From Fibrobacterales bacterium (GTDB taxonomy: Bacteria > Fibrobacterota > Fibrobacteria > Fibrobacterales > JAOPTW01): a DNA stretch of 64,000 bases. This document shows positions 1 through 64,000 of the stretch, piece after piece; position 1 is the stretch's first letter, and each line of letters opens with the position of its first letter. The DNA is taken from contig JAOPTX010000003.1 in assembly GCA_051532055.1 (NCBI GenBank), forward strand, positions 89,064 to 153,063, in the 5' to 3' direction. The notes under the pieces were generated by a model. That model was not told the DNA's origin. It did not search any database and saw nothing but the letters and a program-made list of their open reading frames with translations. Both the position numbers and the translations under genes were made by a program.

Positions 1-15981: not shown

Positions 15982-16972
15982 GCTCCTTTACGGGAGCAGC
16001 TTTCCAGAGTTCAAAGATTCGATAGAAAGGAGCGTACCATTTTGAGAGATCGCCTATATGTCCTTTAATGAGTTTTAGTTTTTTCTGACTGGTTGCGGCA
16101 AAAGGATCGAGCCTTCCATTAAAAACATGAATCCAAATTTCTCGTTTACCCATGTTAATAAAATCGGCATCATCATCATTGGTGATTTTTGTAAGGACAC
16201 CTTTATTGAAATGCATGTTGTAGATAGTCCCATCATCAGTGAGTTTAATCGCGTAGCGTGTGGTCAAGTCAGAAGCTTCTCCTAGTGAGAGTGCTTCAGG
16301 GTCATTATTAATGAGGGTCTGTAGTTTTTCAATGTGGGCATCAGTAAAGACCTCATAGCTCTCACTAGGTTTTTCAGGGGCTTCTTCTACTCGTTTTGTA
16401 TTTTGGTGCCCAAGGAGGACTGAATTAAGGGTAATCTTGGCTGCTGATTCTGCAGTGTCAGCCAAAGAATATGCCTCAATGAGGGTTTCACCGGCTGCTA
16501 CGAGACCATGTTTTTCAAGAAAAACTATGGAGCTCGTTTGAAATGCGTTAAGTAGTGCAGGGATGTCGGTCACCGTTGGACTTTTCTGTGCGAGCACTGG
16601 GGGCTTTCCTAAGATGAGTGATGACTCATAGGTGCTTGACTCAAGTTCTCTGTTGCAGTTTAATAGGGATAATAGTGTAGTGGGATGGAGATGGACGACT
16701 GCCTTGTAGCTTTCAGTGTTATAGAGCGCAAGATGCATATCGCTTTCAGTAGAGGTTCGTTTGCTGTTTGGTTCAATTAATGAGCCGGTATTATCGATAA
16801 GAAGTAGGTCATCTTCAGTTATAAAACCAAGTGATGTTTGATGTGCCGTTATTAGAATTTCATTCTCATTAAGGCGACAGGATATATTTCCACCCCAACC
16901 TGAAGTGAGTCCTTTGGTAAAGGCCATTTTTCCGATCTCTATTATCTGTTCTATACAACGTTGTTTGCTCAT
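15968..16972 (-). CDS. Class II aldolase/adducin-family domain fused to a C-terminal SCP2 (sterol-carrier-like) domain
   Basis: 334 aa. The N-terminal approximately 200 aa have a class II aldolase pattern (GNISCRL..., metal-site VVHLHPT, EKHGLVAAGETL). The C-terminal approximately 110 aa (YAIKLTDDGTIYNMHFNKG...DADFINMGKREIWIHVFNGRLDPFAATSQKKLKLIKGHIGDLSKW) match the SCP2 pattern. Confidence 0.7.
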   Translation of the reverse strand: MSKQRCIEQIIEIGKMAFTKGLTSGWGGNISCRLNENEILITAHQTSLGFITEDDLLLIDNTGSLIEPNSKRTSTESDMHLALYNTESYKAVVHLHPTTLLSLLNCNRELESSTYESSLILGKPPVLAQKSPTVTDIPALLNAFQTSSIVFLEKHGLVAAGETLIEAYSLADTAESAAKITLNSVLLGHQNTKRVEEAPEKPSESYEVFTDAHIEKLQTLINNDPEALSLGEASDLTTRYAIKLTDDGTIYNMHFNKGVLTKITNDDDADFINMGKREIWIHVFNGRLDPFAATSQKKLKLIKGHIGDLSKWYAPFYRIFELWKAAPVKELDRV

Positions 16973-17481
16973 TGGCTATTCTCTGAAATAAGTTGGCTGG
17001 TAAGGTTTGGTAACATAATGTCTTTTTCTGGAATAAGGTCGTACTTAAAGGCTATGGTTGTAACGTTTGTAGGTATTATGTCACAATCAAAAAAGGTTTG
17101 GTCAGGAATATTTGACGTATCAATAGGAATGGTATAGGCTGGGATATTTAACTGTTTTGAAAAGAGCAACCCAATGGCACTACCAGGAAGGGTATTCCAT
17201 TCAGTATCGGTTTTTTTATGGCCCTGAATATACAGGGCACTTATCTCTCTGTTCTGAAAGAGTGACCCAATCATATTGTCAGTTATGAGAGTGAGTGAAA
17301 TGTTATGTTCACCGTAGTTTTGTATTGCATCAGAAACATCCTTTTCAAAAGGGCGTGTTTCAGTCACATAGAGGGTTGAACAGTCAGCATGATTGGAAAA
17401 GATGGTATCAAGTGTCTCTTCTGTAGGGATGCCAATAAGAAGTATATGCATAGTTGACCTTAAATAAGGAGTCGTATCCAA
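16969..17481 (-). CDS. Truncated eIF-2B/MtnA-family protein (C-terminal Rossmann-like half only)
   Basis: 170 aa. LYVTETRPFEKD...ISLTLITDNMIGSL parallels FYATETRPYFQGRLTAWELQKEGFSVTLIPDNRTASII of the full-length paralog at 19018-20019. 4-nt overlap with the aldolase gene. Confidence 0.55.
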   Translation of the reverse strand: MDTTPYLRSTMHILLIGIPTEETLDTIFSNHADCSTLYVTETRPFEKDVSDAIQNYGEHNISLTLITDNMIGSLFQNREISALYIQGHKKTDTEWNTLPGSAIGLLFSKQLNIPAYTIPIDTSNIPDQTFFDCDIIPTNVTTIAFKYDLIPEKDIMLPNLTSQLISENSQ

Positions 17482-17504
17482 ATGAGGGTACGACTCCTAA
17501 AGTG

Positions 17505-19004
17505 TTATTGTGCTGGGGTTGCTTCTGACGATGCTTCAGCTGGAGCAACCGCTGCTTCACCACTTGCTGCTTGAGCATAATCATCCATCGAACGCATATA
17601 GCTTTGGAAGATTTTGAGAGGAAATGAGTTAATGGTTTCACTTTCTAGAATGCGTTGTACACGCCCTCTAGCCGAGTAAAATTCACGGTTTGCCCATGCG
17701 GCAATTTGTCCGAGCTCTTCTCTTTTTAAGTGTTTGGTTCGTACCACTGGCTCATGGAAATTCCAACGATCGAAGTCCGTGATTTCACAAAACTCCTTTA
17801 CTTCTTCGTACATAGGGATTCCCGGTACAGGGAGAAGCATTTGTAGTGCCATGATATCTGGATCGATATCGTCGAGAACTGCAAAACGTTTTTTTAAACT
17901 CCGCGCACTGTCATCAGGGAAGCCAATGATCCATGTGATTACTGAAGTAATATTCATTTCACGAAGTGCTTCAGTGACCTCTTTTATTTCAGCGACTGTT
18001 GTACCTTTTTTCACTTTCTTTAACTCTGCATCATCGGTTACTTCTAATCCATATATCACTGCACCGAGGCCGCATTTTTGAAGCTCGGGGAGTAAATCAA
18101 GGTCACGTTTGAGTGAATGGGCATTACCGAGGAAATTAAAGTTTACGGGAAGCTTACGTTCTTGAAGTTCTGTAAGGAATGCTTCAGTACGTTTACGCGA
18201 TGGGTTAAAGTTAAGATCAAAAATACTGATATTATCAACACCATAATTAACGTAAAGATGCTCCATTTCATCAACAACTCGTTTTGCTGATTTGTAGCGA
18301 TGTTTCATCCAGTCATTATTTCCCCGTGGATCCATAGTAACCCAGTCGATACAAAAGCTGCAGCCAAATGGGCAGCCACGCGAAGTAAAAATCTCTTGGT
18401 AAGTATCGATCTGATCATACCCGATATATTTATCCATAGGGAAGAGTTCATAGGCTGGCATTGGTAACGAGTCGAGGTCTTTAATGAGTGGTCTATACTC
18501 ATTGACGATGAGCTCATCTAAATCAGATCGGTGACAAAGCCCTTTAATGGTAGAGAGGTCGCCATCATCTGTTGCAAGTGTTGCTACAAGTTCGGTAACG
18601 GTGAGGTCTGGTTCGCCAGCAATGACATAGTCATACTGTGGCGTTTCATTGGCGATATCTTTATAGTTAGCTGCGATGTAGAAACCACCAGCGCAGATGC
18701 TCACTTCAGGGAACATTTCTTTAATCATTACTGCTGCACGTTCATAGTGAGGAATAATTGAGAGCGTCTGTGTCATTTGATACGCATCACCAAGATATAT
18801 GAGGTCGGGTTGACGTGTATCAATTTCTTGAAGCATTTGCTCGTGTTGAAAGTCCTCCGCTCTACAGTCGAGTGCTTCAACGGTTACATCTTTTACATCG
18901 CGCTGTATGCATGCTGCTATTTGTGCATGACTTACGTTGATTGCAATGTGCTTTCCCCATGTGACCCATGATCCCATGGGAGGTTGTAAAAATAGTACTT
19001 TCAT
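17505..19004 (-). CDS. B12-binding-domain radical SAM enzyme
   Basis: CX3CX2C cluster motif in FTSRGCPFGCSFCIDW. The N-terminal MKVLFLQPPMG... is typical of cobalamin-binding radical SAM proteins. I prefer ATG 19004 (RBS AAGAGGA 7 nt upstream) over the track start 19064. Confidence 0.85.
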   Translation of the reverse strand: MKVLFLQPPMGSWVTWGKHIAINVSHAQIAACIQRDVKDVTVEALDCRAEDFQHEQMLQEIDTRQPDLIYLGDAYQMTQTLSIIPHYERAAVMIKEMFPEVSICAGGFYIAANYKDIANETPQYDYVIAGEPDLTVTELVATLATDDGDLSTIKGLCHRSDLDELIVNEYRPLIKDLDSLPMPAYELFPMDKYIGYDQIDTYQEIFTSRGCPFGCSFCIDWVTMDPRGNNDWMKHRYKSAKRVVDEMEHLYVNYGVDNISIFDLNFNPSRKRTEAFLTELQERKLPVNFNFLGNAHSLKRDLDLLPELQKCGLGAVIYGLEVTDDAELKKVKKGTTVAEIKEVTEALREMNITSVITWIIGFPDDSARSLKKRFAVLDDIDPDIMALQMLLPVPGIPMYEEVKEFCEITDFDRWNFHEPVVRTKHLKREELGQIAAWANREFYSARGRVQRILESETINSFPLKIFQSYMRSMDDYAQAASGEAAVAPAEASSEATPAQ

Positions 19005-19017
19005 TGTGTCCTCTTGG

Positions 19018-20019
19018 TTATTTACTCCAGGCTTCTGGTAATTCAGAAGGCGATAGAGCAGCATTAAATGTTATTAGTTTTGTTATAAGGGTGTGTGGAG
19101 TCATATCAAATGCAGGGTAATAGGCATCAGTATGCTCTGGATATATTTTTCTATCTTTAAAGGTTGTTACCTCACGACTATCACGGTGTTCAATAGGAAC
19201 TTCTTCACCTGTTTCCGTAGAACCAGGATCTTGCACTAATGAAAAGAAGGGAATACCGCACTCTTTTGCGATTGTTGCAATTTGAAAGGTACCCGTTTTA
19301 TTGACCACATCACCATTAAGCGCGACTCTATCGGCTCCGGTAATGACTTTAGTAATGGTTCCTGATATAATAATCGAAGCGGTTCTATTATCTGGTATGA
19401 GCGTTACTGAAAATCCTTCTTTCTGTAATTCCCATGCGGTCAACCGTCCTTGAAAGTAAGGGCGGGTCTCAGTTGCATAAAATGAGAGTGACTTACCTTG
19501 TGCTTTGCAAAGCTGTGCAATGAGCAGTAATTCACCACTTGTATTACAGTGAGTTAATACAATATCACCATCATCAAATAGTTCAGTCGCAAGCTTTGCT
19601 CGGTGGAGGCGCATCTGTTTGATGCGCTCTAAAAATCCTAAGACTTTAGTCTCTGCAAACTCTTTTGTGTCTTTCTCATTTTGAGTAATACCTTCATAAA
19701 CCCACTGCTTAACCATAGCCGTGTATGTTTTAAAGCTAAATGTTGGCCTGCTCTTATTGAGTGCTTCAACAGCATCGGCTATTGTTACTTCAAGAACATC
19801 TTCTTCAGTATTTCTTATGGTTATGATAAGAGCATAAAATACGGTGAGAAGTTGTCCAAATGCGCGGGTCTTCATGTCTCGTATAACGGTCACCGCTTCT
19901 GAATAATCAGAAACGGTGATGTAGGTTATCGCTTCAGGAAGCGCAGTCTCATCAAGTACTTCAAACGTCTTATGCTGTAGTCGCGCCGACCAACCCAGAA
20001 GTGGAAATTCCATGGGCAC
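19018..20019 (-). CDS. MtnA-like 5-substituted ribose-1-phosphate isomerase (eIF-2B alpha/beta/delta family)
   Basis: 333 aa. THCNTSG, ATETRPYFQGRLTAWEL and GADRVALNGDVVNKTGTFQIA are family signatures. The start is uncertain (ATG 20019 or 20013, both overlapping the upstream gene). Confidence 0.8.
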   Translation of the reverse strand: MPMEFPLLGWSARLQHKTFEVLDETALPEAITYITVSDYSEAVTVIRDMKTRAFGQLLTVFYALIITIRNTEEDVLEVTIADAVEALNKSRPTFSFKTYTAMVKQWVYEGITQNEKDTKEFAETKVLGFLERIKQMRLHRAKLATELFDDGDIVLTHCNTSGELLLIAQLCKAQGKSLSFYATETRPYFQGRLTAWELQKEGFSVTLIPDNRTASIIISGTITKVITGADRVALNGDVVNKTGTFQIATIAKECGIPFFSLVQDPGSTETGEEVPIEHRDSREVTTFKDRKIYPEHTDAYYPAFDMTPHTLITKLITFNAALSPSELPEAWSK

Positions 20020-20761
20020 CTTTAGACTCTAAAATGTTAATGGCTTCGAATGCGATATCAATAGTTTTAGATTCAGCTTCAAAAAATTTGAGACTGCCAA
20101 AACCTAGTTCACCTGTGATAAGGTTATCACTTACTGCGAGTACTGCACCTGCTTTAAGACCTTTGACTTGTGCAACGGTAAGAAGTGCTGACGTTACCAT
20201 ATCGACACCGATACATTTAAGGTCGCACATCTCTGCGATAAGCTCTTTGGTTTCTCTCAGAAGTGCATCGGTACTCCAAGTAAGACCCACATGGTAGGTG
20301 ACCCCAAGGTTTTCACAGGCCTCTACGAGTGCTGAAGTAGTCATGAGGTCAACTACTGTGGAGAAGTTGGCAGGAACATAGTAGGGTGAAGTACCTTCAC
20401 CACGAATCGCACCATTGGCAATGATGATATCACCAACAGCAATATCTTCACGCATTGCGCCACATGACCCTGTTCTGATTACTGTTTCTGTGCCACCGGC
20501 TGCAAGAATTTCTGTGGTGATTGCTGCGGGAGGAGCATACATGCCACTATTTGCAGTGCTCACCAACAGCTCACCAATCTCACCAGTGTGCATCTCAACA
20601 CCTGCAAAAGAGAAGTCTCTCACTGGGTCTGTTAATTTTGCTTTTACTGCATCAAGTCTATCAATGGGTCCTGGTACTACAGCGTACTTACCCAGCGATC
20701 CTGGTTGAAGTTGAACCATTTTTAAAAGGTCTTGTGCGTCCATGTGAACATTCTTACTCAT
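19970..20761 (-). CDS. PNP/UDP-family nucleoside phosphorylase (Udp/DeoD-like)
   Basis: 263 aa. IRTGSCGAMREDIAVGDIII and VDMVTSALLTVA align by eye with E. coli Udp (RIGTTGAI...VGDVLV, YEMESATLLTM). Confidence 0.8.
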   Translation of the reverse strand: MSKNVHMDAQDLLKMVQLQPGSLGKYAVVPGPIDRLDAVKAKLTDPVRDFSFAGVEMHTGEIGELLVSTANSGMYAPPAAITTEILAAGGTETVIRTGSCGAMREDIAVGDIIIANGAIRGEGTSPYYVPANFSTVVDLMTTSALVEACENLGVTYHVGLTWSTDALLRETKELIAEMCDLKCIGVDMVTSALLTVAQVKGLKAGAVLAVSDNLITGELGFGSLKFFEAESKTIDIAFEAINILESKGAHGISTSGLVGATTA

Positions 20762-20991
20762 CTGTCCCTCTTGATTAATGTGGAATTGTTGTTTTCAATT
20801 ATATATTTACAAACTTGTATTTACCCTAAAAGAGTACTAGTGAAATGTGAAGTAGTTTTAACATTTGATCCTGAATTGTTTCTCTAGCTTATATAAAACA
20901 GTCCTTAACGCTCAATTCCAGAATGAAATTGAAGCGGTATTCAGTATGATACTCAGTGCTTTTTATTTTTAAGAAGCAGTGGTGTGAAGAG

Positions 20992-21255
20992 TTACTGCGC
21001 TGACTTTTTTTCTGACTCTATATAATCATTCATGATCGTCAGCATTCCACCAAGAGTTGTAATTGATGAAACTGAAGAGAGCGGTACATTGATTTTAAAC
21101 GTTGTTTGTAGTCGTACCCCAAGAGTCATGATGCCGAGTGAGTCAATACCGATATCTTCATAGATATTGGTTTCTTCACTAATTTCATCAGACTCCATAC
21201 CAAGGTGATCACATATTACGGGTGAAAAATCTTTCCAAGAAATAGTACTCATCAT
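20992..21255 (-). CDS. Acyl/peptidyl carrier protein
   Basis: 87 aa. Phosphopantetheine attachment motif GIDSLGIMTL. 1-nt overlap with the upstream adenylating enzyme. Confidence 0.85.
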   Translation of the reverse strand: MMSTISWKDFSPVICDHLGMESDEISEETNIYEDIGIDSLGIMTLGVRLQTTFKINVPLSSVSSITTLGGMLTIMNDYIESEKKSAQ

Positions 21256-22838
21256 TACTCCTGTGTTACGCTCATCATGCGGGTTAACTCTTCTTTTGAT
21301 TGATCGATCAGTTGTTGAAAATTCACTTTTCCTACACCTGGATTTTTGGGTATTTCATCAATAAAGATGATATTGTCGGGCACCATATACGGAGCGAGGT
21401 TTTCTCTACACACTCTCATGATAGCTCCTGTTTTTAATTCAGCCTGTGGGTCTTTAACGACATACGCCCATACCATTTCACCATAGAGTTCATGGGGCAC
21501 ACCAACGACCGCTGTACTGAGTACTTCAGGTAAGGTTTCAATCATCTCTTTGATCACTACTGGGGAGACACTTTTGCCTCCACGTTTAATGAGGTATTTA
21601 TTTCTACCGAGTAGGGCGATAGTGTTGTCGCCAATCATTTTCGCATGATCACCAGTCTTGAACCATCCATCACAAAAAGCGGTTTTGTTCTCATCAATGT
21701 TGCCGAGATATTGTTTGATAACCCCTTTTCCTTTAATCCAGAGTTCACCTTCAATGCCATCTTCTACACTTGTACCATCAGCATTAAAAATGCCGATTTC
21801 ATTTCCAGTACCATTTACCAAAGTAAGTTCATTAGTGGTATTAATAAAGTCAGCTTCACTCTTCGCTTTCCAAACCATGATGACTGTTGCAGTTTCAATG
21901 AGACCATAGCCAATGCCAACATGGTTGAGGTTTGTAAATTTCTCTTTAATTCTATTGAGGAGTTTATTGGGGAAGAAGTCCATGCCTGTATAAAGACCTT
22001 GTACTGTTGAAAGGTCAAATTGACCAAGCATAGGGAGTCCAAGGATTGCCTCATAATAGGCTGGTGGCGCTGCAATTGAGTCGGCCTTCCATTTTTGAAC
22101 CTGTTGAAGATAGGTGACCGGAGACATATCTGACGTTGAGATTTGTTTAACTCCTGCCATCATCATACCACTCAGTACCAATATCCCCGAAGTAGAGAGG
22201 GGGAAGGCGAGCATGCATGAGTAGTGATTGCCTTGTGGCATAGCCATTTCAAAAGACGATTTAAGGACCGATGCGCCACTGCCTTGTGACATCATAACCA
22301 TTTTAGGTTTGCCTGTCGTTCCAGAACTGGTTGCCATCATAAAAGGATGGTTTTCATCGGTACCTTTAAAAAGGTGCTCTTTTATAACAAGAGCACTGAC
22401 TGCTTCGTCAGTATCACTTTTAAATGAACTTACTGGAACTACGGTAAATGGTGCTTGCAACTGTTGTGCTGTTTCGGTGAACGTTTCACACTCTTTATCT
22501 GAGGTTACGACATGACCAACGCGACAACCGAGATAGATGCCTACGCGTGCTTGTGCAGGAATCATGTTAAAGAGGGGGACCGCTATAGCTCCAAGTCGCG
22601 ATATGGAGAGTAATAGGTAAAAGGTCTCAGCACAGTTGGGGAGGGTATACCCCACACCAGCACCTGGTTTAATACCAAGAGCAATGAGTTTTTTTGTGTA
22701 GCAATCAACATTTGTTTTAAGAGTATCAAGAGTGATAATCTCATCGTTTATGATCAGAAGTTCTGTACTCCCTTCTTTGGTGTACAATATGTTTTCTATT
22801 ATGTCATTAAAGGTATTACATGAGAATATGTCACTCAT
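21255..22838 (-). CDS. AMP-dependent synthetase/ligase (adenylating enzyme 2)
   Basis: 527 aa. Motifs TSSGTTGKPKMV, YGLIET, FKTGD, GRNKYLIKRGGKSVSP and PKNPGVGKV. Confidence 0.9.
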   Translation of the reverse strand: MSDIFSCNTFNDIIENILYTKEGSTELLIINDEIITLDTLKTNVDCYTKKLIALGIKPGAGVGYTLPNCAETFYLLLSISRLGAIAVPLFNMIPAQARVGIYLGCRVGHVVTSDKECETFTETAQQLQAPFTVVPVSSFKSDTDEAVSALVIKEHLFKGTDENHPFMMATSSGTTGKPKMVMMSQGSGASVLKSSFEMAMPQGNHYSCMLAFPLSTSGILVLSGMMMAGVKQISTSDMSPVTYLQQVQKWKADSIAAPPAYYEAILGLPMLGQFDLSTVQGLYTGMDFFPNKLLNRIKEKFTNLNHVGIGYGLIETATVIMVWKAKSEADFINTTNELTLVNGTGNEIGIFNADGTSVEDGIEGELWIKGKGVIKQYLGNIDENKTAFCDGWFKTGDHAKMIGDNTIALLGRNKYLIKRGGKSVSPVVIKEMIETLPEVLSTAVVGVPHELYGEMVWAYVVKDPQAELKTGAIMRVCRENLAPYMVPDNIIFIDEIPKNPGVGKVNFQQLIDQSKEELTRMMSVTQE

Positions 22839-24397
22839 ACGGTCTCCTTGTGTTCTCGTATTGATTTATATTGAATTTTTCCAATTTCTTTGGGGAGTTC
22901 AAGGGTAATAAGGAACTCATCCGGGATTTTGTAGCTTGAAAGATTACCACTGCAGTATCGGCGGAGTTTACCGCCATTTAACACGCACCCCGATCTTGGT
23001 TGTACGTGGGCTTTTATCATTTCACCCAACAAGTCATGGGGTTCAACGGTTATTGCTACGGCAACAATATCATTGTGGGTTAATAGAAATGCCTCAATAT
23101 CTTCGGGGAATATGAGGTTTGCACCTCTTTTGAGAACTCGTTTTTTACGTCCCAAGAATGCAACGCGGCCCGTTTCATCGTACTGACCTAAATCACCTGT
23201 TCGAAACCAACGCATTGAATCATTTTCGTAAAGAGCTCTTTCAGTTTCTGCACTATTATTATGGTAGTTGTGTAAGATACCATCTGTATGAATATGGATC
23301 ATACCAATTTCGCCATGGGGGACGATTTTGTCGTTGTCGTCACAGAGTTTCACTTGAGTAAAAGGGGGTGTGCGATAGACGTTACAATCGACGGCACTAT
23401 CAACGTCGGAATCCCACACAAGCATAGTAGCGGTCTCTGTAGAACCAATAATGTTAACCACACGAATACCGAAGTCATCGACAAAACGGTGTGCGATTTT
23501 ATTGGGGAGCACTTCTCCCGCAAAATAACAGAGGCGGAGACTCGAGATATCATAGCTCTCAAAATCGGGAACCGAAAGAAGTATTTTGGCAAGCGTACTG
23601 CTTAGTTGGAGAACCGTTACTCGGTTCTCTTGAATAGTTTTAAGCATGGTTACTGGGTCAAAGGAGCCCAAGTAGATTACTGATCCACCCATCAAACTAT
23701 TCTGAAGGCCCATACCAAAGCCACCGAGGTGAAAGAGAGGCATCCCCATGAGCATCACATCAATTGGGTTTAAATCGAGGTAGCGGGCCATATCTGTCTG
23801 AGATGTATAAAAACCCTCTTTTGAAACCGTGATAATTTTGGGGTTACTTGTTGAACCAGAAGTACTTGCGAGCATTAAGGTATCACTGTGTACCTGATTT
23901 GTGGTTATTGAAAGAGTTGTTTCGTTACTCAATATATCACTATACCAAAGAACCTTGTCGTTTTCTGGTAGTGTAATGTCGGCGTCTAAGAACACCAATG
24001 TTTTAATATCAGTAAAGGTATCTGAGAGGGCTGTGAGGTTCGCAAGGTGATTGATGTTTCGAAACTTCACGCACGCTATAGCCAATTTGATAGAGAGTGT
24101 TTTTAAAAGCCCTTCGAGTTCCCACTTTCCAATTTGAGGATTGAGCGGCACGGGAAGTGCTTCTAATGTAATAAGAGCCCAGTAGGTTGTATACCACTCA
24201 ATGCAGTTGGGGAGTATCAGCATGACTTGGTCGCCCGCTCCAACTCCTTGACGAGACAATGCCTCTGCAACACTCTGTATTTCGGAGTTCAGCTCTGCAC
24301 GAGTGTGAGATCGACCGTCAACAGTAATAGCATCTCCTTGAGGATTTTCTGTACTGAGGGAATCTATCCATACATGAAAAGGGTTTGGGATATTCAC
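22835..24397 (-). CDS. AMP-dependent synthetase/ligase (adenylating enzyme 1)
   Basis: 520 aa. Motifs STSGSTSNPKII, GSTET, FRTGDLG, GRKKRVLKRGANLIFP and LPKEIGKIQYK. Confidence 0.9.
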   Translation of the reverse strand: MNIPNPFHVWIDSLSTENPQGDAITVDGRSHTRAELNSEIQSVAEALSRQGVGAGDQVMLILPNCIEWYTTYWALITLEALPVPLNPQIGKWELEGLLKTLSIKLAIACVKFRNINHLANLTALSDTFTDIKTLVFLDADITLPENDKVLWYSDILSNETTLSITTNQVHSDTLMLASTSGSTSNPKIITVSKEGFYTSQTDMARYLDLNPIDVMLMGMPLFHLGGFGMGLQNSLMGGSVIYLGSFDPVTMLKTIQENRVTVLQLSSTLAKILLSVPDFESYDISSLRLCYFAGEVLPNKIAHRFVDDFGIRVVNIIGSTETATMLVWDSDVDSAVDCNVYRTPPFTQVKLCDDNDKIVPHGEIGMIHIHTDGILHNYHNNSAETERALYENDSMRWFRTGDLGQYDETGRVAFLGRKKRVLKRGANLIFPEDIEAFLLTHNDIVAVAITVEPHDLLGEMIKAHVQPRSGCVLNGGKLRRYCSGNLSSYKIPDEFLITLELPKEIGKIQYKSIREHKETV

Positions 24398-25584
24398 TCT
24401 GCTATTACTCCTTCAGCTACAGTCGATGTGATTGCTTGAGTTGCGATCCAATCTGCAAAGACATGTTTAATCCAGTGGAGTTGTTCGCCTACAGGCATTG
24501 TGTGAGTTACCTGAATACCTTGATAGTAGACGGGTTCATCTTCAAGTATAAGAAGTTCTTTTGGACCGGTTGCTTTTTCATGGAGTTCGAGTGCATTGTC
24601 GATAGTCATCCAGTTGTCGTGTCTGCCATGAATGAGAAAATAAGGGCAGGCAACCTTTTCTTCACTGCCGAGTCCCATTTCAGCAACGAAAGTCTTTGCA
24701 TCTACGCCACCTGTCTGAAAGTTGTAAGCAGGTCCTTGACGCATCCATGCAGGCGTTACACTTTCGTCGACTTGATCAATATAGAGGGGGAAGAGTGTTG
24801 CACACCATGCGAAGCGCTTATCGAGGCTTGCTGCTTTATACGCATAACCACCTCCCATACAGAGCCCTGATACGCCAATTCTTTCTGAATCGATCATATC
24901 TAATGCACACGCATAGTCCATGGTGCTTTTAAATGTCTCTAGGATAGATACCATACGGCACTTAATGTCGCGATCAAAGAGTGCTTCTCCACAACCAGGC
25001 ATGTCAGGTACGAGCACTGCAATACCTCTTTTTAAGAGGGGCATTGCGAGAATATGCATCTCTTCTTTACAGCTACCGAGGCCTTCAAAGAGGATTGTGC
25101 AAGGAAAGGGACCTTCACCTTCAGGAAAATGGAGATATGCAGGGACAGAAGTCTCGCCAATAGATATATCAACCTTCTTTGATTCTGTCGTTAGGAAGGT
25201 GAGTGCTTTGTCATAATACCGTGCATACTGAAGATAGACATTCTTCTTATCTTCGATTTTAACAAAGTTAATAAGGAACACCGCATAGTAACACTGGGCC
25301 GTTTGAAGGTACATGTCATAGGCGGTAATGGTATCGCCACGAGTTTCAGCATTCTGTGCTATATTCAGATATCGCTCTGCTTTTGTCTCCCATAGAGCGA
25401 GCCATTTTTTCTGTAATACATTGGAGTTGATGATGTTTGTGTTCTCTACCTCTTTGAGGATCGCTTCTATGTCGAATGGATTGGTACCATATATTAACAT
25501 ACGCGTAATAACAGGGGCTAAAAAGGTGCGGATACTCCATTCTACAGGTGCGGTCATTAACGTCTCCTTTGGGGAATTGTACAA
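24394..25584 (-). CDS. Alpha/beta hydrolase with a Cys at the nucleophile elbow (dienelactone-hydrolase-like)
   Basis: 396 aa. Nucleophile elbow reads GVSGLCMGGGYA (G-x-C-x-G, compare DLH GYCLGG) rather than GxSxG. Downstream is LIHGRHDNW. Has an N-terminal helical extension. Confidence 0.65.
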   Translation of the reverse strand: MYNSPKETLMTAPVEWSIRTFLAPVITRMLIYGTNPFDIEAILKEVENTNIINSNVLQKKWLALWETKAERYLNIAQNAETRGDTITAYDMYLQTAQCYYAVFLINFVKIEDKKNVYLQYARYYDKALTFLTTESKKVDISIGETSVPAYLHFPEGEGPFPCTILFEGLGSCKEEMHILAMPLLKRGIAVLVPDMPGCGEALFDRDIKCRMVSILETFKSTMDYACALDMIDSERIGVSGLCMGGGYAYKAASLDKRFAWCATLFPLYIDQVDESVTPAWMRQGPAYNFQTGGVDAKTFVAEMGLGSEEKVACPYFLIHGRHDNWMTIDNALELHEKATGPKELLILEDEPVYYQGIQVTHTMPVGEQLHWIKHVFADWIATQAITSTVAEGVIAE

Positions 25585-26678
25585 TGCATTACTGCAAGTA
25601 AGGGGGTAGACTTGTAGGCAATTGAGGTGTAGCTATCGGCTTCATGTGTAACACAGTTACATTCAAGTGCATCTGTTTCGGATTGTACCTGATTTACTGA
25701 ACACTCTTGTATAGTAAATCCACTCTCTATTAAGCGGTCGAGCCATTGTTGGGCAGTGTTGTGCCCTTCGCGGATATACTCAGTTTTATTTCCAATAATG
25801 TCGATGATTTCAAAAACAAAGATTTCCTTAATTGACAAGCGTACGGACTCAGTAAGATGTTTGAGGGTGTCGATATAGTCAAAAATTCCTTTGAAATGGG
25901 TGTAACAGTTCTTTATACGTTCAGGGTAAGGTATGGTGATATGATCGACATCGGGTTCGGCAATATAGAGCGATGCAGGGTTTAGAACGTTCATGTGGGT
26001 AGTCATTTGCTCACGAATAATGGTGTCATTACTACAGTGATGGAGTGAGAGGAGCGCAGTGATAATAAGCGGTCCCGTAATACTTTCTTGAATTTCATCC
26101 CACTCTTTGGCGTTAAGTTTATCAATTGAACTATTAAAGCTGAGGAGTGAAAGAGTGATGGTACACTGAGTGCAGAGATCTTGTAGAGATCGCTGCCCGA
26201 GACCCAAAAGCTGTTTCGATGGTTCACAAGCAATTATGGTGACTGAATGAAGCTTAGGATTATGAATATACAGTGCTGATATGATTTCTCGGAGCAATCC
26301 TCCAGTCTTAAAGCCTGTATCAAAAAGGGTTATTTCTTCTTCTTCACCATAGAGTGTGAGTATCGAATCTATGAGAGATTGTTTTACGAGTGAGAGGATA
26401 GGGAAGTGTTCTAGGAAGAGTGCAACGCACTGTGCTGTTGAGTAGGGGGATAAGTGAAGGTTTTGTTGGTCTTCTTTAGTAATTGGTTTGTTATAGTGTA
26501 GTTTAATTGCGTAAGAAAAACATCGAGCGAGAATAGCATCATTAGAATTGTAGGATTGGAGGTCCTCACTTTGTAGAGAGAGGCTCAATGCATCAGTATC
26601 GATAGGGGGCTCTGTCAACGTAAGGGTTTCTATGAGTTGCTTTATTGGGCTCATGGGGTGACTACCCCTGCAGTACAT
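25557..26678 (-). CDS. Bacterial GRAS-like Rossmann-fold (methyltransferase-like) protein
   Basis: 373 aa. The order of blocks mirrors GRAS domains: LFDTGFKTGG (glycine-rich loop), SLHHC (LHxL-like), AEPDVDHITIPYPERIKNCYTHFKGIFDYID (EQEA.HN...F..RF.EAL.YYSA.FDSL-like), and EYIREGHNTAQQWLDRLIESGF (ER.ERHE....W..R...AGF-like). Confidence 0.5.
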   Translation of the reverse strand: MYCRGSHPMSPIKQLIETLTLTEPPIDTDALSLSLQSEDLQSYNSNDAILARCFSYAIKLHYNKPITKEDQQNLHLSPYSTAQCVALFLEHFPILSLVKQSLIDSILTLYGEEEEITLFDTGFKTGGLLREIISALYIHNPKLHSVTIIACEPSKQLLGLGQRSLQDLCTQCTITLSLLSFNSSIDKLNAKEWDEIQESITGPLIITALLSLHHCSNDTIIREQMTTHMNVLNPASLYIAEPDVDHITIPYPERIKNCYTHFKGIFDYIDTLKHLTESVRLSIKEIFVFEIIDIIGNKTEYIREGHNTAQQWLDRLIESGFTIQECSVNQVQSETDALECNCVTHEADSYTSIAYKSTPLLAVMHCTIPQRRR

Positions 26679-27892
26679 CGCTCTACGATCATGGGCAGTT
26701 GTGTTAAAGCGTTTGAAACTGTCTCATCAGAGACACAGGTCGAGAGACGAATATATCGTTCAAATCGACTTCCGCCAAATACTGAACCCGGCATATACAC
26801 AAGTGCTGGGTTGCTACTAAAGGCGGCCTCTCGAAAGAGTGCCTCACTCTCAATAGCTTCAGGAAGCTTTGCCCATATATAGAAGGTCCCTTTGGGTGGA
26901 ACTACGGTGAAACCGAGCTCTTGCAAGGTTACCGTAAGGGCATCAGTGTATTCGTTATAAAAATAGCAGCTGGTGTCATCCAGTAACCCGATTTGAGAGA
27001 TTACCTTTTGTTGTATTACCGAGGGGTGTACAACTCTACTTCTTATTCTGAGCCGTAGGGCTTCAAGGAGGGTAGAGCACTCAAGGTCACCTTCATAATG
27101 AGGGTTAACGGCAATATATCCAATCCGTTCTCCCGGGATTCTGAGTGATTTTGAGAATGAATCGACTCGTATTGTTTCACTCCAGAGGAGCATCATTGAA
27201 GGAACCGTTACCGCTGATGGGATAACTCTATCATAGACAGCATCCTCAATGATACTTATTGAGGTACCAGTAGTGAGCTCCATCTCTTTAAGGAGTTGTG
27301 CTAAGTTTTCTAATGAGCTCTCGGAATAAATTGCACCTGTAGGATTGTTGGGAGAATTCAAGAGAATCGCTACACAATCTGCGGTCAATGCATTTCGAAT
27401 GCTGGTACTATTTAAGGAACAGTCATCATTAGTGCTGACTCGTATGACCGTTGCCCCTGCTTGTTCGATGATAGTATCATATTCGACAAAGTGAGGGGTC
27501 AGTACAATCACTTCTGGGGTCGTTTCTCTTTTGGTAGCTCGTTTATTGTCTACAATGGTACTGATGACTGCATCCAATGCGCCTGTAGCGCCGACAGTCA
27601 TGATTACTTGTTCTTGAGTAAAGGGTATGGAAAACCGTTTTTGTAAATCCAGAGAGATTCTATCGCTCGCATCACCACTTCCAAAACCTGTTTGATACAG
27701 AAAGCTATTGTGATCAGTCTCGATCATTTGCTTTGTTGTCGCAAGCAATACCTCTCGATAGTATTGTGGTGGTTTTTCTGCGGGGTTTCCGAGAGATAGG
27801 TCAATTACCTTTCCTGGTGCGTTTTTCACCTGAGAAAAAAGGTCGTAAATTGTCTGGTTATTTTTAACCTGATCAAGTGCGCTTTTTATCAT
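26651..27892 (-). CDS. Class I/II PLP-dependent aminotransferase
   Basis: NSPNNPTG and the PLP-lysine motif SFSKSLRIPGERIGY. I prefer ATG 27892 (AAGGA 8 nt upstream). The track gives a TTG start at 27916. Confidence 0.85.
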   Translation of the reverse strand: MIKSALDQVKNNQTIYDLFSQVKNAPGKVIDLSLGNPAEKPPQYYREVLLATTKQMIETDHNSFLYQTGFGSGDASDRISLDLQKRFSIPFTQEQVIMTVGATGALDAVISTIVDNKRATKRETTPEVIVLTPHFVEYDTIIEQAGATVIRVSTNDDCSLNSTSIRNALTADCVAILLNSPNNPTGAIYSESSLENLAQLLKEMELTTGTSISIIEDAVYDRVIPSAVTVPSMMLLWSETIRVDSFSKSLRIPGERIGYIAVNPHYEGDLECSTLLEALRLRIRSRVVHPSVIQQKVISQIGLLDDTSCYFYNEYTDALTVTLQELGFTVVPPKGTFYIWAKLPEAIESEALFREAAFSSNPALVYMPGSVFGGSRFERYIRLSTCVSDETVSNALTQLPMIVERCTAGVVTP

Positions 27893-28154
27893 GTCCCAAT
27901 TCCTTAAAGCTAACAAAAAGATAGTACAGGTTTGTAATTTGGGACTTATTTGTCATGATATTGGTGTAATGTATGTGTCTTATTTACAGTGCTACCTCAA
28001 ATATTTCTTTTGATTAGTGATAACTATTTTGTGCTGATTAGTAAATGCAAGGGTTTCATAAGTTGACATGGCTTCATTTGTGATTTCAGTTCGTGCTGCA
28101 CTGCGATTCGAGGGTTGATAAATTAATTGAAATGCGCTTGATATCCTTAATTAT

Positions 28155-31100
28155 TTGGGCATTATGTGCAATGTATCTGTTATAATTATGTCTAGGCCTT
28201 TTAAAATATTTGACTACCATTCTATGTTGCAAACCACTCTATCTTCAGGACTTATAAAAATGATTGCACTGCTGCTATTAATTGCTGGTGTATCAGTGAG
28301 TAATGCCAATTTCCGTGTGTTATATGTCAGTGCCTATCATCCTGGTTTTTCAACCTTTGATGATCAGGTCCAAGGTATTAAGGAGGGTTTAGGCGACCTG
28401 AACGTTTCCCTTGATGTTGAATTTATGGATACTAAACGATTACCGTATACTGCAAATACGGACCTTTTTAGAGAGTATTTAGGGTACAAGCTTTCGGTTG
28501 TATCTCCATATGATCTTATTATAGTGGGTGATGATAATGCTCTCACTTTTGCACTTACAGAAATCGACGGATTATTTGCATATAAACCGATTGTATTTCT
28601 TGGCGTTAATAATGTAACTCAAGCAAGAAAAATGGATGGTCAGCCAAGGATTACTGGAGTAATTGAAGCGGTATCTATACAGGGAACTATAGAAGTAATG
28701 CAAAGGATGATTCCAGAGGCTGATACTATTGTTGCCCTCGTTGATAACATGCCCAGTGGTCAGGGAGATCTTGTAACGTATTATAATCAGGCAGCTGCAT
28801 TTAAAGATGTAACCTTTACTGATATTAACCTTTCGGATTATACCTGGTCGGATTATCAAGAAATTTTAAAGAATGATACTCAGGGTAAAATGTATTTATT
28901 ACTCTCAGCATATAAAGACAGCACTGGGATGAGCGTACAGTTTGATGAGGGTGTTAAACGTATTACCCAATCATTGAATGCCCCACTCTTTCATTTATGG
29001 AAGCATGGCATAGGCTCTGGTTTGATTGGAGGAAAAGTAGTTGATCATTATTATCAAGGAAAATCTGCTGGGAGCATCGCTGCATCTATTCTTGAAGGAA
29101 AGGATGTAAATACTATTCCAGTGAGTGTAGAAAGTCCCAATGCTTATTGGTTTGATTATACAATACTCTCCAAATATTCTATTGCTATCAATAGCGTGCC
29201 GAGTGGCGCTATAATTATAAATAAACCGAGTACTTTTTATACTCAAAATAAGGGATTAATTAAAACCGTTATTGGAGTAATAGGGTTTCTGTTTCTTTCT
29301 CTCATTATTGCATTAGTAAATATAAAGAAGCGGAAATCAGTAGAGGAAAAACTTCGAGAAAGTGATCAAAAGCACCAATCACTGATTGCCGGTATTGCAG
29401 ATGTTATTGTTGTTATTAATACCGATAATATAATTATTTATCAGAGCCCCAATGTTGAGCGCTTGTTAGGGTGGACTTCTGAAGATGTTTCTGGTACTGA
29501 TGCCAATATCTATATCCATAAAGATGATGCTGAACGCCTCGCTCCTTATTTTGAAAAGATTATACATAATCCCAACAAAATATTTCAGGCTGAGTTTCGG
29601 CTCATTTGTAAAGATGGGAGTGAAAAATATGTGGCATCGAATGCAATAAATATGTTAGCAGATCCGCTCATAGGGGGGATTTTATTTAGTTATCATGACA
29701 TTACTGATAAAAGACAAGCTGATGAAGAACGACTAGCGTTACAACACTATTTCAGTAGTGTTATTAATGTTATGCCTTCATGGATAATTGGGTTAACAGC
29801 AGAAGGAATTATAACTCATTGGAATGCTATAGTGGCCGATGCATCAGGATTATCATCAGAGGCGGCAGTGGGGAATAACCTTTTTGAACTTATTCCTGAG
29901 TTTAATATAATATATAAAAATGTAACCACCAGCCTTGCGATTGATGAAAGCCAAACGATGTATAATATTGATTTGGGATATAGCGCGGCCCCTGTACATT
30001 GCGACCTTACAATTTATCCTGTCACAATAAGGGAGGGCAATGAAGTAGTACTTCGGATTGATGATGTTTCAGAAAAACATCACCTCGAAGATCAGTTGAG
30101 GCATACGGTTAAAATGGATGCCATAGGCCAATTATCTGGAGGCGTAGCCCATGATTTTAATAATATGCTTGGGGGAATTATTGGCGCGGCTCAGTTACTG
30201 AAGAAACCAAAATTTAATTTAACTACCGATGCTATGAAATATGTGGATCTTCTCCTCTCTGCTGCGAATCGAGCAGCCGATCTTACAGCAAAGCTTCTCG
30301 CCTTTGGAAGAACAGGGCCACTTGTTAAAGAATCGATATCTGTAGATGCATTGATTGAAGATACGCTCGTAATGATCAATGCATCGTTATTAGATAAGAA
30401 TATTAACGTTCAATATAAGAGAATCTTTAAATACTGTACTATAACAGGCGAAGATTCAGCGTTACAGAATGCACTACTCAATCTTTCATTGAATGGAATA
30501 CAAGCAATGAAAGATGGCGGTGCTCTTACGATTACCCTATCAAATATCCTACTGAATAGCTCTAACAATAAGGTTAACGGAATTGCATTAGTACCCGGTG
30601 ATTATGTTTGTATTTCGGTTAGTGATACTGGAATGGGTATAGACACAAAAGATTTTACCCGCATCTTTGAACCTTTTTTCACTACGAAAGGCAAAGGAGA
30701 GGGGACAGGTTTGGGGCTTGCAGCAGTATATGGGACCGTCCTCGATCATGGTGGTGCGATTGATGTTCAGAGCAGTATTGGAGTAGGCACTACCTTTAGT
30801 ATCTATATACCCCTTATGAAAGATGCAGTACAGGAATCTCATGCTATTGAAAACGTTGCAGCGGGGAGTGGTTTGATACTCGTAGCTGATGATGAGGAAG
30901 TGCTACGGGTAACGATAACCGACATGCTGGAAGATCTGGAGTATTCTGTTATTACGGCTACGAATGGACAGGAAGCAGTTGAGTTGTTTGAAAAACATCA
31001 AAATGATATATCAGTAGTATTACTTGATATGATTATGCCAATAATGAAGGGTAGTGAAGCCTTTTATGCTATTAAAAATATCAAAAGTTCTGCCAAAATT

Positions 31101-31229
31101 ATTATTGCATCGGGTTATACTGACAGTGAAATAATGGAAGACCTGCTGGATGCAGGTTTATATGCATTTATATCCAAACCATTTAAGCGCAATGAATTGG
31201 TTGAGTTGTTACAAAATGCCCATAAGTAG
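28155..31229 (+). CDS. Hybrid sensor histidine kinase: periplasmic ABC-substrate-binding-like domain, TM, 2x PAS, HisKA, HATPase and a C-terminal receiver
   Basis: H-box GGVAHDFNNMLGG. ATPase motifs DTGMGI...FEPFFTTKGKGEGTGLGL. Receiver ILVADDEE...LLDMIMPIMKG. The probable true start is ATG 28260 (MIALLLLIAGVSVSNA), and the track start is TTG 28155. Confidence 0.85.
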   Translation: MGIMCNVSVIIMSRPFKIFDYHSMLQTTLSSGLIKMIALLLLIAGVSVSNANFRVLYVSAYHPGFSTFDDQVQGIKEGLGDLNVSLDVEFMDTKRLPYTANTDLFREYLGYKLSVVSPYDLIIVGDDNALTFALTEIDGLFAYKPIVFLGVNNVTQARKMDGQPRITGVIEAVSIQGTIEVMQRMIPEADTIVALVDNMPSGQGDLVTYYNQAAAFKDVTFTDINLSDYTWSDYQEILKNDTQGKMYLLLSAYKDSTGMSVQFDEGVKRITQSLNAPLFHLWKHGIGSGLIGGKVVDHYYQGKSAGSIAASILEGKDVNTIPVSVESPNAYWFDYTILSKYSIAINSVPSGAIIINKPSTFYTQNKGLIKTVIGVIGFLFLSLIIALVNIKKRKSVEEKLRESDQKHQSLIAGIADVIVVINTDNIIIYQSPNVERLLGWTSEDVSGTDANIYIHKDDAERLAPYFEKIIHNPNKIFQAEFRLICKDGSEKYVASNAINMLADPLIGGILFSYHDITDKRQADEERLALQHYFSSVINVMPSWIIGLTAEGIITHWNAIVADASGLSSEAAVGNNLFELIPEFNIIYKNVTTSLAIDESQTMYNIDLGYSAAPVHCDLTIYPVTIREGNEVVLRIDDVSEKHHLEDQLRHTVKMDAIGQLSGGVAHDFNNMLGGIIGAAQLLKKPKFNLTTDAMKYVDLLLSAANRAADLTAKLLAFGRTGPLVKESISVDALIEDTLVMINASLLDKNINVQYKRIFKYCTITGEDSALQNALLNLSLNGIQAMKDGGALTITLSNILLNSSNNKVNGIALVPGDYVCISVSDTGMGIDTKDFTRIFEPFFTTKGKGEGTGLGLAAVYGTVLDHGGAIDVQSSIGVGTTFSIYIPLMKDAVQESHAIENVAAGSGLILVADDEEVLRVTITDMLEDLEYSVITATNGQEAVELFEKHQNDISVVLLDMIMPIMKGSEAFYAIKNIKSSAKIIIASGYTDSEIMEDLLDAGLYAFISKPFKRNELVELLQNAHK

Positions 31230-31238
31230 AATAGGACT

Positions 31239-34200
31239 TTAATCCTCCCCGCGCAACAACGCCATAAGCTCACTCGCATTGAGCTTGCCGGCCTTTGAGG
31301 TTCCCTCCAATAAACTATCTGCAAGATCCTTTTTTTCTTTATGGAGTTCAAGGATTTTCTCTTCAATGGTCCCTTTTGCAACCATGCGATAGATGGTAAC
31401 CGGGCGTTTTTGACCAATACGATGGGCACGATCTGAGGCTTGATCTTCGACGGCTGGGTTCCACCAAGGGTCCATGTGAATCACATAGTCCGCTGCAGTG
31501 AGATTGAGTCCTGAGCCACCGGCCTTGAGACTAATAAGGAAGAGATCGCCTTCGCCCCGTTGAAAGGCTTCTACGGCTTTTTTACGCTTCGCCTGAGGGA
31601 CAGAGCCATCGAGGTATTGATAAGTAATCTTTTGACGGTCGAGGTACTCTCTAATAAGCGCAAGGTGCGAAGTGAATTGAGAGAAAACCAATGTTTTATG
31701 ATTATTCTCTATTAACTCAGTCACGATGTCACCAAAAAGATTGAGTTTGGAACTGGAGATGGTGCTACTTGAATCAATAAGTCGTGGATGACAACATGCT
31801 TGACGAAGTCGCATGATCTCTTTTAAGATCTCAAGGTGTTTTTGCCCTTTGGCTTTAGAGGGCTCAGCTGCGATATTGTCGGTAAGGGCTTCTGCTTTTT
31901 GTCTTACGGCTTCATAGAGGGCTCGTTCATCTGGATTCATCTCGACACTGAGAGTGATCTCTGTTTTTTCGGGGAGCTCGGTCAGTACCGCACTTTTGAG
32001 GCGACGGAGTATAAAGGGCGATACGATTCTTTTGAGAGAGACCCGTTTCTTATGACTCTGTTCAATAGCTATGGGTACACCAAATCGATTGCTAAATTGT
32101 TCTTGACTCCCCAACAGGCCTGGATTAATAAGGTCAAAAAGATTCCAGAGTTCACCAATATGGTTCTCAATAGGGGTACCAGTCGTTATAACTTTGTGGG
32201 CTGCAGGGATAGACTTCGCTGCTTTTGAGCGTTTGGTGTTACTGTTTTTAAGTGCTTGCGCTTCATCATAAATAACGGTATTCCAGCTCACTTCTTTGAG
32301 GCGTTTGATTTCATAATTGAGAAGACCATAGGTACAAATAATAAGGTCGTAGGGTTTGGCCTCTGAAATTATTGTTGCACGATGGCCTTCACTGAGAATG
32401 ACTGGATTGAGAGTAGGGGCGAAGCGTCGGCACTCTTGTTCCCAGTTAAAACAGACTGATACTGGCGCGAGAATAAGTGATGGGCCTTTTTCGGCCACGG
32501 ATACTAGAAGTGCAAGGGATTGGATTGTTTTACCGAGACCCATGTCGTCGGCAAGGCATGCGCCAACACCCCATTCGTAAAGGGTAGAGAGCCAGTCAAA
32601 ACCTTCACGTTGGTAGTCACGGAGTTCAGCCTGAAAGGTTGAGGGGAGCACAGGGACAAATTCGTTGAGGGCATCCATCTTTTCAATCTGTTTTTTCCAA
32701 CCGGCATTGCGCGTTGCATTGCCCGATTCTTCGAGGAGCTCTTCCACTTGAGGGAGGAGCAGGCTATTTACCTGAAGGAGGTCATCTTTTACGGTGCCCA
32801 GGTCATTGAGTGCTTGTAGGTGGTTGTGGAGTTCATCGGTTATGGCGAGGTATTTATCGCCGTCGAGTTGGATAAACCCTTTCGTGGGGCTTCTATCGAG
32901 TCGTTCAAGGAGCTCACTCATGGCAAAGACTGTATCTGAATCAATTTTTAGTTTACCCTCAAGAGTAAACCAATCTTTTTCCTTTTTTGCCTTCATCTTC
33001 ATAGAAGAGTAGTCGACAACCGAGGAGATCGTGACCGCTTTTTTGTCGGGCCACTCAACAGTTATGCTGTCTTGGAGAGGGAAGAGTTCCCGGAGTACGG
33101 TTAGGCACTCTTCAAGGTCGGGAATAGTGCCCCCTTGTTGGAGCACTGCATGATTAAAGGTAGGTGCACTGTTGAGTATATGATTGAATTCAGTAGTTTC
33201 GGTGCTCAGGGAACGTGTAGTAACATGAGGCTTTTTATCAATGGTTGCAAAGACGGTTTGAGCACCTTCACCTGGAGGGTAGGAGGTACCTTGATCACCA
33301 AAGGGTCGAACGAGTATTTCTATTGACCACCCTTCTTCTTGTTCAGTAAAGCGACAGATGAGTCCACTCTGTGGGTCGATGGGGGTTGCTTCAATCTGTT
33401 GTCCACCAATGCTACTCCCACTTTCAGAATGAATTGTTATGGTATTGGCGACGCCATTAAGTACTTCGTAGAGTTGTTTTTCGGCAGCGAGTGGAATTTC
33501 TGTATTGCTATTTTTAAAGGCTGCAGCGATAGTTTGCAGTTTGTTTGATATCTCTATGACCCCAAATCTATTTTTACCGGTCTCAATCAGTTGGGTAGTT
33601 GCATGGCCCATTGGAATATTAAAAGAGAGGCCGTATCCTGTGTCTGATTTTCTTAAGGTGAGCTCTGGCTCTGCCTTGTGGAGGTCAATAAAAATGTCAC
33701 GATCTACATGGTAAATGTAAGGGTGCCCCATAAGGGCAATAAGTGCTTTTGATGTATTGAGTTCATAATCCTTACCTGAACCCCAGTAACCACGGTGTGA
33801 GCTCTCAGTAATACAGCGTCCTGCATCTTTATCCTGCTGAAGCATATTGGGGACTTTATGCTCTTTCAATTTCTTCAGTGCAATAGCGCGCCCTTTTGTC
33901 CAGCCTCCTGATTTTGTTCTTTTCTGTTCGGTAGGGACAAGATCTATTTCTTCATAATTGTAGATCGTAGATGGGGGGAGGAGCTTCCATATAATTCTAC
34001 TTTCAGGTTCATCATCTTCGAGTTCTTCTGGTCTATCTGTTGGCGCTAAGAGTGATAATGTCGAGAGTACCTTCTCCCAGTCTTGCTGTACTACATAGAG
34101 ACCTTTGAGTGAGCGTATATCAGGAAATAATTTTTTTAGATGTTCTATTTCTTTCGCATCATAGTGTTCGGGGTAGAGATCAGAAAGGTGTAAACCCAAA

Positions 34201-35414
34201 AGAGGAGCACCATGATTAAAATAGTCTTGCGCTAAGTGACGGGTAAAATTGGGTAGGATCGATTGCTTATCTGAGCCTTTATAAAACCAATACCAGGCGA
34301 GGCTATTAAAGAGGCCTGACCACATACAGGTATTGTCCACACGGGCGATAAAATGTTTCGGAAACGTGTCTTTGAGTCCTCTCACTAAATGGGCAAACCA
34401 CAAACGATGCTCAAAAAAGTCATCAATAGTATCACTTTGCTTGTGATACACTTCACTATTGAGAGGATCAGAGATTGCTTTGAGAAATAAGTAGATAATG
34501 GTAAAGGGGGTATTGGGAATTTTGCTGCGTTTTTTTGTTTTCTTTCGCCATGCGGTGATCGTTTCGTCATAGAGAGACAGAGCCTTTGAAGAATCAGCAT
34601 GAATGAATGCTTGCATGGTAAAGGGATAGAGGGTCGATCCTGTTTGGGTATCGTACACGCGTAACAAACGCTCAGAGTGTGAGAGATTGCCATTAAGTAA
34701 GAGTGCAAGTCCGAGGCCCGGAAGCAGTTCTTGGTCTTCTTCTATTAAGTTGAGGACAGGAGTGAGCACGTCGGTATGTAGGAGCTTCGGAGAAAAATCA
34801 TGAAAAAGAAAGGTATTGTTCGTGTATCTCAGTTGAAAGAGGCTTAACAGAAGTCGATTATTGCGTGATTTGAGGAATGCTTCACTCAAGTGCTCGATGA
34901 TAGTGTTCATCATGGTTGAATACTGAATATAGAGTGGAGGTGTCCCAAACTTTAGGGAGCTTATGTAGTCATCAGCATGATTAACGTAAAAGAGTATTCT
35001 TAAAAAGTAGTTGTTAAAAATGCCATTTGATATCCCGGCAGAGTAGAGATAGTCGATACACCACGCATTTTGGTGACTGAGGCAGCACTCAATCAGAGCT
35101 TTGTGGTACGAGTGCAGAGTGATCTCTTCCATCAACGCATTTTTAGCACCATCGGTCAGTGTTAATTGTGTGCTCGAAACAACATCGATGAGTTCAGGAA
35201 AGTCCGAGAGGCGTATGACGCATTCTTTAATCGTTTTGAGAGTGATTTCTTCCCAAACATCCATATAGATTAAACGAATATTCGCTATTTTCATAGATGG
35301 CACGCCACAGATTGCCGCAATTTGAATGATTCTTAGATCATCCTCATTCATCTCGTATGAGGTGAGGGTAATTGATGGGTATTTTTCGTGTATATTGAGA
35401 GGGTTTTCTGACAC
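31239..35414 (-). CDS. SNF2/RapA-type ATPase with an uncharacterised N-terminal region of about 850 aa
   Basis: 1391 aa with a GTG start. Helicase motifs ADDMGLGKTIQ, DEAQALKN and GGSGLNLTAADYVIHMDPWWNPAVEDQASDRAHRIGQKRPV. Confidence 0.9.
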   Translation of the reverse strand: MSENPLNIHEKYPSITLTSYEMNEDDLRIIQIAAICGVPSMKIANIRLIYMDVWEEITLKTIKECVIRLSDFPELIDVVSSTQLTLTDGAKNALMEEITLHSYHKALIECCLSHQNAWCIDYLYSAGISNGIFNNYFLRILFYVNHADDYISSLKFGTPPLYIQYSTMMNTIIEHLSEAFLKSRNNRLLLSLFQLRYTNNTFLFHDFSPKLLHTDVLTPVLNLIEEDQELLPGLGLALLLNGNLSHSERLLRVYDTQTGSTLYPFTMQAFIHADSSKALSLYDETITAWRKKTKKRSKIPNTPFTIIYLFLKAISDPLNSEVYHKQSDTIDDFFEHRLWFAHLVRGLKDTFPKHFIARVDNTCMWSGLFNSLAWYWFYKGSDKQSILPNFTRHLAQDYFNHGAPLLGLHLSDLYPEHYDAKEIEHLKKLFPDIRSLKGLYVVQQDWEKVLSTLSLLAPTDRPEELEDDEPESRIIWKLLPPSTIYNYEEIDLVPTEQKRTKSGGWTKGRAIALKKLKEHKVPNMLQQDKDAGRCITESSHRGYWGSGKDYELNTSKALIALMGHPYIYHVDRDIFIDLHKAEPELTLRKSDTGYGLSFNIPMGHATTQLIETGKNRFGVIEISNKLQTIAAAFKNSNTEIPLAAEKQLYEVLNGVANTITIHSESGSSIGGQQIEATPIDPQSGLICRFTEQEEGWSIEILVRPFGDQGTSYPPGEGAQTVFATIDKKPHVTTRSLSTETTEFNHILNSAPTFNHAVLQQGGTIPDLEECLTVLRELFPLQDSITVEWPDKKAVTISSVVDYSSMKMKAKKEKDWFTLEGKLKIDSDTVFAMSELLERLDRSPTKGFIQLDGDKYLAITDELHNHLQALNDLGTVKDDLLQVNSLLLPQVEELLEESGNATRNAGWKKQIEKMDALNEFVPVLPSTFQAELRDYQREGFDWLSTLYEWGVGACLADDMGLGKTIQSLALLVSVAEKGPSLILAPVSVCFNWEQECRRFAPTLNPVILSEGHRATIISEAKPYDLIICTYGLLNYEIKRLKEVSWNTVIYDEAQALKNSNTKRSKAAKSIPAAHKVITTGTPIENHIGELWNLFDLINPGLLGSQEQFSNRFGVPIAIEQSHKKRVSLKRIVSPFILRRLKSAVLTELPEKTEITLSVEMNPDERALYEAVRQKAEALTDNIAAEPSKAKGQKHLEILKEIMRLRQACCHPRLIDSSSTISSSKLNLFGDIVTELIENNHKTLVFSQFTSHLALIREYLDRQKITYQYLDGSVPQAKRKKAVEAFQRGEGDLFLISLKAGGSGLNLTAADYVIHMDPWWNPAVEDQASDRAHRIGQKRPVTIYRMVAKGTIEEKILELHKEKKDLADSLLEGTSKAGKLNASELMALLRGED

Positions 35415-35587
35415 GTGTTACCTGATTTCATGGGAGAGAGCGTTGCGCAAAAGATAGTTATTATTTGTGGGTATTCTAGAGAACAATTTGCCTTGAATAG
35501 GGGCGTAATTGGGGCTTAAGGCGTTAAAAAATGAAAATTTGTCTAGATTTAAATAATTATTACCATTTTCTCTTTAGGGCCCTGTCT

Positions 35588-35935
35588 ATGAATAAATCAA
35601 ACAGCATATTCTCTTTTGCCATCTTTTCACTCACGCTAATGATTTCAATTTTCACTGCATTTGGCACTGCGGGGATGATTCGGCTTGAGGTTGCAGACTA
35701 TCATACGTATTACTGGCTTCTTGTAGTACTCCTCGGAGCAGGCGTTATCTATTCATATATGCTGAATGATCTCAAGCCATTAACGTGTGTTGCCGTTTTA
35801 AATGTGCCGATGGTATTGTTGATGGTGGGGCTCCTCTTTATTGAAATAGGGAGTTATGATTCGTCACTCATTTTTGTGCCGTATTTCGTGAGTCTCTCGA
35901 TACAGCTTTTTATGGTGAGACGTATTAATGGGTAA
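35588..35935 (+). CDS. Small integral membrane protein (about 4 TM), function unknown
   Basis: Hydrophobic segments throughout. I chose ATG 35588 (MNKSNSIFSFAIFSL), and the track ORF starts at 35531. Confidence 0.5.
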   Translation: MNKSNSIFSFAIFSLTLMISIFTAFGTAGMIRLEVADYHTYYWLLVVLLGAGVIYSYMLNDLKPLTCVAVLNVPMVLLMVGLLFIEIGSYDSSLIFVPYFVSLSIQLFMVRRING

Positions 35936-35987
35936 GGTCGTTTTATAACATAATACTCTATACTCTATTCACCCTCTCATCAGCCCT

Positions 35988-37934
35988 TTATCCTATAGGC
36001 AGTCGTATTACAAATTTAGTGCCGGTTCCGGGAGTAGATTCTACGATCATTTCACCATCATGATTTTCGGTAATGATGAAAAAAGAGACACTTAACCCGA
36101 GGCCTGTACCTGTGCCTACCGGCTTCGTCGTAAAAAATGGTTCAAATATACGCTTTTGAGTAACCATATCTATACCGGGTCCGTTGTCTTCAATTTCAAT
36201 ACAGACCATGGACTTTTCCTGATCCTTTTTTGTGCGGAGTATAAAGGTCGGCGGTGCACTATCTTTATTCGTTTTTTTACATTCTTCATAGTATTCACTC
36301 ATGGCTTGTGCGCCATTCCGTAAAATATTCAATAGGACTTGATGTATTTTTGCAACTTCGCAGGGGACTAAAGGGAGGTCTTCTTCGTATTCCCTAATAA
36401 AGCGTATTGTTTTAAAGTCATATGATTTTTTTAGATCATAATCAGATTCTGCAAGTTCAATTGCAGTATCAAGCATATGAGGTACGTCTTCAGAGGACCG
36501 AATATTGTCATTTTTCCGTGAAAAATTGAGCATGTTCGTGATAATGGTTGTCGCACGGTTTCCTGCCTCTGTTATGGTGTCAATCATGCGTACTACTTCA
36601 CGTTTTTCCAGATATTCATTCATTTGTGAAAGAGAGAGGCCAATGTCCTCTGCCATTTTTTTATTTGCTGCTAATTCAAAGTTTGTTAAACGGTTCTTAA
36701 GGTTATTGGTGTTTTGAATAATCCCCGCCAAAGGGTTATTTATCTCGTGGGCCATTCCAGCCGCAAGGCCGCCGAGTGAGAGCATCTTTTCTGATTGGAT
36801 CATCATTTCTTCGAGTTTTACTCGATGAGTGGCATCATCAATTCGAATGACTGCTCCCTGTATTCCATTTGCTATGAGTGGAAATATGGTAAGGTCTTCA
36901 TAATGATGTTGACCATTAACAATACTGAAGCGCTTCGGATCAAATTGTTCTTTTCTTGTTGCAATTGCCTCAAGTATGCGGGGCATTTCAGATACTAATG
37001 GTGGGTATATTGTTTTGAGGGGAAAGCCTACGGCATTATTTGATGCAACTCCTGAAGCCATAATTGCACCATCATTCCATTGAGTAATAGTACCTTCAGT
37101 ATCGACACCTATGAGGATAGAAGGCATTGAATTGATGATATTTGTGAGATAGTTCCTTGTTTCATTGAGGTCATCAATTTGCTTCTTAATTGTTGTATGC
37201 ATATTAATAAAGCTTTCTGCAAGGTACCCGACCTCGTCACTTCTGTTAATACTGAGTGTAACGCTGGTACTTCCCTGGGCAAAGGATTGAGCCGCGTCAC
37301 TTAATTGAGTAACGGGGTTTGTGACAAAATGTTTCAGGAGTATGCTTATGAGACCAAAGGATAGGAGTAAGAAAATGAAAAATGAGATACCCGTATAGAG
37401 GACTATATTGAAGATGGTATCATCGATTGATTTCTTGGAAATGCCTATGTCAATGGCTGCGACAGGACGCTTATTGTTATTTAACACGGGTATTAACACA
37501 TGGTACGATGAAGTGGTATTGAGTGTTTGAATCGAATCACTTTTGAAGAGGTCACTCAAAAGAGTATTGGTGCGAATGTCATTCCATGCTGATGCGTCGG
37601 TATAGGTAATGATGGTGCCATCTATTCCAATAACACCGACATGGGTTATGTCTTGTTCGGTATTTGACTTCATTACTTTGTGGCAATCAATGTTCAGACC
37701 CAGGGTTTGTTGCATTTTTGCTGTATAGCCACTTAAATCAACAACGCGCTTCTGTAAATTTTTGGTAATAGTCTGGGAACGCCATTCAATAATTTTTTTA
37801 TTATCGTGCTGTAATTGACCAATGTAGAGCCATGCCGCAATAGAGAGAAGTACTATTTGAACGATAGCAACCGAGAGGGTTACCTTGGTTCCCAATCGCA
37901 ATGAACGAATACTCTTCGTGTTGGATTTATTCAT
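35988..37934 (-). CDS. Sensor histidine kinase (extracytoplasmic sensor, HAMP, PAS, HisKA, HATPase)
   Basis: 648 aa. Motifs H-box GMAHEINNPL, DNGPGI and FEPFFTTKPVGTGTGLGLS. 8-nt overlap with the upstream solute-binding protein gene. Confidence 0.9.
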   Translation of the reverse strand: MNKSNTKSIRSLRLGTKVTLSVAIVQIVLLSIAAWLYIGQLQHDNKKIIEWRSQTITKNLQKRVVDLSGYTAKMQQTLGLNIDCHKVMKSNTEQDITHVGVIGIDGTIITYTDASAWNDIRTNTLLSDLFKSDSIQTLNTTSSYHVLIPVLNNNKRPVAAIDIGISKKSIDDTIFNIVLYTGISFFIFLLLSFGLISILLKHFVTNPVTQLSDAAQSFAQGSTSVTLSINRSDEVGYLAESFINMHTTIKKQIDDLNETRNYLTNIINSMPSILIGVDTEGTITQWNDGAIMASGVASNNAVGFPLKTIYPPLVSEMPRILEAIATRKEQFDPKRFSIVNGQHHYEDLTIFPLIANGIQGAVIRIDDATHRVKLEEMMIQSEKMLSLGGLAAGMAHEINNPLAGIIQNTNNLKNRLTNFELAANKKMAEDIGLSLSQMNEYLEKREVVRMIDTITEAGNRATTIITNMLNFSRKNDNIRSSEDVPHMLDTAIELAESDYDLKKSYDFKTIRFIREYEEDLPLVPCEVAKIHQVLLNILRNGAQAMSEYYEECKKTNKDSAPPTFILRTKKDQEKSMVCIEIEDNGPGIDMVTQKRIFEPFFTTKPVGTGTGLGLSVSFFIITENHDGEMIVESTPGTGTKFVIRLPIG

Positions 37935-39333
37935 TGGTTAGCCCTTTGGGGTAATGGGGCTCTAATATCTCTGTGTTTGCTTTTTGAGCAGCTGCCCGCA
38001 TCACCTCTGAAATTGGGGCTCCATGAAGTAACGCAGAGTGAAACGCGGTATAAAAAACACGACTGACTGCTGGATACTCAGGAATATTAGGCCGACACCG
38101 ACCGGTTTGCATACCTTTTTGAATGGCTTTTAAATAGGGGAACCTTTTAATAGCATTTTTTGAAAAATGTGAAAGTCGAAAAGGGCGTCCGCCTCTTTTA
38201 ATATATTCTTGACCAATTTGAATGCTTGTTAAAAATTGTATCACTAAATACGCTTCTTGTGCATTGTTACTGTACCGATTTATTGCAAGACTATGTGCGC
38301 CGAGTCCTGGTCGTGGTGGACCAATGGAACCATCCACTTGTTGCTTTCCAGGTAAGTTTGCATAGCCTATTTTGCCTATTACTTTTGAAGCGGTAGAATC
38401 TTCCATGGGGGCGCCAATTCCTTCTGCGGGCATTATTCCCATTGCGACCTTCCCACTTTGAAATGCACCAATATAGCGCGCATGGTCGAATTCTAGTGTA
38501 TTGGGGGGAGTGAGGCCTTCTGTATAGAGTGATGCATAGAATTCAAGTGCAGCGAGTCCTTCGGGGGTATCCCATGCAACGCGATACCGGGGGAGCCCTG
38601 GGATATCAACATCACTTCCATTGATAAGTCCTGCCCCCCAAGACCAGAGAAACGGAGCAGCATCAGCAGTGATGTATTCACCCACGTGGGCAAAAAGAGC
38701 AGTTCCATACAGTGTTGGTGGAGTATTTATTTTTCGGGCATTATCTCTGAATTCCGTAAATGTTTTGGGAGGCTTTAGACCGGCAGCTTTTAAAATATCA
38801 GATCGGTAGGTAAAGAGTGAGCCATAACTTCCGAGGGGGATCGCATATTGTTTATTGTCCCACTCGCCCCCTGATTTTCTTAACACGGGTACAATGTCAT
38901 CTAAATCAAGAGAGGGGAGTGCAGGGTTTTGCATGAATGGATTGAGTGGTTGCACCCAGCCTTGAGTAAAATAATACCCCAGTGATGGCTGATCGATGGA
39001 TACAATGTCATAGTACCCTTTTTTAGAGGACAGTTCAAGTTCATGTGCTTGAAGCATTGGTTCGAATTCAAGTAAAATTGCATTAACAGCAATACCGGTA
39101 CGTTTTTCAAAATCAGATTCTTTAAGGAGCTGGAGTGCCACTTCGAAACTATGGTCTTTTAATGCGCAGATCGTGACGGTTACCGTTTCACTCTTTAGAG
39201 GTGCGTTCTGTGTGCTCTCTTTTTTTATGAGAGGAGGAGTGTCACAAGTATTTGATACATTACAAATCATAATACCAGTGATTATTGTGAGCGCTGCAAT
39301 ACCCGTTATTCTGGCGATTTTTTTCATCTTCAA
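37927..39333 (-). CDS. Extracellular solute-binding protein (ABC family 1-like), probable co-sensor of the downstream kinase
   Basis: 468 aa with an N-terminal signal anchor. The general family-1 SBP pattern is present. No permease or ATPase genes are adjacent, and it is translationally coupled to the kinase. Confidence 0.75.
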   Translation of the reverse strand: MKMKKIARITGIAALTIITGIMICNVSNTCDTPPLIKKESTQNAPLKSETVTVTICALKDHSFEVALQLLKESDFEKRTGIAVNAILLEFEPMLQAHELELSSKKGYYDIVSIDQPSLGYYFTQGWVQPLNPFMQNPALPSLDLDDIVPVLRKSGGEWDNKQYAIPLGSYGSLFTYRSDILKAAGLKPPKTFTEFRDNARKINTPPTLYGTALFAHVGEYITADAAPFLWSWGAGLINGSDVDIPGLPRYRVAWDTPEGLAALEFYASLYTEGLTPPNTLEFDHARYIGAFQSGKVAMGIMPAEGIGAPMEDSTASKVIGKIGYANLPGKQQVDGSIGPPRPGLGAHSLAINRYSNNAQEAYLVIQFLTSIQIGQEYIKRGGRPFRLSHFSKNAIKRFPYLKAIQKGMQTGRCRPNIPEYPAVSRVFYTAFHSALLHGAPISEVMRAAAQKANTEILEPHYPKGLTNE

Positions 39334-39441
39334 TCTCTTGTAATTAAAGAATATGGTGAATTTCTATTATACAATTATTATGTAAATATTGCGAGAATCA
39401 GTCAATTTCCTAGAGTTTTTTTAGTTTCGGACAGTGATATC

Positions 39442-39479
39442 ATGCATTTTCTGCACACACAGGTCTACAGAAAATGCAT
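39442..39479. repeat. Perfect 12-bp inverted repeat
   Basis: ATGCATTTTCTG (39442-39453) / CAGAAAATGCAT (39468-39479) with a 14-nt spacer. No flanking T-run. Confidence 0.8.
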
Positions 39480-39746
39480 ACCTAGAATCCAGGCCATTGA
39501 GGGAGGTTCTTCTTTGAATGTTGTTATGGACTTAATATCAGGGCGCTTTTGAAAATAAGCAACAAGTGCCTCGTTACTAAAAGGTAATGAATGATATAAG
39601 CGGTGTTCTGGTTCTTTAAATACGGATATTTTTTTTGGTCTTTTTTTAGTTTTGCCGGTTTCCACATTAAATAGACAACACGTAATTGCGGCATAAAAGG
39701 TTGTACAATATCTGAAGAACTTGTTAATGCATAAATCGATGTGGCA

Positions 39747-39944
39747 TTAATTGTCGTCATTCACTTCTACACAGTCGACAATATATTTTTGTACTGCATC
39801 TCCATCTACACAAACATAATCCTGACAGCCGTCTTTAAAACTCTCTCCATCTGAATATGTTTTGCCATTAACTTCACATTCACCTAAGAAAAATGAGCAA
39901 GAAGTAAAAAGTGTTAGTAAAAACATGATAATTATTGTTTTCAT
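39747..39944 (-). CDS. Small Cys-rich lipoprotein, function unknown
   Basis: ATG 39944 preceded by AAGGAA. Lipobox LFTSC. The mature approximately 45-aa peptide has 5 further Cys (CEVNGKTYSDGESFKDGCQDYVCVDGDAVQKYIVDC). Confidence 0.55.
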   Translation of the reverse strand: MKTIIIMFLLTLFTSCSFFLGECEVNGKTYSDGESFKDGCQDYVCVDGDAVQKYIVDCVEVNDDN

Positions 39945-39994
39945 AATAGATTCCTTAAATAATAGATAAGTCAAAATTTAATAAAATATCCCCA

Positions 39995-40114
39995 TCTGAT
40001 CACCCAGCTCTAAAAATAATCGTTGCGTGTTTGCCCTGTTGGTGGGGCGTTGGAATGGGCACGCCTTTGCATGATGTTTATTTGAGAGAAAAGAAAATAT
40101 TTTTGTTTAATGAG
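39995..40114 (-). repeat. Family-1 dispersed repeat, copy A (5'-truncated)
   Basis: cgttgcgtgtttgccctgttggtggggcgttggaatgggcacgcctttgcatgatgtttatttgagagaaaagaaaatatttttgtttaatgag aligns with 45397-45490 and 42667-42760. Confidence 0.8.
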
Positions 40115-40160
40115 TAAAGGGATCATTATGAAAATAGAACCCTTACACACAACACATGGT

Positions 40161-41555
40161 CTATTCTAGCGTTTTCAAAAAAGTAATTTCAATAAGGTCT
40201 GACATGGTACTTCCATTAGGCTCAAAAACACACAATCGATAAGTTTTAAATGCATTTGGCCATTGAGTCATAAAAGTTAATTCTGCAACTTCAGTATTTG
40301 AATCCCAATGTGTATTGAGCTCTATATCTTTTCTGGCATCAACAGTAATCCAATTGCTAGAATCATACGGATCATCAATTGTTGCATCAACGGTATCAGC
40401 TCCTTGCACCACCCAGTTTTTTGGTAATCGTTCACGAAATTGATCAAATCTACCAGTCATAGTGTAATATTCGACTCTTTGTGGTTCATCAAAACTGTAA
40501 CTCACATTTGCAGTATGCGGGTATACGATATTATCCGAAACCCAATGAGTCCAATCTTCATAAGGAGATTTTCCATCAAAGAGCTTCCATGCTTTATATT
40601 CTGAACTATAAGTACTATTAGTCTGAACACGTATATCGTCTTTAACAGTTGGTATCATCAGATTGATTCTTTTGTTCTCCATAAAATATAGGTCGATAAT
40701 ATCCGCCTCAATTGCGCCATTTACTTCCATTATACAAATACGATATGCGTTATAGATTCCTGGATCTTTTACTGTGAACGCAATAGTATCCGCTAGATTA
40801 TCTGAATACCACTCAGATCCTATTTCAATATTTTCTCTTGAATCTATGGTTGTCCAATCAGAGTCATCCATAGGATCATCAGTAGTTGCACCTTCACTAT
40901 TAGAGCCTTGTACAATCCATTTCTTAGGAAGTCTATCCTTATATTCATCATATCTACCATGAATCCTATATTCTCGTATACTTCTTTCTTCGTGGAAGTC
41001 ATACATAATAACCGCAGGAAACACTTGCTTGCTATCAGACACCCAAAGAGTCCAAAGGGAGTCAACTGCATCAAATGCCTGCCACGCCTCATAATCACTA
41101 GTGAAAACAGAACTTGCTGTAGCATTATTTTTATAATCAATTGTTCTATCAATTGCATCTACTAGATCAGGATTAATATATGCAGGTAGTCCATTATCAA
41201 GGACATTTTGGTTCGATGATTGATCTACTTGCTGCTCTATGACACTACTAAAAGGACTACTTTCTAAGGAAGAATTATTGGACGTTTCATCTAAAGATGA
41301 AGGAGTTGCATTCGTAGCGGATGATGCTATAGAATTTGAACTCATAGAAGCATTTATACTAGACACCCCAGTATTAACCCCCGAAGAAAATTGGGTGTTG
41401 GGGGTAGAGGAATATACTATTAATGTACTACTCGAAATTGATGTTTGTTGACTACTTGAAAGCGTATCATCTTCAGTGACATTAATCTGACATGACATAG
41501 AAAGGAAGGTAAGTAAAGGCAAAAAATATTTTATGGCAATTTTCATATCAATCAT
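40161..41555 (-). CDS. Lipoprotein with a Ser-rich linker and two tandem discoidin/galactose-binding-like domains
   Basis: 464 aa with lipobox LSMSC. Internal duplication: AWQAFDAVDSLWTLWVSD...YRIHGRYDEYKDRLPKKWIVQGSN...DDSDWTTIDSRENIEI versus AWKLFDGKSPYEDWTHWVSD...YTMTGRFDQFRERLPKNWVVQGAD...DSSNWITVDARKDIEL. Confidence 0.7.
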   Translation of the reverse strand: MIDMKIAIKYFLPLLTFLSMSCQINVTEDDTLSSSQQTSISSSTLIVYSSTPNTQFSSGVNTGVSSINASMSSNSIASSATNATPSSLDETSNNSSLESSPFSSVIEQQVDQSSNQNVLDNGLPAYINPDLVDAIDRTIDYKNNATASSVFTSDYEAWQAFDAVDSLWTLWVSDSKQVFPAVIMYDFHEERSIREYRIHGRYDEYKDRLPKKWIVQGSNSEGATTDDPMDDSDWTTIDSRENIEIGSEWYSDNLADTIAFTVKDPGIYNAYRICIMEVNGAIEADIIDLYFMENKRINLMIPTVKDDIRVQTNSTYSSEYKAWKLFDGKSPYEDWTHWVSDNIVYPHTANVSYSFDEPQRVEYYTMTGRFDQFRERLPKNWVVQGADTVDATIDDPYDSSNWITVDARKDIELNTHWDSNTEVAELTFMTQWPNAFKTYRLCVFEPNGSTMSDLIEITFLKTLE

Positions 41556-41695
41556 TTTAATATGACTCCTTTGAATTATTAAACCATAAATATAGCCCCC
41601 CCTAAAGAGCTTTCCCTAAATCATGAGTGGCTGTGTAAAATACTGTTCACCACCAGTGAACACTCGTTGTTGAGGTTTGGAACAAAACAAATTGC

Positions 41696-42050
41696 TTATG
41701 TTTGTGAATTATTATTGATAACCATTAATTTATAACCAAAATAAATGGTTAAATCTTTACCACTCAAGTTTTTAATCCAATGTCTTGTTTTCATTGGAAT
41801 CAAAAGCTCTTCTTCGCCATTATGCGTAAACTCTTTTTCCCAAAACTTATATAGACACTCCCCTTTATCAAGATAAACCAGTTCATCACATTCAATATGT
41901 AACGCCTATTCTATGATGGCATCTGTTTTGAAAGTGCCTTTACGGAAAGAGAAACCCCTTTCTATCCAATCATTTTTTAAAAGTGGATGCCCATTCGCCA
42001 GGATCGGAATTTTCAGTAAAGAGGAGCAAGTACATCTGAGTGGTACTTCC
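41696..42050 (-). pseudogene. Cupin-fold gene remnant with an in-frame stop
   Basis: Minus-strand translation gives ...GFSFRKGTFKTDAIIE*ALHIECDELVYLDKGECLYKFWEKEFTHNGEEELLIPMKTRHWIKNLSGKDLTIYFGYKLMVINNNSQT*. In-frame TAG at 41906-41908. No start codon upstream. Confidence 0.5.
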
Positions 42051-42099
42051 TATGCCAATATTCTCGTATCATGGTTCTATTTTCACTCAAGAATGCCTT

Positions 42100-42360
42100 C
42101 ATTTCAACTCATTAATAGACCTAAAGGGCTTTTCTTTAGGAGTAACAAAAAAGTCACCATTTATACCCATTTATCAAAAACATAACCTAGAGTATAATGA
42201 AGTTGAGACCCCAATGCAGTTATTCAATAAAACATTACTTAATAGAGAAGATTTTTTTGAAGCAACATTTCTCACGGGGTATTTACTTGGAGGTAAAAAG
42301 GAAAAAAGTATACAAGATGACTTACGAGCAGTCGTTTGGATTTTAATTATCAAAATATGA
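42100..42360 (+). pseudogene. Possible fragment of a family-3 solute-binding protein gene
   Basis: ...GVTKKSPFIPIYQKHNLEYNEVETPMQLFNKTLLNREDFFEATFLTGYLLGG resembles the middle of amino-acid-type SBPs. It lacks an N-terminus and signal peptide and has the opposite orientation to its neighbours. Confidence 0.3.
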
Positions 42361-42427
42361 ATATCGAAAATTTTGATGCTTCAGATTTTTTTAAATACCA
42401 ACGAGATCATACCGGAAAAATTATACC

Positions 42428-42649
42428 CTAATACAAACGGTCGCACGCTTCATTAAAGCATACAACCCCCATCTTCTCCGTAAAGCTCTCTGATTTACCT
42501 GATTCAATGTTCAACACCACATGCCAGATGTACACACCCTGATCTATAACGGTTCCCGATTTCATTTCAGTCAGTAATACACCGCCCTCATTATATACCG
42601 GTATATCCTCTGAGGCATCGTTTGGCGAATCTACGCAGCGTTTTTGCAC
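42428..42649 (-). CDS. Hypothetical small protein (start lies inside repeat copy B)
   Basis: 73-codon ORF with a GTG start inside the family-1 repeat. No recognisable motif. Confidence 0.25.
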   Translation of the reverse strand: MQKRCVDSPNDASEDIPVYNEGGVLLTEMKSGTVIDQGVYIWHVVLNIESGKSESFTEKMGVVCFNEACDRLY

Positions 42650-42793
42650 TTCAGTGCATAGAAAAAACGTTGTGTGCTTCGGCTGTGTGTGGATCGTTGG
42701 AATGGGTATGCCTTGGCATGATATCTATTTGGGATAAAAGAAAGTATTTTTGTTTCGTGAGCGCAGTCGGGGAGGGCGGAACGATTTTTTTAG
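42632..42793 (-). repeat. Family-1 dispersed repeat, copy B (full length, about 160 bp)
   Basis: Near-identical over about 160 bp to 45361-45521. Contains the palindromes TGCACTTCAGTGCA and ATGCCTTGGCAT. Confidence 0.9.
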
Positions 42794-42848
42794 AATGTTT
42801 ACCAAGTGACATCACCACAAGAAGCGTTATCAAAAGTATTACTTTCAT
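42651..42848 (-). CDS. Small signal-peptide ORF whose C-terminal two-thirds is encoded by repeat copy B
   Basis: MKVILLITLLVVMSLG... followed by ...LTKQKYFLLSQIDIMPRHTHSNDPHTAEAHNVFSMH*. The same reading frame is open, but start-less, in copies A and C. Confidence 0.3.
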   Translation of the reverse strand: MKVILLITLLVVMSLGKHSKKIVPPSPTALTKQKYFLLSQIDIMPRHTHSNDPHTAEAHNVFSMH

Positions 42849-42887
42849 AGTTCCTTGGACTACAAGTACCTGAAGTTATTTTATTTT

Positions 42888-42923
42888 TTCCACCTGTGAT
42901 GCTGTTCCAATGCTTTGTTATAC
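42888..42923 (-). repeat. Half copy of the 57-bp attC-like palindrome, abutting the ParE stop codon
   Basis: gtgatgctgttccaatgctttgttatac (42896-42923) versus gtgatgccgctccaatgttttgttatac (46145-46172): 3 mismatches in 28. Both end 0-2 nt from a stop codon. Confidence 0.8.
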
Positions 42924-42925
42924 AT

Positions 42926-43249
42926 TTATCTTCCTAGTGATCTATTTAGAAGTGCATCATCAATATTTCTTCTACTATCAATAACTGCTAAAATTACAAT
43001 TTTCTTATTTTTTACTTTGTACATTATTCGCCACGGTGCAACAACTAATTCTCGATAAGATTTTATGTTCTGTAATTGTAATTCAGGAATAACCCTCCCT
43101 ACTTTGGGGGTATCTACTAATTTCACACAGCGTTCTTGTATTTTAGAAAATTGTTTCTTTGCTGCGTCAATACTATCAGAGCTAATGTAATCAAGAATAG
43201 ACTCTAAATCATATTGGGCACTCGGAGACCAAGCTACTGAATACTTCAT
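42926..43249 (-). CDS. Type II toxin, RelE/ParE family
   Basis: 107 aa. The pattern W.P.A..DL..I..YI......A......I.......P..GR......YRE.....YRI.Y......I.I..V...R is typical of ParE. 1-nt overlap with the upstream antitoxin. Confidence 0.8.
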   Translation of the reverse strand: MKYSVAWSPSAQYDLESILDYISSDSIDAAKKQFSKIQERCVKLVDTPKVGRVIPELQLQNIKSYRELVVAPWRIMYKVKNKKIVILAVIDSRRNIDDALLNRSLGR

Positions 43250-43518
43250 TACTTATACTTTGATTTTAGTTTAGCGAAAAACTTGGTCTGAGTTTCAAAA
43301 TCTCCATTTTCATATTCTTTTTCACTTTGTGACAAAAGCTTAAGAATTTTTAAACTATCTTGCATATTTTGATAGCTTTCAGGATCTACAATAACACCTT
43401 TAGCCTCTCCATTCTGGGTGATGAAAATGGGCCTATGTGTCTCATTGATTTGATTCAACACTTCTGAGGCATGTGCTTTTATATATGAAATTGGTTTTAT
43501 ATCTTGGACTAGATTCAT
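43249..43518 (-). CDS. Type II antitoxin, Phd/YefM family
   Basis: 89 aa. ISYIKAHASEVLNQINETHRPIFITQNGEAKGVIVDPESYQNM is a classic Phd/YefM N-terminal fold signature. Confidence 0.8.
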   Translation of the reverse strand: MNLVQDIKPISYIKAHASEVLNQINETHRPIFITQNGEAKGVIVDPESYQNMQDSLKILKLLSQSEKEYENGDFETQTKFFAKLKSKYK

Positions 43519-43630
43519 AATATCCTCCAGTCTAAATATAGTACTTAATATGGTTCGATGTAATCTATTCTTTATATTATCATAATTAAATAATTTCAGT
43601 TATATATTTGTCTCAAATAGCCACATTCTG

Positions 43631-43680
43631 GATGATGGGGCGTACACAAAAACATTTTCTTCCCTGCATGCCTATGCAGC
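43631..43680 (+). repeat. Family-1 repeat, partial inverted copy E with a palindromic insert
   Basis: gatgatggggcgtacacaaaaacattttcttccctgcatgcctatgcagc aligns with 46928-46980. Orientation is opposite to copies A-C. Confidence 0.7.
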
Positions 43681-43865
43681 TCATGATACTATAGTATGGA
43701 GTATTTTGGACCATAAAGGCATTGATGGCTTAACCGTTCAAGCTATTGATACTGGAGATGGGTTTGAAAAATTAATTGATAAACTAAAAGTCCAATACAT
43801 GCCTAAACGTTCCGAAAACGGCAGCAGTGAATTCCATATTTATGGGAATTTATTGATGCCTTTTC

Positions 43866-43901
43866 GTGTTGGGCCCAGTAGGTGATTATCGATACTTTAT
43901 C
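43866..43901. repeat. Family-2 repeat, copy F1
   Basis: gtgttgggcccagtaggtgattatcgatactttatc versus 44897-44933 gttgttgagcccagtaggtgattgtcgatactgtatc. Lies 47 nt after the RDD gene stop. Confidence 0.85.
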
Positions 43902-43947
43902 TTTTTAAATTAACAGAAGATGATAATTTGAAATAAATAGACATCTA

Positions 43948-44706
43948 TTATTTATTAATATCTTGTAACAATAATTGTTTTTTATTTACAACCAAAGTTC
44001 CAGCCATAAAATCATGTATTGCTCTACGATCTTTATTTAATTGCATAACAATTATTTCACTACACATCCAATATGTTTGAAATACTCCAATAACTATCAT
44101 AATCATTGTCCTACTTTGTGCTATTACAATATTTCTCTCTGTAAATGTTAATTCTGAAAATTTATACAAATCAATATCTGTAAATATCAAGTATGTTGAA
44201 AAAGCAGTTATAAATGCGAGACTCAAATCAATAGAAGTTCGAATCATAGCATTTGAAAACTTAATTGAATTGTTGTCAAGTTTAACAACTTGTAAACCCA
44301 TTATCATTTTGCCAATTGATGCACCAAATTTTGTTAATAAATAAATATTTAGACTCAAACACAATAACCAAAAAAACGACTGAAATACAGGGTATAGTCT
44401 TACAACATTATTTAGTATTAAGGGTTGTAGCAGAAAAAACGGAATCATAAAAACAAAACCATCAATTAAAACTGCACAAACTCTTCTTCCTGTACTGGCC
44501 AAATATGTTTTTTTACCTTTAGTATTTTCACCATTCCACAATCTGTATGATAAAATAAAACTCACAATTCCTAGCGGGATAGTAAAATACTTATCGACAC
44601 CTTCAAAAGCTTGATTTGGATTGGCTTGACTTCCCATATCAGTAAATGGCATCATCACATATATAAATCCAAATATAAAAGCAAATACTGCTAACGTTTT
44701 TTTCAT
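43948..44706 (-). CDS. RDD-family integral membrane protein
   Basis: GRRVCAVLIDGFVFMIPFF is the RDD signature, with multiple TM segments. I prefer ATG 44706 (GGAGA RBS) over the track start 44745. Confidence 0.7.
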   Translation of the reverse strand: MKKTLAVFAFIFGFIYVMMPFTDMGSQANPNQAFEGVDKYFTIPLGIVSFILSYRLWNGENTKGKKTYLASTGRRVCAVLIDGFVFMIPFFLLQPLILNNVVRLYPVFQSFFWLLCLSLNIYLLTKFGASIGKMIMGLQVVKLDNNSIKFSNAMIRTSIDLSLAFITAFSTYLIFTDIDLYKFSELTFTERNIVIAQSRTMIMIVIGVFQTYWMCSEIIVMQLNKDRRAIHDFMAGTLVVNKKQLLLQDINK

Positions 44707-44848
44707 AAATTCTCCAATAGTTATGCCTATAAACAAGTTACACAAAAAGCCTATATCAAATTAAGATAGTAAATTAGCATTACATATACAGGGCTTCGAT
44801 ACTCTTTTAAAATTCATCAATTTGTTCAAACAGTTCTCTCTCCTATCG

Positions 44849-44914
44849 CCTATTGGGCCCAACGTTCTCTATTTATAGAAAACATTGCCTGCTATCGTTG
44901 TTGAGCCCAGTAGG
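44849..44914. repeat. attC-like imperfect inverted repeat (includes family-2 copy F2)
   Basis: CCTATTGGGCCCAAC (44849-44863) / GTTGAGCCCAGTAGG (44900-44914): 13 of 15 complementary, 36-nt spacer. The arms contain GCCCAAC / GTTGAGC on the plus strand and GCTCAAC / GTTGGGC on the minus strand (RYYYAAC / GTTRRRY). Confidence 0.6.
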
Positions 44915-44989
44915 TGATTGTCGATACTGTATCACTTAAAATATTATTACAAAATTTATGTATAACTAGGTTTATGTCAGCCTAAGCAA

Positions 44990-45307
44990 TTATTTAGCTG
45001 ACACCCACCCTCCACTTCTTACCCATCCTGGATTATTAAACAATGGTTCTTCTCCAGAAACAAGTAATAAGATAGCTTTTGTAGCGTCATAGATTAATTC
45101 AGCATCCTTATCATTAACATGAATTCCTGCGTGGATAAGATTATTTCGTTTAATTCTTAATTCATTTATGAGGTTATATATTTTTTCTGGTAGTAATTCT
45201 AATGAATAGAGAAATTCAATCCTTACAGAAGCTGTATAAACATTAAAATCAGAATATTTTTTCTTTCTTTTTTGATCTTCCGATGCAACTCCCTCAATAA
45301 CTTTCAA
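44990..45307 (-). CDS. HEPN-like domain protein (possible RNase toxin), N-terminus unclear
   Basis: Rx4H motif in LRIKRNNLIHAG. The only start is TTG. The frame stays open upstream into repeat copy C without an ATG. Confidence 0.45.
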   Translation of the reverse strand: MKVIEGVASEDQKRKKKYSDFNVYTASVRIEFLYSLELLPEKIYNLINELRIKRNNLIHAGIHVNDKDAELIYDATKAILLLVSGEEPLFNNPGWVRSGGWVSAK

Positions 45308-45360
45308 TTTCCATAATTTTTCAAGAACAACTTCAATAAATGACCAACGCTTTGGCGGAG

Positions 45361-45521
45361 TACGCAGTGTTTTTGCACTTCAGTGCGTAGAAAAAACATT
45401 GTGTGCTACGGCTGTTGGTGGATCGTAGGAATGGGCATGCCTTGCCATAATGTCTATTTGGGAGAAAAGAAAATATTTTTGTTTACTGAGCGTAAGCAGG
45501 GATGTTGGAGCGATTTATTTA
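45361..45521 (-). repeat. Family-1 dispersed repeat, copy C (full length)
   Basis: tacgcagtgtttttgcacttcagtgcgtagaaaaaacattgtgtgctacggctgttggtggatcgtaggaatgggcatgccttgccataatgtctatttgggagaaaagaaaatatttttgtttactgag... starts at the stop codon of the 45519-46106 ORF. Confidence 0.9.
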
Positions 45522-46106
45522 GTCTATATTTCTTGTATTATATTGGGCAAATACTTTGTTAGCTATTGGTTGAATTGTCCACAATCCAATTGGGAAAAAC
45601 CAAAATAGAAACATACTACCTATAGATTCACCCCTAGAAGCAACTCTTCCCAACTCTATGGATTTCAAAACTCTCCCTGGAAAATAAAGCATATACAGCA
45701 TCCCAAACATAGCAGTTAAGTGCATTGGTATAATCAAAAATATCATCCATGATACATTTGGAATAATTTCAAATAATGTAGAGGCCATGAACATATAACA
45801 AAAAGAAAATGAAGATAAAAATATAAACTTCTTTACTTTCATTTGTTCCAGTCCAGAAACGAAAGATCTCAATCTTACACCGATCGATATAAACCATGTT
45901 ATACCAATTAAAAATGCAAAGGCACTAAACAACCAAAGGTATTTAAAAGATTCGAAAACTTGTTCTGGATTTTCAAAATTTTGTTTTGAATTTGATGATA
46001 TAAATTCTTGGACCATCAAAACTTGTACCGCCAATGGAACCAAAAACATCCCAATAAATAACTGCCAATGCTTAGCTTTAAGCAAAATATCAAATATTTT
46101 ATTCAT
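45519..46106 (-). CDS. Integral membrane protein (about 5 TM), function unknown
   Basis: 195-aa ORF with hydrophobic segments. RBS AAGGAG 8 nt upstream of ATG 46106. Confidence 0.6.
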   Translation of the reverse strand: MNKIFDILLKAKHWQLFIGMFLVPLAVQVLMVQEFISSNSKQNFENPEQVFESFKYLWLFSAFAFLIGITWFISIGVRLRSFVSGLEQMKVKKFIFLSSFSFCYMFMASTLFEIIPNVSWMIFLIIPMHLTAMFGMLYMLYFPGRVLKSIELGRVASRGESIGSMFLFWFFPIGLWTIQPIANKVFAQYNTRNID

Positions 46107-46115
46107 TCTTTCTCC

Positions 46116-46172
46116 TTATAACGCCTTAATTGAGCGGATCACTAGTGATGCCGCTCCAATGTTTTGTTATAC
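46116..46172. repeat. 57-bp attC-like structured palindrome filling the whole intergenic gap
   Basis: Minus strand reads GTATAAC-aaaacattg-GAGCGG-c-ATCACTAGTGAT-CCGCTC-aattaaggc-GTTATAA. This gives an outer 6-7-bp pair, a 9x9 unpaired internal loop, and an inner 6+6-bp stem with one extrahelical base. It begins immediately after the stop at 46173 and ends at the RBS of the next ORF. Confidence 0.65.
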
Positions 46173-46874
46173 TCAATCCCAATATTCGTATTCATAACTA
46201 AATTTTCTCTGAAAACCTCTTTCAGATCCAATATATTTTTGAAACACCACATCACCTACATCATTATAGTCAAATATATTTTTTGTTTTAGATATAGTTT
46301 GATTTCCTTCATAGAAGGAAGTTGATTCATGAACGACCGAAACAAGATAATTATCTTTATATGTATTAAATATTTTATGTCTCACACCTCCATCTTCTCC
46401 AGACTGAGTATACATTACAACATTTATTGGGGCATCGTATGTATAGGAATAATCATAATCCCCATCATATTTATACACCAATGCTCCTTTTAAATCATAA
46501 CGGTATCCATTAAAAATACTTGTATCATTTTTAGTAAAAAACACTTTCACGCTATAATCATCATAATACTTATACCATTGTATATTTTTTTCTGATACAA
46601 CACTGACTAAGCGCCTGTTTTTATATTTAAATTCTTTAGTTCCACTTCTACTTTTTTCTTTCTGCAGGAAACCCAAAGAATCAAACTCCAAAATGACGAC
46701 ATAAGCTATTGAGTCTGATTTTGTACTATGCACATTGATAATTTTACGTTTTAAATTAGTAGTATCACGAACAATAAATCCATATACAGATACATCGAAA
46801 TAATTATTAGTAATTCCGTTTACATTTGACAAAAGTCCTAAAATACAAACCAGGAATACTCCAACTACATACAT
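46173..46874 (-). CDS. Secreted or membrane-anchored protein, function unknown
   Basis: 233-aa ORF with N-terminal hydrophobic anchor MYVVGVFLVCILGLLSNVNG. Tyr/Asp-rich beta-type sequence with no recognised motif. Confidence 0.6.
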   Translation of the reverse strand: MYVVGVFLVCILGLLSNVNGITNNYFDVSVYGFIVRDTTNLKRKIINVHSTKSDSIAYVVILEFDSLGFLQKEKSRSGTKEFKYKNRRLVSVVSEKNIQWYKYYDDYSVKVFFTKNDTSIFNGYRYDLKGALVYKYDGDYDYSYTYDAPINVVMYTQSGEDGGVRHKIFNTYKDNYLVSVVHESTSFYEGNQTISKTKNIFDYNDVGDVVFQKYIGSERGFQRKFSYEYEYWD

Positions 46875-46927
46875 CTAATTAAACTCCTTATACAATAGAC
46901 ACAATATAATAAAATAGGCCCACCATA

Positions 46928-47042
46928 GACGGTGGGGCGTACCAAACAAAAATATTTTCTTCCCTGCATAACTATGCAGTCTCCCAAATAGATACCCTGT
47001 CCATTCCTATGTCCATCAACTATAGAAGTACGCAATAAAAAT
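46928..47042 (+). repeat. Family-1 repeat, inverted copy D with a 19-nt palindromic insert
   Basis: aaacaaaaatattttctt + CCCTGCATAACTATGCAGT + ctcccaaatagata...ccattcctatgtccatcaac aligns with the reverse complement of copy C. Confidence 0.75.
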
Positions 47043-47204
47043 ATTCCACAAATCTACTCCTATCATACAGTCAAACTCACACGACATTTGTAAAAACCCG
47101 CAAAATGAATTGATATAGCGGGTGATAAACAACATATGCGCATTATGCGGACAGCGCGATAACCACCCATCTAGCAGAAAATACTTAGATTAAATGGGGT
47201 AGAC

Positions 47205-48251
47205 TTACCCCAATGTAATGATCCGTTCAATCTCCTCACGACACGCAACAGCAACCTCTCGCTGCCTCTCCCGTGCAACCGTATTATCCTCAAACACATC
47301 ACCCACAATAACAATATTCTCATCATTAGTCCTATTAGCAGGCTCCGTATAGTTAAATGATCCAAAGATAGTGACCGCATCATCAATCACCATGAGCTTA
47401 TGATGAAGCTTCCCGAGGCCTCCCTTATTACCAATGAGCGAGATGCTAATGCCCGCCTCTACAAGGTTATGAGTGGCGGCCCATTTTTGATTCCCCTGAA
47501 GCCTATCCAGTACACCGGTAATCTGCACACCTCGTTGCTGTGCTGCAATCAGCGCATCATCAATACCAGAACTGTGAGCAAAGGTAAAGACCGCAAAGTC
47601 AATCCGCACTCGTGCCTTAAGAATTTGCTTCATAATCTCTAGTTCAGGAGTATGGTCGGGGGAGAAGAGTACCCTGATTCTGATTCGGTCTACGGTACTG
47701 TTAATTGGGGCTACGCTTTTCATGATGCTCTCACGACCAAATCTCCCTGATTTAATCTCATCGAACTCAATACGAAATTGATTGGCGATAGTCTTATTAT
47801 GAATAACGATCACATGGTTCAGGTTTTTAGTCACCCCAGTGTCGGTAAAGTTCGTTGAGCCCGTGAGAACCGAATCACTACATGTCATAAACTTTTGATG
47901 AAAGATTGCGCTATTAAAATCAACCTTCACGTCGATATCTGCCCGATATAAGGCACTGAAGAGTTCTCTGTTTATTTCGTGGCTTCCCGATGGTTCAAAA
48001 GGGGATACTTGTTTCCGAGAGGCCAACAGATAACTCTGCTCAAGAACGATATCAATAACGACTCCTCGACTGCGTGCCCGTATGAGCGCCTCGGTAATCT
48101 CTCTATTGTCTATCTCCTGAAGAGCCACACAGAGGTTCTCTCTCGGTTTAGCGTCATCAATAAAGCCAATGATTGGTTCTAACAGTGAATCCGGCCCGCT
48201 TTGCTCCTTTGGGCCTAAATAGAGCTTGAAACTGCGTGCACTATAGCTCAT
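47205..48251 (-). CDS. Phospholipase D superfamily protein with two HKD motifs (no signal peptide)
   Basis: 348 aa. HKD motifs FHQKFMTCSDSVLTGSTNFT and LHHKLMVIDDAVTIFGSFNYT. The start overlaps the upstream stop (TAATG). Confidence 0.85.
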   Translation of the reverse strand: MSYSARSFKLYLGPKEQSGPDSLLEPIIGFIDDAKPRENLCVALQEIDNREITEALIRARSRGVVIDIVLEQSYLLASRKQVSPFEPSGSHEINRELFSALYRADIDVKVDFNSAIFHQKFMTCSDSVLTGSTNFTDTGVTKNLNHVIVIHNKTIANQFRIEFDEIKSGRFGRESIMKSVAPINSTVDRIRIRVLFSPDHTPELEIMKQILKARVRIDFAVFTFAHSSGIDDALIAAQQRGVQITGVLDRLQGNQKWAATHNLVEAGISISLIGNKGGLGKLHHKLMVIDDAVTIFGSFNYTEPANRTNDENIVIVGDVFEDNTVARERQREVAVACREEIERIITLG

Positions 48252-49225
48252 TAGTAACGCTCCGTAATTTCTATATAGGCCGGCTCACTCGACCGAAACA
48301 AGAAGGATACCCCAATAAATACCCGAAAGATATCATCAACCATCCGCACATTATACAGGTCTTGCCCTTTCTCTGCTTTAACAAACACACCGACACCAGA
48401 AGGATACGTAAAGTTCCCAAAGAGTGATACATTGTAAGGAGTGATCTGAGAGTGCTGAGAGGGGAGATACTGAGCCGATACTCCATACCGAAGTTGCGTC
48501 ATTTCATTAAACATCATAAGATAGTGATGCCCTGCTACCTCAACCAAATATCTGTTCATTGAGTAGAACTTCGTATCAAGCGTATTATATCCGGCAATGG
48601 AAAAGCCAAAGAGCCGATCAATATAGCGCGTATACCCCAAAGTTACCTCAAGAGCATCTTCTACCATTCCTGTACCTGGGTAAAACCCCATAACCTTCAT
48701 GAGCTTTAATTTACTTCGTACAAAATTTGTAGAGAACTCTCCACTTTTTCTATTGAGTTGTTCACCCAGGTTGAGTTCATCTAAGTTACTGTACAGAGCC
48801 TGACAGGTTGAGTCTGCATCTTCGGAGCTCCCAAAAGCACACCCCGATTGACCATTAGAATAATGCCCATGTTCAATCATAGGAGTAATAAAACTCTTGA
48901 TACTACTCACATATCGGGTAGGGGCATAAGAGGCGGATACTCTATAGCTCGGCATTATCACAGGCATTGAGTTTTTATACAGCATCCTAATGTGTGGGTC
49001 AAAGATGATTGAGAGCCTTTGATAGGTACTATCCTGATAGATAAATGGGGTAACGCCATCTATAAAGGGCATTTTAAGTATCGGTCGCGCTTCCATAACT
49101 ACTTTTTCATTAAAATCATTCCCCGTCGGAGTACTCCACCCTATAAATGGAGTCTCCTCTAGGGTTTGATATTGAGCAAATAAAGTTGTTATTAAGGTCA
49201 GTAATAATAGTTGTATTTTTTTCAT
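48251..49225 (-). CDS. Outer-membrane phospholipase A (OMPLA/PldA)-like beta-barrel protein
   Basis: 324 aa with signal peptide MKKIQLLLLTLITTLFAQ. EHGHYSNGQSG resembles the OMPLA catalytic HxSNG motif (E. coli NHDSNGRS). Alternating beta-strand-like sequence ending in an aromatic-rich C-terminus. Confidence 0.45.
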   Translation of the reverse strand: MKKIQLLLLTLITTLFAQYQTLEETPFIGWSTPTGNDFNEKVVMEARPILKMPFIDGVTPFIYQDSTYQRLSIIFDPHIRMLYKNSMPVIMPSYRVSASYAPTRYVSSIKSFITPMIEHGHYSNGQSGCAFGSSEDADSTCQALYSNLDELNLGEQLNRKSGEFSTNFVRSKLKLMKVMGFYPGTGMVEDALEVTLGYTRYIDRLFGFSIAGYNTLDTKFYSMNRYLVEVAGHHYLMMFNEMTQLRYGVSAQYLPSQHSQITPYNVSLFGNFTYPSGVGVFVKAEKGQDLYNVRMVDDIFRVFIGVSFLFRSSEPAYIEITERY

Positions 49226-49380
49226 AAATATCTCTCTTCAAATCGCGGTTTTTTTTATTTAAACAGTGCGAAGCACTTTACACAACACATCCGCATTGAT
49301 CCCCACAACCAATATCACCATTTCCACTCCAACCATCAACAAAGGAAAAATTCCATTTTTTCCGAGCCAATAAGGGAATA

Positions 49381-49563
49381 GCTATGTGTTCCAGCTCTCT
49401 GCGAAGAGAAGCGCGCCTGGTCACAATGCTAGGCATTGTTGCTCGGCCAAGCAACCGGGGGCTCCCAAAGGGTACGCGCTTCGGCGTATCCATTGGTGGG
49501 GGTCTGGGGGAGAAGCCCCCGGGAACTCAAATAAAAAACCAATAAAATTAAGGGAACACATAG
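49381..49563 (+). ncRNA. Candidate structured RNA (unknown class) in a GC-rich island
   Basis: 11-bp closing helix CTATGTGTTCC (49381-49391) / GGAACACATAG (49553-49563). Internal hairpins: TCTCT-GCGA-AGAGA (49396-49409), ACAATGC-tag-GCATTGT (49423-49439), GTTGCT-cggcca-AGCAAC (49438-49455), GGGTACGC-gcttcg-GCGTATCC (49470-49491), GGGGG-agaag-CCCCC (49506-49520). The GNRA and UUCG loops read correctly only on the plus strand. Confidence 0.35.
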
Positions 49564-49582
49564 AACGCATATCCCAAAATCA

Positions 49583-49864
49583 TCAAAGAAGAACGAGCCT
49601 CCCCGTTGCTTCCAACGCATTATTGGCCGAGAAAAACTCACTCCCATGCGTATAACGAACCTTAAGAATAGAGAACGAATCCTCATCCTTGCAGAGCTCC
49701 TTAATCCGACCAAAGTTACGATTACTACACTTGGTGAGCCACACGCCCTCTGAAAGCGCGAGGTTTTTTTGAAAAAGTCCTGATTGTTCCATGGATTGCA
49801 GTTTGTCTTGTGGGCACTGAATTACGGTCAGGAAGTCGAAATTGTTTGGTATTGATATATTCAT
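49583..49864 (-). CDS. Hypothetical 93-aa protein
   Basis: ATG 49864 preceded by GAGAGG. The track ORF extends to 49921. No recognised motif. Confidence 0.4.
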   Translation of the reverse strand: MNISIPNNFDFLTVIQCPQDKLQSMEQSGLFQKNLALSEGVWLTKCSNRNFGRIKELCKDEDSFSILKVRYTHGSEFFSANNALEATGRLVLL

Positions 49865-49934
49865 AATTACCTCTCTTGGTAGGTGTAAGCGAGTGCACCG
49901 CTTATTCTGCTCGTGATGCACTCACCATATACAG

Positions 49935-50804
49935 CTACGCTACCTCTTCTTCAAATTCAATCTCTTCTTCTATGCCGTCTTCAGAATCCATAGGGAGGAG
50001 TACTTCATCCTCTTCTATGGTGTTTTCCATCCGAGCTTTATTATTTTGAGAGCGCGAGTATTTACTAAAGAATTTACGGAGTATTTTTTTGTCTTTGTTA
50101 AACACCAAACGAGCCCATCTGAGAACAGTAGCCTCTTCGAGTTGAAGTAATGTGATCACCTTATCACGAATTTTGCGTTCTTCAGTTACCGCAAAGCGAT
50201 GGAGCTCTGCATCTTTTTGAATCGTACCCACTTCAAATGCGAGATTGGCAGCATTTTTGAGTTGCTCAAAATCGAAGTTGATATCTTCGAGTTGTGTACG
50301 AATTGCATCAGAAGGGTGTGCAAGAATATGGAGGTCTTCAATAAGGTCAGCAATGGTTCTCCCTTGTGACACCTCTTTGATGAGCTTTGTTACAGCATCA
50401 TTGCCAAATGCAACAAAACGATACTCGTTAAGGAGGTCGTTACGGAGTTCAAAAGCCAGAGGGGAGAGTGCCTTCCAGCGTTTACGACTTTCGCTATATG
50501 AGTCGGTGGCCCATGCCATACGACTCTGTGCATGGCGGTATGCACCGATAAGCTTCTCTAATCTTGTTGAGATTTTGGTGTCGAAGTTCTTATCGAGAAG
50601 ACGCTTTTCATTGTGTTTAATTATGGTGATCAAGCCCTCTACCTCTGTCGAAAAAATCTTGAGTGGTCTGTTGGGTCGGGTTGTTTCATCATCGGGTACC
50701 GATTGAATGGTTTCGTACATCTCATCGAAGTACTCGGCGCTTTTATTCTCAGAAAGGGTAGAGAATAGTGCTTCTTTAGTGTTGTAGAGTGTATTATCTG
50801 ACAT
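49935..50804 (-). CDS. Hypothetical protein, paralog A (acidic C-terminal tail)
   Basis: 289 aa with an AAGGA RBS. The C-terminal block ERKIRDKVITLLQLEEATVLRWARLVFNKDKKILRKFFSKYSR parallels the gene at 51850-52641. The tail reads EEDEVLLPMDSEDGIEEEIEFEEEVA. Confidence 0.65.
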   Translation of the reverse strand: MSDNTLYNTKEALFSTLSENKSAEYFDEMYETIQSVPDDETTRPNRPLKIFSTEVEGLITIIKHNEKRLLDKNFDTKISTRLEKLIGAYRHAQSRMAWATDSYSESRKRWKALSPLAFELRNDLLNEYRFVAFGNDAVTKLIKEVSQGRTIADLIEDLHILAHPSDAIRTQLEDINFDFEQLKNAANLAFEVGTIQKDAELHRFAVTEERKIRDKVITLLQLEEATVLRWARLVFNKDKKILRKFFSKYSRSQNNKARMENTIEEDEVLLPMDSEDGIEEEIEFEEEVA

Positions 50805-51497
50805 TGATAATCCTTATATAATTTGAATTAAGTTATAGCCCTTATAAAACAAGGGCTGTTGTAGGTGTCCTTAAAAGAATATGCGCAAAAATCGTACGCG
50901 TCCAATTAGTTGTATCATACTGTTTCTCAGGATCGGGCACAATACTATTATTTTATCAAGACGTTTTCACTCAACTCAGAGAGAAAAATGAGCGCTCTTT
51001 TTAAATGTGACGTTTCTGTTATTTAAACATAATATGGTAAACATTATTTTACCTGTTTGCTTACAAAAAGTGAGCGAGTTGTTAGGTGCTTTCTAGTTAT
51101 TTATGGGAGAGTATTTGTTGTGCGGATAGTCTTTTTTAAACAAAAATAAAAAGTGTTGTACTTGTTGTGGGGAGTAGTTGTGGTACTCAATAAATCCTTT
51201 GTATATAAGGTTCAAAATGGTACGTATTGTTTTTTAGAATGGGTGTATTGTAATTAATTACTGTATAAAATTGTTGTATAATGACGATAAATATAATTGA
51301 TACACTGCTTATGATGTATTGTTGTTTGTTCCAAAAGTGTTCTTATTTGTATTGTCATTATGTTTCTCTATAATTGGATAACTAGCATGGATATTGGTAA
51401 GCTATTAGTCTGTTCTTATGACCTACATTTGAGTGTGAATACCTGAGTCGTGCAATTGAATATCCTAAACTCAACATTACCGAGCTGACCCATAAAA

Positions 51498-51555
51498 ATG
51501 AGTGTCCGAATCATTAGGTGGAATGTCCAATGAGTAAATGAGAGTGTCCGAGTGA
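51498..51555 (+). promoter_or_regulatory. Three direct repeats of a TGTCC(G/A)A-centred motif
   Basis: atgagTGTCCGAatca (51498-51513), gaaTGTCCAAtgag (51521-51534) and atgagagTGTCCGAgtga (51538-51555), in the 1-kb divergent intergenic region. Confidence 0.35.
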
Positions 51556-51736
51556 TACATGCGAAAGTTACGCACCCACTCGGATAGGGGATTTTGAGAC
51601 TATGATACTTCTTTAGCTTATTGGTACACCTATTCTTACTATTTAGATAGTAACCTCAACCATTAAGGCATCATAGGGAGTGAGTCGTGTTATTCATTTG
51701 CCTCTTGGGGTAGGAGAACATATATTATACTGCGCA

Positions 51737-51750
51737 GTACAGTGCTGTAC
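51737..51750. promoter_or_regulatory. 14-bp palindrome GTACAG-TG-CTGTAC upstream of paralog B
   Basis: Perfect 6+6 palindrome about 100 nt upstream of ATG 51850. Confidence 0.3.
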
Positions 51751-51849
51751 ACTGGCCATTGAAAGGTGACGCTTTTTAATAGAGAGTACTATTGGGATAA
51801 GGCTGATAGTGAGCATGCCTGTACAACACGACTTATGGGGAGTGTGATA

Positions 51850-52641
51850 ATGAAAAAGAAGAGTGCACCACAGACATTATACGATATAGAGACTGACCGT
51901 ATACCTGAAAGCCCAGAAGGGTGCTATACCTATATACTCAATGAGATACAGGCTGCTCCTCTAAAAGATTTTACTTTTCCCTACCAGGGGATTGGACAGT
52001 TTTTCTATGAGGCAGAAGAGCTGGGCTATATGGCAGTAAAATACCGAAAGGGGCTCATAGAGGCAGGGTTTACTCTGAGTCTCGCTCATACTGCAATCAT
52101 CAGGGCTCGCGCGGGCATTCATGCTGATATACTCTACAATGGTGGTATCCCTCTTGATGATAGTCAGCCCGGTAGTTGGACTGAACGCTCTCCAGATGCC
52201 TTCGCCATTCGCACTCAAATGGTACGGCTGTTTAAGTTGGTGTATAAGAATGACCCCGTTAAAAAACGAGAGATGCAACAGCTCAACACCTCACGGGCTA
52301 TGGGGAGCGTCCTTCAAGATATAACGACTCTGTATACCATTGGCAGAGATATTGACCCACAATCCACACGGGTTGTACTCAATCCTGCGCTCTTTGATAA
52401 CGCTGAGCAACTGGTTAATGAGTTGTCGGGCCTCCAGGCTACAATACATTTTGCAAGTATTGAGATGAAAGAGAAAAAGGATATTCGAGACCGGATAATT
52501 ACTCTGTTAAAAGACCCGGTCATAGATATTCGTGACTGGGCTGATGTAGCCTTTGGTAATATGCCCAGTATCCGCAAGGAGTTTAATAGTGACTACTGTA
52601 GAAAGAAGTATTTGAAGCGGAAGAGGGGGAGGGTTGCTTGA
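51850..52641 (+). CDS. Hypothetical protein, paralog B (basic C-terminal tail)
   Basis: ATG 51850 preceded by GGGGAG (track start is GTG 51766). EKKDIRDRIITLLKDPVIDIRDWADVAFGNMPSIRKEFNSDYCRKKYLKRKRGRVA parallels paralog A. Confidence 0.65.
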   Translation: MKKKSAPQTLYDIETDRIPESPEGCYTYILNEIQAAPLKDFTFPYQGIGQFFYEAEELGYMAVKYRKGLIEAGFTLSLAHTAIIRARAGIHADILYNGGIPLDDSQPGSWTERSPDAFAIRTQMVRLFKLVYKNDPVKKREMQQLNTSRAMGSVLQDITTLYTIGRDIDPQSTRVVLNPALFDNAEQLVNELSGLQATIHFASIEMKEKKDIRDRIITLLKDPVIDIRDWADVAFGNMPSIRKEFNSDYCRKKYLKRKRGRVA

Positions 52642-53143
52642 TGGGAGTCTATCGTCGCCGCTCTTCGTTTGAGAAGAATGTTCTTGCAGCTTTAATCTTT
52701 AAATTGGAAAATTACACACAACAAGAGAATGTATTATAGTCTGACCTAGATGTTTTACCAAAGTCATGGCAATTATAATTGTAAAATAAAATTATACATA
52801 CTTTAATTCAGGTCTACAATTACACAAGAGAGTAAGCGTAGTTTTTAAGGTGCTTACCCATGTGTTCTGTTAGTGCGTTTAAAATAAATATAAGTATAAA
52901 TAATGTCTACTGTTTATAAACTGTTGCAATTTATAAGGTTATGATTTCATTAATTTTTTCTATTTAATTAATAACGTTGCATATTATCTTATTTTTTTGG
53001 TATTTGCTTACCATACCCATTTTTAGCCCTTAGTACAAACCTCTAATAATTCGCAGGTTTTCAGTGAGCCGATCAGGTATTGTCTGATTGAATCTATTTA
53101 TGTAAATGTTATATATGTCTTTTACCTTTGGTTTAAGGCAGGT

Positions 53144-56100
53144 ATGAGTATTAATTCAATAGTATTCACTTTCATAATAATCTTTGGAATTACAAATTCT
53201 TTTTGCGGCGATTGGGATGTTTTAAATCCTATTGATGTAGGTCAACAAGCGGCATATGATGATTTGGTTGCAAAAATTATTTTAGCAAATGGGACAGTTG
53301 GCCCGCATACAATTAATTTACCCGAAAAAAGTGAATTCGTATTTCCAATAACGACATTGAGAAATAAAAATGGATACACTGCTTTGCCGTTTATAGATCA
53401 AGAGATAATTGTAAACGCTAACAATTCGAAGTTTTCAATTCCAAATAGTTATACAATAGAAACACTTCGCTTTTTTTTCGTAGAGTATGGAGCTAAATTA
53501 GAAATTAATAATCTAACACTTGATGGGGGTTCTGCAATAAATGGTGGAGCTATTTATAACGCAGGTTCTCTTATTCTTAGAAATACTACCATAAATAATA
53601 CCAATAAGAAGTTCCTTAATGAATTACGACAAAAGCGATATGGTACCTCTACAACCGAAATAGGAAATGATGGTGCCATATTCAATAACTCAAGATATTT
53701 TCCAGGAGAAGATAATAATATAATGGCTTCTCTTAAAATATATAATTGTCATTTTGTAGGTAATTTGGCGCAATGGGGAGGGGCAATCACAAATCTTTAT
53801 GGGAAAGTAGACATATATAATTCAGAATTTTTAAGAAATACTGGATTAGGACATGGTGGTGCAATTAGTAATGGTAGGAATTATACTGCATATGGTTATG
53901 AAATACATAATAGGGTTGTGAATATATATAATACACGGTTTATTGAAAATGTAGCAGGTGATCAGGATGATATAGTGGTTAATCTCGATGGTGGTGGAAC
54001 AAATGTAGTTCATAGGATGGCACCAGGTGGCGCCATAGATAACCAGACAGTGATGAATATTCAAAATTCGTTTTTTTATAAAAATGTGGCACTCGAAGGT
54101 GGAGCAATTAGAAATGCTGGCTTGCTGAATATAGATAATTCCACTTTTGCACAAAATCGAGTGTATCGTTCAGCAGTATTTTCAGACATGTCTGATGATG
54201 TTGATTTTAATAGCTTGATTACTGCTCGGGGACTACCAAGTGACCCAATTGTTGCCGTATCACAACCACTTCTTCCATATGTCGCCCCTAATTTTCCATT
54301 TGGATCAGATATTCCCGGTACAAAACTGTTAGACCCTGTAAATGGTGGGGTATTGTCTAATAAATATATTTTTGCCCCGGTTCGTGCCCTCATTACAAAT
54401 TCAACTTTAGCATATAATGTCTCTGAAGTATGGGGAGGTGGAGTGTTTGCTGAAGCTACTTTAGGAAGTGTAAGTATACATAATGTCATATTATCTAATA
54501 ATGCCACATATCACCCGGACAATACTACCAGTAGTCCGAATTGTAAAGGGTACCTACATATGTGGCTTGGGAGTGATGATAGAAATGTTATACCTGATCT
54601 CACTGGATGTGCGGTAATTAATGGTTCATCAAATATTATTGGCTCAGACCCAAATTTACTAGAATTAGATTTTTCAACAGGGGTCTATCCTATTGATATG
54701 ACTTCTTCAGCAATTAATATGGGGAGATTTACTCAAATTAGTGAGTACGATCAACGAGGATTAAATCGTCATTATGGTTTTTTAGATATAGGGGCTTATG
54801 AATATCATCCGGATGCCGTTACTATGTGCGAAGAGCTTGAAGATGGATATCAAGTGTCGGTTGACAAACTAGCTGATGATCATTTGAGGTACAGTGTGCT
54901 ATCAAATAAATCGCTTTCTCAGGCCCGGGCAACTGTCTATATAGATAGGAACGGAACTATAATTCCGTTATTTGGATACCCTGATTCCCCGAATCCTGTA
55001 AGTCTCTGTGATACGAAGGTCAATGGCGTTCAACAGTATTGTTTTGAACATACGGGCTATGATTACCAAAATTTAGACGAAATAATCGTTCAATTCGAAG
55101 TTGATGATGGAGTAAACACTGCTTATCCAGATATATACACATACATTTATGAAGGTGACCAAGCAAACGAGTTTATAGAGGTTAAAGATGATGGTAACGT
55201 TCACTATTCCCTTACATTAAATCAACAAGTATCTACTATAAATTTTTGGTCAAAAATAAATGGTACAGAATTTGATTTAGGAAATGTTAAGAGTTCAGAA
55301 CAAGATAATCTTGATGGTACATTTACTTATTTGTTTGATCATAGTAAATATCATTATTCTAAAGGAGATATTTTAGAAGCGAGAGTAGAATATACTCTAC
55401 CTCCTTCGGATAATTATTTTTTACCAGGGCCAGACAATACTGTATATTCATCAGAAATTCAGTATGAATGGGGAATGGTTCCAGAAATATCGCATGAGAT
55501 TCTTTCACTTGGCGAGGTCAAGATTACTGTAACATTTTCTGAATCCAAGGATGCAATCAAGGCTCTAATAAAACGTGTGAGTAATGTTTTTCCTGAAGTG
55601 TCTATCGATCTCTCTACAGAGGTACATGATCCTACGAATAATACCTGGTCTTATAGTGCATTATTTCCTGCATATTATTTCAATACTGGTGACATTCTTG
55701 AACCAAGAATATGGTCATCTGTTTCAATAAGAGGTGAAGAGTTTGTACCAGGTGCTGATGCAAGTGTATGGGGGGATGAATTTGAATATGACTATGTATT
55801 CAATTGTACAGCCGTTTTACCTGATGGCAACTATTATATGAAAAATACTAATAGTAATAAATGTGTAGAAGTAGAAAATAATGGTACTGAAAATGGTGCA
55901 AATATTAGACAGTGGGGATGTAATCAAACCAGTGGTCAGAGATGGGAAGCTACTCATTTAGGTGATTGTATATATGAACTCCGAGGAGAAAATTCTGGTA
56001 AACTACTAGAAAAGTCAAATTATGGAAATGATGTAAACGTACATCAATGGTGGAGTGATCCTTCAAATTCTTATCAACAATGGCGGCTAACAGAAAGTGG

Positions 56101-56677
56101 TGTAGGCTCCTACACATTAAGAAGTATGAAAAATGAAGATAAATGTTTAGATGTGGCTTCTGCGGGTGTTAATGACGGCGCGAATATTCAAGCGTATGAT
56201 TGTAATGACACAGATGCTCAAAAATTTCAGTTTGAAGAATATGTGTCTGGTTCGTTATCTGGTGCATATAAAATAATGAATGAACTCAGTGGTAAATGCT
56301 TGGACGTTCAAGATGGTAGTTATGCAGATGGGTCAAATATTCATCAATGGGATTGTTATGATACAAATTTACAACGTTGGGAAATTATACATGTATCAGG
56401 CGATGTTTATGGTTTTAGAAATGTTCAAACTGGAAAACTATTGGATATAGAATGGGGGGGCGGTGGTTCAAATATTCAACAATGGTACAGTAGTAGTGTT
56501 GGAGGTAGCCAACAATGGAAATTAGAATTACAAGGTAATGGCAGTTATATATTTAAATCAATTATCCGTTCAGGGGAATGTATGGAAATATCTTGGGCTT
56601 CAACGTGGGCTGGTGCAAATGTTCAATCTTATAATTGTTTATGGAATGGTGCACAGCGTTTTTGGTTATACAGGTAA
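53144..56677 (+). CDS. Secreted protein: Pmp-like beta-helix (GGAI repeats), beta-sandwich repeats and two C-terminal ricin-B lectin domains
   Basis: 1177 aa with a signal peptide. Repeated GGAI(Y/T/S/D/R)N motifs (GGAIYNAG, GGAITNLYG, GGAISNG, GGAIDNQ, GGAIRNAG). The C-terminal approximately 290 aa carry six Q.W-type trefoil motifs (QRWEATH, QQWRLTE, QKFQFEE, QRWEIIH, QQWKLEL, QRFWLYR). Confidence 0.8.
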   Translation: MSINSIVFTFIIIFGITNSFCGDWDVLNPIDVGQQAAYDDLVAKIILANGTVGPHTINLPEKSEFVFPITTLRNKNGYTALPFIDQEIIVNANNSKFSIPNSYTIETLRFFFVEYGAKLEINNLTLDGGSAINGGAIYNAGSLILRNTTINNTNKKFLNELRQKRYGTSTTEIGNDGAIFNNSRYFPGEDNNIMASLKIYNCHFVGNLAQWGGAITNLYGKVDIYNSEFLRNTGLGHGGAISNGRNYTAYGYEIHNRVVNIYNTRFIENVAGDQDDIVVNLDGGGTNVVHRMAPGGAIDNQTVMNIQNSFFYKNVALEGGAIRNAGLLNIDNSTFAQNRVYRSAVFSDMSDDVDFNSLITARGLPSDPIVAVSQPLLPYVAPNFPFGSDIPGTKLLDPVNGGVLSNKYIFAPVRALITNSTLAYNVSEVWGGGVFAEATLGSVSIHNVILSNNATYHPDNTTSSPNCKGYLHMWLGSDDRNVIPDLTGCAVINGSSNIIGSDPNLLELDFSTGVYPIDMTSSAINMGRFTQISEYDQRGLNRHYGFLDIGAYEYHPDAVTMCEELEDGYQVSVDKLADDHLRYSVLSNKSLSQARATVYIDRNGTIIPLFGYPDSPNPVSLCDTKVNGVQQYCFEHTGYDYQNLDEIIVQFEVDDGVNTAYPDIYTYIYEGDQANEFIEVKDDGNVHYSLTLNQQVSTINFWSKINGTEFDLGNVKSSEQDNLDGTFTYLFDHSKYHYSKGDILEARVEYTLPPSDNYFLPGPDNTVYSSEIQYEWGMVPEISHEILSLGEVKITVTFSESKDAIKALIKRVSNVFPEVSIDLSTEVHDPTNNTWSYSALFPAYYFNTGDILEPRIWSSVSIRGEEFVPGADASVWGDEFEYDYVFNCTAVLPDGNYYMKNTNSNKCVEVENNGTENGANIRQWGCNQTSGQRWEATHLGDCIYELRGENSGKLLEKSNYGNDVNVHQWWSDPSNSYQQWRLTESGVGSYTLRSMKNEDKCLDVASAGVNDGANIQAYDCNDTDAQKFQFEEYVSGSLSGAYKIMNELSGKCLDVQDGSYADGSNIHQWDCYDTNLQRWEIIHVSGDVYGFRNVQTGKLLDIEWGGGGSNIQQWYSSSVGGSQQWKLELQGNGSYIFKSIIRSGECMEISWASTWAGANVQSYNCLWNGAQRFWLYR

Positions 56678-56688
56678 TAAGGTAAATC

Positions 56689-59316
56689 ATGTTAAATAAT
56701 GTTAAAAATATATTGCTTGTTTTGTCTTTTGTCCTTGTAAATGGTTTTGGTGCTACCTATAACTGTGATGACGCAGGTTGGAGTAATGCTAAGAATGCAA
56801 CATTTACAGAAGATGAAGCTACTATTGGAAATGTTGTTCGGCAAACCCATGGACCAAGTGCACCGGTATCAATTGTTCCAATGGGGGGTGATGAATATCA
56901 TGTACAAAATATTAATATCAAATTCTGGACCAGTACAAATTCAGGAATAAAACGGATTTCAAAAATTCATATAGGGACAGGAGTTAAGCTTTCTAAAAAC
57001 GATAATGACCCAACTAATGATGGATTACCTACAAAGTTTAATGAGGTTAGGACACATGTCGGTGAATTGTCAGCGCTAGAAGAAATAATTATTGATGGTA
57101 GAGCCGATTGGGTCGGCGCAACTATAGACACTGTTCTTTTTTATGAGTTACAGGATGCCTCTGTAGAATTTAAATTTTTAGGAAAAAAATATAAGCATTC
57201 ATATATATTAGAATTAGGGGGGCTAACTTTATTAAAATATTTAGAGATTGAAAATACTAATTTAAGCCTTGTTAGTGAAACTCTAAATTCTATGAAAGTA
57301 CTCGATGAAGTTTACTTAAATAATAATAGGATCACCTATGTTGGAATTAAATCACCTGATGATGCTGTAACACCAGCCCTTCCTTGCAGAAAACTTAAAG
57401 TGGTTGACTTACGAAATAATTATTTCACTAATAACGATTTTGAATACCTAGAAGTGGATACATTCTATATTGCAGATAATTATCTCAAAAATTTCCCACT
57501 TTTTAACCTAAAAAATGCCGTAAGTACAAAGTTAGACGCCTCTTATAACTTGATTTCAAATTATAGTTCTAGAGGTCTCTATGGAAATACTGATACACTA
57601 TTACTCAACAATAATATTGTGGCCTTCTTCAGTTTGATTGCTGCTAAAAATTTTGAAAAATATATAGATTTGCGAGATAACTATATTAAGTATATTTATC
57701 CATCGGGAGAAACATTACCTACTGGTCAAGTCGTTAAACTTGATGGGAATGTTTTTTGCAATATTAAAGAAATTGCTGAAATGGATTTGCTTGAAGGGTT
57801 AGATCCTATAACGTTTCACAATGACCTTATTACTCCAGAGCGTGATTGGTTGAATGATGCGAATCCTCGCTGTGGTGAAGAACTCTTAGATTTAAAAATA
57901 TCTTCAAATTGTCTTCAAGGGACGACAACACCATCTGGTGTTATTAAAGCTTATAGTAATACTGACTATGATATCGAGGCCGAGGTATTGCCAGGCGAAC
58001 CCTATGAGTTTTCTCACTGGGAGATTATACACCCAGATCCTAATGTTACTCCTGAAACAGAATTACCCCATATAGATGATGTTTTTTCAGAAAAAACTAA
58101 AGTCAGAATTTCAAAGGATAGTGAAATAAAGGCGGTTTTTAAGAAAGTAGGCACGCATACTGTGAGTGTATCAAAAAAAGGTGATAATGATCAGGCATTG
58201 GTGTTCCCTAAAGGGACATTCAATTTTAACGACGGTCGATACTTTGCTCCATATTATTTCTTAAATAATCAATCACCTTATCTATTTAAACAATGGCTTC
58301 TAAAAACAGGATCAACAGAAAACCCAATTACCTTTCCTTCTCGGGTAACTGCTGATATGGAAATTATCGCAGAGTTTATACATGACCCAACATCATTTGT
58401 TGAACTGTCAATTGATAATCCCGCAGAGATCTCTTATGTTACAGATTTAAGTAGAGATTATAACAATGAAACAGCTGGAGTGATCGACTGGAATGTTCCC
58501 TTTTATTTGCCTCCTAACACAGAATTCTCTTTAACCACTACATTGGCGCCAGGGTATATTCTAGATAGGTGGACCTTGTCAGGTGTACAATTGGTTAGTG
58601 AAGTTGGGAACGTCGCTACATTTCGTGTTGACAATGTTACACTGCCTGCAACCGCTTCAATAGTTCCTGTAGTCCTCCCAATGTTTCACATTTATTTAGG
58701 GCCTTCACAGTCAATTACAGATCACTGTTACCATGGGGAAAGTCAAGATGTGAATGTTGAAATGGTTGTACTCACTAACTATGATAATGTGCTCTATGGA
58801 ATCATCGCATTAAAAGAAGATGACCCATTTGAGCAAGATCTAACATTATTTATTGATCATATTGCTGCACCTGCTGGTGATGTTGTTGATGGTTATGATA
58901 AAAAATATGTAATCAACTACAATCGAAATTCAATACCTTCAACAGCCATATCCAATATGTTCTTCTATACATGGGATGGTTCAAAATGGATATTTGGTGG
59001 AGATGATGAAAATAATGGTGTACCGGGTCCAGACCTTCAATTTAATGTTAATGCAATTACGGGAACTCAACTTTTACCTCAGGATTTAACAGCAAGTACC
59101 TGTAATTATGCATTTGTTGAGAATTCATTATATGAGTTTAGGATAACTCTCCCAAGCTCTTCTAGTTCTATTAAATGGAAATTACAAGGTGAGACATGCG
59201 AATTTGATGCACTTCCTTTAACGTATAATTTATTGACCAATAATTCTGCGCCCCGCCTATCAGTCGATGGAGATGTTGCTGACTGGGGATTTATCAATGG
59301 TTCGGCTTGTCCATAA
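56689..59316 (+). CDS. Secreted leucine-rich-repeat protein with InlB-B-repeat-like domains
   Basis: 875 aa with a signal peptide. LRR-like segments (LEIENTNLSLV, VYLNNNRITYV, VDLRNNYFTNN, YIADNYLKNF, DASYNLISNY, LLLNNNIVAF, IDLRDNYIKYI). G(Y/F).F..W units (FSHWEI, FKQWLL, LDRWTL). Starts 11 nt after the upstream stop. Confidence 0.8.
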   Translation: MLNNVKNILLVLSFVLVNGFGATYNCDDAGWSNAKNATFTEDEATIGNVVRQTHGPSAPVSIVPMGGDEYHVQNINIKFWTSTNSGIKRISKIHIGTGVKLSKNDNDPTNDGLPTKFNEVRTHVGELSALEEIIIDGRADWVGATIDTVLFYELQDASVEFKFLGKKYKHSYILELGGLTLLKYLEIENTNLSLVSETLNSMKVLDEVYLNNNRITYVGIKSPDDAVTPALPCRKLKVVDLRNNYFTNNDFEYLEVDTFYIADNYLKNFPLFNLKNAVSTKLDASYNLISNYSSRGLYGNTDTLLLNNNIVAFFSLIAAKNFEKYIDLRDNYIKYIYPSGETLPTGQVVKLDGNVFCNIKEIAEMDLLEGLDPITFHNDLITPERDWLNDANPRCGEELLDLKISSNCLQGTTTPSGVIKAYSNTDYDIEAEVLPGEPYEFSHWEIIHPDPNVTPETELPHIDDVFSEKTKVRISKDSEIKAVFKKVGTHTVSVSKKGDNDQALVFPKGTFNFNDGRYFAPYYFLNNQSPYLFKQWLLKTGSTENPITFPSRVTADMEIIAEFIHDPTSFVELSIDNPAEISYVTDLSRDYNNETAGVIDWNVPFYLPPNTEFSLTTTLAPGYILDRWTLSGVQLVSEVGNVATFRVDNVTLPATASIVPVVLPMFHIYLGPSQSITDHCYHGESQDVNVEMVVLTNYDNVLYGIIALKEDDPFEQDLTLFIDHIAAPAGDVVDGYDKKYVINYNRNSIPSTAISNMFFYTWDGSKWIFGGDDENNGVPGPDLQFNVNAITGTQLLPQDLTASTCNYAFVENSLYEFRITLPSSSSSIKWKLQGETCEFDALPLTYNLLTNNSAPRLSVDGDVADWGFINGSACP

Positions 59317-59324
59317 GGTTTTTT

Positions 59325-62300
59325 ATGTTATTTAAATCTATTACTTTTATATTAATTTGCTCAATAGTTACTACTGCGCAATTCATTATTGATGAGGGAA
59401 CAATTAGAATTGTTCTATCCAAAGAAGTGAATGCAGATTATTCTGAATATTTTTTGAAATCGGAAAATAGTACAGAGCGAAATGTGCAGTATTCTAGCCC
59501 TCAAATTACTTCTCAAAATATCGAAGAGTTCATTCCCATAAATTTATCTTTCAATGCATCTGAAGAGATTAAAGTAACCGAAGCTCGTAAGACATCTTAT
59601 AATTCGACTACAAATGTTATCGAAAGTTATGGGAAATATGTGAAACCATTTATTCTAGGTAGGGGAGATATAGAGTCTATATCATTGGAGCCAATAAAGG
59701 ATATAGACATGGTTGGGGACATAAACTTAAATGGTATTTGCACAGAAAAGGTAGAGCTAATATTGAGTACTACTTCCTACTTTGTTGATTTTTATGGAGG
59801 GTATCATGCCATTACAAGTTACAAAAAATATACAGATGCTGTTTCTGGTACTATAAATTTCTCTTTCCCATCTATCCCTACAGGCTTAAGTGGATTTGGA
59901 ATTATTAATGCTCGAGTAAAATGTGGTAATAATGGATATATATTGGCAGATGAAAATGAGTTGTTATCTGTAAGAAGAGATTTCTCAATTTCAACATCCT
60001 TGAATGTGGGATCGTTGAATTTTAACTTAGCACAAGCATCCCTGGGAACAGCTGATGTGTCGGGTACCTTTGGAACTCTTTCGGGACCCGAGACTCAGAC
60101 GCCGCAAGAACAAATATTTACATTACTTAATGAAAAAAGTACAGCAGCTGTTTTTCTAAATAATAAGGAAAACATAAGTGTAGATATGGTATCTAATACA
60201 TATACAACATCTATTCCTGTAGAAATGAGCGGTAGTACATTTATTGGGTATGCAAATTATTCTTGGATTGATAAAAACTTGAATTATGGGTTTTCGTCAG
60301 ACAGAAAAAACAAAACGAGTATGTATCAATTCACTGTAATGGACGGAGGGAATGAAATCGTTGATTTGGCCCCTACTTATAATGGGCCAAGTGATTATGG
60401 CATGGGTCGAGTAAATTTTGAAAACCTAGACAATACTATTGATATTCTTTCAGTTAAAGTTGGATATATCAGGGAAGCAACTGAATTTGATGGTGGTGAA
60501 TATGGTTATACTATTATTAAAAATGGAGATATAGGGTACTTTCCAATTTTTCACCCGGGTACTTACAAATGGGGGATACATACAGAAACAACAGCTAAAA
60601 TGACTGTTGAAGAAAAAATGTACGGAAATTTGAACCGACATTCTATTAAGACTACGGGTGAAATTACACTTTCTGGAGGGGCAAACAATAGTTCTAACGA
60701 TCATACAATCGATATTACGACTGGTGGCATTCCATACCTTATGGAATATAGTATTCCAACAGGTCAAGCATCCTTTTGGGTAGAAAGTGATAATATTGCC
60801 TATAGTGATTTGGAAGTCTATGTGGAAAATGCTGAATCTAAAGGGTTGTTCACAAGACAATTAGTTAATGTACATGCCGGAGTCGTAACAGCAGTTGTAA
60901 CACCGGGAGTATATACTGGGTTTGTATCAGCATTATTTAATGGAAAAAAAGTAAAAGTAGGGGAAATAAATTTTAAAGTTGTAGCTGGTGATAAAATACT
61001 TGTTTCAATAAAAGGATCACCAGTAATTGACTTGGCTGAGCCTATCACCTCTGCCGGTGATGGCACCTGTGTTTCAAGAAATAGTTTTAATGTGTCAGGA
61101 ACAGTTGATGGTGTTTCGGGAGAAATAATAGAAATTGTTGGATTTGAAATATATGATGGTGGAACGTATGGCCCAGAGTATCAGATACCATATACGGCAG
61201 CCGGAACAACTCAACAGCCATATCTGTACACGTTTTCTGATGTATATTCTGTTATTGATGTTGCTGATGAAAAAGTAAATTTTGCATTGAAAGTAAAAAC
61301 AGATAATAAGACATCCGTAATAGCACGAACAGTTATGTCAGATGCAAGTATACCTCTTTTAGCAATTACTGACCCACTAACTCCATATACAGCAGCAACT
61401 GACCAAACTTCAATTCGAATCAAGGGTCATGTTACAAATAGTACTTCGCCTATTACAAGAGGATATGCAACCAACGGAATAACCACAAAGGGATTTAATG
61501 TTGGGTCAGGGAACAATTTTGAATTTCCTTTTCCAATAAGTAGTGGATTAAATTCTATAGAAATTAAAGTTGAAAATAAATGTAACGAATCTAATGTTGT
61601 GCAACTCGAAGTTACTGTACCTACTGCTCCTCAAGCAATTTTTAATTGTCAACTCGCACAAGAGACCTCTATTATTGGTGAAAATATGATTTTGGATGGA
61701 GCTATGAGTAGAGATGAAGATGGATTACCTAATCCACTCACGTATACGTGGTATAAAAATAATACTCCTATATCGGGTATGACCGATGCTTCAGCTTTTT
61801 TCCCAATCACTGTGAGTACTCCAAGTCCCATTGCTATGAAATTGTGTGTAAGTGATGGATTAAATACTGATTGTAGTGCGGATTGCTCAATCACTCCTTT
61901 TGAACATGATGTCACAGATTATGTAGATATTACAGGGGTTATTGATGATCTAACTGGTCCCATGATTTCAGGCAATACTATTTATACTGTAGCTAGTGGG
62001 GAAGTTAAGTTTTTAAAAGTTGGATCACCAGAGCAAGAATCAGTGAATGCTATAATTACAGCAATCCCAAACTACTTGGCTACGATTCAATTACCAGTGT
62101 CACCTACTATTTCTCAAGTAATCGCATATCAAGAATTACAATGGCAAGATAGAAATGGTAATTCAGGTGTTCTAAAAGACAGCTGGTGGGAAGACCTTGC
62201 CAAAGCGCCTCAAATTGATCCTGCAACAAATTATATACATGACTTCACGCCAACATTTAATGGCGAATATGACTACTTAAAAGGGGATATACAATTTTTA

Positions 62301-64000
62301 AACATAATCAATTATTCTGTTGACCGAATAGATGTGATGTATGAACGTCGTGAACAGTCTGGAATGGGAGGAAAAGAAGAGGGGACAGTTATTTTGGTTG
62401 GTGGGAATCACGAAGTTTTGATACCGATTCGACACCCTGGGGTTTATACATGGGGTAGGCCACATAATACAACAGCTGTTTTAGATGTTGTAGAGGCTCA
62501 AAGTCCAAATACATCTGGTAGTATATCTTTTTCTAAGGTAATAAATGCATCTGGTAATACCGATCCACATGTTCATGTTCAGACAGCGTCAAATTCCATC
62601 GCCTTAACTGGCCAAGTCTATGAAATACCTACTGCTCGATTAAAAGTTACTTTAAATGCATCAGTTGCACTTACTGATATTGCAGTTGATGTTGAAAGAT
62701 TAGATAGTGATGAAACAGATTTTACTGGATCATTTACACGAATCGTTAATGGCAGTTCCAATGAAATTTCACTGATTCTTATTCCTGGTCAATATAGAGT
62801 AGTGGTTAAAGCAAATGGTAGGAAGTTTTTTGGTGAAGTACAAACAACGATAATGAGTGGTGAAAATAAAGAAATAGAAGTTGATGAAGATCCGGATTTT
62901 ACAAGCCCAGTACAACAAACACCATATATAGGTGCTTCGGCATCTACTTGTTCTCCTGTAACCATCAATGGTTCGGTATATACTGATGGTACTGCAATAA
63001 CTACTTTGACTATGACAGAGGTTAATAATGGCAATATCGTATCCTTAGTACCTGTAGATGAAGGCGCTGATAGGTGGTCTTTTTCTTTACAAAATTACGT
63101 AGTCCAAAGCCCATTAAATAATAGGTCTGAATTATTGTTAACAGCCCAGCTTACTTCTGGATTAACGTTAACCAAGAGTCTATTTGCTTTTTCAGATAAT
63201 ATATTGCCTATTTTGAATATTGTGAGCCCGGTAGGAAGTAATATTATTGAACATAGTGCTACTGAAGTTACCCTTCAAGGGACCGTAACCAGTACTGGAA
63301 CACAAATTCAGAGACTTACAGTTAACAATAGTGAGGTTTCTTTTAGTTCAGGTGGATTATTTTCAGAAACATACCCATTGAATTTAGGCCCGAATACTTT
63401 TGATATTGAAGTGGAAACAATTTGTAATAATTCTACTCATTCCATTTCTGTTATTAAAAAATCTATTCCGAGAGCAGTTGTAGATTGTGATAAAATAAAA
63501 TTTTATGACATTGTTGGATATGCAATGCCTGCAGATGGCTCTGGGTCACATGATTTAGATGGTGATGCTCTTAATTATAGCTGGACTATTGATGGTCAGT
63601 CAAGTTTTCCTAACCAAAGTGATGTAACGTACACGGTGCCTAATAGAAATTTTGATGTTGCCTTAACGGTAACTGATGTAGATGGGAATTCGAATACTGC
63701 AGTATGTAACGCAACCCCTAAAGATCAAAAATTTAGTGGCGACTGTATGACAACAAAAACAATATGTGGAATAAACTATGAAGATGGGCCTCCCTATTCC
63801 AACATTTATATTCAAAATAAAGATAATGTTCTTTACTTCCTTTTAGAAACGTGTGGCGACATCCCATTTGAAAGTGATCAGTATGTCGAAATTAATTCTG
63901 ATAATTCTTCATCTGGCGAACCAGTAACAGGTGCTGATATAAGGGTGAAAATTGATCATTATAGAAGGGCACAGCCACCAGCAACAACAGAAAGTATTCT
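59325..64000 (+). CDS. Giant secreted protein (at least 1558 aa, 3' end outside window) with a duplicated module of about 620 aa ending in PKD domains
   Basis: Not in the supplied ORF track. I translated frame 3 from ATG 59325 (MLFKSITFILICSIVTTAQF, AAGG RBS) and met no stop up to 64000. PKD-like signatures DGAMSRDEDGLPNPLTYTWY and DGSGSHDLDGDALNYSWTIDG...LTVTDVDGNS. Confidence 0.8.
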   Translation, partial: MLFKSITFILICSIVTTAQFIIDEGTIRIVLSKEVNADYSEYFLKSENSTERNVQYSSPQITSQNIEEFIPINLSFNASEEIKVTEARKTSYNSTTNVIESYGKYVKPFILGRGDIESISLEPIKDIDMVGDINLNGICTEKVELILSTTSYFVDFYGGYHAITSYKKYTDAVSGTINFSFPSIPTGLSGFGIINARVKCGNNGYILADENELLSVRRDFSISTSLNVGSLNFNLAQASLGTADVSGTFGTLSGPETQTPQEQIFTLLNEKSTAAVFLNNKENISVDMVSNTYTTSIPVEMSGSTFIGYANYSWIDKNLNYGFSSDRKNKTSMYQFTVMDGGNEIVDLAPTYNGPSDYGMGRVNFENLDNTIDILSVKVGYIREATEFDGGEYGYTIIKNGDIGYFPIFHPGTYKWGIHTETTAKMTVEEKMYGNLNRHSIKTTGEITLSGGANNSSNDHTIDITTGGIPYLMEYSIPTGQASFWVESDNIAYSDLEVYVENAESKGLFTRQLVNVHAGVVTAVVTPGVYTGFVSALFNGKKVKVGEINFKVVAGDKILVSIKGSPVIDLAEPITSAGDGTCVSRNSFNVSGTVDGVSGEIIEIVGFEIYDGGTYGPEYQIPYTAAGTTQQPYLYTFSDVYSVIDVADEKVNFALKVKTDNKTSVIARTVMSDASIPLLAITDPLTPYTAATDQTSIRIKGHVTNSTSPITRGYATNGITTKGFNVGSGNNFEFPFPISSGLNSIEIKVENKCNESNVVQLEVTVPTAPQAIFNCQLAQETSIIGENMILDGAMSRDEDGLPNPLTYTWYKNNTPISGMTDASAFFPITVSTPSPIAMKLCVSDGLNTDCSADCSITPFEHDVTDYVDITGVIDDLTGPMISGNTIYTVASGEVKFLKVGSPEQESVNAIITAIPNYLATIQLPVSPTISQVIAYQELQWQDRNGNSGVLKDSWWEDLAKAPQIDPATNYIHDFTPTFNGEYDYLKGDIQFLNIINYSVDRIDVMYERREQSGMGGKEEGTVILVGGNHEVLIPIRHPGVYTWGRPHNTTAVLDVVEAQSPNTSGSISFSKVINASGNTDPHVHVQTASNSIALTGQVYEIPTARLKVTLNASVALTDIAVDVERLDSDETDFTGSFTRIVNGSSNEISLILIPGQYRVVVKANGRKFFGEVQTTIMSGENKEIEVDEDPDFTSPVQQTPYIGASASTCSPVTINGSVYTDGTAITTLTMTEVNNGNIVSLVPVDEGADRWSFSLQNYVVQSPLNNRSELLLTAQLTSGLTLTKSLFAFSDNILPILNIVSPVGSNIIEHSATEVTLQGTVTSTGTQIQRLTVNNSEVSFSSGGLFSETYPLNLGPNTFDIEVETICNNSTHSISVIKKSIPRAVVDCDKIKFYDIVGYAMPADGSGSHDLDGDALNYSWTIDGQSSFPNQSDVTYTVPNRNFDVALTVTDVDGNSNTAVCNATPKDQKFSGDCMTTKTICGINYEDGPPYSNIYIQNKDNVLYFLLETCGDIPFESDQYVEINSDNSSSGEPVTGADIRVKIDHYRRAQPPATTESI

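Follow-up and report, generated by a model that had tools for sequence, protein, structure and literature searches.

In integrons, an IntI-type tyrosine recombinase acts on a folded single strand of the attC site, and the attC sites of one array do not occur in both orientations. Sedentary chromosomal arrays, such as those of the Vibrio VCR repeats, contain one homogeneous attC family in one orientation beside intI. The island analyzed here, which spans ~8 kb in the MAG of an uncultured member of the Fibrobacterales, shares with sedentary arrays a chromosomal location, genes without database relatives, a toxin-antitoxin cassette, and family-type repeats, but it holds three repeat families, mostly non-canonical, and no intI. 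It likewise resembles CALINs (Cury 2016; Neron 2022) in its small, co-oriented ORFs, at least one canonical attC site, the lack of a nearby integrase, a toxin-antitoxin unit, genes without database relatives, and low GC; unlike CALINs, for which IntegronFinder 2 by default requires at least two attC sites (PMC9024848), it has one site that passes an attC model, and its other junctions are non-attC hairpins of two further families, with one repeat present in both orientations. As with single attC sites outside integrons (one-site CALINs in IntegronFinder terms), the canonical site, X1, is intact and directly follows one ORF, with neither integrase nor attI; it differs from them in lying within a longer cassette-like run that includes two possible decayed homologs.

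The island extends from 39.4 to 47.1 kb of the window, i.e., the whole 64-kb stretch of DNA that was analyzed, and has a GC content of 0.30–0.36 versus 0.40–0.45 in the flanks. A PLD-family gene and its terminator lie upstream of the array. In the only relative, the MAG L001 (87% at the amino acid level in the flanking SBP), homology begins and synteny is lost at position 39392, near the right edge of the island, and the upstream DNA is unrelated. The initial annotation had proposed an integron-like cassette array of roughly ten short minus-strand ORFs in an FCB-group genome; 10–12 such ORFs with unrelated predicted functions were found, all on the minus strand, the FCB-group assignment was correct, and, as claimed, every gap between ORFs is occupied by a repeat or palindrome. 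The main genes are as follows.

39747–39974, minus strand: Cys-rich lipoprotein of 75 aa, with a weak Fn1-like match.
40161–41555, minus strand: lipoprotein of 464 aa, internally duplicated, with a weak F5/8-type-C-like match.
42926–43249, minus strand: ParE toxin, its gene overlapping that of Phd/YefM by start/stop codons (the pair spans 42926–43518).
43249–43518, minus strand: Phd/YefM antitoxin (Pfam; Phd and ParE at E 4e-17 and 1e-15).
43948–44745, minus strand: unit of an RDD-family membrane protein (MGL1900691.1; 252 aa when read from the ATG at 44706).
44990–45307, minus strand: 105-aa ORF with a weak match to only the C-terminal two-thirds of DUF4145 (HEPN-like).
45519–46106, minus strand: 195-aa ORF, multi-pass membrane protein without Pfam match, its RBS overlapping R′ of X1.
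46173–46874, minus strand: 233-aa ORF (MGL1900694.1, OCC49_01070) with a signal-peptide-like N-terminus and without Pfam match.

Among the predicted functions, ParE, Phd, and RDD exceed the Pfam cut-offs, and the HEPN-like, F5/8-type-C (“discoidin”), and Fn1-like Cys-rich assignments are weak matches below them. The DUF4145 match covers profile positions 26–87 of 88 at 22.8 bits against a cut-off of 23.1, and because it is confined to the C-terminal part of the profile, the 105-aa ORF is probably 5′-truncated. Five helices are putatively present in the 195-aa ORF, both by the count of the initial annotation and by a reading of its sequence. A search of 5.8 billion proteins returned only the 233-aa protein itself, a protein database search gave no relatives of the RDD protein, and exact-protein look-ups returned the same genome alone. 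Gene fragments occupy 41.6–42.6 kb, and X2 (listed below) is located among them.

The initial annotation had also noted the absence of a tyrosine recombinase from the window, which both searches bear out: tblastn with IntI1 over the 64 kb gave nothing better than E 1.8, and Pfam searches covering every ORF that reaches 110 aa and does not lie within a larger one, together with several shorter ORFs, gave no recombinase, Phage_integrase, or transposase. The island thus has no integron integrase nearby within 64 kb, as in a CALIN, and the marks of a complete integron, namely an attI, a Pc, and an intI including its extra domain beside the array, were not found.

The one canonical attC site was recovered by two covariance models (R1 and R2), by strict geometry, and by folding:

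46116–46172, minus strand: X1, canonical attC site of 57 nt.

Both models were built for this analysis and differ from the attC_4.cm of IntegronFinder; they were trained on class-1 attC sites from proteobacterial mobile integrons only, R1 on 11 of these. On the window, R1 gave a single match, X1 (46172–46116, 38.5 bits, E 1.9e-7), and R2 scored X1 at 38.1 bits (E 3.2e-8) and no other place. True attC sites outside the training sets scored alike (oxa1, 40.4 with R2; cmlA1, 38.9, and aac(6′)-Ib, 38–42, with R1), R2 missed none of the known attC sites that had been located in the control loci (25 matches, sites of 90–127 nt among them), and 382 kb of viral DNA as a negative control gave no attC matches. 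X1 is therefore a bona fide attC site, scored like left-out true sites by models trained independently of it.

The layout of X1 is GTATAAC (R″) - AAAAC - ATT[G]GAGCGG[C]ATCA - ctag - TGAT CCGCTC AAT - TAAGGC - GTTATAA (R′). Its R″ and R′ boxes form 6 of 7 pairs, the spacers are 5 and 6 nt, and the stem reads 3 bp-[G]-6 bp-[C]-4 bp, a layout (7-5-3-[1]-6-[1] ... 6-3-6-7) with the spacing of aadA1; strict geometry counts 19 of 20 pairs, equaled in 3 of 300 shuffles. The MFE structure of the bottom strand is the full R-box/spacer/L-box structure with two bulges (z −3.9), whereas the top strand does not adopt the canonical straight form, a strand bias described for attC folding (PMC6393395). X1 begins at stop+0, directly behind the TGA of the 233-aa ORF, and at its other end runs into AAGGAG, the RBS of the next ORF; the clearest palindrome of the initial annotation, said to end at the next RBS, is both real and significant. 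The model match is on the minus strand only, the orientation expected for the upstream 233-aa ORF, and R″ finds a better pairing partner in the TTATAA of the neighboring unit than in its own unit's 5′ end. In the spacing of boxes, spacers, and bulges and in polarity relative to the ORF, X1 is identical to class-1 attC sites (aadA1, catB3, qacF, and others), with which it has the bases TAACAA and AGGCGTTA in common; it differs from them in its AT-rich stem, its R boxes (TATAAC/GTTATA), its bottom-strand bulged bases (G and C versus T and G), and its Fibrobacterales chromosomal host. The 233-aa ORF together with the 57-nt X1 is a genuine integron gene cassette.

Neither R1 nor R2 found a second attC site in the window; a CALIN takes two or more attC sites, clustered within 4 kb and oriented alike. 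An attC model does find a site here, and the claimed array of attC sites comes down to that one. The remaining junctions carry the following elements.

39442–39479, no strand assigned: near-perfect 14-bp hairpin (fold z −4.6), ~50 nt inside the right edge of the island.
39970–40134, minus strand: C, partial A-type repeat, core only (nhmmer E 2.5e-39, C itself being in the profile).
41730–41793, minus strand: X2, possible decayed X1-type attC (TGAAAAC-AAGAC-ATTGGA...GTTATAA).
42612–42796, minus strand: B, the other full A-type repeat (85% identity with A), with the hairpin kept.
42891–42923, minus strand: X3, possible X1-type attC relic, left half only (R″ GTATAAC, spacer, L″), 85% over 33 nt.
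43620–43690, plus strand: D, short stretch of the core, inverted and incomplete, in the leader of phd, ~75 nt of it common to E.
43801–43874, minus strand: S5, the other type-2 site, homologous to S4 in its left arm (44 nt, 86%; nhmmer E 1.8e-5).
44838–44925, minus strand: S4, type-2 palindrome with exact termini GCTCAAC...GTTGGGC.
45340–45525, minus strand: A, full A-type repeat, ~100-nt core plus 83-nt hairpin (45424–45342).
46907–47036, plus strand: E, inverted partial A-type copy (nhmmer with the A/B/C profile, E 1.2e-8, model positions 5–128).

In an 8-kb search at E up to 10, A, B, S4, S5, X2, and X3 gave no model match, except for the R boxes of S4, and strict attC geometry elsewhere reached 16 of 20 at best, the chance level, with none of these six elements conforming. 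As only one junction is a genuine attC, the island is at best a worn or unusual cassette array rather than a clear one, and the reading that we prefer, at about even confidence, is a remnant, a fragment, or an atypical cassette array with one intact attC. Low GC, ORFs on one strand, the Phd/ParE pair, the 233-aa and RDD proteins without relatives in the search, the strand bias that A, B, S4, and S5 share with X1, A/B homology that stops near the predicted crossover of A, and S4/S5 conservation that ends after GAACG|TT count toward an array; the single passing site, the core in both orientations, marginal homology between X1 and X3, the failure to detect X2, the better pairing of X1 R″ with the neighboring unit, and the lack of an IntI in the window count against it. 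The CALIN-like array of the initial annotation stands in having one bona fide attC of the right polarity and no integrase in the window, and falls short in a second attC, in attC geometry elsewhere, and in a single repeat orientation. X2 has no significant fold and no covariance-model or nhmmer match, X3 starts 2 nt past the ParE stop, does not fold, and reaches only E 0.08 with nhmmer, and the two, though weakly homologous, possibly resemble decayed copies of X1.

Repeat A shows the largest strand asymmetry of folding in the whole window. The hairpin of A, bounded by CACCAAC...GTTGGTC, folds at −20.1 kcal/mol on the plus strand (z −4.8) versus −11.5 on the minus strand (z −1.4), with a 5-nt bulge on the arm that also bears the X1 bulges. 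In B (plus strand z −2.9 versus minus strand z −1.4), the hairpin shows one compensatory change, T-A to C-G, and both AAC/GTT boxes are mutated; A/B homology breaks off no more than about 3 nt from the G|TT predicted for A. The hairpin part of C has diverged and does not fold. E consists of the core, an R″-like CCATCAAC, and the left arm of the hairpin; it takes up the 5′ leader of the 233-aa ORF, folds on neither strand, and with A forms ~125-nt inverted repeats around two ORFs. The ~100-nt core is restricted to the island within the window (an 18-mer of it has five matches in the island and none in the rest of the window, against 0.44 expected) and occurs in both orientations, as the initial annotation had cautioned; attC sites do not explain this arrangement.

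Such an arrangement speaks for an alternative reading, a lineage-specific variable islet, not integron-derived, whose units are delimited by single-strand hairpin or MITE-like repeats of other kinds (the both-orientation A-type element, and type-2 units ending in inverted repeats of ~20 bp, cf. mobile insertion cassettes and IS200/IS605-derived palindromic elements) and in which one integron cassette landed, the 233-aa ORF and X1 being inserted, e.g., by an integrase at a non-att GTT site. We consider this unlikely but deserving of weight. The attC count is exactly one, the RDD unit ends in 15–22-bp inverted repeats (TTGGGCCCAATAGG...CCTACTGGGCCCAAC), Logan contigs terminate within the A and B repeats, and cassette insertion outside att sites has been described in one preprint (bioRxiv 10.1101/2022.09.11.507474). 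Like MITEs, mobile insertion cassettes, and IS200/IS605-derived palindromic elements or REPs, the island has short non-coding hairpin repeats in both orientations, strand-specific folding, and inverted repeats that flank passenger genes; unlike them, it has no transposase (Y1/HUH or other) or RAYT within 64 kb, no target-site duplications were seen, and all three repeat families are missing from the rest of the window and from L001–L003, whereas MITEs and REPs are genome-wide. The islet would also leave the AAC/GTT at the hairpin bases and the shared strand bias as coincidence.

That shared bias extends to the type-2 sites. On the strand that is also the X1 bottom strand, all four hairpins (A, B, S4, and S5) fold no worse than on the other, and for three of them (A, B, and S5) the advantage is marked; in A, S4, and S5, the hairpin on the strand opposite the ORFs is bounded by AAC...GTT, and B lacks the boxes. 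S5, a long hairpin bounded by GCCCAAC...GTTTAGG, folds at −16.2 on the plus strand (z −3.7) versus −11.1 on the minus strand (z −1.3), and S4 at z −3.4 and −2.8, respectively. Most imperfect palindromes of the initial annotation do not surpass shuffled sequence on the ORF strand (z −0.2 to −1.4 for A, B, S5, X2, and X3), and those of A, B, S4, and S5 reach significance only, or more strongly, on the opposite strand. Its RYYYAAC/GTTRRRY termini are exact at one place, in S4 (44906–44857), and nowhere else. These four junction hairpins are strand-biased like X1 and are not canonical attC sites: all four lack the L-box, spacer, or bulge geometry of attC, the S4 stem extends 8–13 bp past its boxes, and S4 scores only 6.7–7.3 bits, from the R boxes alone.

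A working CALIN, in which A, S4, and S5 are (and B, X2, and X3 formerly were) functional non-canonical attC sites served by a divergent Fibrobacterales IntI encoded elsewhere in the genome, seems to us rather improbable. The AAC...GTT at the base of the three hairpins, with exact RYYYAAC/GTTRRRY in S4, the favored bottom strand, the X1-like arm of the A bulge, and the A/B compensatory pair speak for it, as does repeat-family homology that stops at the predicted crossover; in a circularized RDD unit, the GCCCAAC/GTTGGGC box would be perfect again, and integrons are known in the FCB relatives Chlorobi, Ignavibacteriae, and Salinibacter (PMC9024848). Against it stand the absence of covariance-model signal beyond R boxes, an S4 3′ side without spacer, the S5 bulge on the arm opposite to the attC arrangement, stems that overrun the R boxes, three unrelated site families in 8 kb, unlike sedentary arrays, and no integrase in the 64-kb window. 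Chance palindromes and ordinary terminators between small genes are very improbable: several palindromes do equal shuffles on the ORF strand, and with loose parameters, 12 of 40 shuffles reach 17 or higher in a geometry scan, but chance is refuted for X1 and the repeat families by covariance-model E-values of 1e-7 to 1e-8, the strict geometry, and the significance of the island-specific repeats, and the hairpins have no T-runs and form on the antisense strand.

In a remnant, fragmentary, or atypical cassette array, the reading preferred here, X1 would work as established for integrons: in the strand complementary to the ORFs (window plus strand), the R box would pair, the spacer would stay single-stranded, and an L box and two extrahelical bases would complete the hairpin. 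A tyrosine recombinase of the IntI type would bind this folded strand, and strand exchange at the AAC opposite G|TT (predicted crossover, 46122/46121) would insert or excise the unit. Since an integrase is absent within 64 kb, X1 would be either served in trans or a fossil, and X2 and X3 would be decayed copies of X1-type attC within the remnant array; we infer that attC recombination assembled the island as a whole. A further and quite speculative possibility is that the A-type, S4, and S5 hairpins are Fibrobacterales-specific cassette recombination sites, read as single-stranded DNA, of an architecture unlike attC and perhaps used by another recombinase. The ~100-nt core would then be a second functional module, e.g., a cassette-borne leader or promoter, and this system would exist side by side with a classical integron cassette that it had captured.

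The FCB-group origin guessed in the initial annotation proved correct, the genome being that of a Fibrobacterales bacterium. The 233-aa and RDD proteins carry the NCBI label "Fibrobacterales bacterium" (MGL1900694.1, OCC49_01070, and MGL1900691.1, respectively), and the solute-binding protein (SBP) flanking the island has 87% identity with its counterpart in MAG tPB_Fibr2; a Fib_succ_major domain protein is also encoded at 4.6-6.2 kb. Between a PLD-family gene (47205-48251) and the SBP gene (37927-39333), GC content falls from 0.40-0.45 to 0.30-0.36, and the 10-12 ORFs of this low-GC island all lie on the minus strand.

Island ORFs, in order
1, minus strand, 233-aa secreted-looking protein
2, minus strand, 195-aa membrane protein
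3, minus strand, 105-aa fragment, only the C-terminal part of DUF4145 matched
4, minus strand, RDD protein
5, minus strand, Phd and ParE
6, minus strand, two small ORFs and gene fragments
7, minus strand, 464-aa duplicated lipoprotein
8, minus strand, 75-aa Cys-rich lipoprotein

The gaps between the ORFs are filled by three repeat families, with no copies elsewhere in the 64 kb.

Repeats and hairpins at the ORF junctions
X1, 46172-46116, minus strand, type 1 repeat, sole attC covariance-model match in the window
X2, 41793-41730, type 1, possible X1 relic
X3, 42923-42891, type 1, possible X1 relic, left half only
S4, 44925-44838, type 2
S5, 43874-43801, type 2
A, 45525-45340, A-type
B, 42796-42612, A-type
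C, 40134-39970, partial A-type copy
D, about 43620-43690, inverted partial A-type copy
E, 46907-47036, inverted partial A-type copy (E 1.2e-8)

The DUF4145/HEPN-like ORF (44990-45307), which matches only profile positions 26-87 of 88 and has a TTG start directly after A, looks 5'-truncated, and so may be a gene fragment and not an intact cassette gene. On the + strand, ORFs of 59-106 aa occur at 41900-42360, in the stretch initially described as gene fragments, and at 43706-43885, between S5 and D; they had no Pfam match and may be remnants of inverted genes. Homology to a related MAG is limited to the SBP and histidine-kinase genes and ends at 39392, consistent with the right-hand boundary drawn in the initial annotation; upstream of the homologous SBP region this MAG carries unrelated genes. 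Its sequence (L001) has a diverged second SBP gene copy at 5984-7174 (66% at the nucleotide level), upstream of the orthologue and on the opposite strand, the place of which is occupied in the window by the low-GC island. A near-perfect 14-bp hairpin with no T-run (39442-39479, ATGCATTTTCTG...CAGAAAATGCAT, z -4.6), which lies about 50 nt into the island from where synteny with the MAG picks up again, may mark the island end.

A covariance model (CM), R1, was built from 11 known class-1 attC sites with canonical structure, obtained from class-1 integrons in plasmid records, with long sites trimmed to 60 nt. In the window it gave a single match, X1, on the minus strand (38.5 bits, E 1.9e-7), a score in a range similar to that of true attC sites outside training (aac(6')-Ib, 38-42 bits; cmlA1, 38.9 bits), and it gave 0 matches in 382 kb of unrelated viral DNA; its negatives are weak because it fails on true attC sites >90 nt. 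A second CM, R2, rebuilt from the 19 aligned hits of R1, retrieved, with 25 matches, all the known attC sites that had been identified in the control loci, including sites never in training, namely oxa1 (40.4 bits), arr-3, IMP-1, and dfrA1. R2 matched X1 alone in the window (38.1 bits, E 3.2e-8), and a search confined to the island yielded nothing further except the S4 R boxes at about 7 bits. With these purpose-built models, distinct from IntegronFinder's attC_4.cm, the refuting outcome named in the initial annotation, a CM search finding no sites, did not occur; both models located X1, and neither located a second site.

The layout of X1 is exactly that of the aadA1 attC: 7-nt R'', 5-nt spacer, 3 bp, bulge, 6 bp, bulge, stem, 6 bp, 3 bp, 6-nt spacer, and 7-nt R'. 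In a strict-geometry count, which replaced a loose geometry scanner that did not discriminate (scores >=17 in 12 of 40 shuffles), X1 formed 19 of 20 pairs, a count that 3 of 300 dinucleotide-shuffled versions of the whole window also attained; the runner-up among real sites had 16 pairs, which is chance level. The complete attC structure forms on the bottom strand (window +; z -3.9), its 3' arm carrying two bulges of one base each, whereas on the top strand the R box is unpaired in the minimum-energy fold; such a bottom-strand bias has been reported for attC sites (PMC6393395). At one end X1 directly abuts the TGA that closes the 233-aa ORF; at the other, R' overlaps the ribosome-binding AAGGAG of the 195-aa ORF. 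Because of the CM scores, the aadA1 layout, the pairing, the bottom-strand fold, and the ORF-adjacent position, X1 is predicted to be a genuine attC site.

X3 and X2 show weak homology to X1 (X3, nhmmer E 0.08; X2, undetected), and their kinship rests mostly on position, X3 beginning 2 nt past the ParE stop. S4 and S5 have a common 44-nt left arm (86% identity, nhmmer E 1.8e-5), and A and B, each composed of a ~100-nt core and, after it, an 83-nt hairpin, have 85% identity over about 180 nt. Logan contigs L010 and L011 (SRR21695763), assembled independently from the same sample, are 100% identical to 42650-45432 and 45475-46808; their ends fall inside the A and B repeats, which could reflect assembly ambiguity there, possibly caused by extra copies elsewhere in the genome.

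Folded as single-stranded DNA, A, B, S4, and S5 were at least as stable on the window + strand as on the minus strand, markedly so for A, B, and S5, and the favoured strand corresponds to the X1 bottom strand.

Folding of junction hairpins as single-stranded DNA
A, + strand -20.1 kcal/mol (z -4.8), minus strand -11.5 (z -1.4)
B, + strand -15.5 kcal/mol (z -2.9), minus strand -11.0 (z -1.4)
S5, + strand -16.2 kcal/mol (z -3.7), minus strand -11.1 (z -1.3)
S4, + strand -12.8 kcal/mol (z -3.4), minus strand -12.3 (z -2.8)

Across 6,392 sliding 90-nt windows, the strand energy difference had an sd of 1.5 kcal/mol, and A was the most asymmetric at -8.6. The asymmetry is due to G-T pairs, and a T-run follows none of the hairpins, so a single-stranded DNA role of the strand opposite the ORFs would fit better than a terminator. 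AAC...GTT forms the hairpin base of A, S4, and S5, with an exact RYYYAAC/GTTRRRY in S4; between A and B there is one compensatory pair change (T-A to C-G), and the predicted G|TT of A lies no more than about 3 nt from where their homology stops. In S4 and S5 alike, TT is preceded by GAACG, and beyond it the two diverge. The two ends of the RDD unit are TTGGGCCCAATAGG ... CCTACTGGGCCCAAC, and its circularisation would restore a perfect R box. As canonical attC sites, A, B, S4, S5, X2, and X3 were rejected, with no L box or two-sided spacer in any; the stems of the non-X1 hairpins extend 8-13 bp beyond the R boxes, S5 has its bulge on the opposite arm, and neither box survives in B. No fold was seen for X2, X3, C, D, or E. 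The non-X1 junctions are not canonical attC sites, yet they are not random.

The A-type core is present in both orientations, with direct copies (A, B, and C) downstream of ORFs and inverted partial copies occupying the leaders of the 233-aa gene (E) and phd (D), and the pattern of inverted core, gene, type 1 site, gene, and direct core plus hairpin is seen twice (E-X1-A and D-X3-B). The two leaders (46907-46990 and 43620-43690, minus strand) have ~75 nt in common, comprising a hairpin (CTGCATAGnnATGCAG), GGAAGAAAATrTTTTTGT, GTACGCCCCA, and a second hairpin, which in E is followed by a T-rich run with a terminator-like score at 46936-46919. This element, which has no match in Rfam, may serve both genes as a 5' regulator or attenuator. 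A Bacteroidetes-type promoter (TTTG...TAnnTTTG) in the core was rejected, the spacing being 13 or 30 nt and not about 19-21. The two-orientation core is a feature that attC sites do not account for; it is unlike any integron array known to us, and suggests an additional repeat element or a past rearrangement.

No integrase or transposase was found in the 64-kb window, where the best IntI1 tblastn match had E 1.8, or by Pfam on the ORFs scanned. Rfam gave 0 matches over the window at gathering thresholds and nothing relevant in the island at E up to 10, and no tRNA was found. A group II intron and IS1111-attC were rejected, each with no Rfam match and no ORF. The sigma-70 promoter scan gave chance level only, and the terminator scan was uninformative for the junctions. 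The core repeat had two matches in a metagenome scan, both chance; viral-contig scans gave 41 chance 17-mer matches without attC, one match, and none; and blastn of the island against plasmid and phage collections gave no DNA match. A word-indexed search of 5.8 billion proteins with the 233-aa ORF and RDD found no relatives beyond the query genome, and peptides translated from the repeat, searched as a protein profile, likewise matched nothing outside the query genome.

Elsewhere in the window, a GC-rich (~60%) non-coding stretch between a 324-aa ORF and the next ORF (49380-49525), without an Rfam match, has the strongest folding (DNA, -21.9 kcal/mol per 90 nt; RNA z about -2.2, both strands). 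Another low-GC stretch (0.33-0.37) encodes two very large secreted-looking proteins, one with four ricin-type lectin repeats and a CDtoxinA-like domain (53144-56677, E 2.7e-8), the other with a weak InlB B-repeat match (56689-59316). At 25557-26678, a GRAS-family domain (E 1.7e-16) occurs in a bacterial protein whose operon also encodes an aminotransferase, a hydrolase, and two AMP-binding enzymes. Two strong tandem hairpins stand 3' of an F5/8-type-C ORF (7126-7229, + strand RNA z -6.6); with its T7 run, the second is clearly an ordinary intrinsic terminator.

The short minus-strand ORFs and the gap repeats described in the initial annotation were largely borne out; its integron reading retains one predicted attC site and the lack of an integrase in the window, but an array of attC sites was not demonstrated. 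IntegronFinder 2 by default uses at least two attC sites (PMC9024848), so the single site here would give no CALIN call under that default, although single-site elements can nevertheless be real (PMC9024848). We put roughly even confidence in the island being what is left of an integron-type cassette array, or an atypical one, in which a single site is intact. Insertion of one cassette into an otherwise unrelated islet rich in repeats, as the lone CM match and the two-orientation core would allow, is rather improbable. It is more doubtful still that the remaining hairpins are divergent but functional sites of recombination, with X1-like strand preference on one side and missing L boxes on the other. 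That nothing special is present is very improbable given X1 and the repeat families.

Integron elements are documented mainly in Proteobacteria, with a few in the FCB relatives Chlorobi, Ignavibacteriae, and Salinibacter (PMC9024848), and the literature searched has no integron mention for Fibrobacter or Fibrobacterales. Should the island turn out to be just a worn array, the result would be an ordinary one. As a textbook attC on a chromosome of this order, X1 indicates that integron cassettes reach this lineage, and its locus is a concrete starting place for finding the lineage's integrase. The strand-biased hairpin repeats, which fail the attC models although they are placed exactly where attC sites would be, provide a test case for the reach of attC detection beyond proteobacterial sites.

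Follow-up and report, generated by a model that had tools for sequence, protein, structure and literature searches.

A small island of low GC content lies at 40-50 kb of the window, by which we mean the whole 64-kb stretch of a MAG of an uncultured Fibrobacterales bacterium that was analysed here. GC content is 0.31-0.37 over 40-48 kb and 0.44 at 48-50 kb, and the GC skew is inverted relative to both flanks. The island encodes a Phd/ParE pair, an RDD protein, a HEPN-like fragment and a PLD nuclease, while proteins with Fib_succ_major and DUF4423 domains are found in the neighbourhood. Within it, a palindromic element of 57 nt occupies positions 46116..46172 between two ORFs of the minus strand, and part of the same element recurs behind the toxin gene.

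The ORF that ends at the element (46173..46874, minus strand; NCBI OCC49_01070, on a contig of 261,972 bp) encodes a protein of 233 aa with a signal-peptide-like N-terminus and is presumed to be a cassette gene. This protein is an ORFan: among 5.8 billion proteins only itself was recovered, and neither Pfam nor PADLOC returned a match. The ORF on the other side (45519..46106, minus strand; OCC49_01065) encodes a membrane protein of 195 aa from a broad family of proteins of about 200 aa, with 1102 representatives at E<=1e-3 and about 35% identity. No attC site adjoins the homologues of this protein at the four loci L143-L146. Further along the same strand lies a Phd/YefM-ParE toxin-antitoxin operon (42926..43518; Pfam PF02604, E 4e-17, and PF05016, E 1e-15), directly upstream of the partial copy. 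Two ParE homologues (L033 and L034, with 76% and 56% identity) have no attC past their stop. The homologues of ParE and of the 195-aa protein thus give no independent support for the idea that those genes travel as cassettes.

Integron functions other than attC sites were also searched for. Neither a Phage_integrase domain nor any other recombinase domain was found when 30 ORFs of at least 100 aa, which comprise all mid-sized non-nested ORFs, were compared with Pfam; the six largest ORFs (875-2145 aa), nested ORFs and smaller ORFs fall outside this set. The tyrosine-recombinase box-II motif was not found in a six-frame translation of the window, no attI was recognisable in its 64 kb, and a search of the window for tRNA and tmRNA genes found none.

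The island also carries a separate family of foldback repeats. Three P-arms (45522-45340, 42793-42621 and 40123-40015) each start at or just past an ORF stop, and two H-arms (47036-46907 and 43679-43615) are inverted with respect to them. At its end, each H-arm has a hairpin resembling a terminator, and beyond this a conserved flank leads into the Shine-Dalgarno sequence of the next gene. One true metagenome relative (L035) was recovered, where an H-arm and a facing P-arm, placed between two convergent ORFs, make up one foldback of about 390 nt (-101 kcal/mol, z -12.6). A Logan contig (L001) breaks inside two of the P-arms, as is expected of a multi-copy repeat. The copies at 40015-40123, 42621-42793, 45340-45530, 46907-47036 and 43615-43679 were considered as candidates for the real attC sites of the locus and rejected: they occur in both orientations relative to the ORFs, four of the five fold as single-stranded DNA with z about 0 (only 46900-47045 reaches z -3.3), and none is matched by R1, the attC covariance model described below.

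Structure of the 57-nt element and its truncated copy

Read on the minus strand from 46172 down to 46116, the element is GTATAACAAAACATTGGAGCGGCATCACTAGTGATCCGCTCAATTAAGGCGTTATAA, and it is followed by GGAGAAAGA and then by the ATG at 46106. Its first base directly adjoins, on the same strand, the TGA of the 233-aa ORF (46173-46175), and its last base lies 9 nt upstream of the ATG of the 195-aa ORF. This sequence and its start immediately after the stop codon had been described in the first-pass annotation and are borne out by the minus-strand reading. The annotation had also noted that the end of the element merges into an AAGGAG motif 8 nt before the ATG. The overlap is real, with the Shine-Dalgarno sequence of the 195-aa ORF (46117-46112) running into the terminal box of the element; the distance to the ATG is 5 nt instead of 8. 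An identical element is present in the independent Logan assembly of run SRR21695763.

Among the attC sites that class-1 integrons carry, attC_aadA7 is a classic short example, and AttC2 is of the same aadA type. AttC2, an oligonucleotide used in IntI1 strand-transfer assays, has the sequence GTCTAAC AATTC GTT-C-AAGCCG-A-CG ... CG CGGCTT AAC TCAGGC GTTAGAT, and the crossover falls at G|TT of the attC core (PMC2117344). The element can be parsed in the same manner, with the window minus strand as the top strand. It opens with the R'' inverse core GTATAAC (46166..46172), which matches RYYYAAC except for an A at position 3. The left unpaired central spacer AAAAC (46161..46165) has 5 nt, as does AATTC of AttC2. 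The L'' box ATTGGAGC (46153..46160) reads ATT-G-GAGC, with an extrahelical G (46157 or 46156) as a bulge at position 4, comparable with GTT-C-AAGC of AttC2. A variable terminal structure (46136..46152) then comprises GG, the extrahelical C46150, the perfect palindrome ATCACTAGTGAT (ATCACT/AGTGAT) and CC. On the returning arm, the L' box GCTCAAT (46129..46135), placed by this parse and by the alignment to R1, is followed by the right unpaired central spacer TAAGGC of 6 nt (46123..46128), five of whose six positions are those of TCAGGC in AttC2. The R' core GTTATAA (46116..46122), which contains the predicted crossover point, closes the element.

The agreement with AttC2 extends to every box. 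Both sites have an R'' box of 7 nt, a spacer of 5 nt, an L'' box of 8 nt with a bulge at position 4, an L' box of 7 nt, a spacer of 6 nt and an R' box of 7 nt, with six pairs between the bulges (AAGCCG and then A in AttC2), and 29 of the 40 R-spacer-L columns are identical. As in class-1 attC sites, the AAC and GTT triplets are present and the site lies right after an ORF stop on the coding strand, while its 57 nt place it at the short end of the size range of the family. The differences from AttC2 are these: R'' has an A at position 3 (GTATAAC), R' is GTTATAA, and the extrahelical bases of the bottom strand are C and G, whereas those of AttC2 are G and T.

This parse changes several details of the first-pass annotation, which had described a 9x9 unpaired region around an inner stem of 12 bp with one extrahelical base and had considered the spacers longer than in textbook attC sites. 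In the minimum free energy structure of the plus strand, ATTG (46160-46157) and CAAT (46132-46129) form four further pairs, which leaves a second base bulged out. The inner stem thereby comprises 15 pairs and two extrahelical bases, both on the stop-proximal arm and 6 bp apart (G46157 or G46156, and C46150, on the top strand; C and G on the bottom strand), and the spacers shrink to the textbook lengths of 5 and 6 nt. Two extrahelical bases arise because the dyad symmetry is imperfect. The cores, complementary at six of seven positions, had each been said to deviate from consensus by one base. This holds for R'' against RYYYAAC; R' deviates from GTTRRRY at two positions, and all deviations lie outside the AAC and GTT triplets, both of which are intact. 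With spacers of 5 and 6 nt and deviations confined to positions outside the triplets, the two caveats that had been attached to the attC reading thus become smaller.

Single-stranded DNA folding, which the annotation had suggested as a check, favours the same structure. The plus strand reaches -9.4 kcal/mol (z -4.5; 0 of 200 shuffled versions did as well) and the minus strand -9.2 kcal/mol (z -3.4; 1 of 200 did), and the minimum free energy fold of the bottom strand shows the R box, the spacer and the L box with two bulges. A strict geometry scan was also made for AAC...GTT cores complementary at 6 or more of 7 positions, with 5/6 spacers and with an 8/8 L box containing a single bulge. This element is the sole match in the window, where 0.015 matches per 64 kb are expected at random.

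The second site, at 42891..42923 on the minus strand, is truncated and contains only a left half, namely R'' (GTATAAC), the spacer AAAGC, L'' and the first part of the stem. It starts 2 nt downstream of the ParE stop and shares 28 of 33 nt (85%) with the intact site. The first-pass annotation had reported this recurrence of the stop-proximal arm, with 3 mismatches in 28 nt, as well as the absence of the distal arm, and both observations stand: ParE is confirmed by Pfam (E 1e-15), and folding of the downstream sequence found no complementary right arm. A long-loop attC with a more distant right arm was considered for this half copy and rejected, since 42776-42923 folds with z +0.8 to +1.1 on both strands. 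Once the sequence was cut at 42897 to permit a partial match, the copy aligned to positions 1-26 of R1 (13.7 bits), which identifies it as the R''-spacer-L'' half of an attC; in the uncut sequence the model does not detect it. The truncated and intact sites are 3.25 kb apart on the same strand, after co-oriented ORFs, and they have bases outside the conserved boxes in common (GCATCAC), which is what attC sites from one array would be expected to show.

Scores against an attC model and relatives in other genomes

The first-pass annotation had proposed that the element be scored with an attC covariance model, and a model, R1, was built here. Its five seeds are the class-1 AttC2 and four sites from other genomes, namely the pair L008a and L008c, which lie at L008 1795-1842 and L008 3-135, together with L028 6263-6350 and L029 6115-6200. 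The seed loci belong to Arcobacteraceae and cyanobacteria, and the seeds were not picked by similarity to the window. For construction, the variable centre was collapsed, the seeds were aligned and the canonical pairing was imposed, which gave 48 model positions.

Applied to the whole window with filters off, R1 matches 46116-46172 over its full length (positions 1-48 of 48) at 44.9 bits and E 8.4e-10, a value to be read with the rough calibration of the E-values in mind and with the fact that four of the five seeds come from loci reached via a window-derived pattern, which the seeds themselves do not match. The match is confined to the minus strand, which is the strand of the ORFs. The next-best match in the 64 kb has 13 bits and E about 1, and the same search found no second intact attC in the window. 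For comparison, R1 gives 44-47 bits on its own seeds and 25-35 bits on other attC sites, and a control of 506,576 bases, AT-rich and taken from unrelated metagenome DNA, gave no match at E<=10. Together with the canonical geometry, this score supports the attC-like reading that had been put forward from inspection, and the proposed check returned a full-length match (44.9 bits, E 8e-10). Rfam families were uninformative. No match reached the gathering threshold anywhere in the window, including for the 'Transposase-resistance' motif that matches class-1 attC sites; at E<=5 nothing relevant was found over 39800-47300, the only match being a spurious GIR1 elsewhere, and at E<=1 nothing relevant was found at 49.1-51.9 kb.

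Related sites occur in several other bacterial groups. A scan of GTDB with the left-arm pattern GTATAACAAANCATTGGANC, covering one genome for each of 185,579 species (the source genome is absent from the representatives), returned 31 loci, of which about half are estimated to be chance matches inside genes. The remaining loci hold attC-like elements and belong to cyanobacteria, Arcobacteraceae and Melioribacter. Complete attC-like sites that share this left arm were found in Arcobacteraceae, Nostocales, Cylindrospermum, Synechocystis and Microcoleus, and a geometry scan of the GTDB loci brought up additional attC sites to which the left-arm pattern does not apply.

For example, the Arcobacteraceae locus L008 has three attC sites within 1.9 kb on one strand, each past a small ORF, and L029 has two. 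Sites with this left arm thus occur in cassette clusters. No integrase was found within the 8 kb of either locus. Across L008, L009, L024, L027, L028 and L029, the attC sites share with the window element a near-identical left arm, GTATAACAAAnCATTGGAGC(GG), and an equally near-identical right arm, (C)CGCTCAAT-6 nt-GTTA, and their model scores of 25-47 bits bracket the 44.9 bits of the window site. They differ in having mostly longer terminal structures (69-133 nt in total, with one of 48 nt), and several are arranged in clusters of two or three, whereas the window site stands alone and belongs to another phylum. Searches beyond GTDB added nothing to this set: a specific 28-nt pattern had no match in JGI metagenomes, and a looser 20-nt left-arm pattern had two matches in IMG/VR, neither of which is an attC and both of which are attributed to chance.

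Weighing the identity of the element

We consider it probable, at about 0.85, that the element is an integron-type attC site ('59-base element') at the 3' end of an ORFan, which marks that ORFan as a gene cassette, with no integrase found in the 64 kb. Every attC feature of sequence and structure that can be computed here is present in it, while the parts that make up a complete integron or a CALIN are not all there. False positives are concentrated among calls of single attC sites (PMC4889954), and several other explanations for a palindrome at this position were weighed against the attC reading.

An intercistronic RNA hairpin that stabilises mRNA or serves as a processing site, attenuator or terminator would account for the exact fit of the element into the space between two co-oriented ORFs and for its contact with the downstream Shine-Dalgarno sequence, and the RNA of 46100-46180 on the minus strand does fold (-17.1 kcal/mol, z -2.5). 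A terminator is excluded because no U-tract follows the stem, where the sequence continues with AATTAAGGCG, and a scan for terminator consensus is silent there. More generally, an RNA hairpin needs neither an asymmetric 5/6-nt loop nor AAC/GTT triplets nor bulges at attC positions, and if the likeness to attC were incidental, an attC-model E of about 1e-9 would be a coincidence. We regard this explanation as improbable. It is known that attC sites, as a by-product, influence expression through their hairpins, and an RNA hairpin is therefore better viewed as a side effect of the site than as a rival identity. Slightly less credible still is a dispersed palindromic repeat of the REP or MITE type, unrelated to integrons, an idea encouraged by the partial second copy 3.25 kb away and by the abundance of another dispersed repeat family in the island. 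Such a repeat would have to be reconciled with only 1.5 copies in 64 kb, both directly past stops on the coding strand, with boxes that match attC sites of unrelated phyla and of class-1 integrons, with relatives that sit in attC clusters, and with the absence of copies from the JGI metagenomes searched.

The 12-bp centre invites a different thought, since ATCACTAGTGAT is a perfect palindrome 30 nt upstream of the ATG and could be an operator through which a dimeric DNA-binding protein controls the 195-aa gene. No regulator gene is adjacent, however, no promoter-like site overlaps ATCACTAGTGAT, and the half copy behind ParE retains the outer arm and not the central palindrome. An operator would also leave the flanking R and L boxes and the model score unexplained, and we hold it to be very improbable. 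A chance palindrome in AT-rich intergenic DNA is the least probable account of all: short hairpins are common in intergenic DNA, but the fold z-scores of -3.4 and -4.5, the expectation of 0.015 such geometries per 64 kb, the model E of 8e-10 and the 0 matches in the 506-kb control effectively refute it.

Taking the element as an attC site, the question becomes which class of integron-derived locus describes it best. It differs from class-1 integrons in its setting on a Fibrobacterales chromosome, where no integrase, attI or Pc promoter was found nearby and no resistance gene is present. A CALIN is defined by at least two detectable attC sites within 4 kb and no integrase. Here, two attC-type sites do lie within 4 kb on one strand, after co-oriented ORFs (one set of which is a toxin-antitoxin module), and no integrase was found, but only one of the two is intact, and the locus thus falls short of the two-site definition. 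A SALIN, by comparison, consists of a single attC and a CDS with no other att site or integrase nearby, and its proposed origin is either cassette insertion at a genomic GWT site or the decay of an array. With 3400 SALINs in RefSeq, a lone attC is already known as a common arrangement. The locus agrees with a SALIN in having one intact attC on one ORF and no other intact att site or intI found nearby; it differs in the truncated second attC within 4 kb and in a left junction that reads G|TA. The truncated second site makes decay of a small CALIN at least as likely an origin as the insertion of a single cassette. The locus is thus best described as a SALIN that has an ORFan cassette and, 3.25 kb away and behind a toxin-antitoxin module, a sister site that has decayed; taken together, the two sites resemble what remains of a small cluster of cassettes.

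Possible mobility and biological meaning

How such a site would work can be outlined by analogy with studied integrons. When the window plus strand, which is the bottom strand (46116 to 46172), becomes single-stranded during replication, conjugative entry or cruciform extrusion, it would fold into the hairpin. The R box of 6-7 bp and the L box, kept apart by the 5/6-nt unpaired spacer, would each bind one IntI monomer, and the extrahelical bottom-strand bases (C46156 or C46157, and G46150) would mark this strand as the one to be recombined. The predicted point of strand exchange is in the conserved triplet, where it falls between G46122 and T46121 (top-strand notation). By exchange with attI, with another attC or with a genomic GWT site, the cassette would be excised or inserted. 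IntI binding, the choice of strand, the point of cleavage and past mobility are features that we infer for this site from established integron biology. In mRNA, the same hairpin would probably form between the two ORFs (-17 kcal/mol); as a side effect, it may lower the expression of the 195-aa gene, whose Shine-Dalgarno sequence abuts R'.

Upstream of the 233-aa ORF, no clean cassette boundary with a GTT core was found. A candidate boundary is GTATAAGGAG (46884..46893, minus strand), a direct repeat of GTTATAAGGAG at 46122-46112. The 9-mer TATAAGGAG occurs three times in the window, counting both strands, and two of these copies (46892-46884 and 46120-46112) bracket the unit of ORF233 and attC. 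As direct repeats they are suggestive of a possible cassette boundary. The left junction reads G|TA, not G|TT or GWT, and a common strong Shine-Dalgarno context could also explain the TATAAGGAG repeats. Without the unit, the repeat flank upstream of it would directly adjoin the Shine-Dalgarno sequence of the 195-aa gene, as would be the case if a cassette had been inserted there. If the cassette is mobile, the empty site would be GTATAAGGAG (46893) joined to AAAGAATG (46111), and the circular form would be R' joined to TTTAATTAG.

A wider reading connects the attC site with the foldback repeats. It holds that an active integron exists in this Fibrobacterales lineage or existed there until recently, that IntI inserted ORF233 and its attC at G|T(T)ATAAGGAG directly before the 195-aa gene, and that this happened inside an island whose genes are set apart by foldback elements of about 390 nt from a second, undescribed family, which would bring two cassette-junction systems together in one locus. 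We regard this combined scenario as unlikely, if worth stating. If it were true, each foldback of about 390 nt would supply a terminator to one gene and a promoter or Shine-Dalgarno sequence to the next.

The locus reveals no new mechanism and is a new example of a known signal of mobile genes. In practical terms, a natural attC as short as 57 nt could be used in recombination assays. For the island itself, the attC flags a small mosaic region as horizontally acquired, with an ORFan secreted protein, a membrane protein, a Phd/ParE module, a HEPN fragment and a PLD nuclease. Across cyanobacteria, Arcobacteraceae and the window, the R and L boxes are near-identical, and they are close to those of class 1, which would point either to a flow of cassettes across phyla or to a strong constraint imposed by IntI. 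Within the open literature searched, no paper was found that reports an integron integrase, or attC sites of their own, for Fibrobacterota; three listed papers that name Fibrobacter, integron and attC together do not appear to deal with integrons of this phylum. The site described here would mean that integron cassettes, or at least attC sites, reach the Fibrobacterota.

Composition and gene content of the island

Across window positions 40001-50000, GC skew is negative, and it is positive over most of the remaining window, including both flanks. GC content also falls to 0.31-0.37 between 40 and 48 kb, a combination compatible with the island having been acquired or inverted. Two gene fragments lie within this region: a 22-codon signal-peptide start (MKVILLITLLVVMSLGKHSKK..., 42848-42795), which runs directly into one of the repeat arms described below (a P-arm), and a 105-aa DUF4145/HEPN-like piece (44990-45307). 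Both point to a mosaic, decaying island. Further along, a GC-rich patch of ~160 nt (...GGGGGCTTCTCCCCCAGACCCCCACC..., ~49400-49560) sits in an AT-rich intergenic stretch; it matches no Rfam family and contains no clear ORF.

The island also carries a gene for a tandem-HKD PLD nuclease (47205-48251), which overlaps a 324-aa gene (48251-49225) by one base. The nuclease contains two PLDc_2 stretches, and its DrmC/DpdK-like PADLOC matches are weak. The 324-aa protein belongs to no known family. Together, the two genes may form a defence module.

Other repeats

Besides attC, a second family of repeats is present in the window; its arms measure 110-170 nt and come in two forms (47036-46907, 45522-45340, 43679-43615, 42793-42621 and 40123-39950). 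P-arms start at ORF stops. H-arms are inverted and end in a terminator-like hairpin, followed by a conserved flank that supplies the Shine-Dalgarno (SD) sequence of the next gene. In a metagenome contig carrying a relative of the family (L035:455-850), one H-arm faces one P-arm, and together they make up a single ~390-nt foldback (z -12.6). When the window is compared with this contig, the H hairpin shows one compensatory pair. These elements are not attC-like; possible identities are a MITE, a foldback element or a novel type of junction between genes.

A different direct repeat of ~80 nt (44860-44960 and 43832-43910, 77-86% identity) flanks the RDD-family gene. Within its upstream copy lies an inverted repeat, CCTACTGGGCTCAAC ... 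GTTGGGCCCAATAGG, whose inner ends can be read as perfect RYYYAAC and GTTRRRY cores. This inverted repeat is without L boxes, and the attC covariance model gives no hit to it. At the locus of a homologue of the 195-aa membrane protein (L143), one terminator-like hairpin, AAGAGAACACGCCCAnAGCCTGTTCT, occurs as two direct copies, one on either side of the gene (4940-4975 and 5600-5635).

attC-type sequences in other organisms

In cyanobacteria, the same left arm as in the window's attC, GTATAACAAATCATTGGAGCGGAC, frequently lacks a right arm to match it (L004, L005, L010, L011, L012, L021, L028 and L029). Ahead of the arm lies a conserved motif, AATAATTGTTAAGCGATCG; this motif has an R'-like GTTAAGC 7 nt upstream and is able to pair with R''. 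The arrangement may mark an R'-loop-R'' junction where two sites adjoin, or it may be a derived repeat. The minimum length usually cited for attC is 57-60 nt, yet an attC-type site in an Arcobacteraceae cluster (L008:1795-1842, minus strand; GCATAACAAAGCATTGCAGCGGACAAGCCGCTGAATGCGGCGTTATAC) is shorter, at only 48 nt.

A direct repeat around ORF233 and attC

The unit formed by ORF233 and its attC is bracketed by a direct repeat, G-T(T)ATAAGGAG (46893-46884 and 46122-46112), and TATAAGGAG occurs only three times in the window. Such a repeat could simply reflect a shared SD context. It could also be the footprint of cassette integration in front of the 195-aa gene.

Follow-up and report, generated by a model that had tools for sequence, protein, structure and literature searches.

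A GC-rich hairpin island in a Fibrobacterales genome as candidate nested non-autonomous hairpin elements

A GC-rich island of hairpins in the chromosome of a Fibrobacterales bacterium is best explained, with slightly less than even confidence on our side, as nested non-autonomous hairpin elements. The window (the whole stretch of 64,000 nucleotides that was analysed) harbors a non-coding unit of about 265 nt, and the two middle hairpins of the island form a 44-nt double-hairpin element (49416-49459, plus strand) inside it. Comparison with related sequences gives direct evidence that these two hairpins are a mobile insertion that is small, specific for its site and constrained in structure. Because a non-coding unit carries a mobile 44-nt double hairpin, nested miniature mobile DNA is likelier than the one compact new RNA suggested by a first-pass annotation, which is partly supported by our data. 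All evidence comes from four unit copies in two MAGs.

A non-coding unit between two operon genes

The GC-rich island in AT-rich surroundings described by the first-pass annotation is confirmed by base composition. The GC peak of the 64-kb window lies in the 150-nt windows starting at 49351-49411, with 0.61 versus a mean of 0.39 (sd 0.056). The island is single-copy within the window, and a census of GC-rich hairpins across the window revealed no second island. Three perfect hairpins at 9813-9953, including GAGCAGAA-TTCG-TTCTGCTC, lie inside a minus-strand ORF of 2145 aa and are probably coding-sequence palindromes. Every one of the five hairpins originally listed for the island is present on the plus strand: CTCT-GCGA-AGAG (within 49394-49412), ACAATGC-TAG-GCATTGT and GTTGCT-CGGCCA-AGCAAC (within 49416-49459), GGGTACGC-GCTTCG-GCGTATCC (within 49465-49496) and GGGGG-AGAAG-CCCCC (within 49500-49528). 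They are enclosed by an inverted repeat, CTATGTGTTCC at 49382-49392 and GGAACACATAG at 49553-49563, which is perfect over 11 bp as claimed and has its 3' arm where it was placed, while the 5' arm had been set off by one base. Folded as RNA, the plus strand of 49370-49570 reaches -86.7 kcal/mol versus -60.5 +/- 4.1 for shuffled sequences (z -6.46; 0/200), and the minus strand reaches -72.3 kcal/mol (z -4.19).

Three overlapping ORFs exist in the region and had been regarded as artefacts. Their frames are not kept in the homologues described below and they have no protein match; likewise, a frame comparison across the unit copies revealed no conserved frame, and a six-frame translation of 49256-49570 has no match in the protein databases at E<=10. 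The region is non-coding by these measures, as had been proposed. On the minus strand we also weighed a Cys-rich peptide (GDIGCGDQCGCVV) and discarded it, since neither its Cys residues nor its frame is kept in the homologues.

The island sits in a 357-bp gap between two minus-strand genes, a 93-aa ORF (49583-49864) upstream of the unit and a 324-aa ORF with a signal peptide (48251-49225) downstream of it. The latter is followed by a gene for a two-HKD PLD/NucT-like nuclease (47205-48251, minus strand), recognized by domain search. The 324-aa protein is 100% identical to the OCC49_01080 product of a Fibrobacterales MAG and has three paralogues of 78-83% identity in the related MAG GCA_047518385.1 (isolate tPB_Fibr2). 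We compared the loci L001, L002 and L016 of GCA_047518385.1 as well as L017-L019 of a distant relative (43% identity). The 93-aa and 324-aa genes overlap in two of four Fibrobacterales cassettes (L001 and L016), the 92-aa and 335-aa genes of the distant relatives (L017-L019) are 4 nt apart, and in all four other loci that we compared the 93-aa gene either overlaps the following gene or directly adjoins it. Since the gene pair adjoins or overlaps elsewhere, the island-bearing spacer is a derived insertion that is present in the window and L002 only.

The complete four-gene cassette (~290 aa, 93 aa, ~324 aa and PLD/NucT-like nuclease) occupies 47205-50804 of the window and has at least three copies in the related MAG (L001, L002, L016). 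The N-termini of the 324-aa proteins vary, with a 57-aa extension in L016, and L017-L019 keep the 92-aa and 335-aa pair without the PLD gene, beside catalase and BrkB-family genes. When the cassette proteins were run against PADLOC and NCBIfam, only the PLD protein was named (NucT/DrmC-like), the one cassette member with a match to defence-system models (DrmC-like). In the wider neighborhood, 49935-50804 (minus strand) and 51766-52641 (plus strand) encode divergent distant paralogues (23% identity, E 4e-14) with weak PQLLE-family matches, separated by a ~960-bp, very AT-rich region (GC 0.23-0.33 around 50750-51400). A ParE-family toxin gene of a type II toxin-antitoxin system is located at 42926-43249 (minus strand). 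Positions 53144-56677 (plus strand) encode a protein of 1177 aa that combines a CDtoxinA-like domain with several ricin-type beta-trefoil lectin domains; the protein after it, of 875 aa, weakly matches the InlB B-repeat.

A check for homologues of the island had been recommended at the outset, and copies do exist, in the related MAG GCA_047518385.1 only; two are clear and one is diverged. The clear copies are the spacer of L002 and a unit downstream of the 324-aa gene of L001 (L001 4985-5225, hereafter L001b). Homology extends from a mini-hairpin at 49266-49276 across an A/C-rich domain into the GC-rich hairpins and ends at ~49528, so that the originally described island makes up the 3' half of a ~265-nt unit. 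At the left end of the unit, where the homology of the close copies begins, the mini-hairpin H0 (GTGC-GAA-GCAC, plus strand, containing GCGAAGC) is identical in three copies and reads GTGCGGAGCAC in the fourth, diverged copy; the sequence upstream of it is not conserved in L001b. The oligonucleotide d(GCGAAGC) is an unusually stable DNA mini-hairpin, and its occurrence on the plus strand at the left end is a lead that points towards a role at the DNA level.

Alignment to L001b and L002 delimits the A/C-rich 5' domain as a sequence-conserved stretch of ~115 nt (49277-49392, plus strand), in which the window unit is 89.5% identical to L001b and 77-79% identical to L002. It contains a variable, replaced block (49319-49339) and an A/T hairpin, GGAAAAA-TTCCAT-TTTTTCC (49344-49363, plus strand). 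Its last bases are the 5' arm of the inverted repeat (49382-49392, plus strand), which may also pair with the upstream AACACAT (49283-49289); this alternative helix is predicted by RNAalifold, and every pair in it is invariant. Because pairs in the 5' domain never vary, the domain offers no covariation evidence. The GC-rich hairpin domain is conserved in structure only and the 5' domain in sequence. The right end of the unit is the hairpin P3 (49500-49528, plus strand; GGGUCUGGGGG-AGAAG-CCCCCGGG..CUC).

The units are mosaic: in the window, the 5' domain is nearest to L001b (89.5%) and the hairpin domain nearest to L002. Their positions differ, between the 93-aa and 324-aa genes in the window and L002 and after the 324-aa gene in L001b, and the three close copies are oriented alike relative to the operon. 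The fourth, much diverged unit (L001 5281 to ~5600) lies head-to-head with L001b and thus in opposite orientation; its collinear alignment scores 52 versus 27 +/- 4.7 for shuffled sequences. A near-perfect long hairpin, GGTTCGGAGGCAGGACTC...GACTGCGTCCGAACC (L001 5225-5270), parts L001b from this inverted unit, and further GC-rich hairpins such as CTTTTGGGCACCCAAAAG are found at the far end of the fourth unit.

In the window and L002, ~65 nt of the gene junction is present in two diverged copies, one on either side of the unit. The functional copy (approximately 49175-49239, minus strand), with ribosome-binding site, the ATG at 49225 and the signal-peptide start, scores 85 against the L001 junction (shuffles 21 +/- 3.9; 0/200). 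A relic of the junction between the 93-aa and 324-aa genes, with the old start and signal-peptide codons, was identified by alignment to the uninterrupted L001 junction at approximately 49533-49600 (minus strand), scoring 38 in the window (shuffles 20 +/- 3.6; 0/200) and 53 in L002. Since a full junction copy stands on each side of the unit, both flanking genes stay complete. The doubling may be a long target duplication or stem from an insert that brought its own gene start; classical transposition does not leave a duplication of this kind. Of the inverted repeat, the 3' arm (49553-49563) falls in the relic of the 324-aa start and signal-peptide codons, where GTTCTATGTGTTCCC of the window corresponds to ATTCTTTGTGTTGCC of L001, coding I-L-C-V-A.

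As an alternative, the first-pass annotation had offered a mobile insertion with the 11-bp repeats and TAAGGGAA as its boundaries. In that form the proposal is wrong, and the mobile nature is supported by other evidence. A classical MITE is rejected: the terminal inverted repeat is not conserved, and its 3' arm lies outside the unit in the relic gene sequence. TAAGGGAA does precede both arms of the inverted repeat; it has three matches in the window where 2.7 are expected and is therefore at chance level. As a target duplication it was rejected, since it does not lie outside both arms and occurs at chance frequency.

The 44-nt double hairpin and its insertion site

The 44-nt element reads CCTGGTCA-CAATGC-TAG-GCATTG-TTGCT-CGGCCA-AGCAA-CCGGG and is missing from the L002 and L001b units. 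A second copy, 41/44 identical, is located at L001 3783-3826 inside the homologue of the 93-aa gene (L001 3679-4003), which it cuts to 44 aa. Deleting exactly 44 nt restores the full 93-aa ORF in L001, collinear with the protein of the window. Both copies have the insertion site AAAGYGCG^AGRTT in common. The corresponding empty sites hardly differ, with GAAAAGCGCG|AGATTC in the unit of L002 and GAAAGCGCG|AGGTTT in the window gene; they have AAAGCGCGAG in common, and the site of the window gene is AAAGCGCG^AGGTT. No target duplication was found at the element, in keeping with the restoration of the ORF by exact excision of 44 nt. A third, diverged copy at ~L001 5556-5597 keeps the CG(G/C)CCA loop, and in its other stem 5/6 pairs are changed on both sides (CAATGC/GCATTG to GCAAAT/ATTTGC). 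At the three sites the left flanks are ..AAGCGCG, ..AAGTGCG and, for the third, ..TTCTCGG, and the element starts with CCTGGTC or GCTGGTC.

The paralogous cassette of L001 appears to be in decay: its 93-aa gene is interrupted and its PLD gene truncated to a 59-aa fragment (L001 5669-5848).

Stem conservation and the folding strand

Covariation was assessed with RNAalifold on the three close copies (window, L002, L001b), i.e. on sequences from two MAGs. Three hairpins are kept on the plus strand: P-GNRA (49394-49412) with a G..A tetraloop, P2 (49465-49496) with 13 bp and the loop GCUUCG, and P3. Compensatory changes affect 11 pairs in total, including 3/7 pairs of P-GNRA and 5/13 pairs of P2. 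In terms of the covariation check recommended in the first-pass annotation, three hairpins keep their pairing by compensatory changes, on a basis of three sequences. The loop of P-GNRA is GCGA in the window, GCUA in L002 and GCAA in L001b. The UUCG tetraloop emphasized earlier is not conserved, being UUAG in L002 and another loop in L001b.

The structure is consistently better on the plus strand. When it was scored on both strands, 94.6% of cells are paired on plus versus 85.7% on minus; for P2 the values are 97.4% and 84.6%, and for P3, whose U-G pairs are invariant on plus, 91.4% and 63.9%. Slid controls give 34-50%. About ten G-U pairs of the plus strand become A.C on the minus strand, versus about one case in reverse. 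The minimum free energy of the GC domain, given for plus and minus, is -69.1 and -57.0 kcal/mol in the window, -46.3 and -32.5 kcal/mol in L002 and -48.6 and -35.0 kcal/mol in L001b, favoring plus by 12-14 kcal/mol in 3/3 copies. That the plus strand, antisense to the genes, is the folding strand had been proposed from the loops; pairing counts and folding energies in three copies agree. Strand bias and compensatory changes together argue for constraint on a single-stranded form of plus polarity, antisense to the operon. For such selection the three sequences are suggestive and statistically not decisive.

The architecture of one compact RNA closed by the 11-bp helix is not supported by our data. 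The helix is perfect only in the window. It is degenerate in L002 (CC/GG to AU/AU, one bulge and one mismatch), where it occurs in the MFE structure and not in the centroid, and a search for it in L001b found it absent. Moreover, two of the five hairpins belong to the independent 44-nt insertion that the homologues lack. The proposed pseudoknot or switch between CCGGGGG (49455-49461) and CCCCCGG (49516-49522) is correct as complementarity; it is absent from the homologues, because the 49455-49461 arm belongs to the nested insertion that is missing there.

Origin and possible role of the island

The searches for known families returned nothing. Rfam 15, whose families include riboswitches, RNase P, SRP, tmRNA, 6S, HEARO, GOLLD, ROOL and group I/II introns, gives 0 matches at the gathering threshold in the whole window; at E<=10, 49200-49800 matches only che1 (17.8 bits versus 54.1) and a snoRNA (15.2 versus 88), both at chance level, and ARAGORN predicts no tRNA or tmRNA. 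These results agree with the initial failure to place the sequence in a known RNA class. Blastn against phages and plasmids gave no match and two pattern scans of viral contigs found nothing, so that protein, phage, plasmid and Rfam searches are all empty and the island is not recognizable as a fragment of a known gene. A metagenome scan with the 5'-domain pattern CAACACATCCGCNNNGATCCCC returned 12 matches, all chance and free of flanking similarity. A scan of a genome collection with the exact module stems found one site, on the known L001 contig, under a pattern that diverged copies would escape. No new copies emerged when the window and the related loci were searched with an nhmmer profile built on the 5' domain and a covariance model covering the three hairpins; the remaining ~63 kb of the window and ~35 kb of related loci yielded no further unit or module. 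With the searches elsewhere empty, the known family comprises four units and three modules, all of them within a single paralogous cassette of two MAGs.

Pfam scans of 20 of the larger ORFs of the window detected no transposase-like protein. Integron attC sites, bridge RNA and omega RNA were rejected because no integrase, recombinase or TnpB is found among the scanned neighbors. A retron msr-msd was rejected as well, since the neighboring ORFs have no reverse transcriptase domain and no suitable plus-strand ORF follows downstream.

Mini-elements derived from IS200/IS605 (PATEs) have hairpins at both ends and neither terminal inverted repeats nor target duplications; their structure is strand-specific and they insert beside a short specific sequence. 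Of these traits, hairpins at both ends (H0 on the left and P3 on the right of the unit), the plus-strand bias, the lack of conserved terminal inverted repeats and a module without target duplication are seen here; the left flank of the module is similar in two copies and different in the third. In contrast to PATEs, no TnpA/TnpB is nearby, the shared site comprises 10-13 nt on both sides of the insertion, and the unit is flanked by the ~65-nt duplication. The cyanobacterial small dispersed repeats of Elhai et al. 2008 reportedly are tens of nt long, form hairpins, nest and insert into structured regions; they belong to another phylum, differ in sequence and are high-copy.

In size and behavior the nearest analogues would be the GC42 clusters of yeast mitochondria (PMC4478555) and the REP/REPIN sequences (PMC3116915). 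GC42 clusters are 42 nt long, with constrained stems and with merger and shuffling (PMC4478555). The mitochondrial GC clusters and double hairpins (PMC4478555) resemble the present elements in being GC-rich, hairpin-forming sequences of ~42-44 nt in an AT-rich genome, in occurring in spacers as well as inside genes, in having constrained stems and variable loops, and in merging and nesting into larger GC-rich hairpin islands. In contrast, our elements reside in a bacterial chromosome, and three module copies are seen instead of dozens. GC42 has a putative AG target duplication (PMC4478555), whereas the 44-nt element has none and its site is a longer shared sequence. REP/BIME/REPIN sequences are non-autonomous and mobilized by RAYT (Y1 HUH) transposases (PMC3116915); like the elements described here they are short non-coding palindromes, mosaic, in some cases located between the cistrons of an operon, and proposed to work as hairpins of single-stranded form. 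The 44-nt module with its two hairpins is such a short non-coding palindrome. Unlike REP/REPIN it lacks a GTAG/GTGG head, no RAYT is encoded in the window ORFs scanned, and it can insert inside coding sequence. REP/REPIN reach dozens to hundreds of extragenic copies per genome; here one exact-stem match was seen in the related genome, by a pattern that diverged copies would escape.

Under the explanation by nested elements, the ~265-nt non-coding unit (49266-49528) would have entered, in this lineage of Fibrobacterales, between two genes that normally overlap, as a member of a small mosaic family built from a GCGAAGC-type mini-hairpin, an A/C-rich domain and tandem GC-rich hairpins. The 44-nt element would have been inserted into the unit and, elsewhere, into a gene, in both cases site-specifically at AAAGYGCG^AGRTT and without target duplication. 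Insertion status, nesting, the common insertion site, stem covariation and strand bias can be read from the aligned copies. The elements, coding for nothing, may be recognized and propagated via their hairpins as a single-stranded plus form, by an enzyme encoded elsewhere, by template switching or by gene conversion, and would build up by nesting; the single-stranded DNA intermediate and the trans-acting enzyme are steps that we infer. The mosaic relations, the varied positions in both orientations and the decaying cassette would fit mobile DNA that is recognized by its hairpins. Against mobility, the copy number looks low, and a functional RNA would likewise be expected to have conserved stems, G..A tetraloops and a single-stranded domain of conserved sequence. 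As all copies lie in one paralogous cassette, a spread by duplication and rearrangement of the cassette, and not by transposition, is possible too.

The main rival, which we regard as possible and on balance doubtful, is a structured ncRNA gene on the plus strand, antisense to the operon of the 93-aa, 324-aa and PLD genes, with the A/C-rich domain as functional single strand, the GC hairpins as structural or stabilizing parts and the 44-nt element as a tolerated insertion. Like structured antisense RNAs and large GC-rich ncRNAs, the island is a multi-hairpin GC-rich sequence with covarying stems and G..A tetraloops on one strand. The plus-strand folding bias in 3/3 close copies, the 11 pairs with compensatory changes, the G..A tetraloop (GCGA, GCUA, GCAA) on plus in three copies and the folding z of -6.5 all speak for an RNA, as do a sequence-conserved domain alongside structure-conserved hairpins, the same orientation of the three close copies relative to the operon, and the tie to one gene cassette instead of a genome-wide scatter. 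However, a scan for a plus-strand gene found no sigma-70-like promoter and no terminator, although the promoters of this phylum may not be covered by it. Neither unit end has an intrinsic terminator; P3 is followed by an A-rich, not a U-rich, tract on plus, and on minus a T-rich tract precedes P3. In contrast to large GC-rich ncRNAs, neither the closing helix nor the pseudoknot nor any global multi-helix core is conserved, the sequence upstream of the unit differs in L001b, the fourth copy is oppositely oriented, the searches revealed no homologues beyond two MAGs, and part of the island is a demonstrable insertion. Three sequences are too few for the covariation to attain statistical power, and hairpin-templated mutation can mimic covariation. 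A combination, in which the unit would be a functional plus-strand RNA family tied to the PLD-nuclease cassette and the 44-nt element a new bacterial site-specific miniature mobile element (target 10-13 nt, no duplication), perhaps moved via an RNA or single-stranded intermediate, seems unlikely to us.

A role of the unit in the mRNA or DNA of the minus-strand operon seems distinctly improbable to us. It would then be an intercistronic spacer that uncouples the 324-aa from the 93-aa gene, with an internal promoter or a 5' leader provided by the conserved domain and with REP-like hairpins that stabilize the mRNA or serve its processing. The location would suit this, within the operon and directly upstream of the ribosome-binding site and start of the 324-aa gene, with the downstream gene intact and a full junction copy on each side keeping both genes complete; the minus strand still folds well (z -4.2), and a conserved domain without covariation is what a promoter would look like. 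Yet pairing in the hairpins is consistently superior on the opposite strand (some ten G-U to A.C changes versus about one in reverse), our scan found no promoter-like site on the minus strand of the unit, and neither L001b nor the fourth copy has an intact gene downstream of it. We consider it very improbable that the island is a product of chance or composition, a chimera of the assembly or a piece of a foreign GC-rich gene: the sequence does come from a MAG and the overlapping ORFs do exist, but such an origin is largely refuted by homologous copies on two contigs of a second, related MAG. The folding z of -6.5 also speaks against it; the ORFs are not conserved, and six-frame protein and phage/plasmid DNA searches have no match.

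The island represents a new family of a known kind of element, i.e. miniature hairpin insertions, or possibly a new antisense RNA, with a narrow known distribution. Should the main rival be true, the unit would stand for a new family of antisense RNAs, tied to a cassette with a PLD nuclease. Under either reading, the strand-specific covariation suggests selection on a single-stranded form. If the explanation by nested elements is true, GC islands of "structured RNA-like" appearance in AT-rich bacterial genomes would arise by the nesting of tiny hairpin elements, for which this uncultured Fibrobacterales lineage would provide a clean small example. It would also call for caution in ncRNA discovery via GC islands and folding z-scores, and would offer a tractable 44-nt element with a defined insertion site that is able to knock out a gene.
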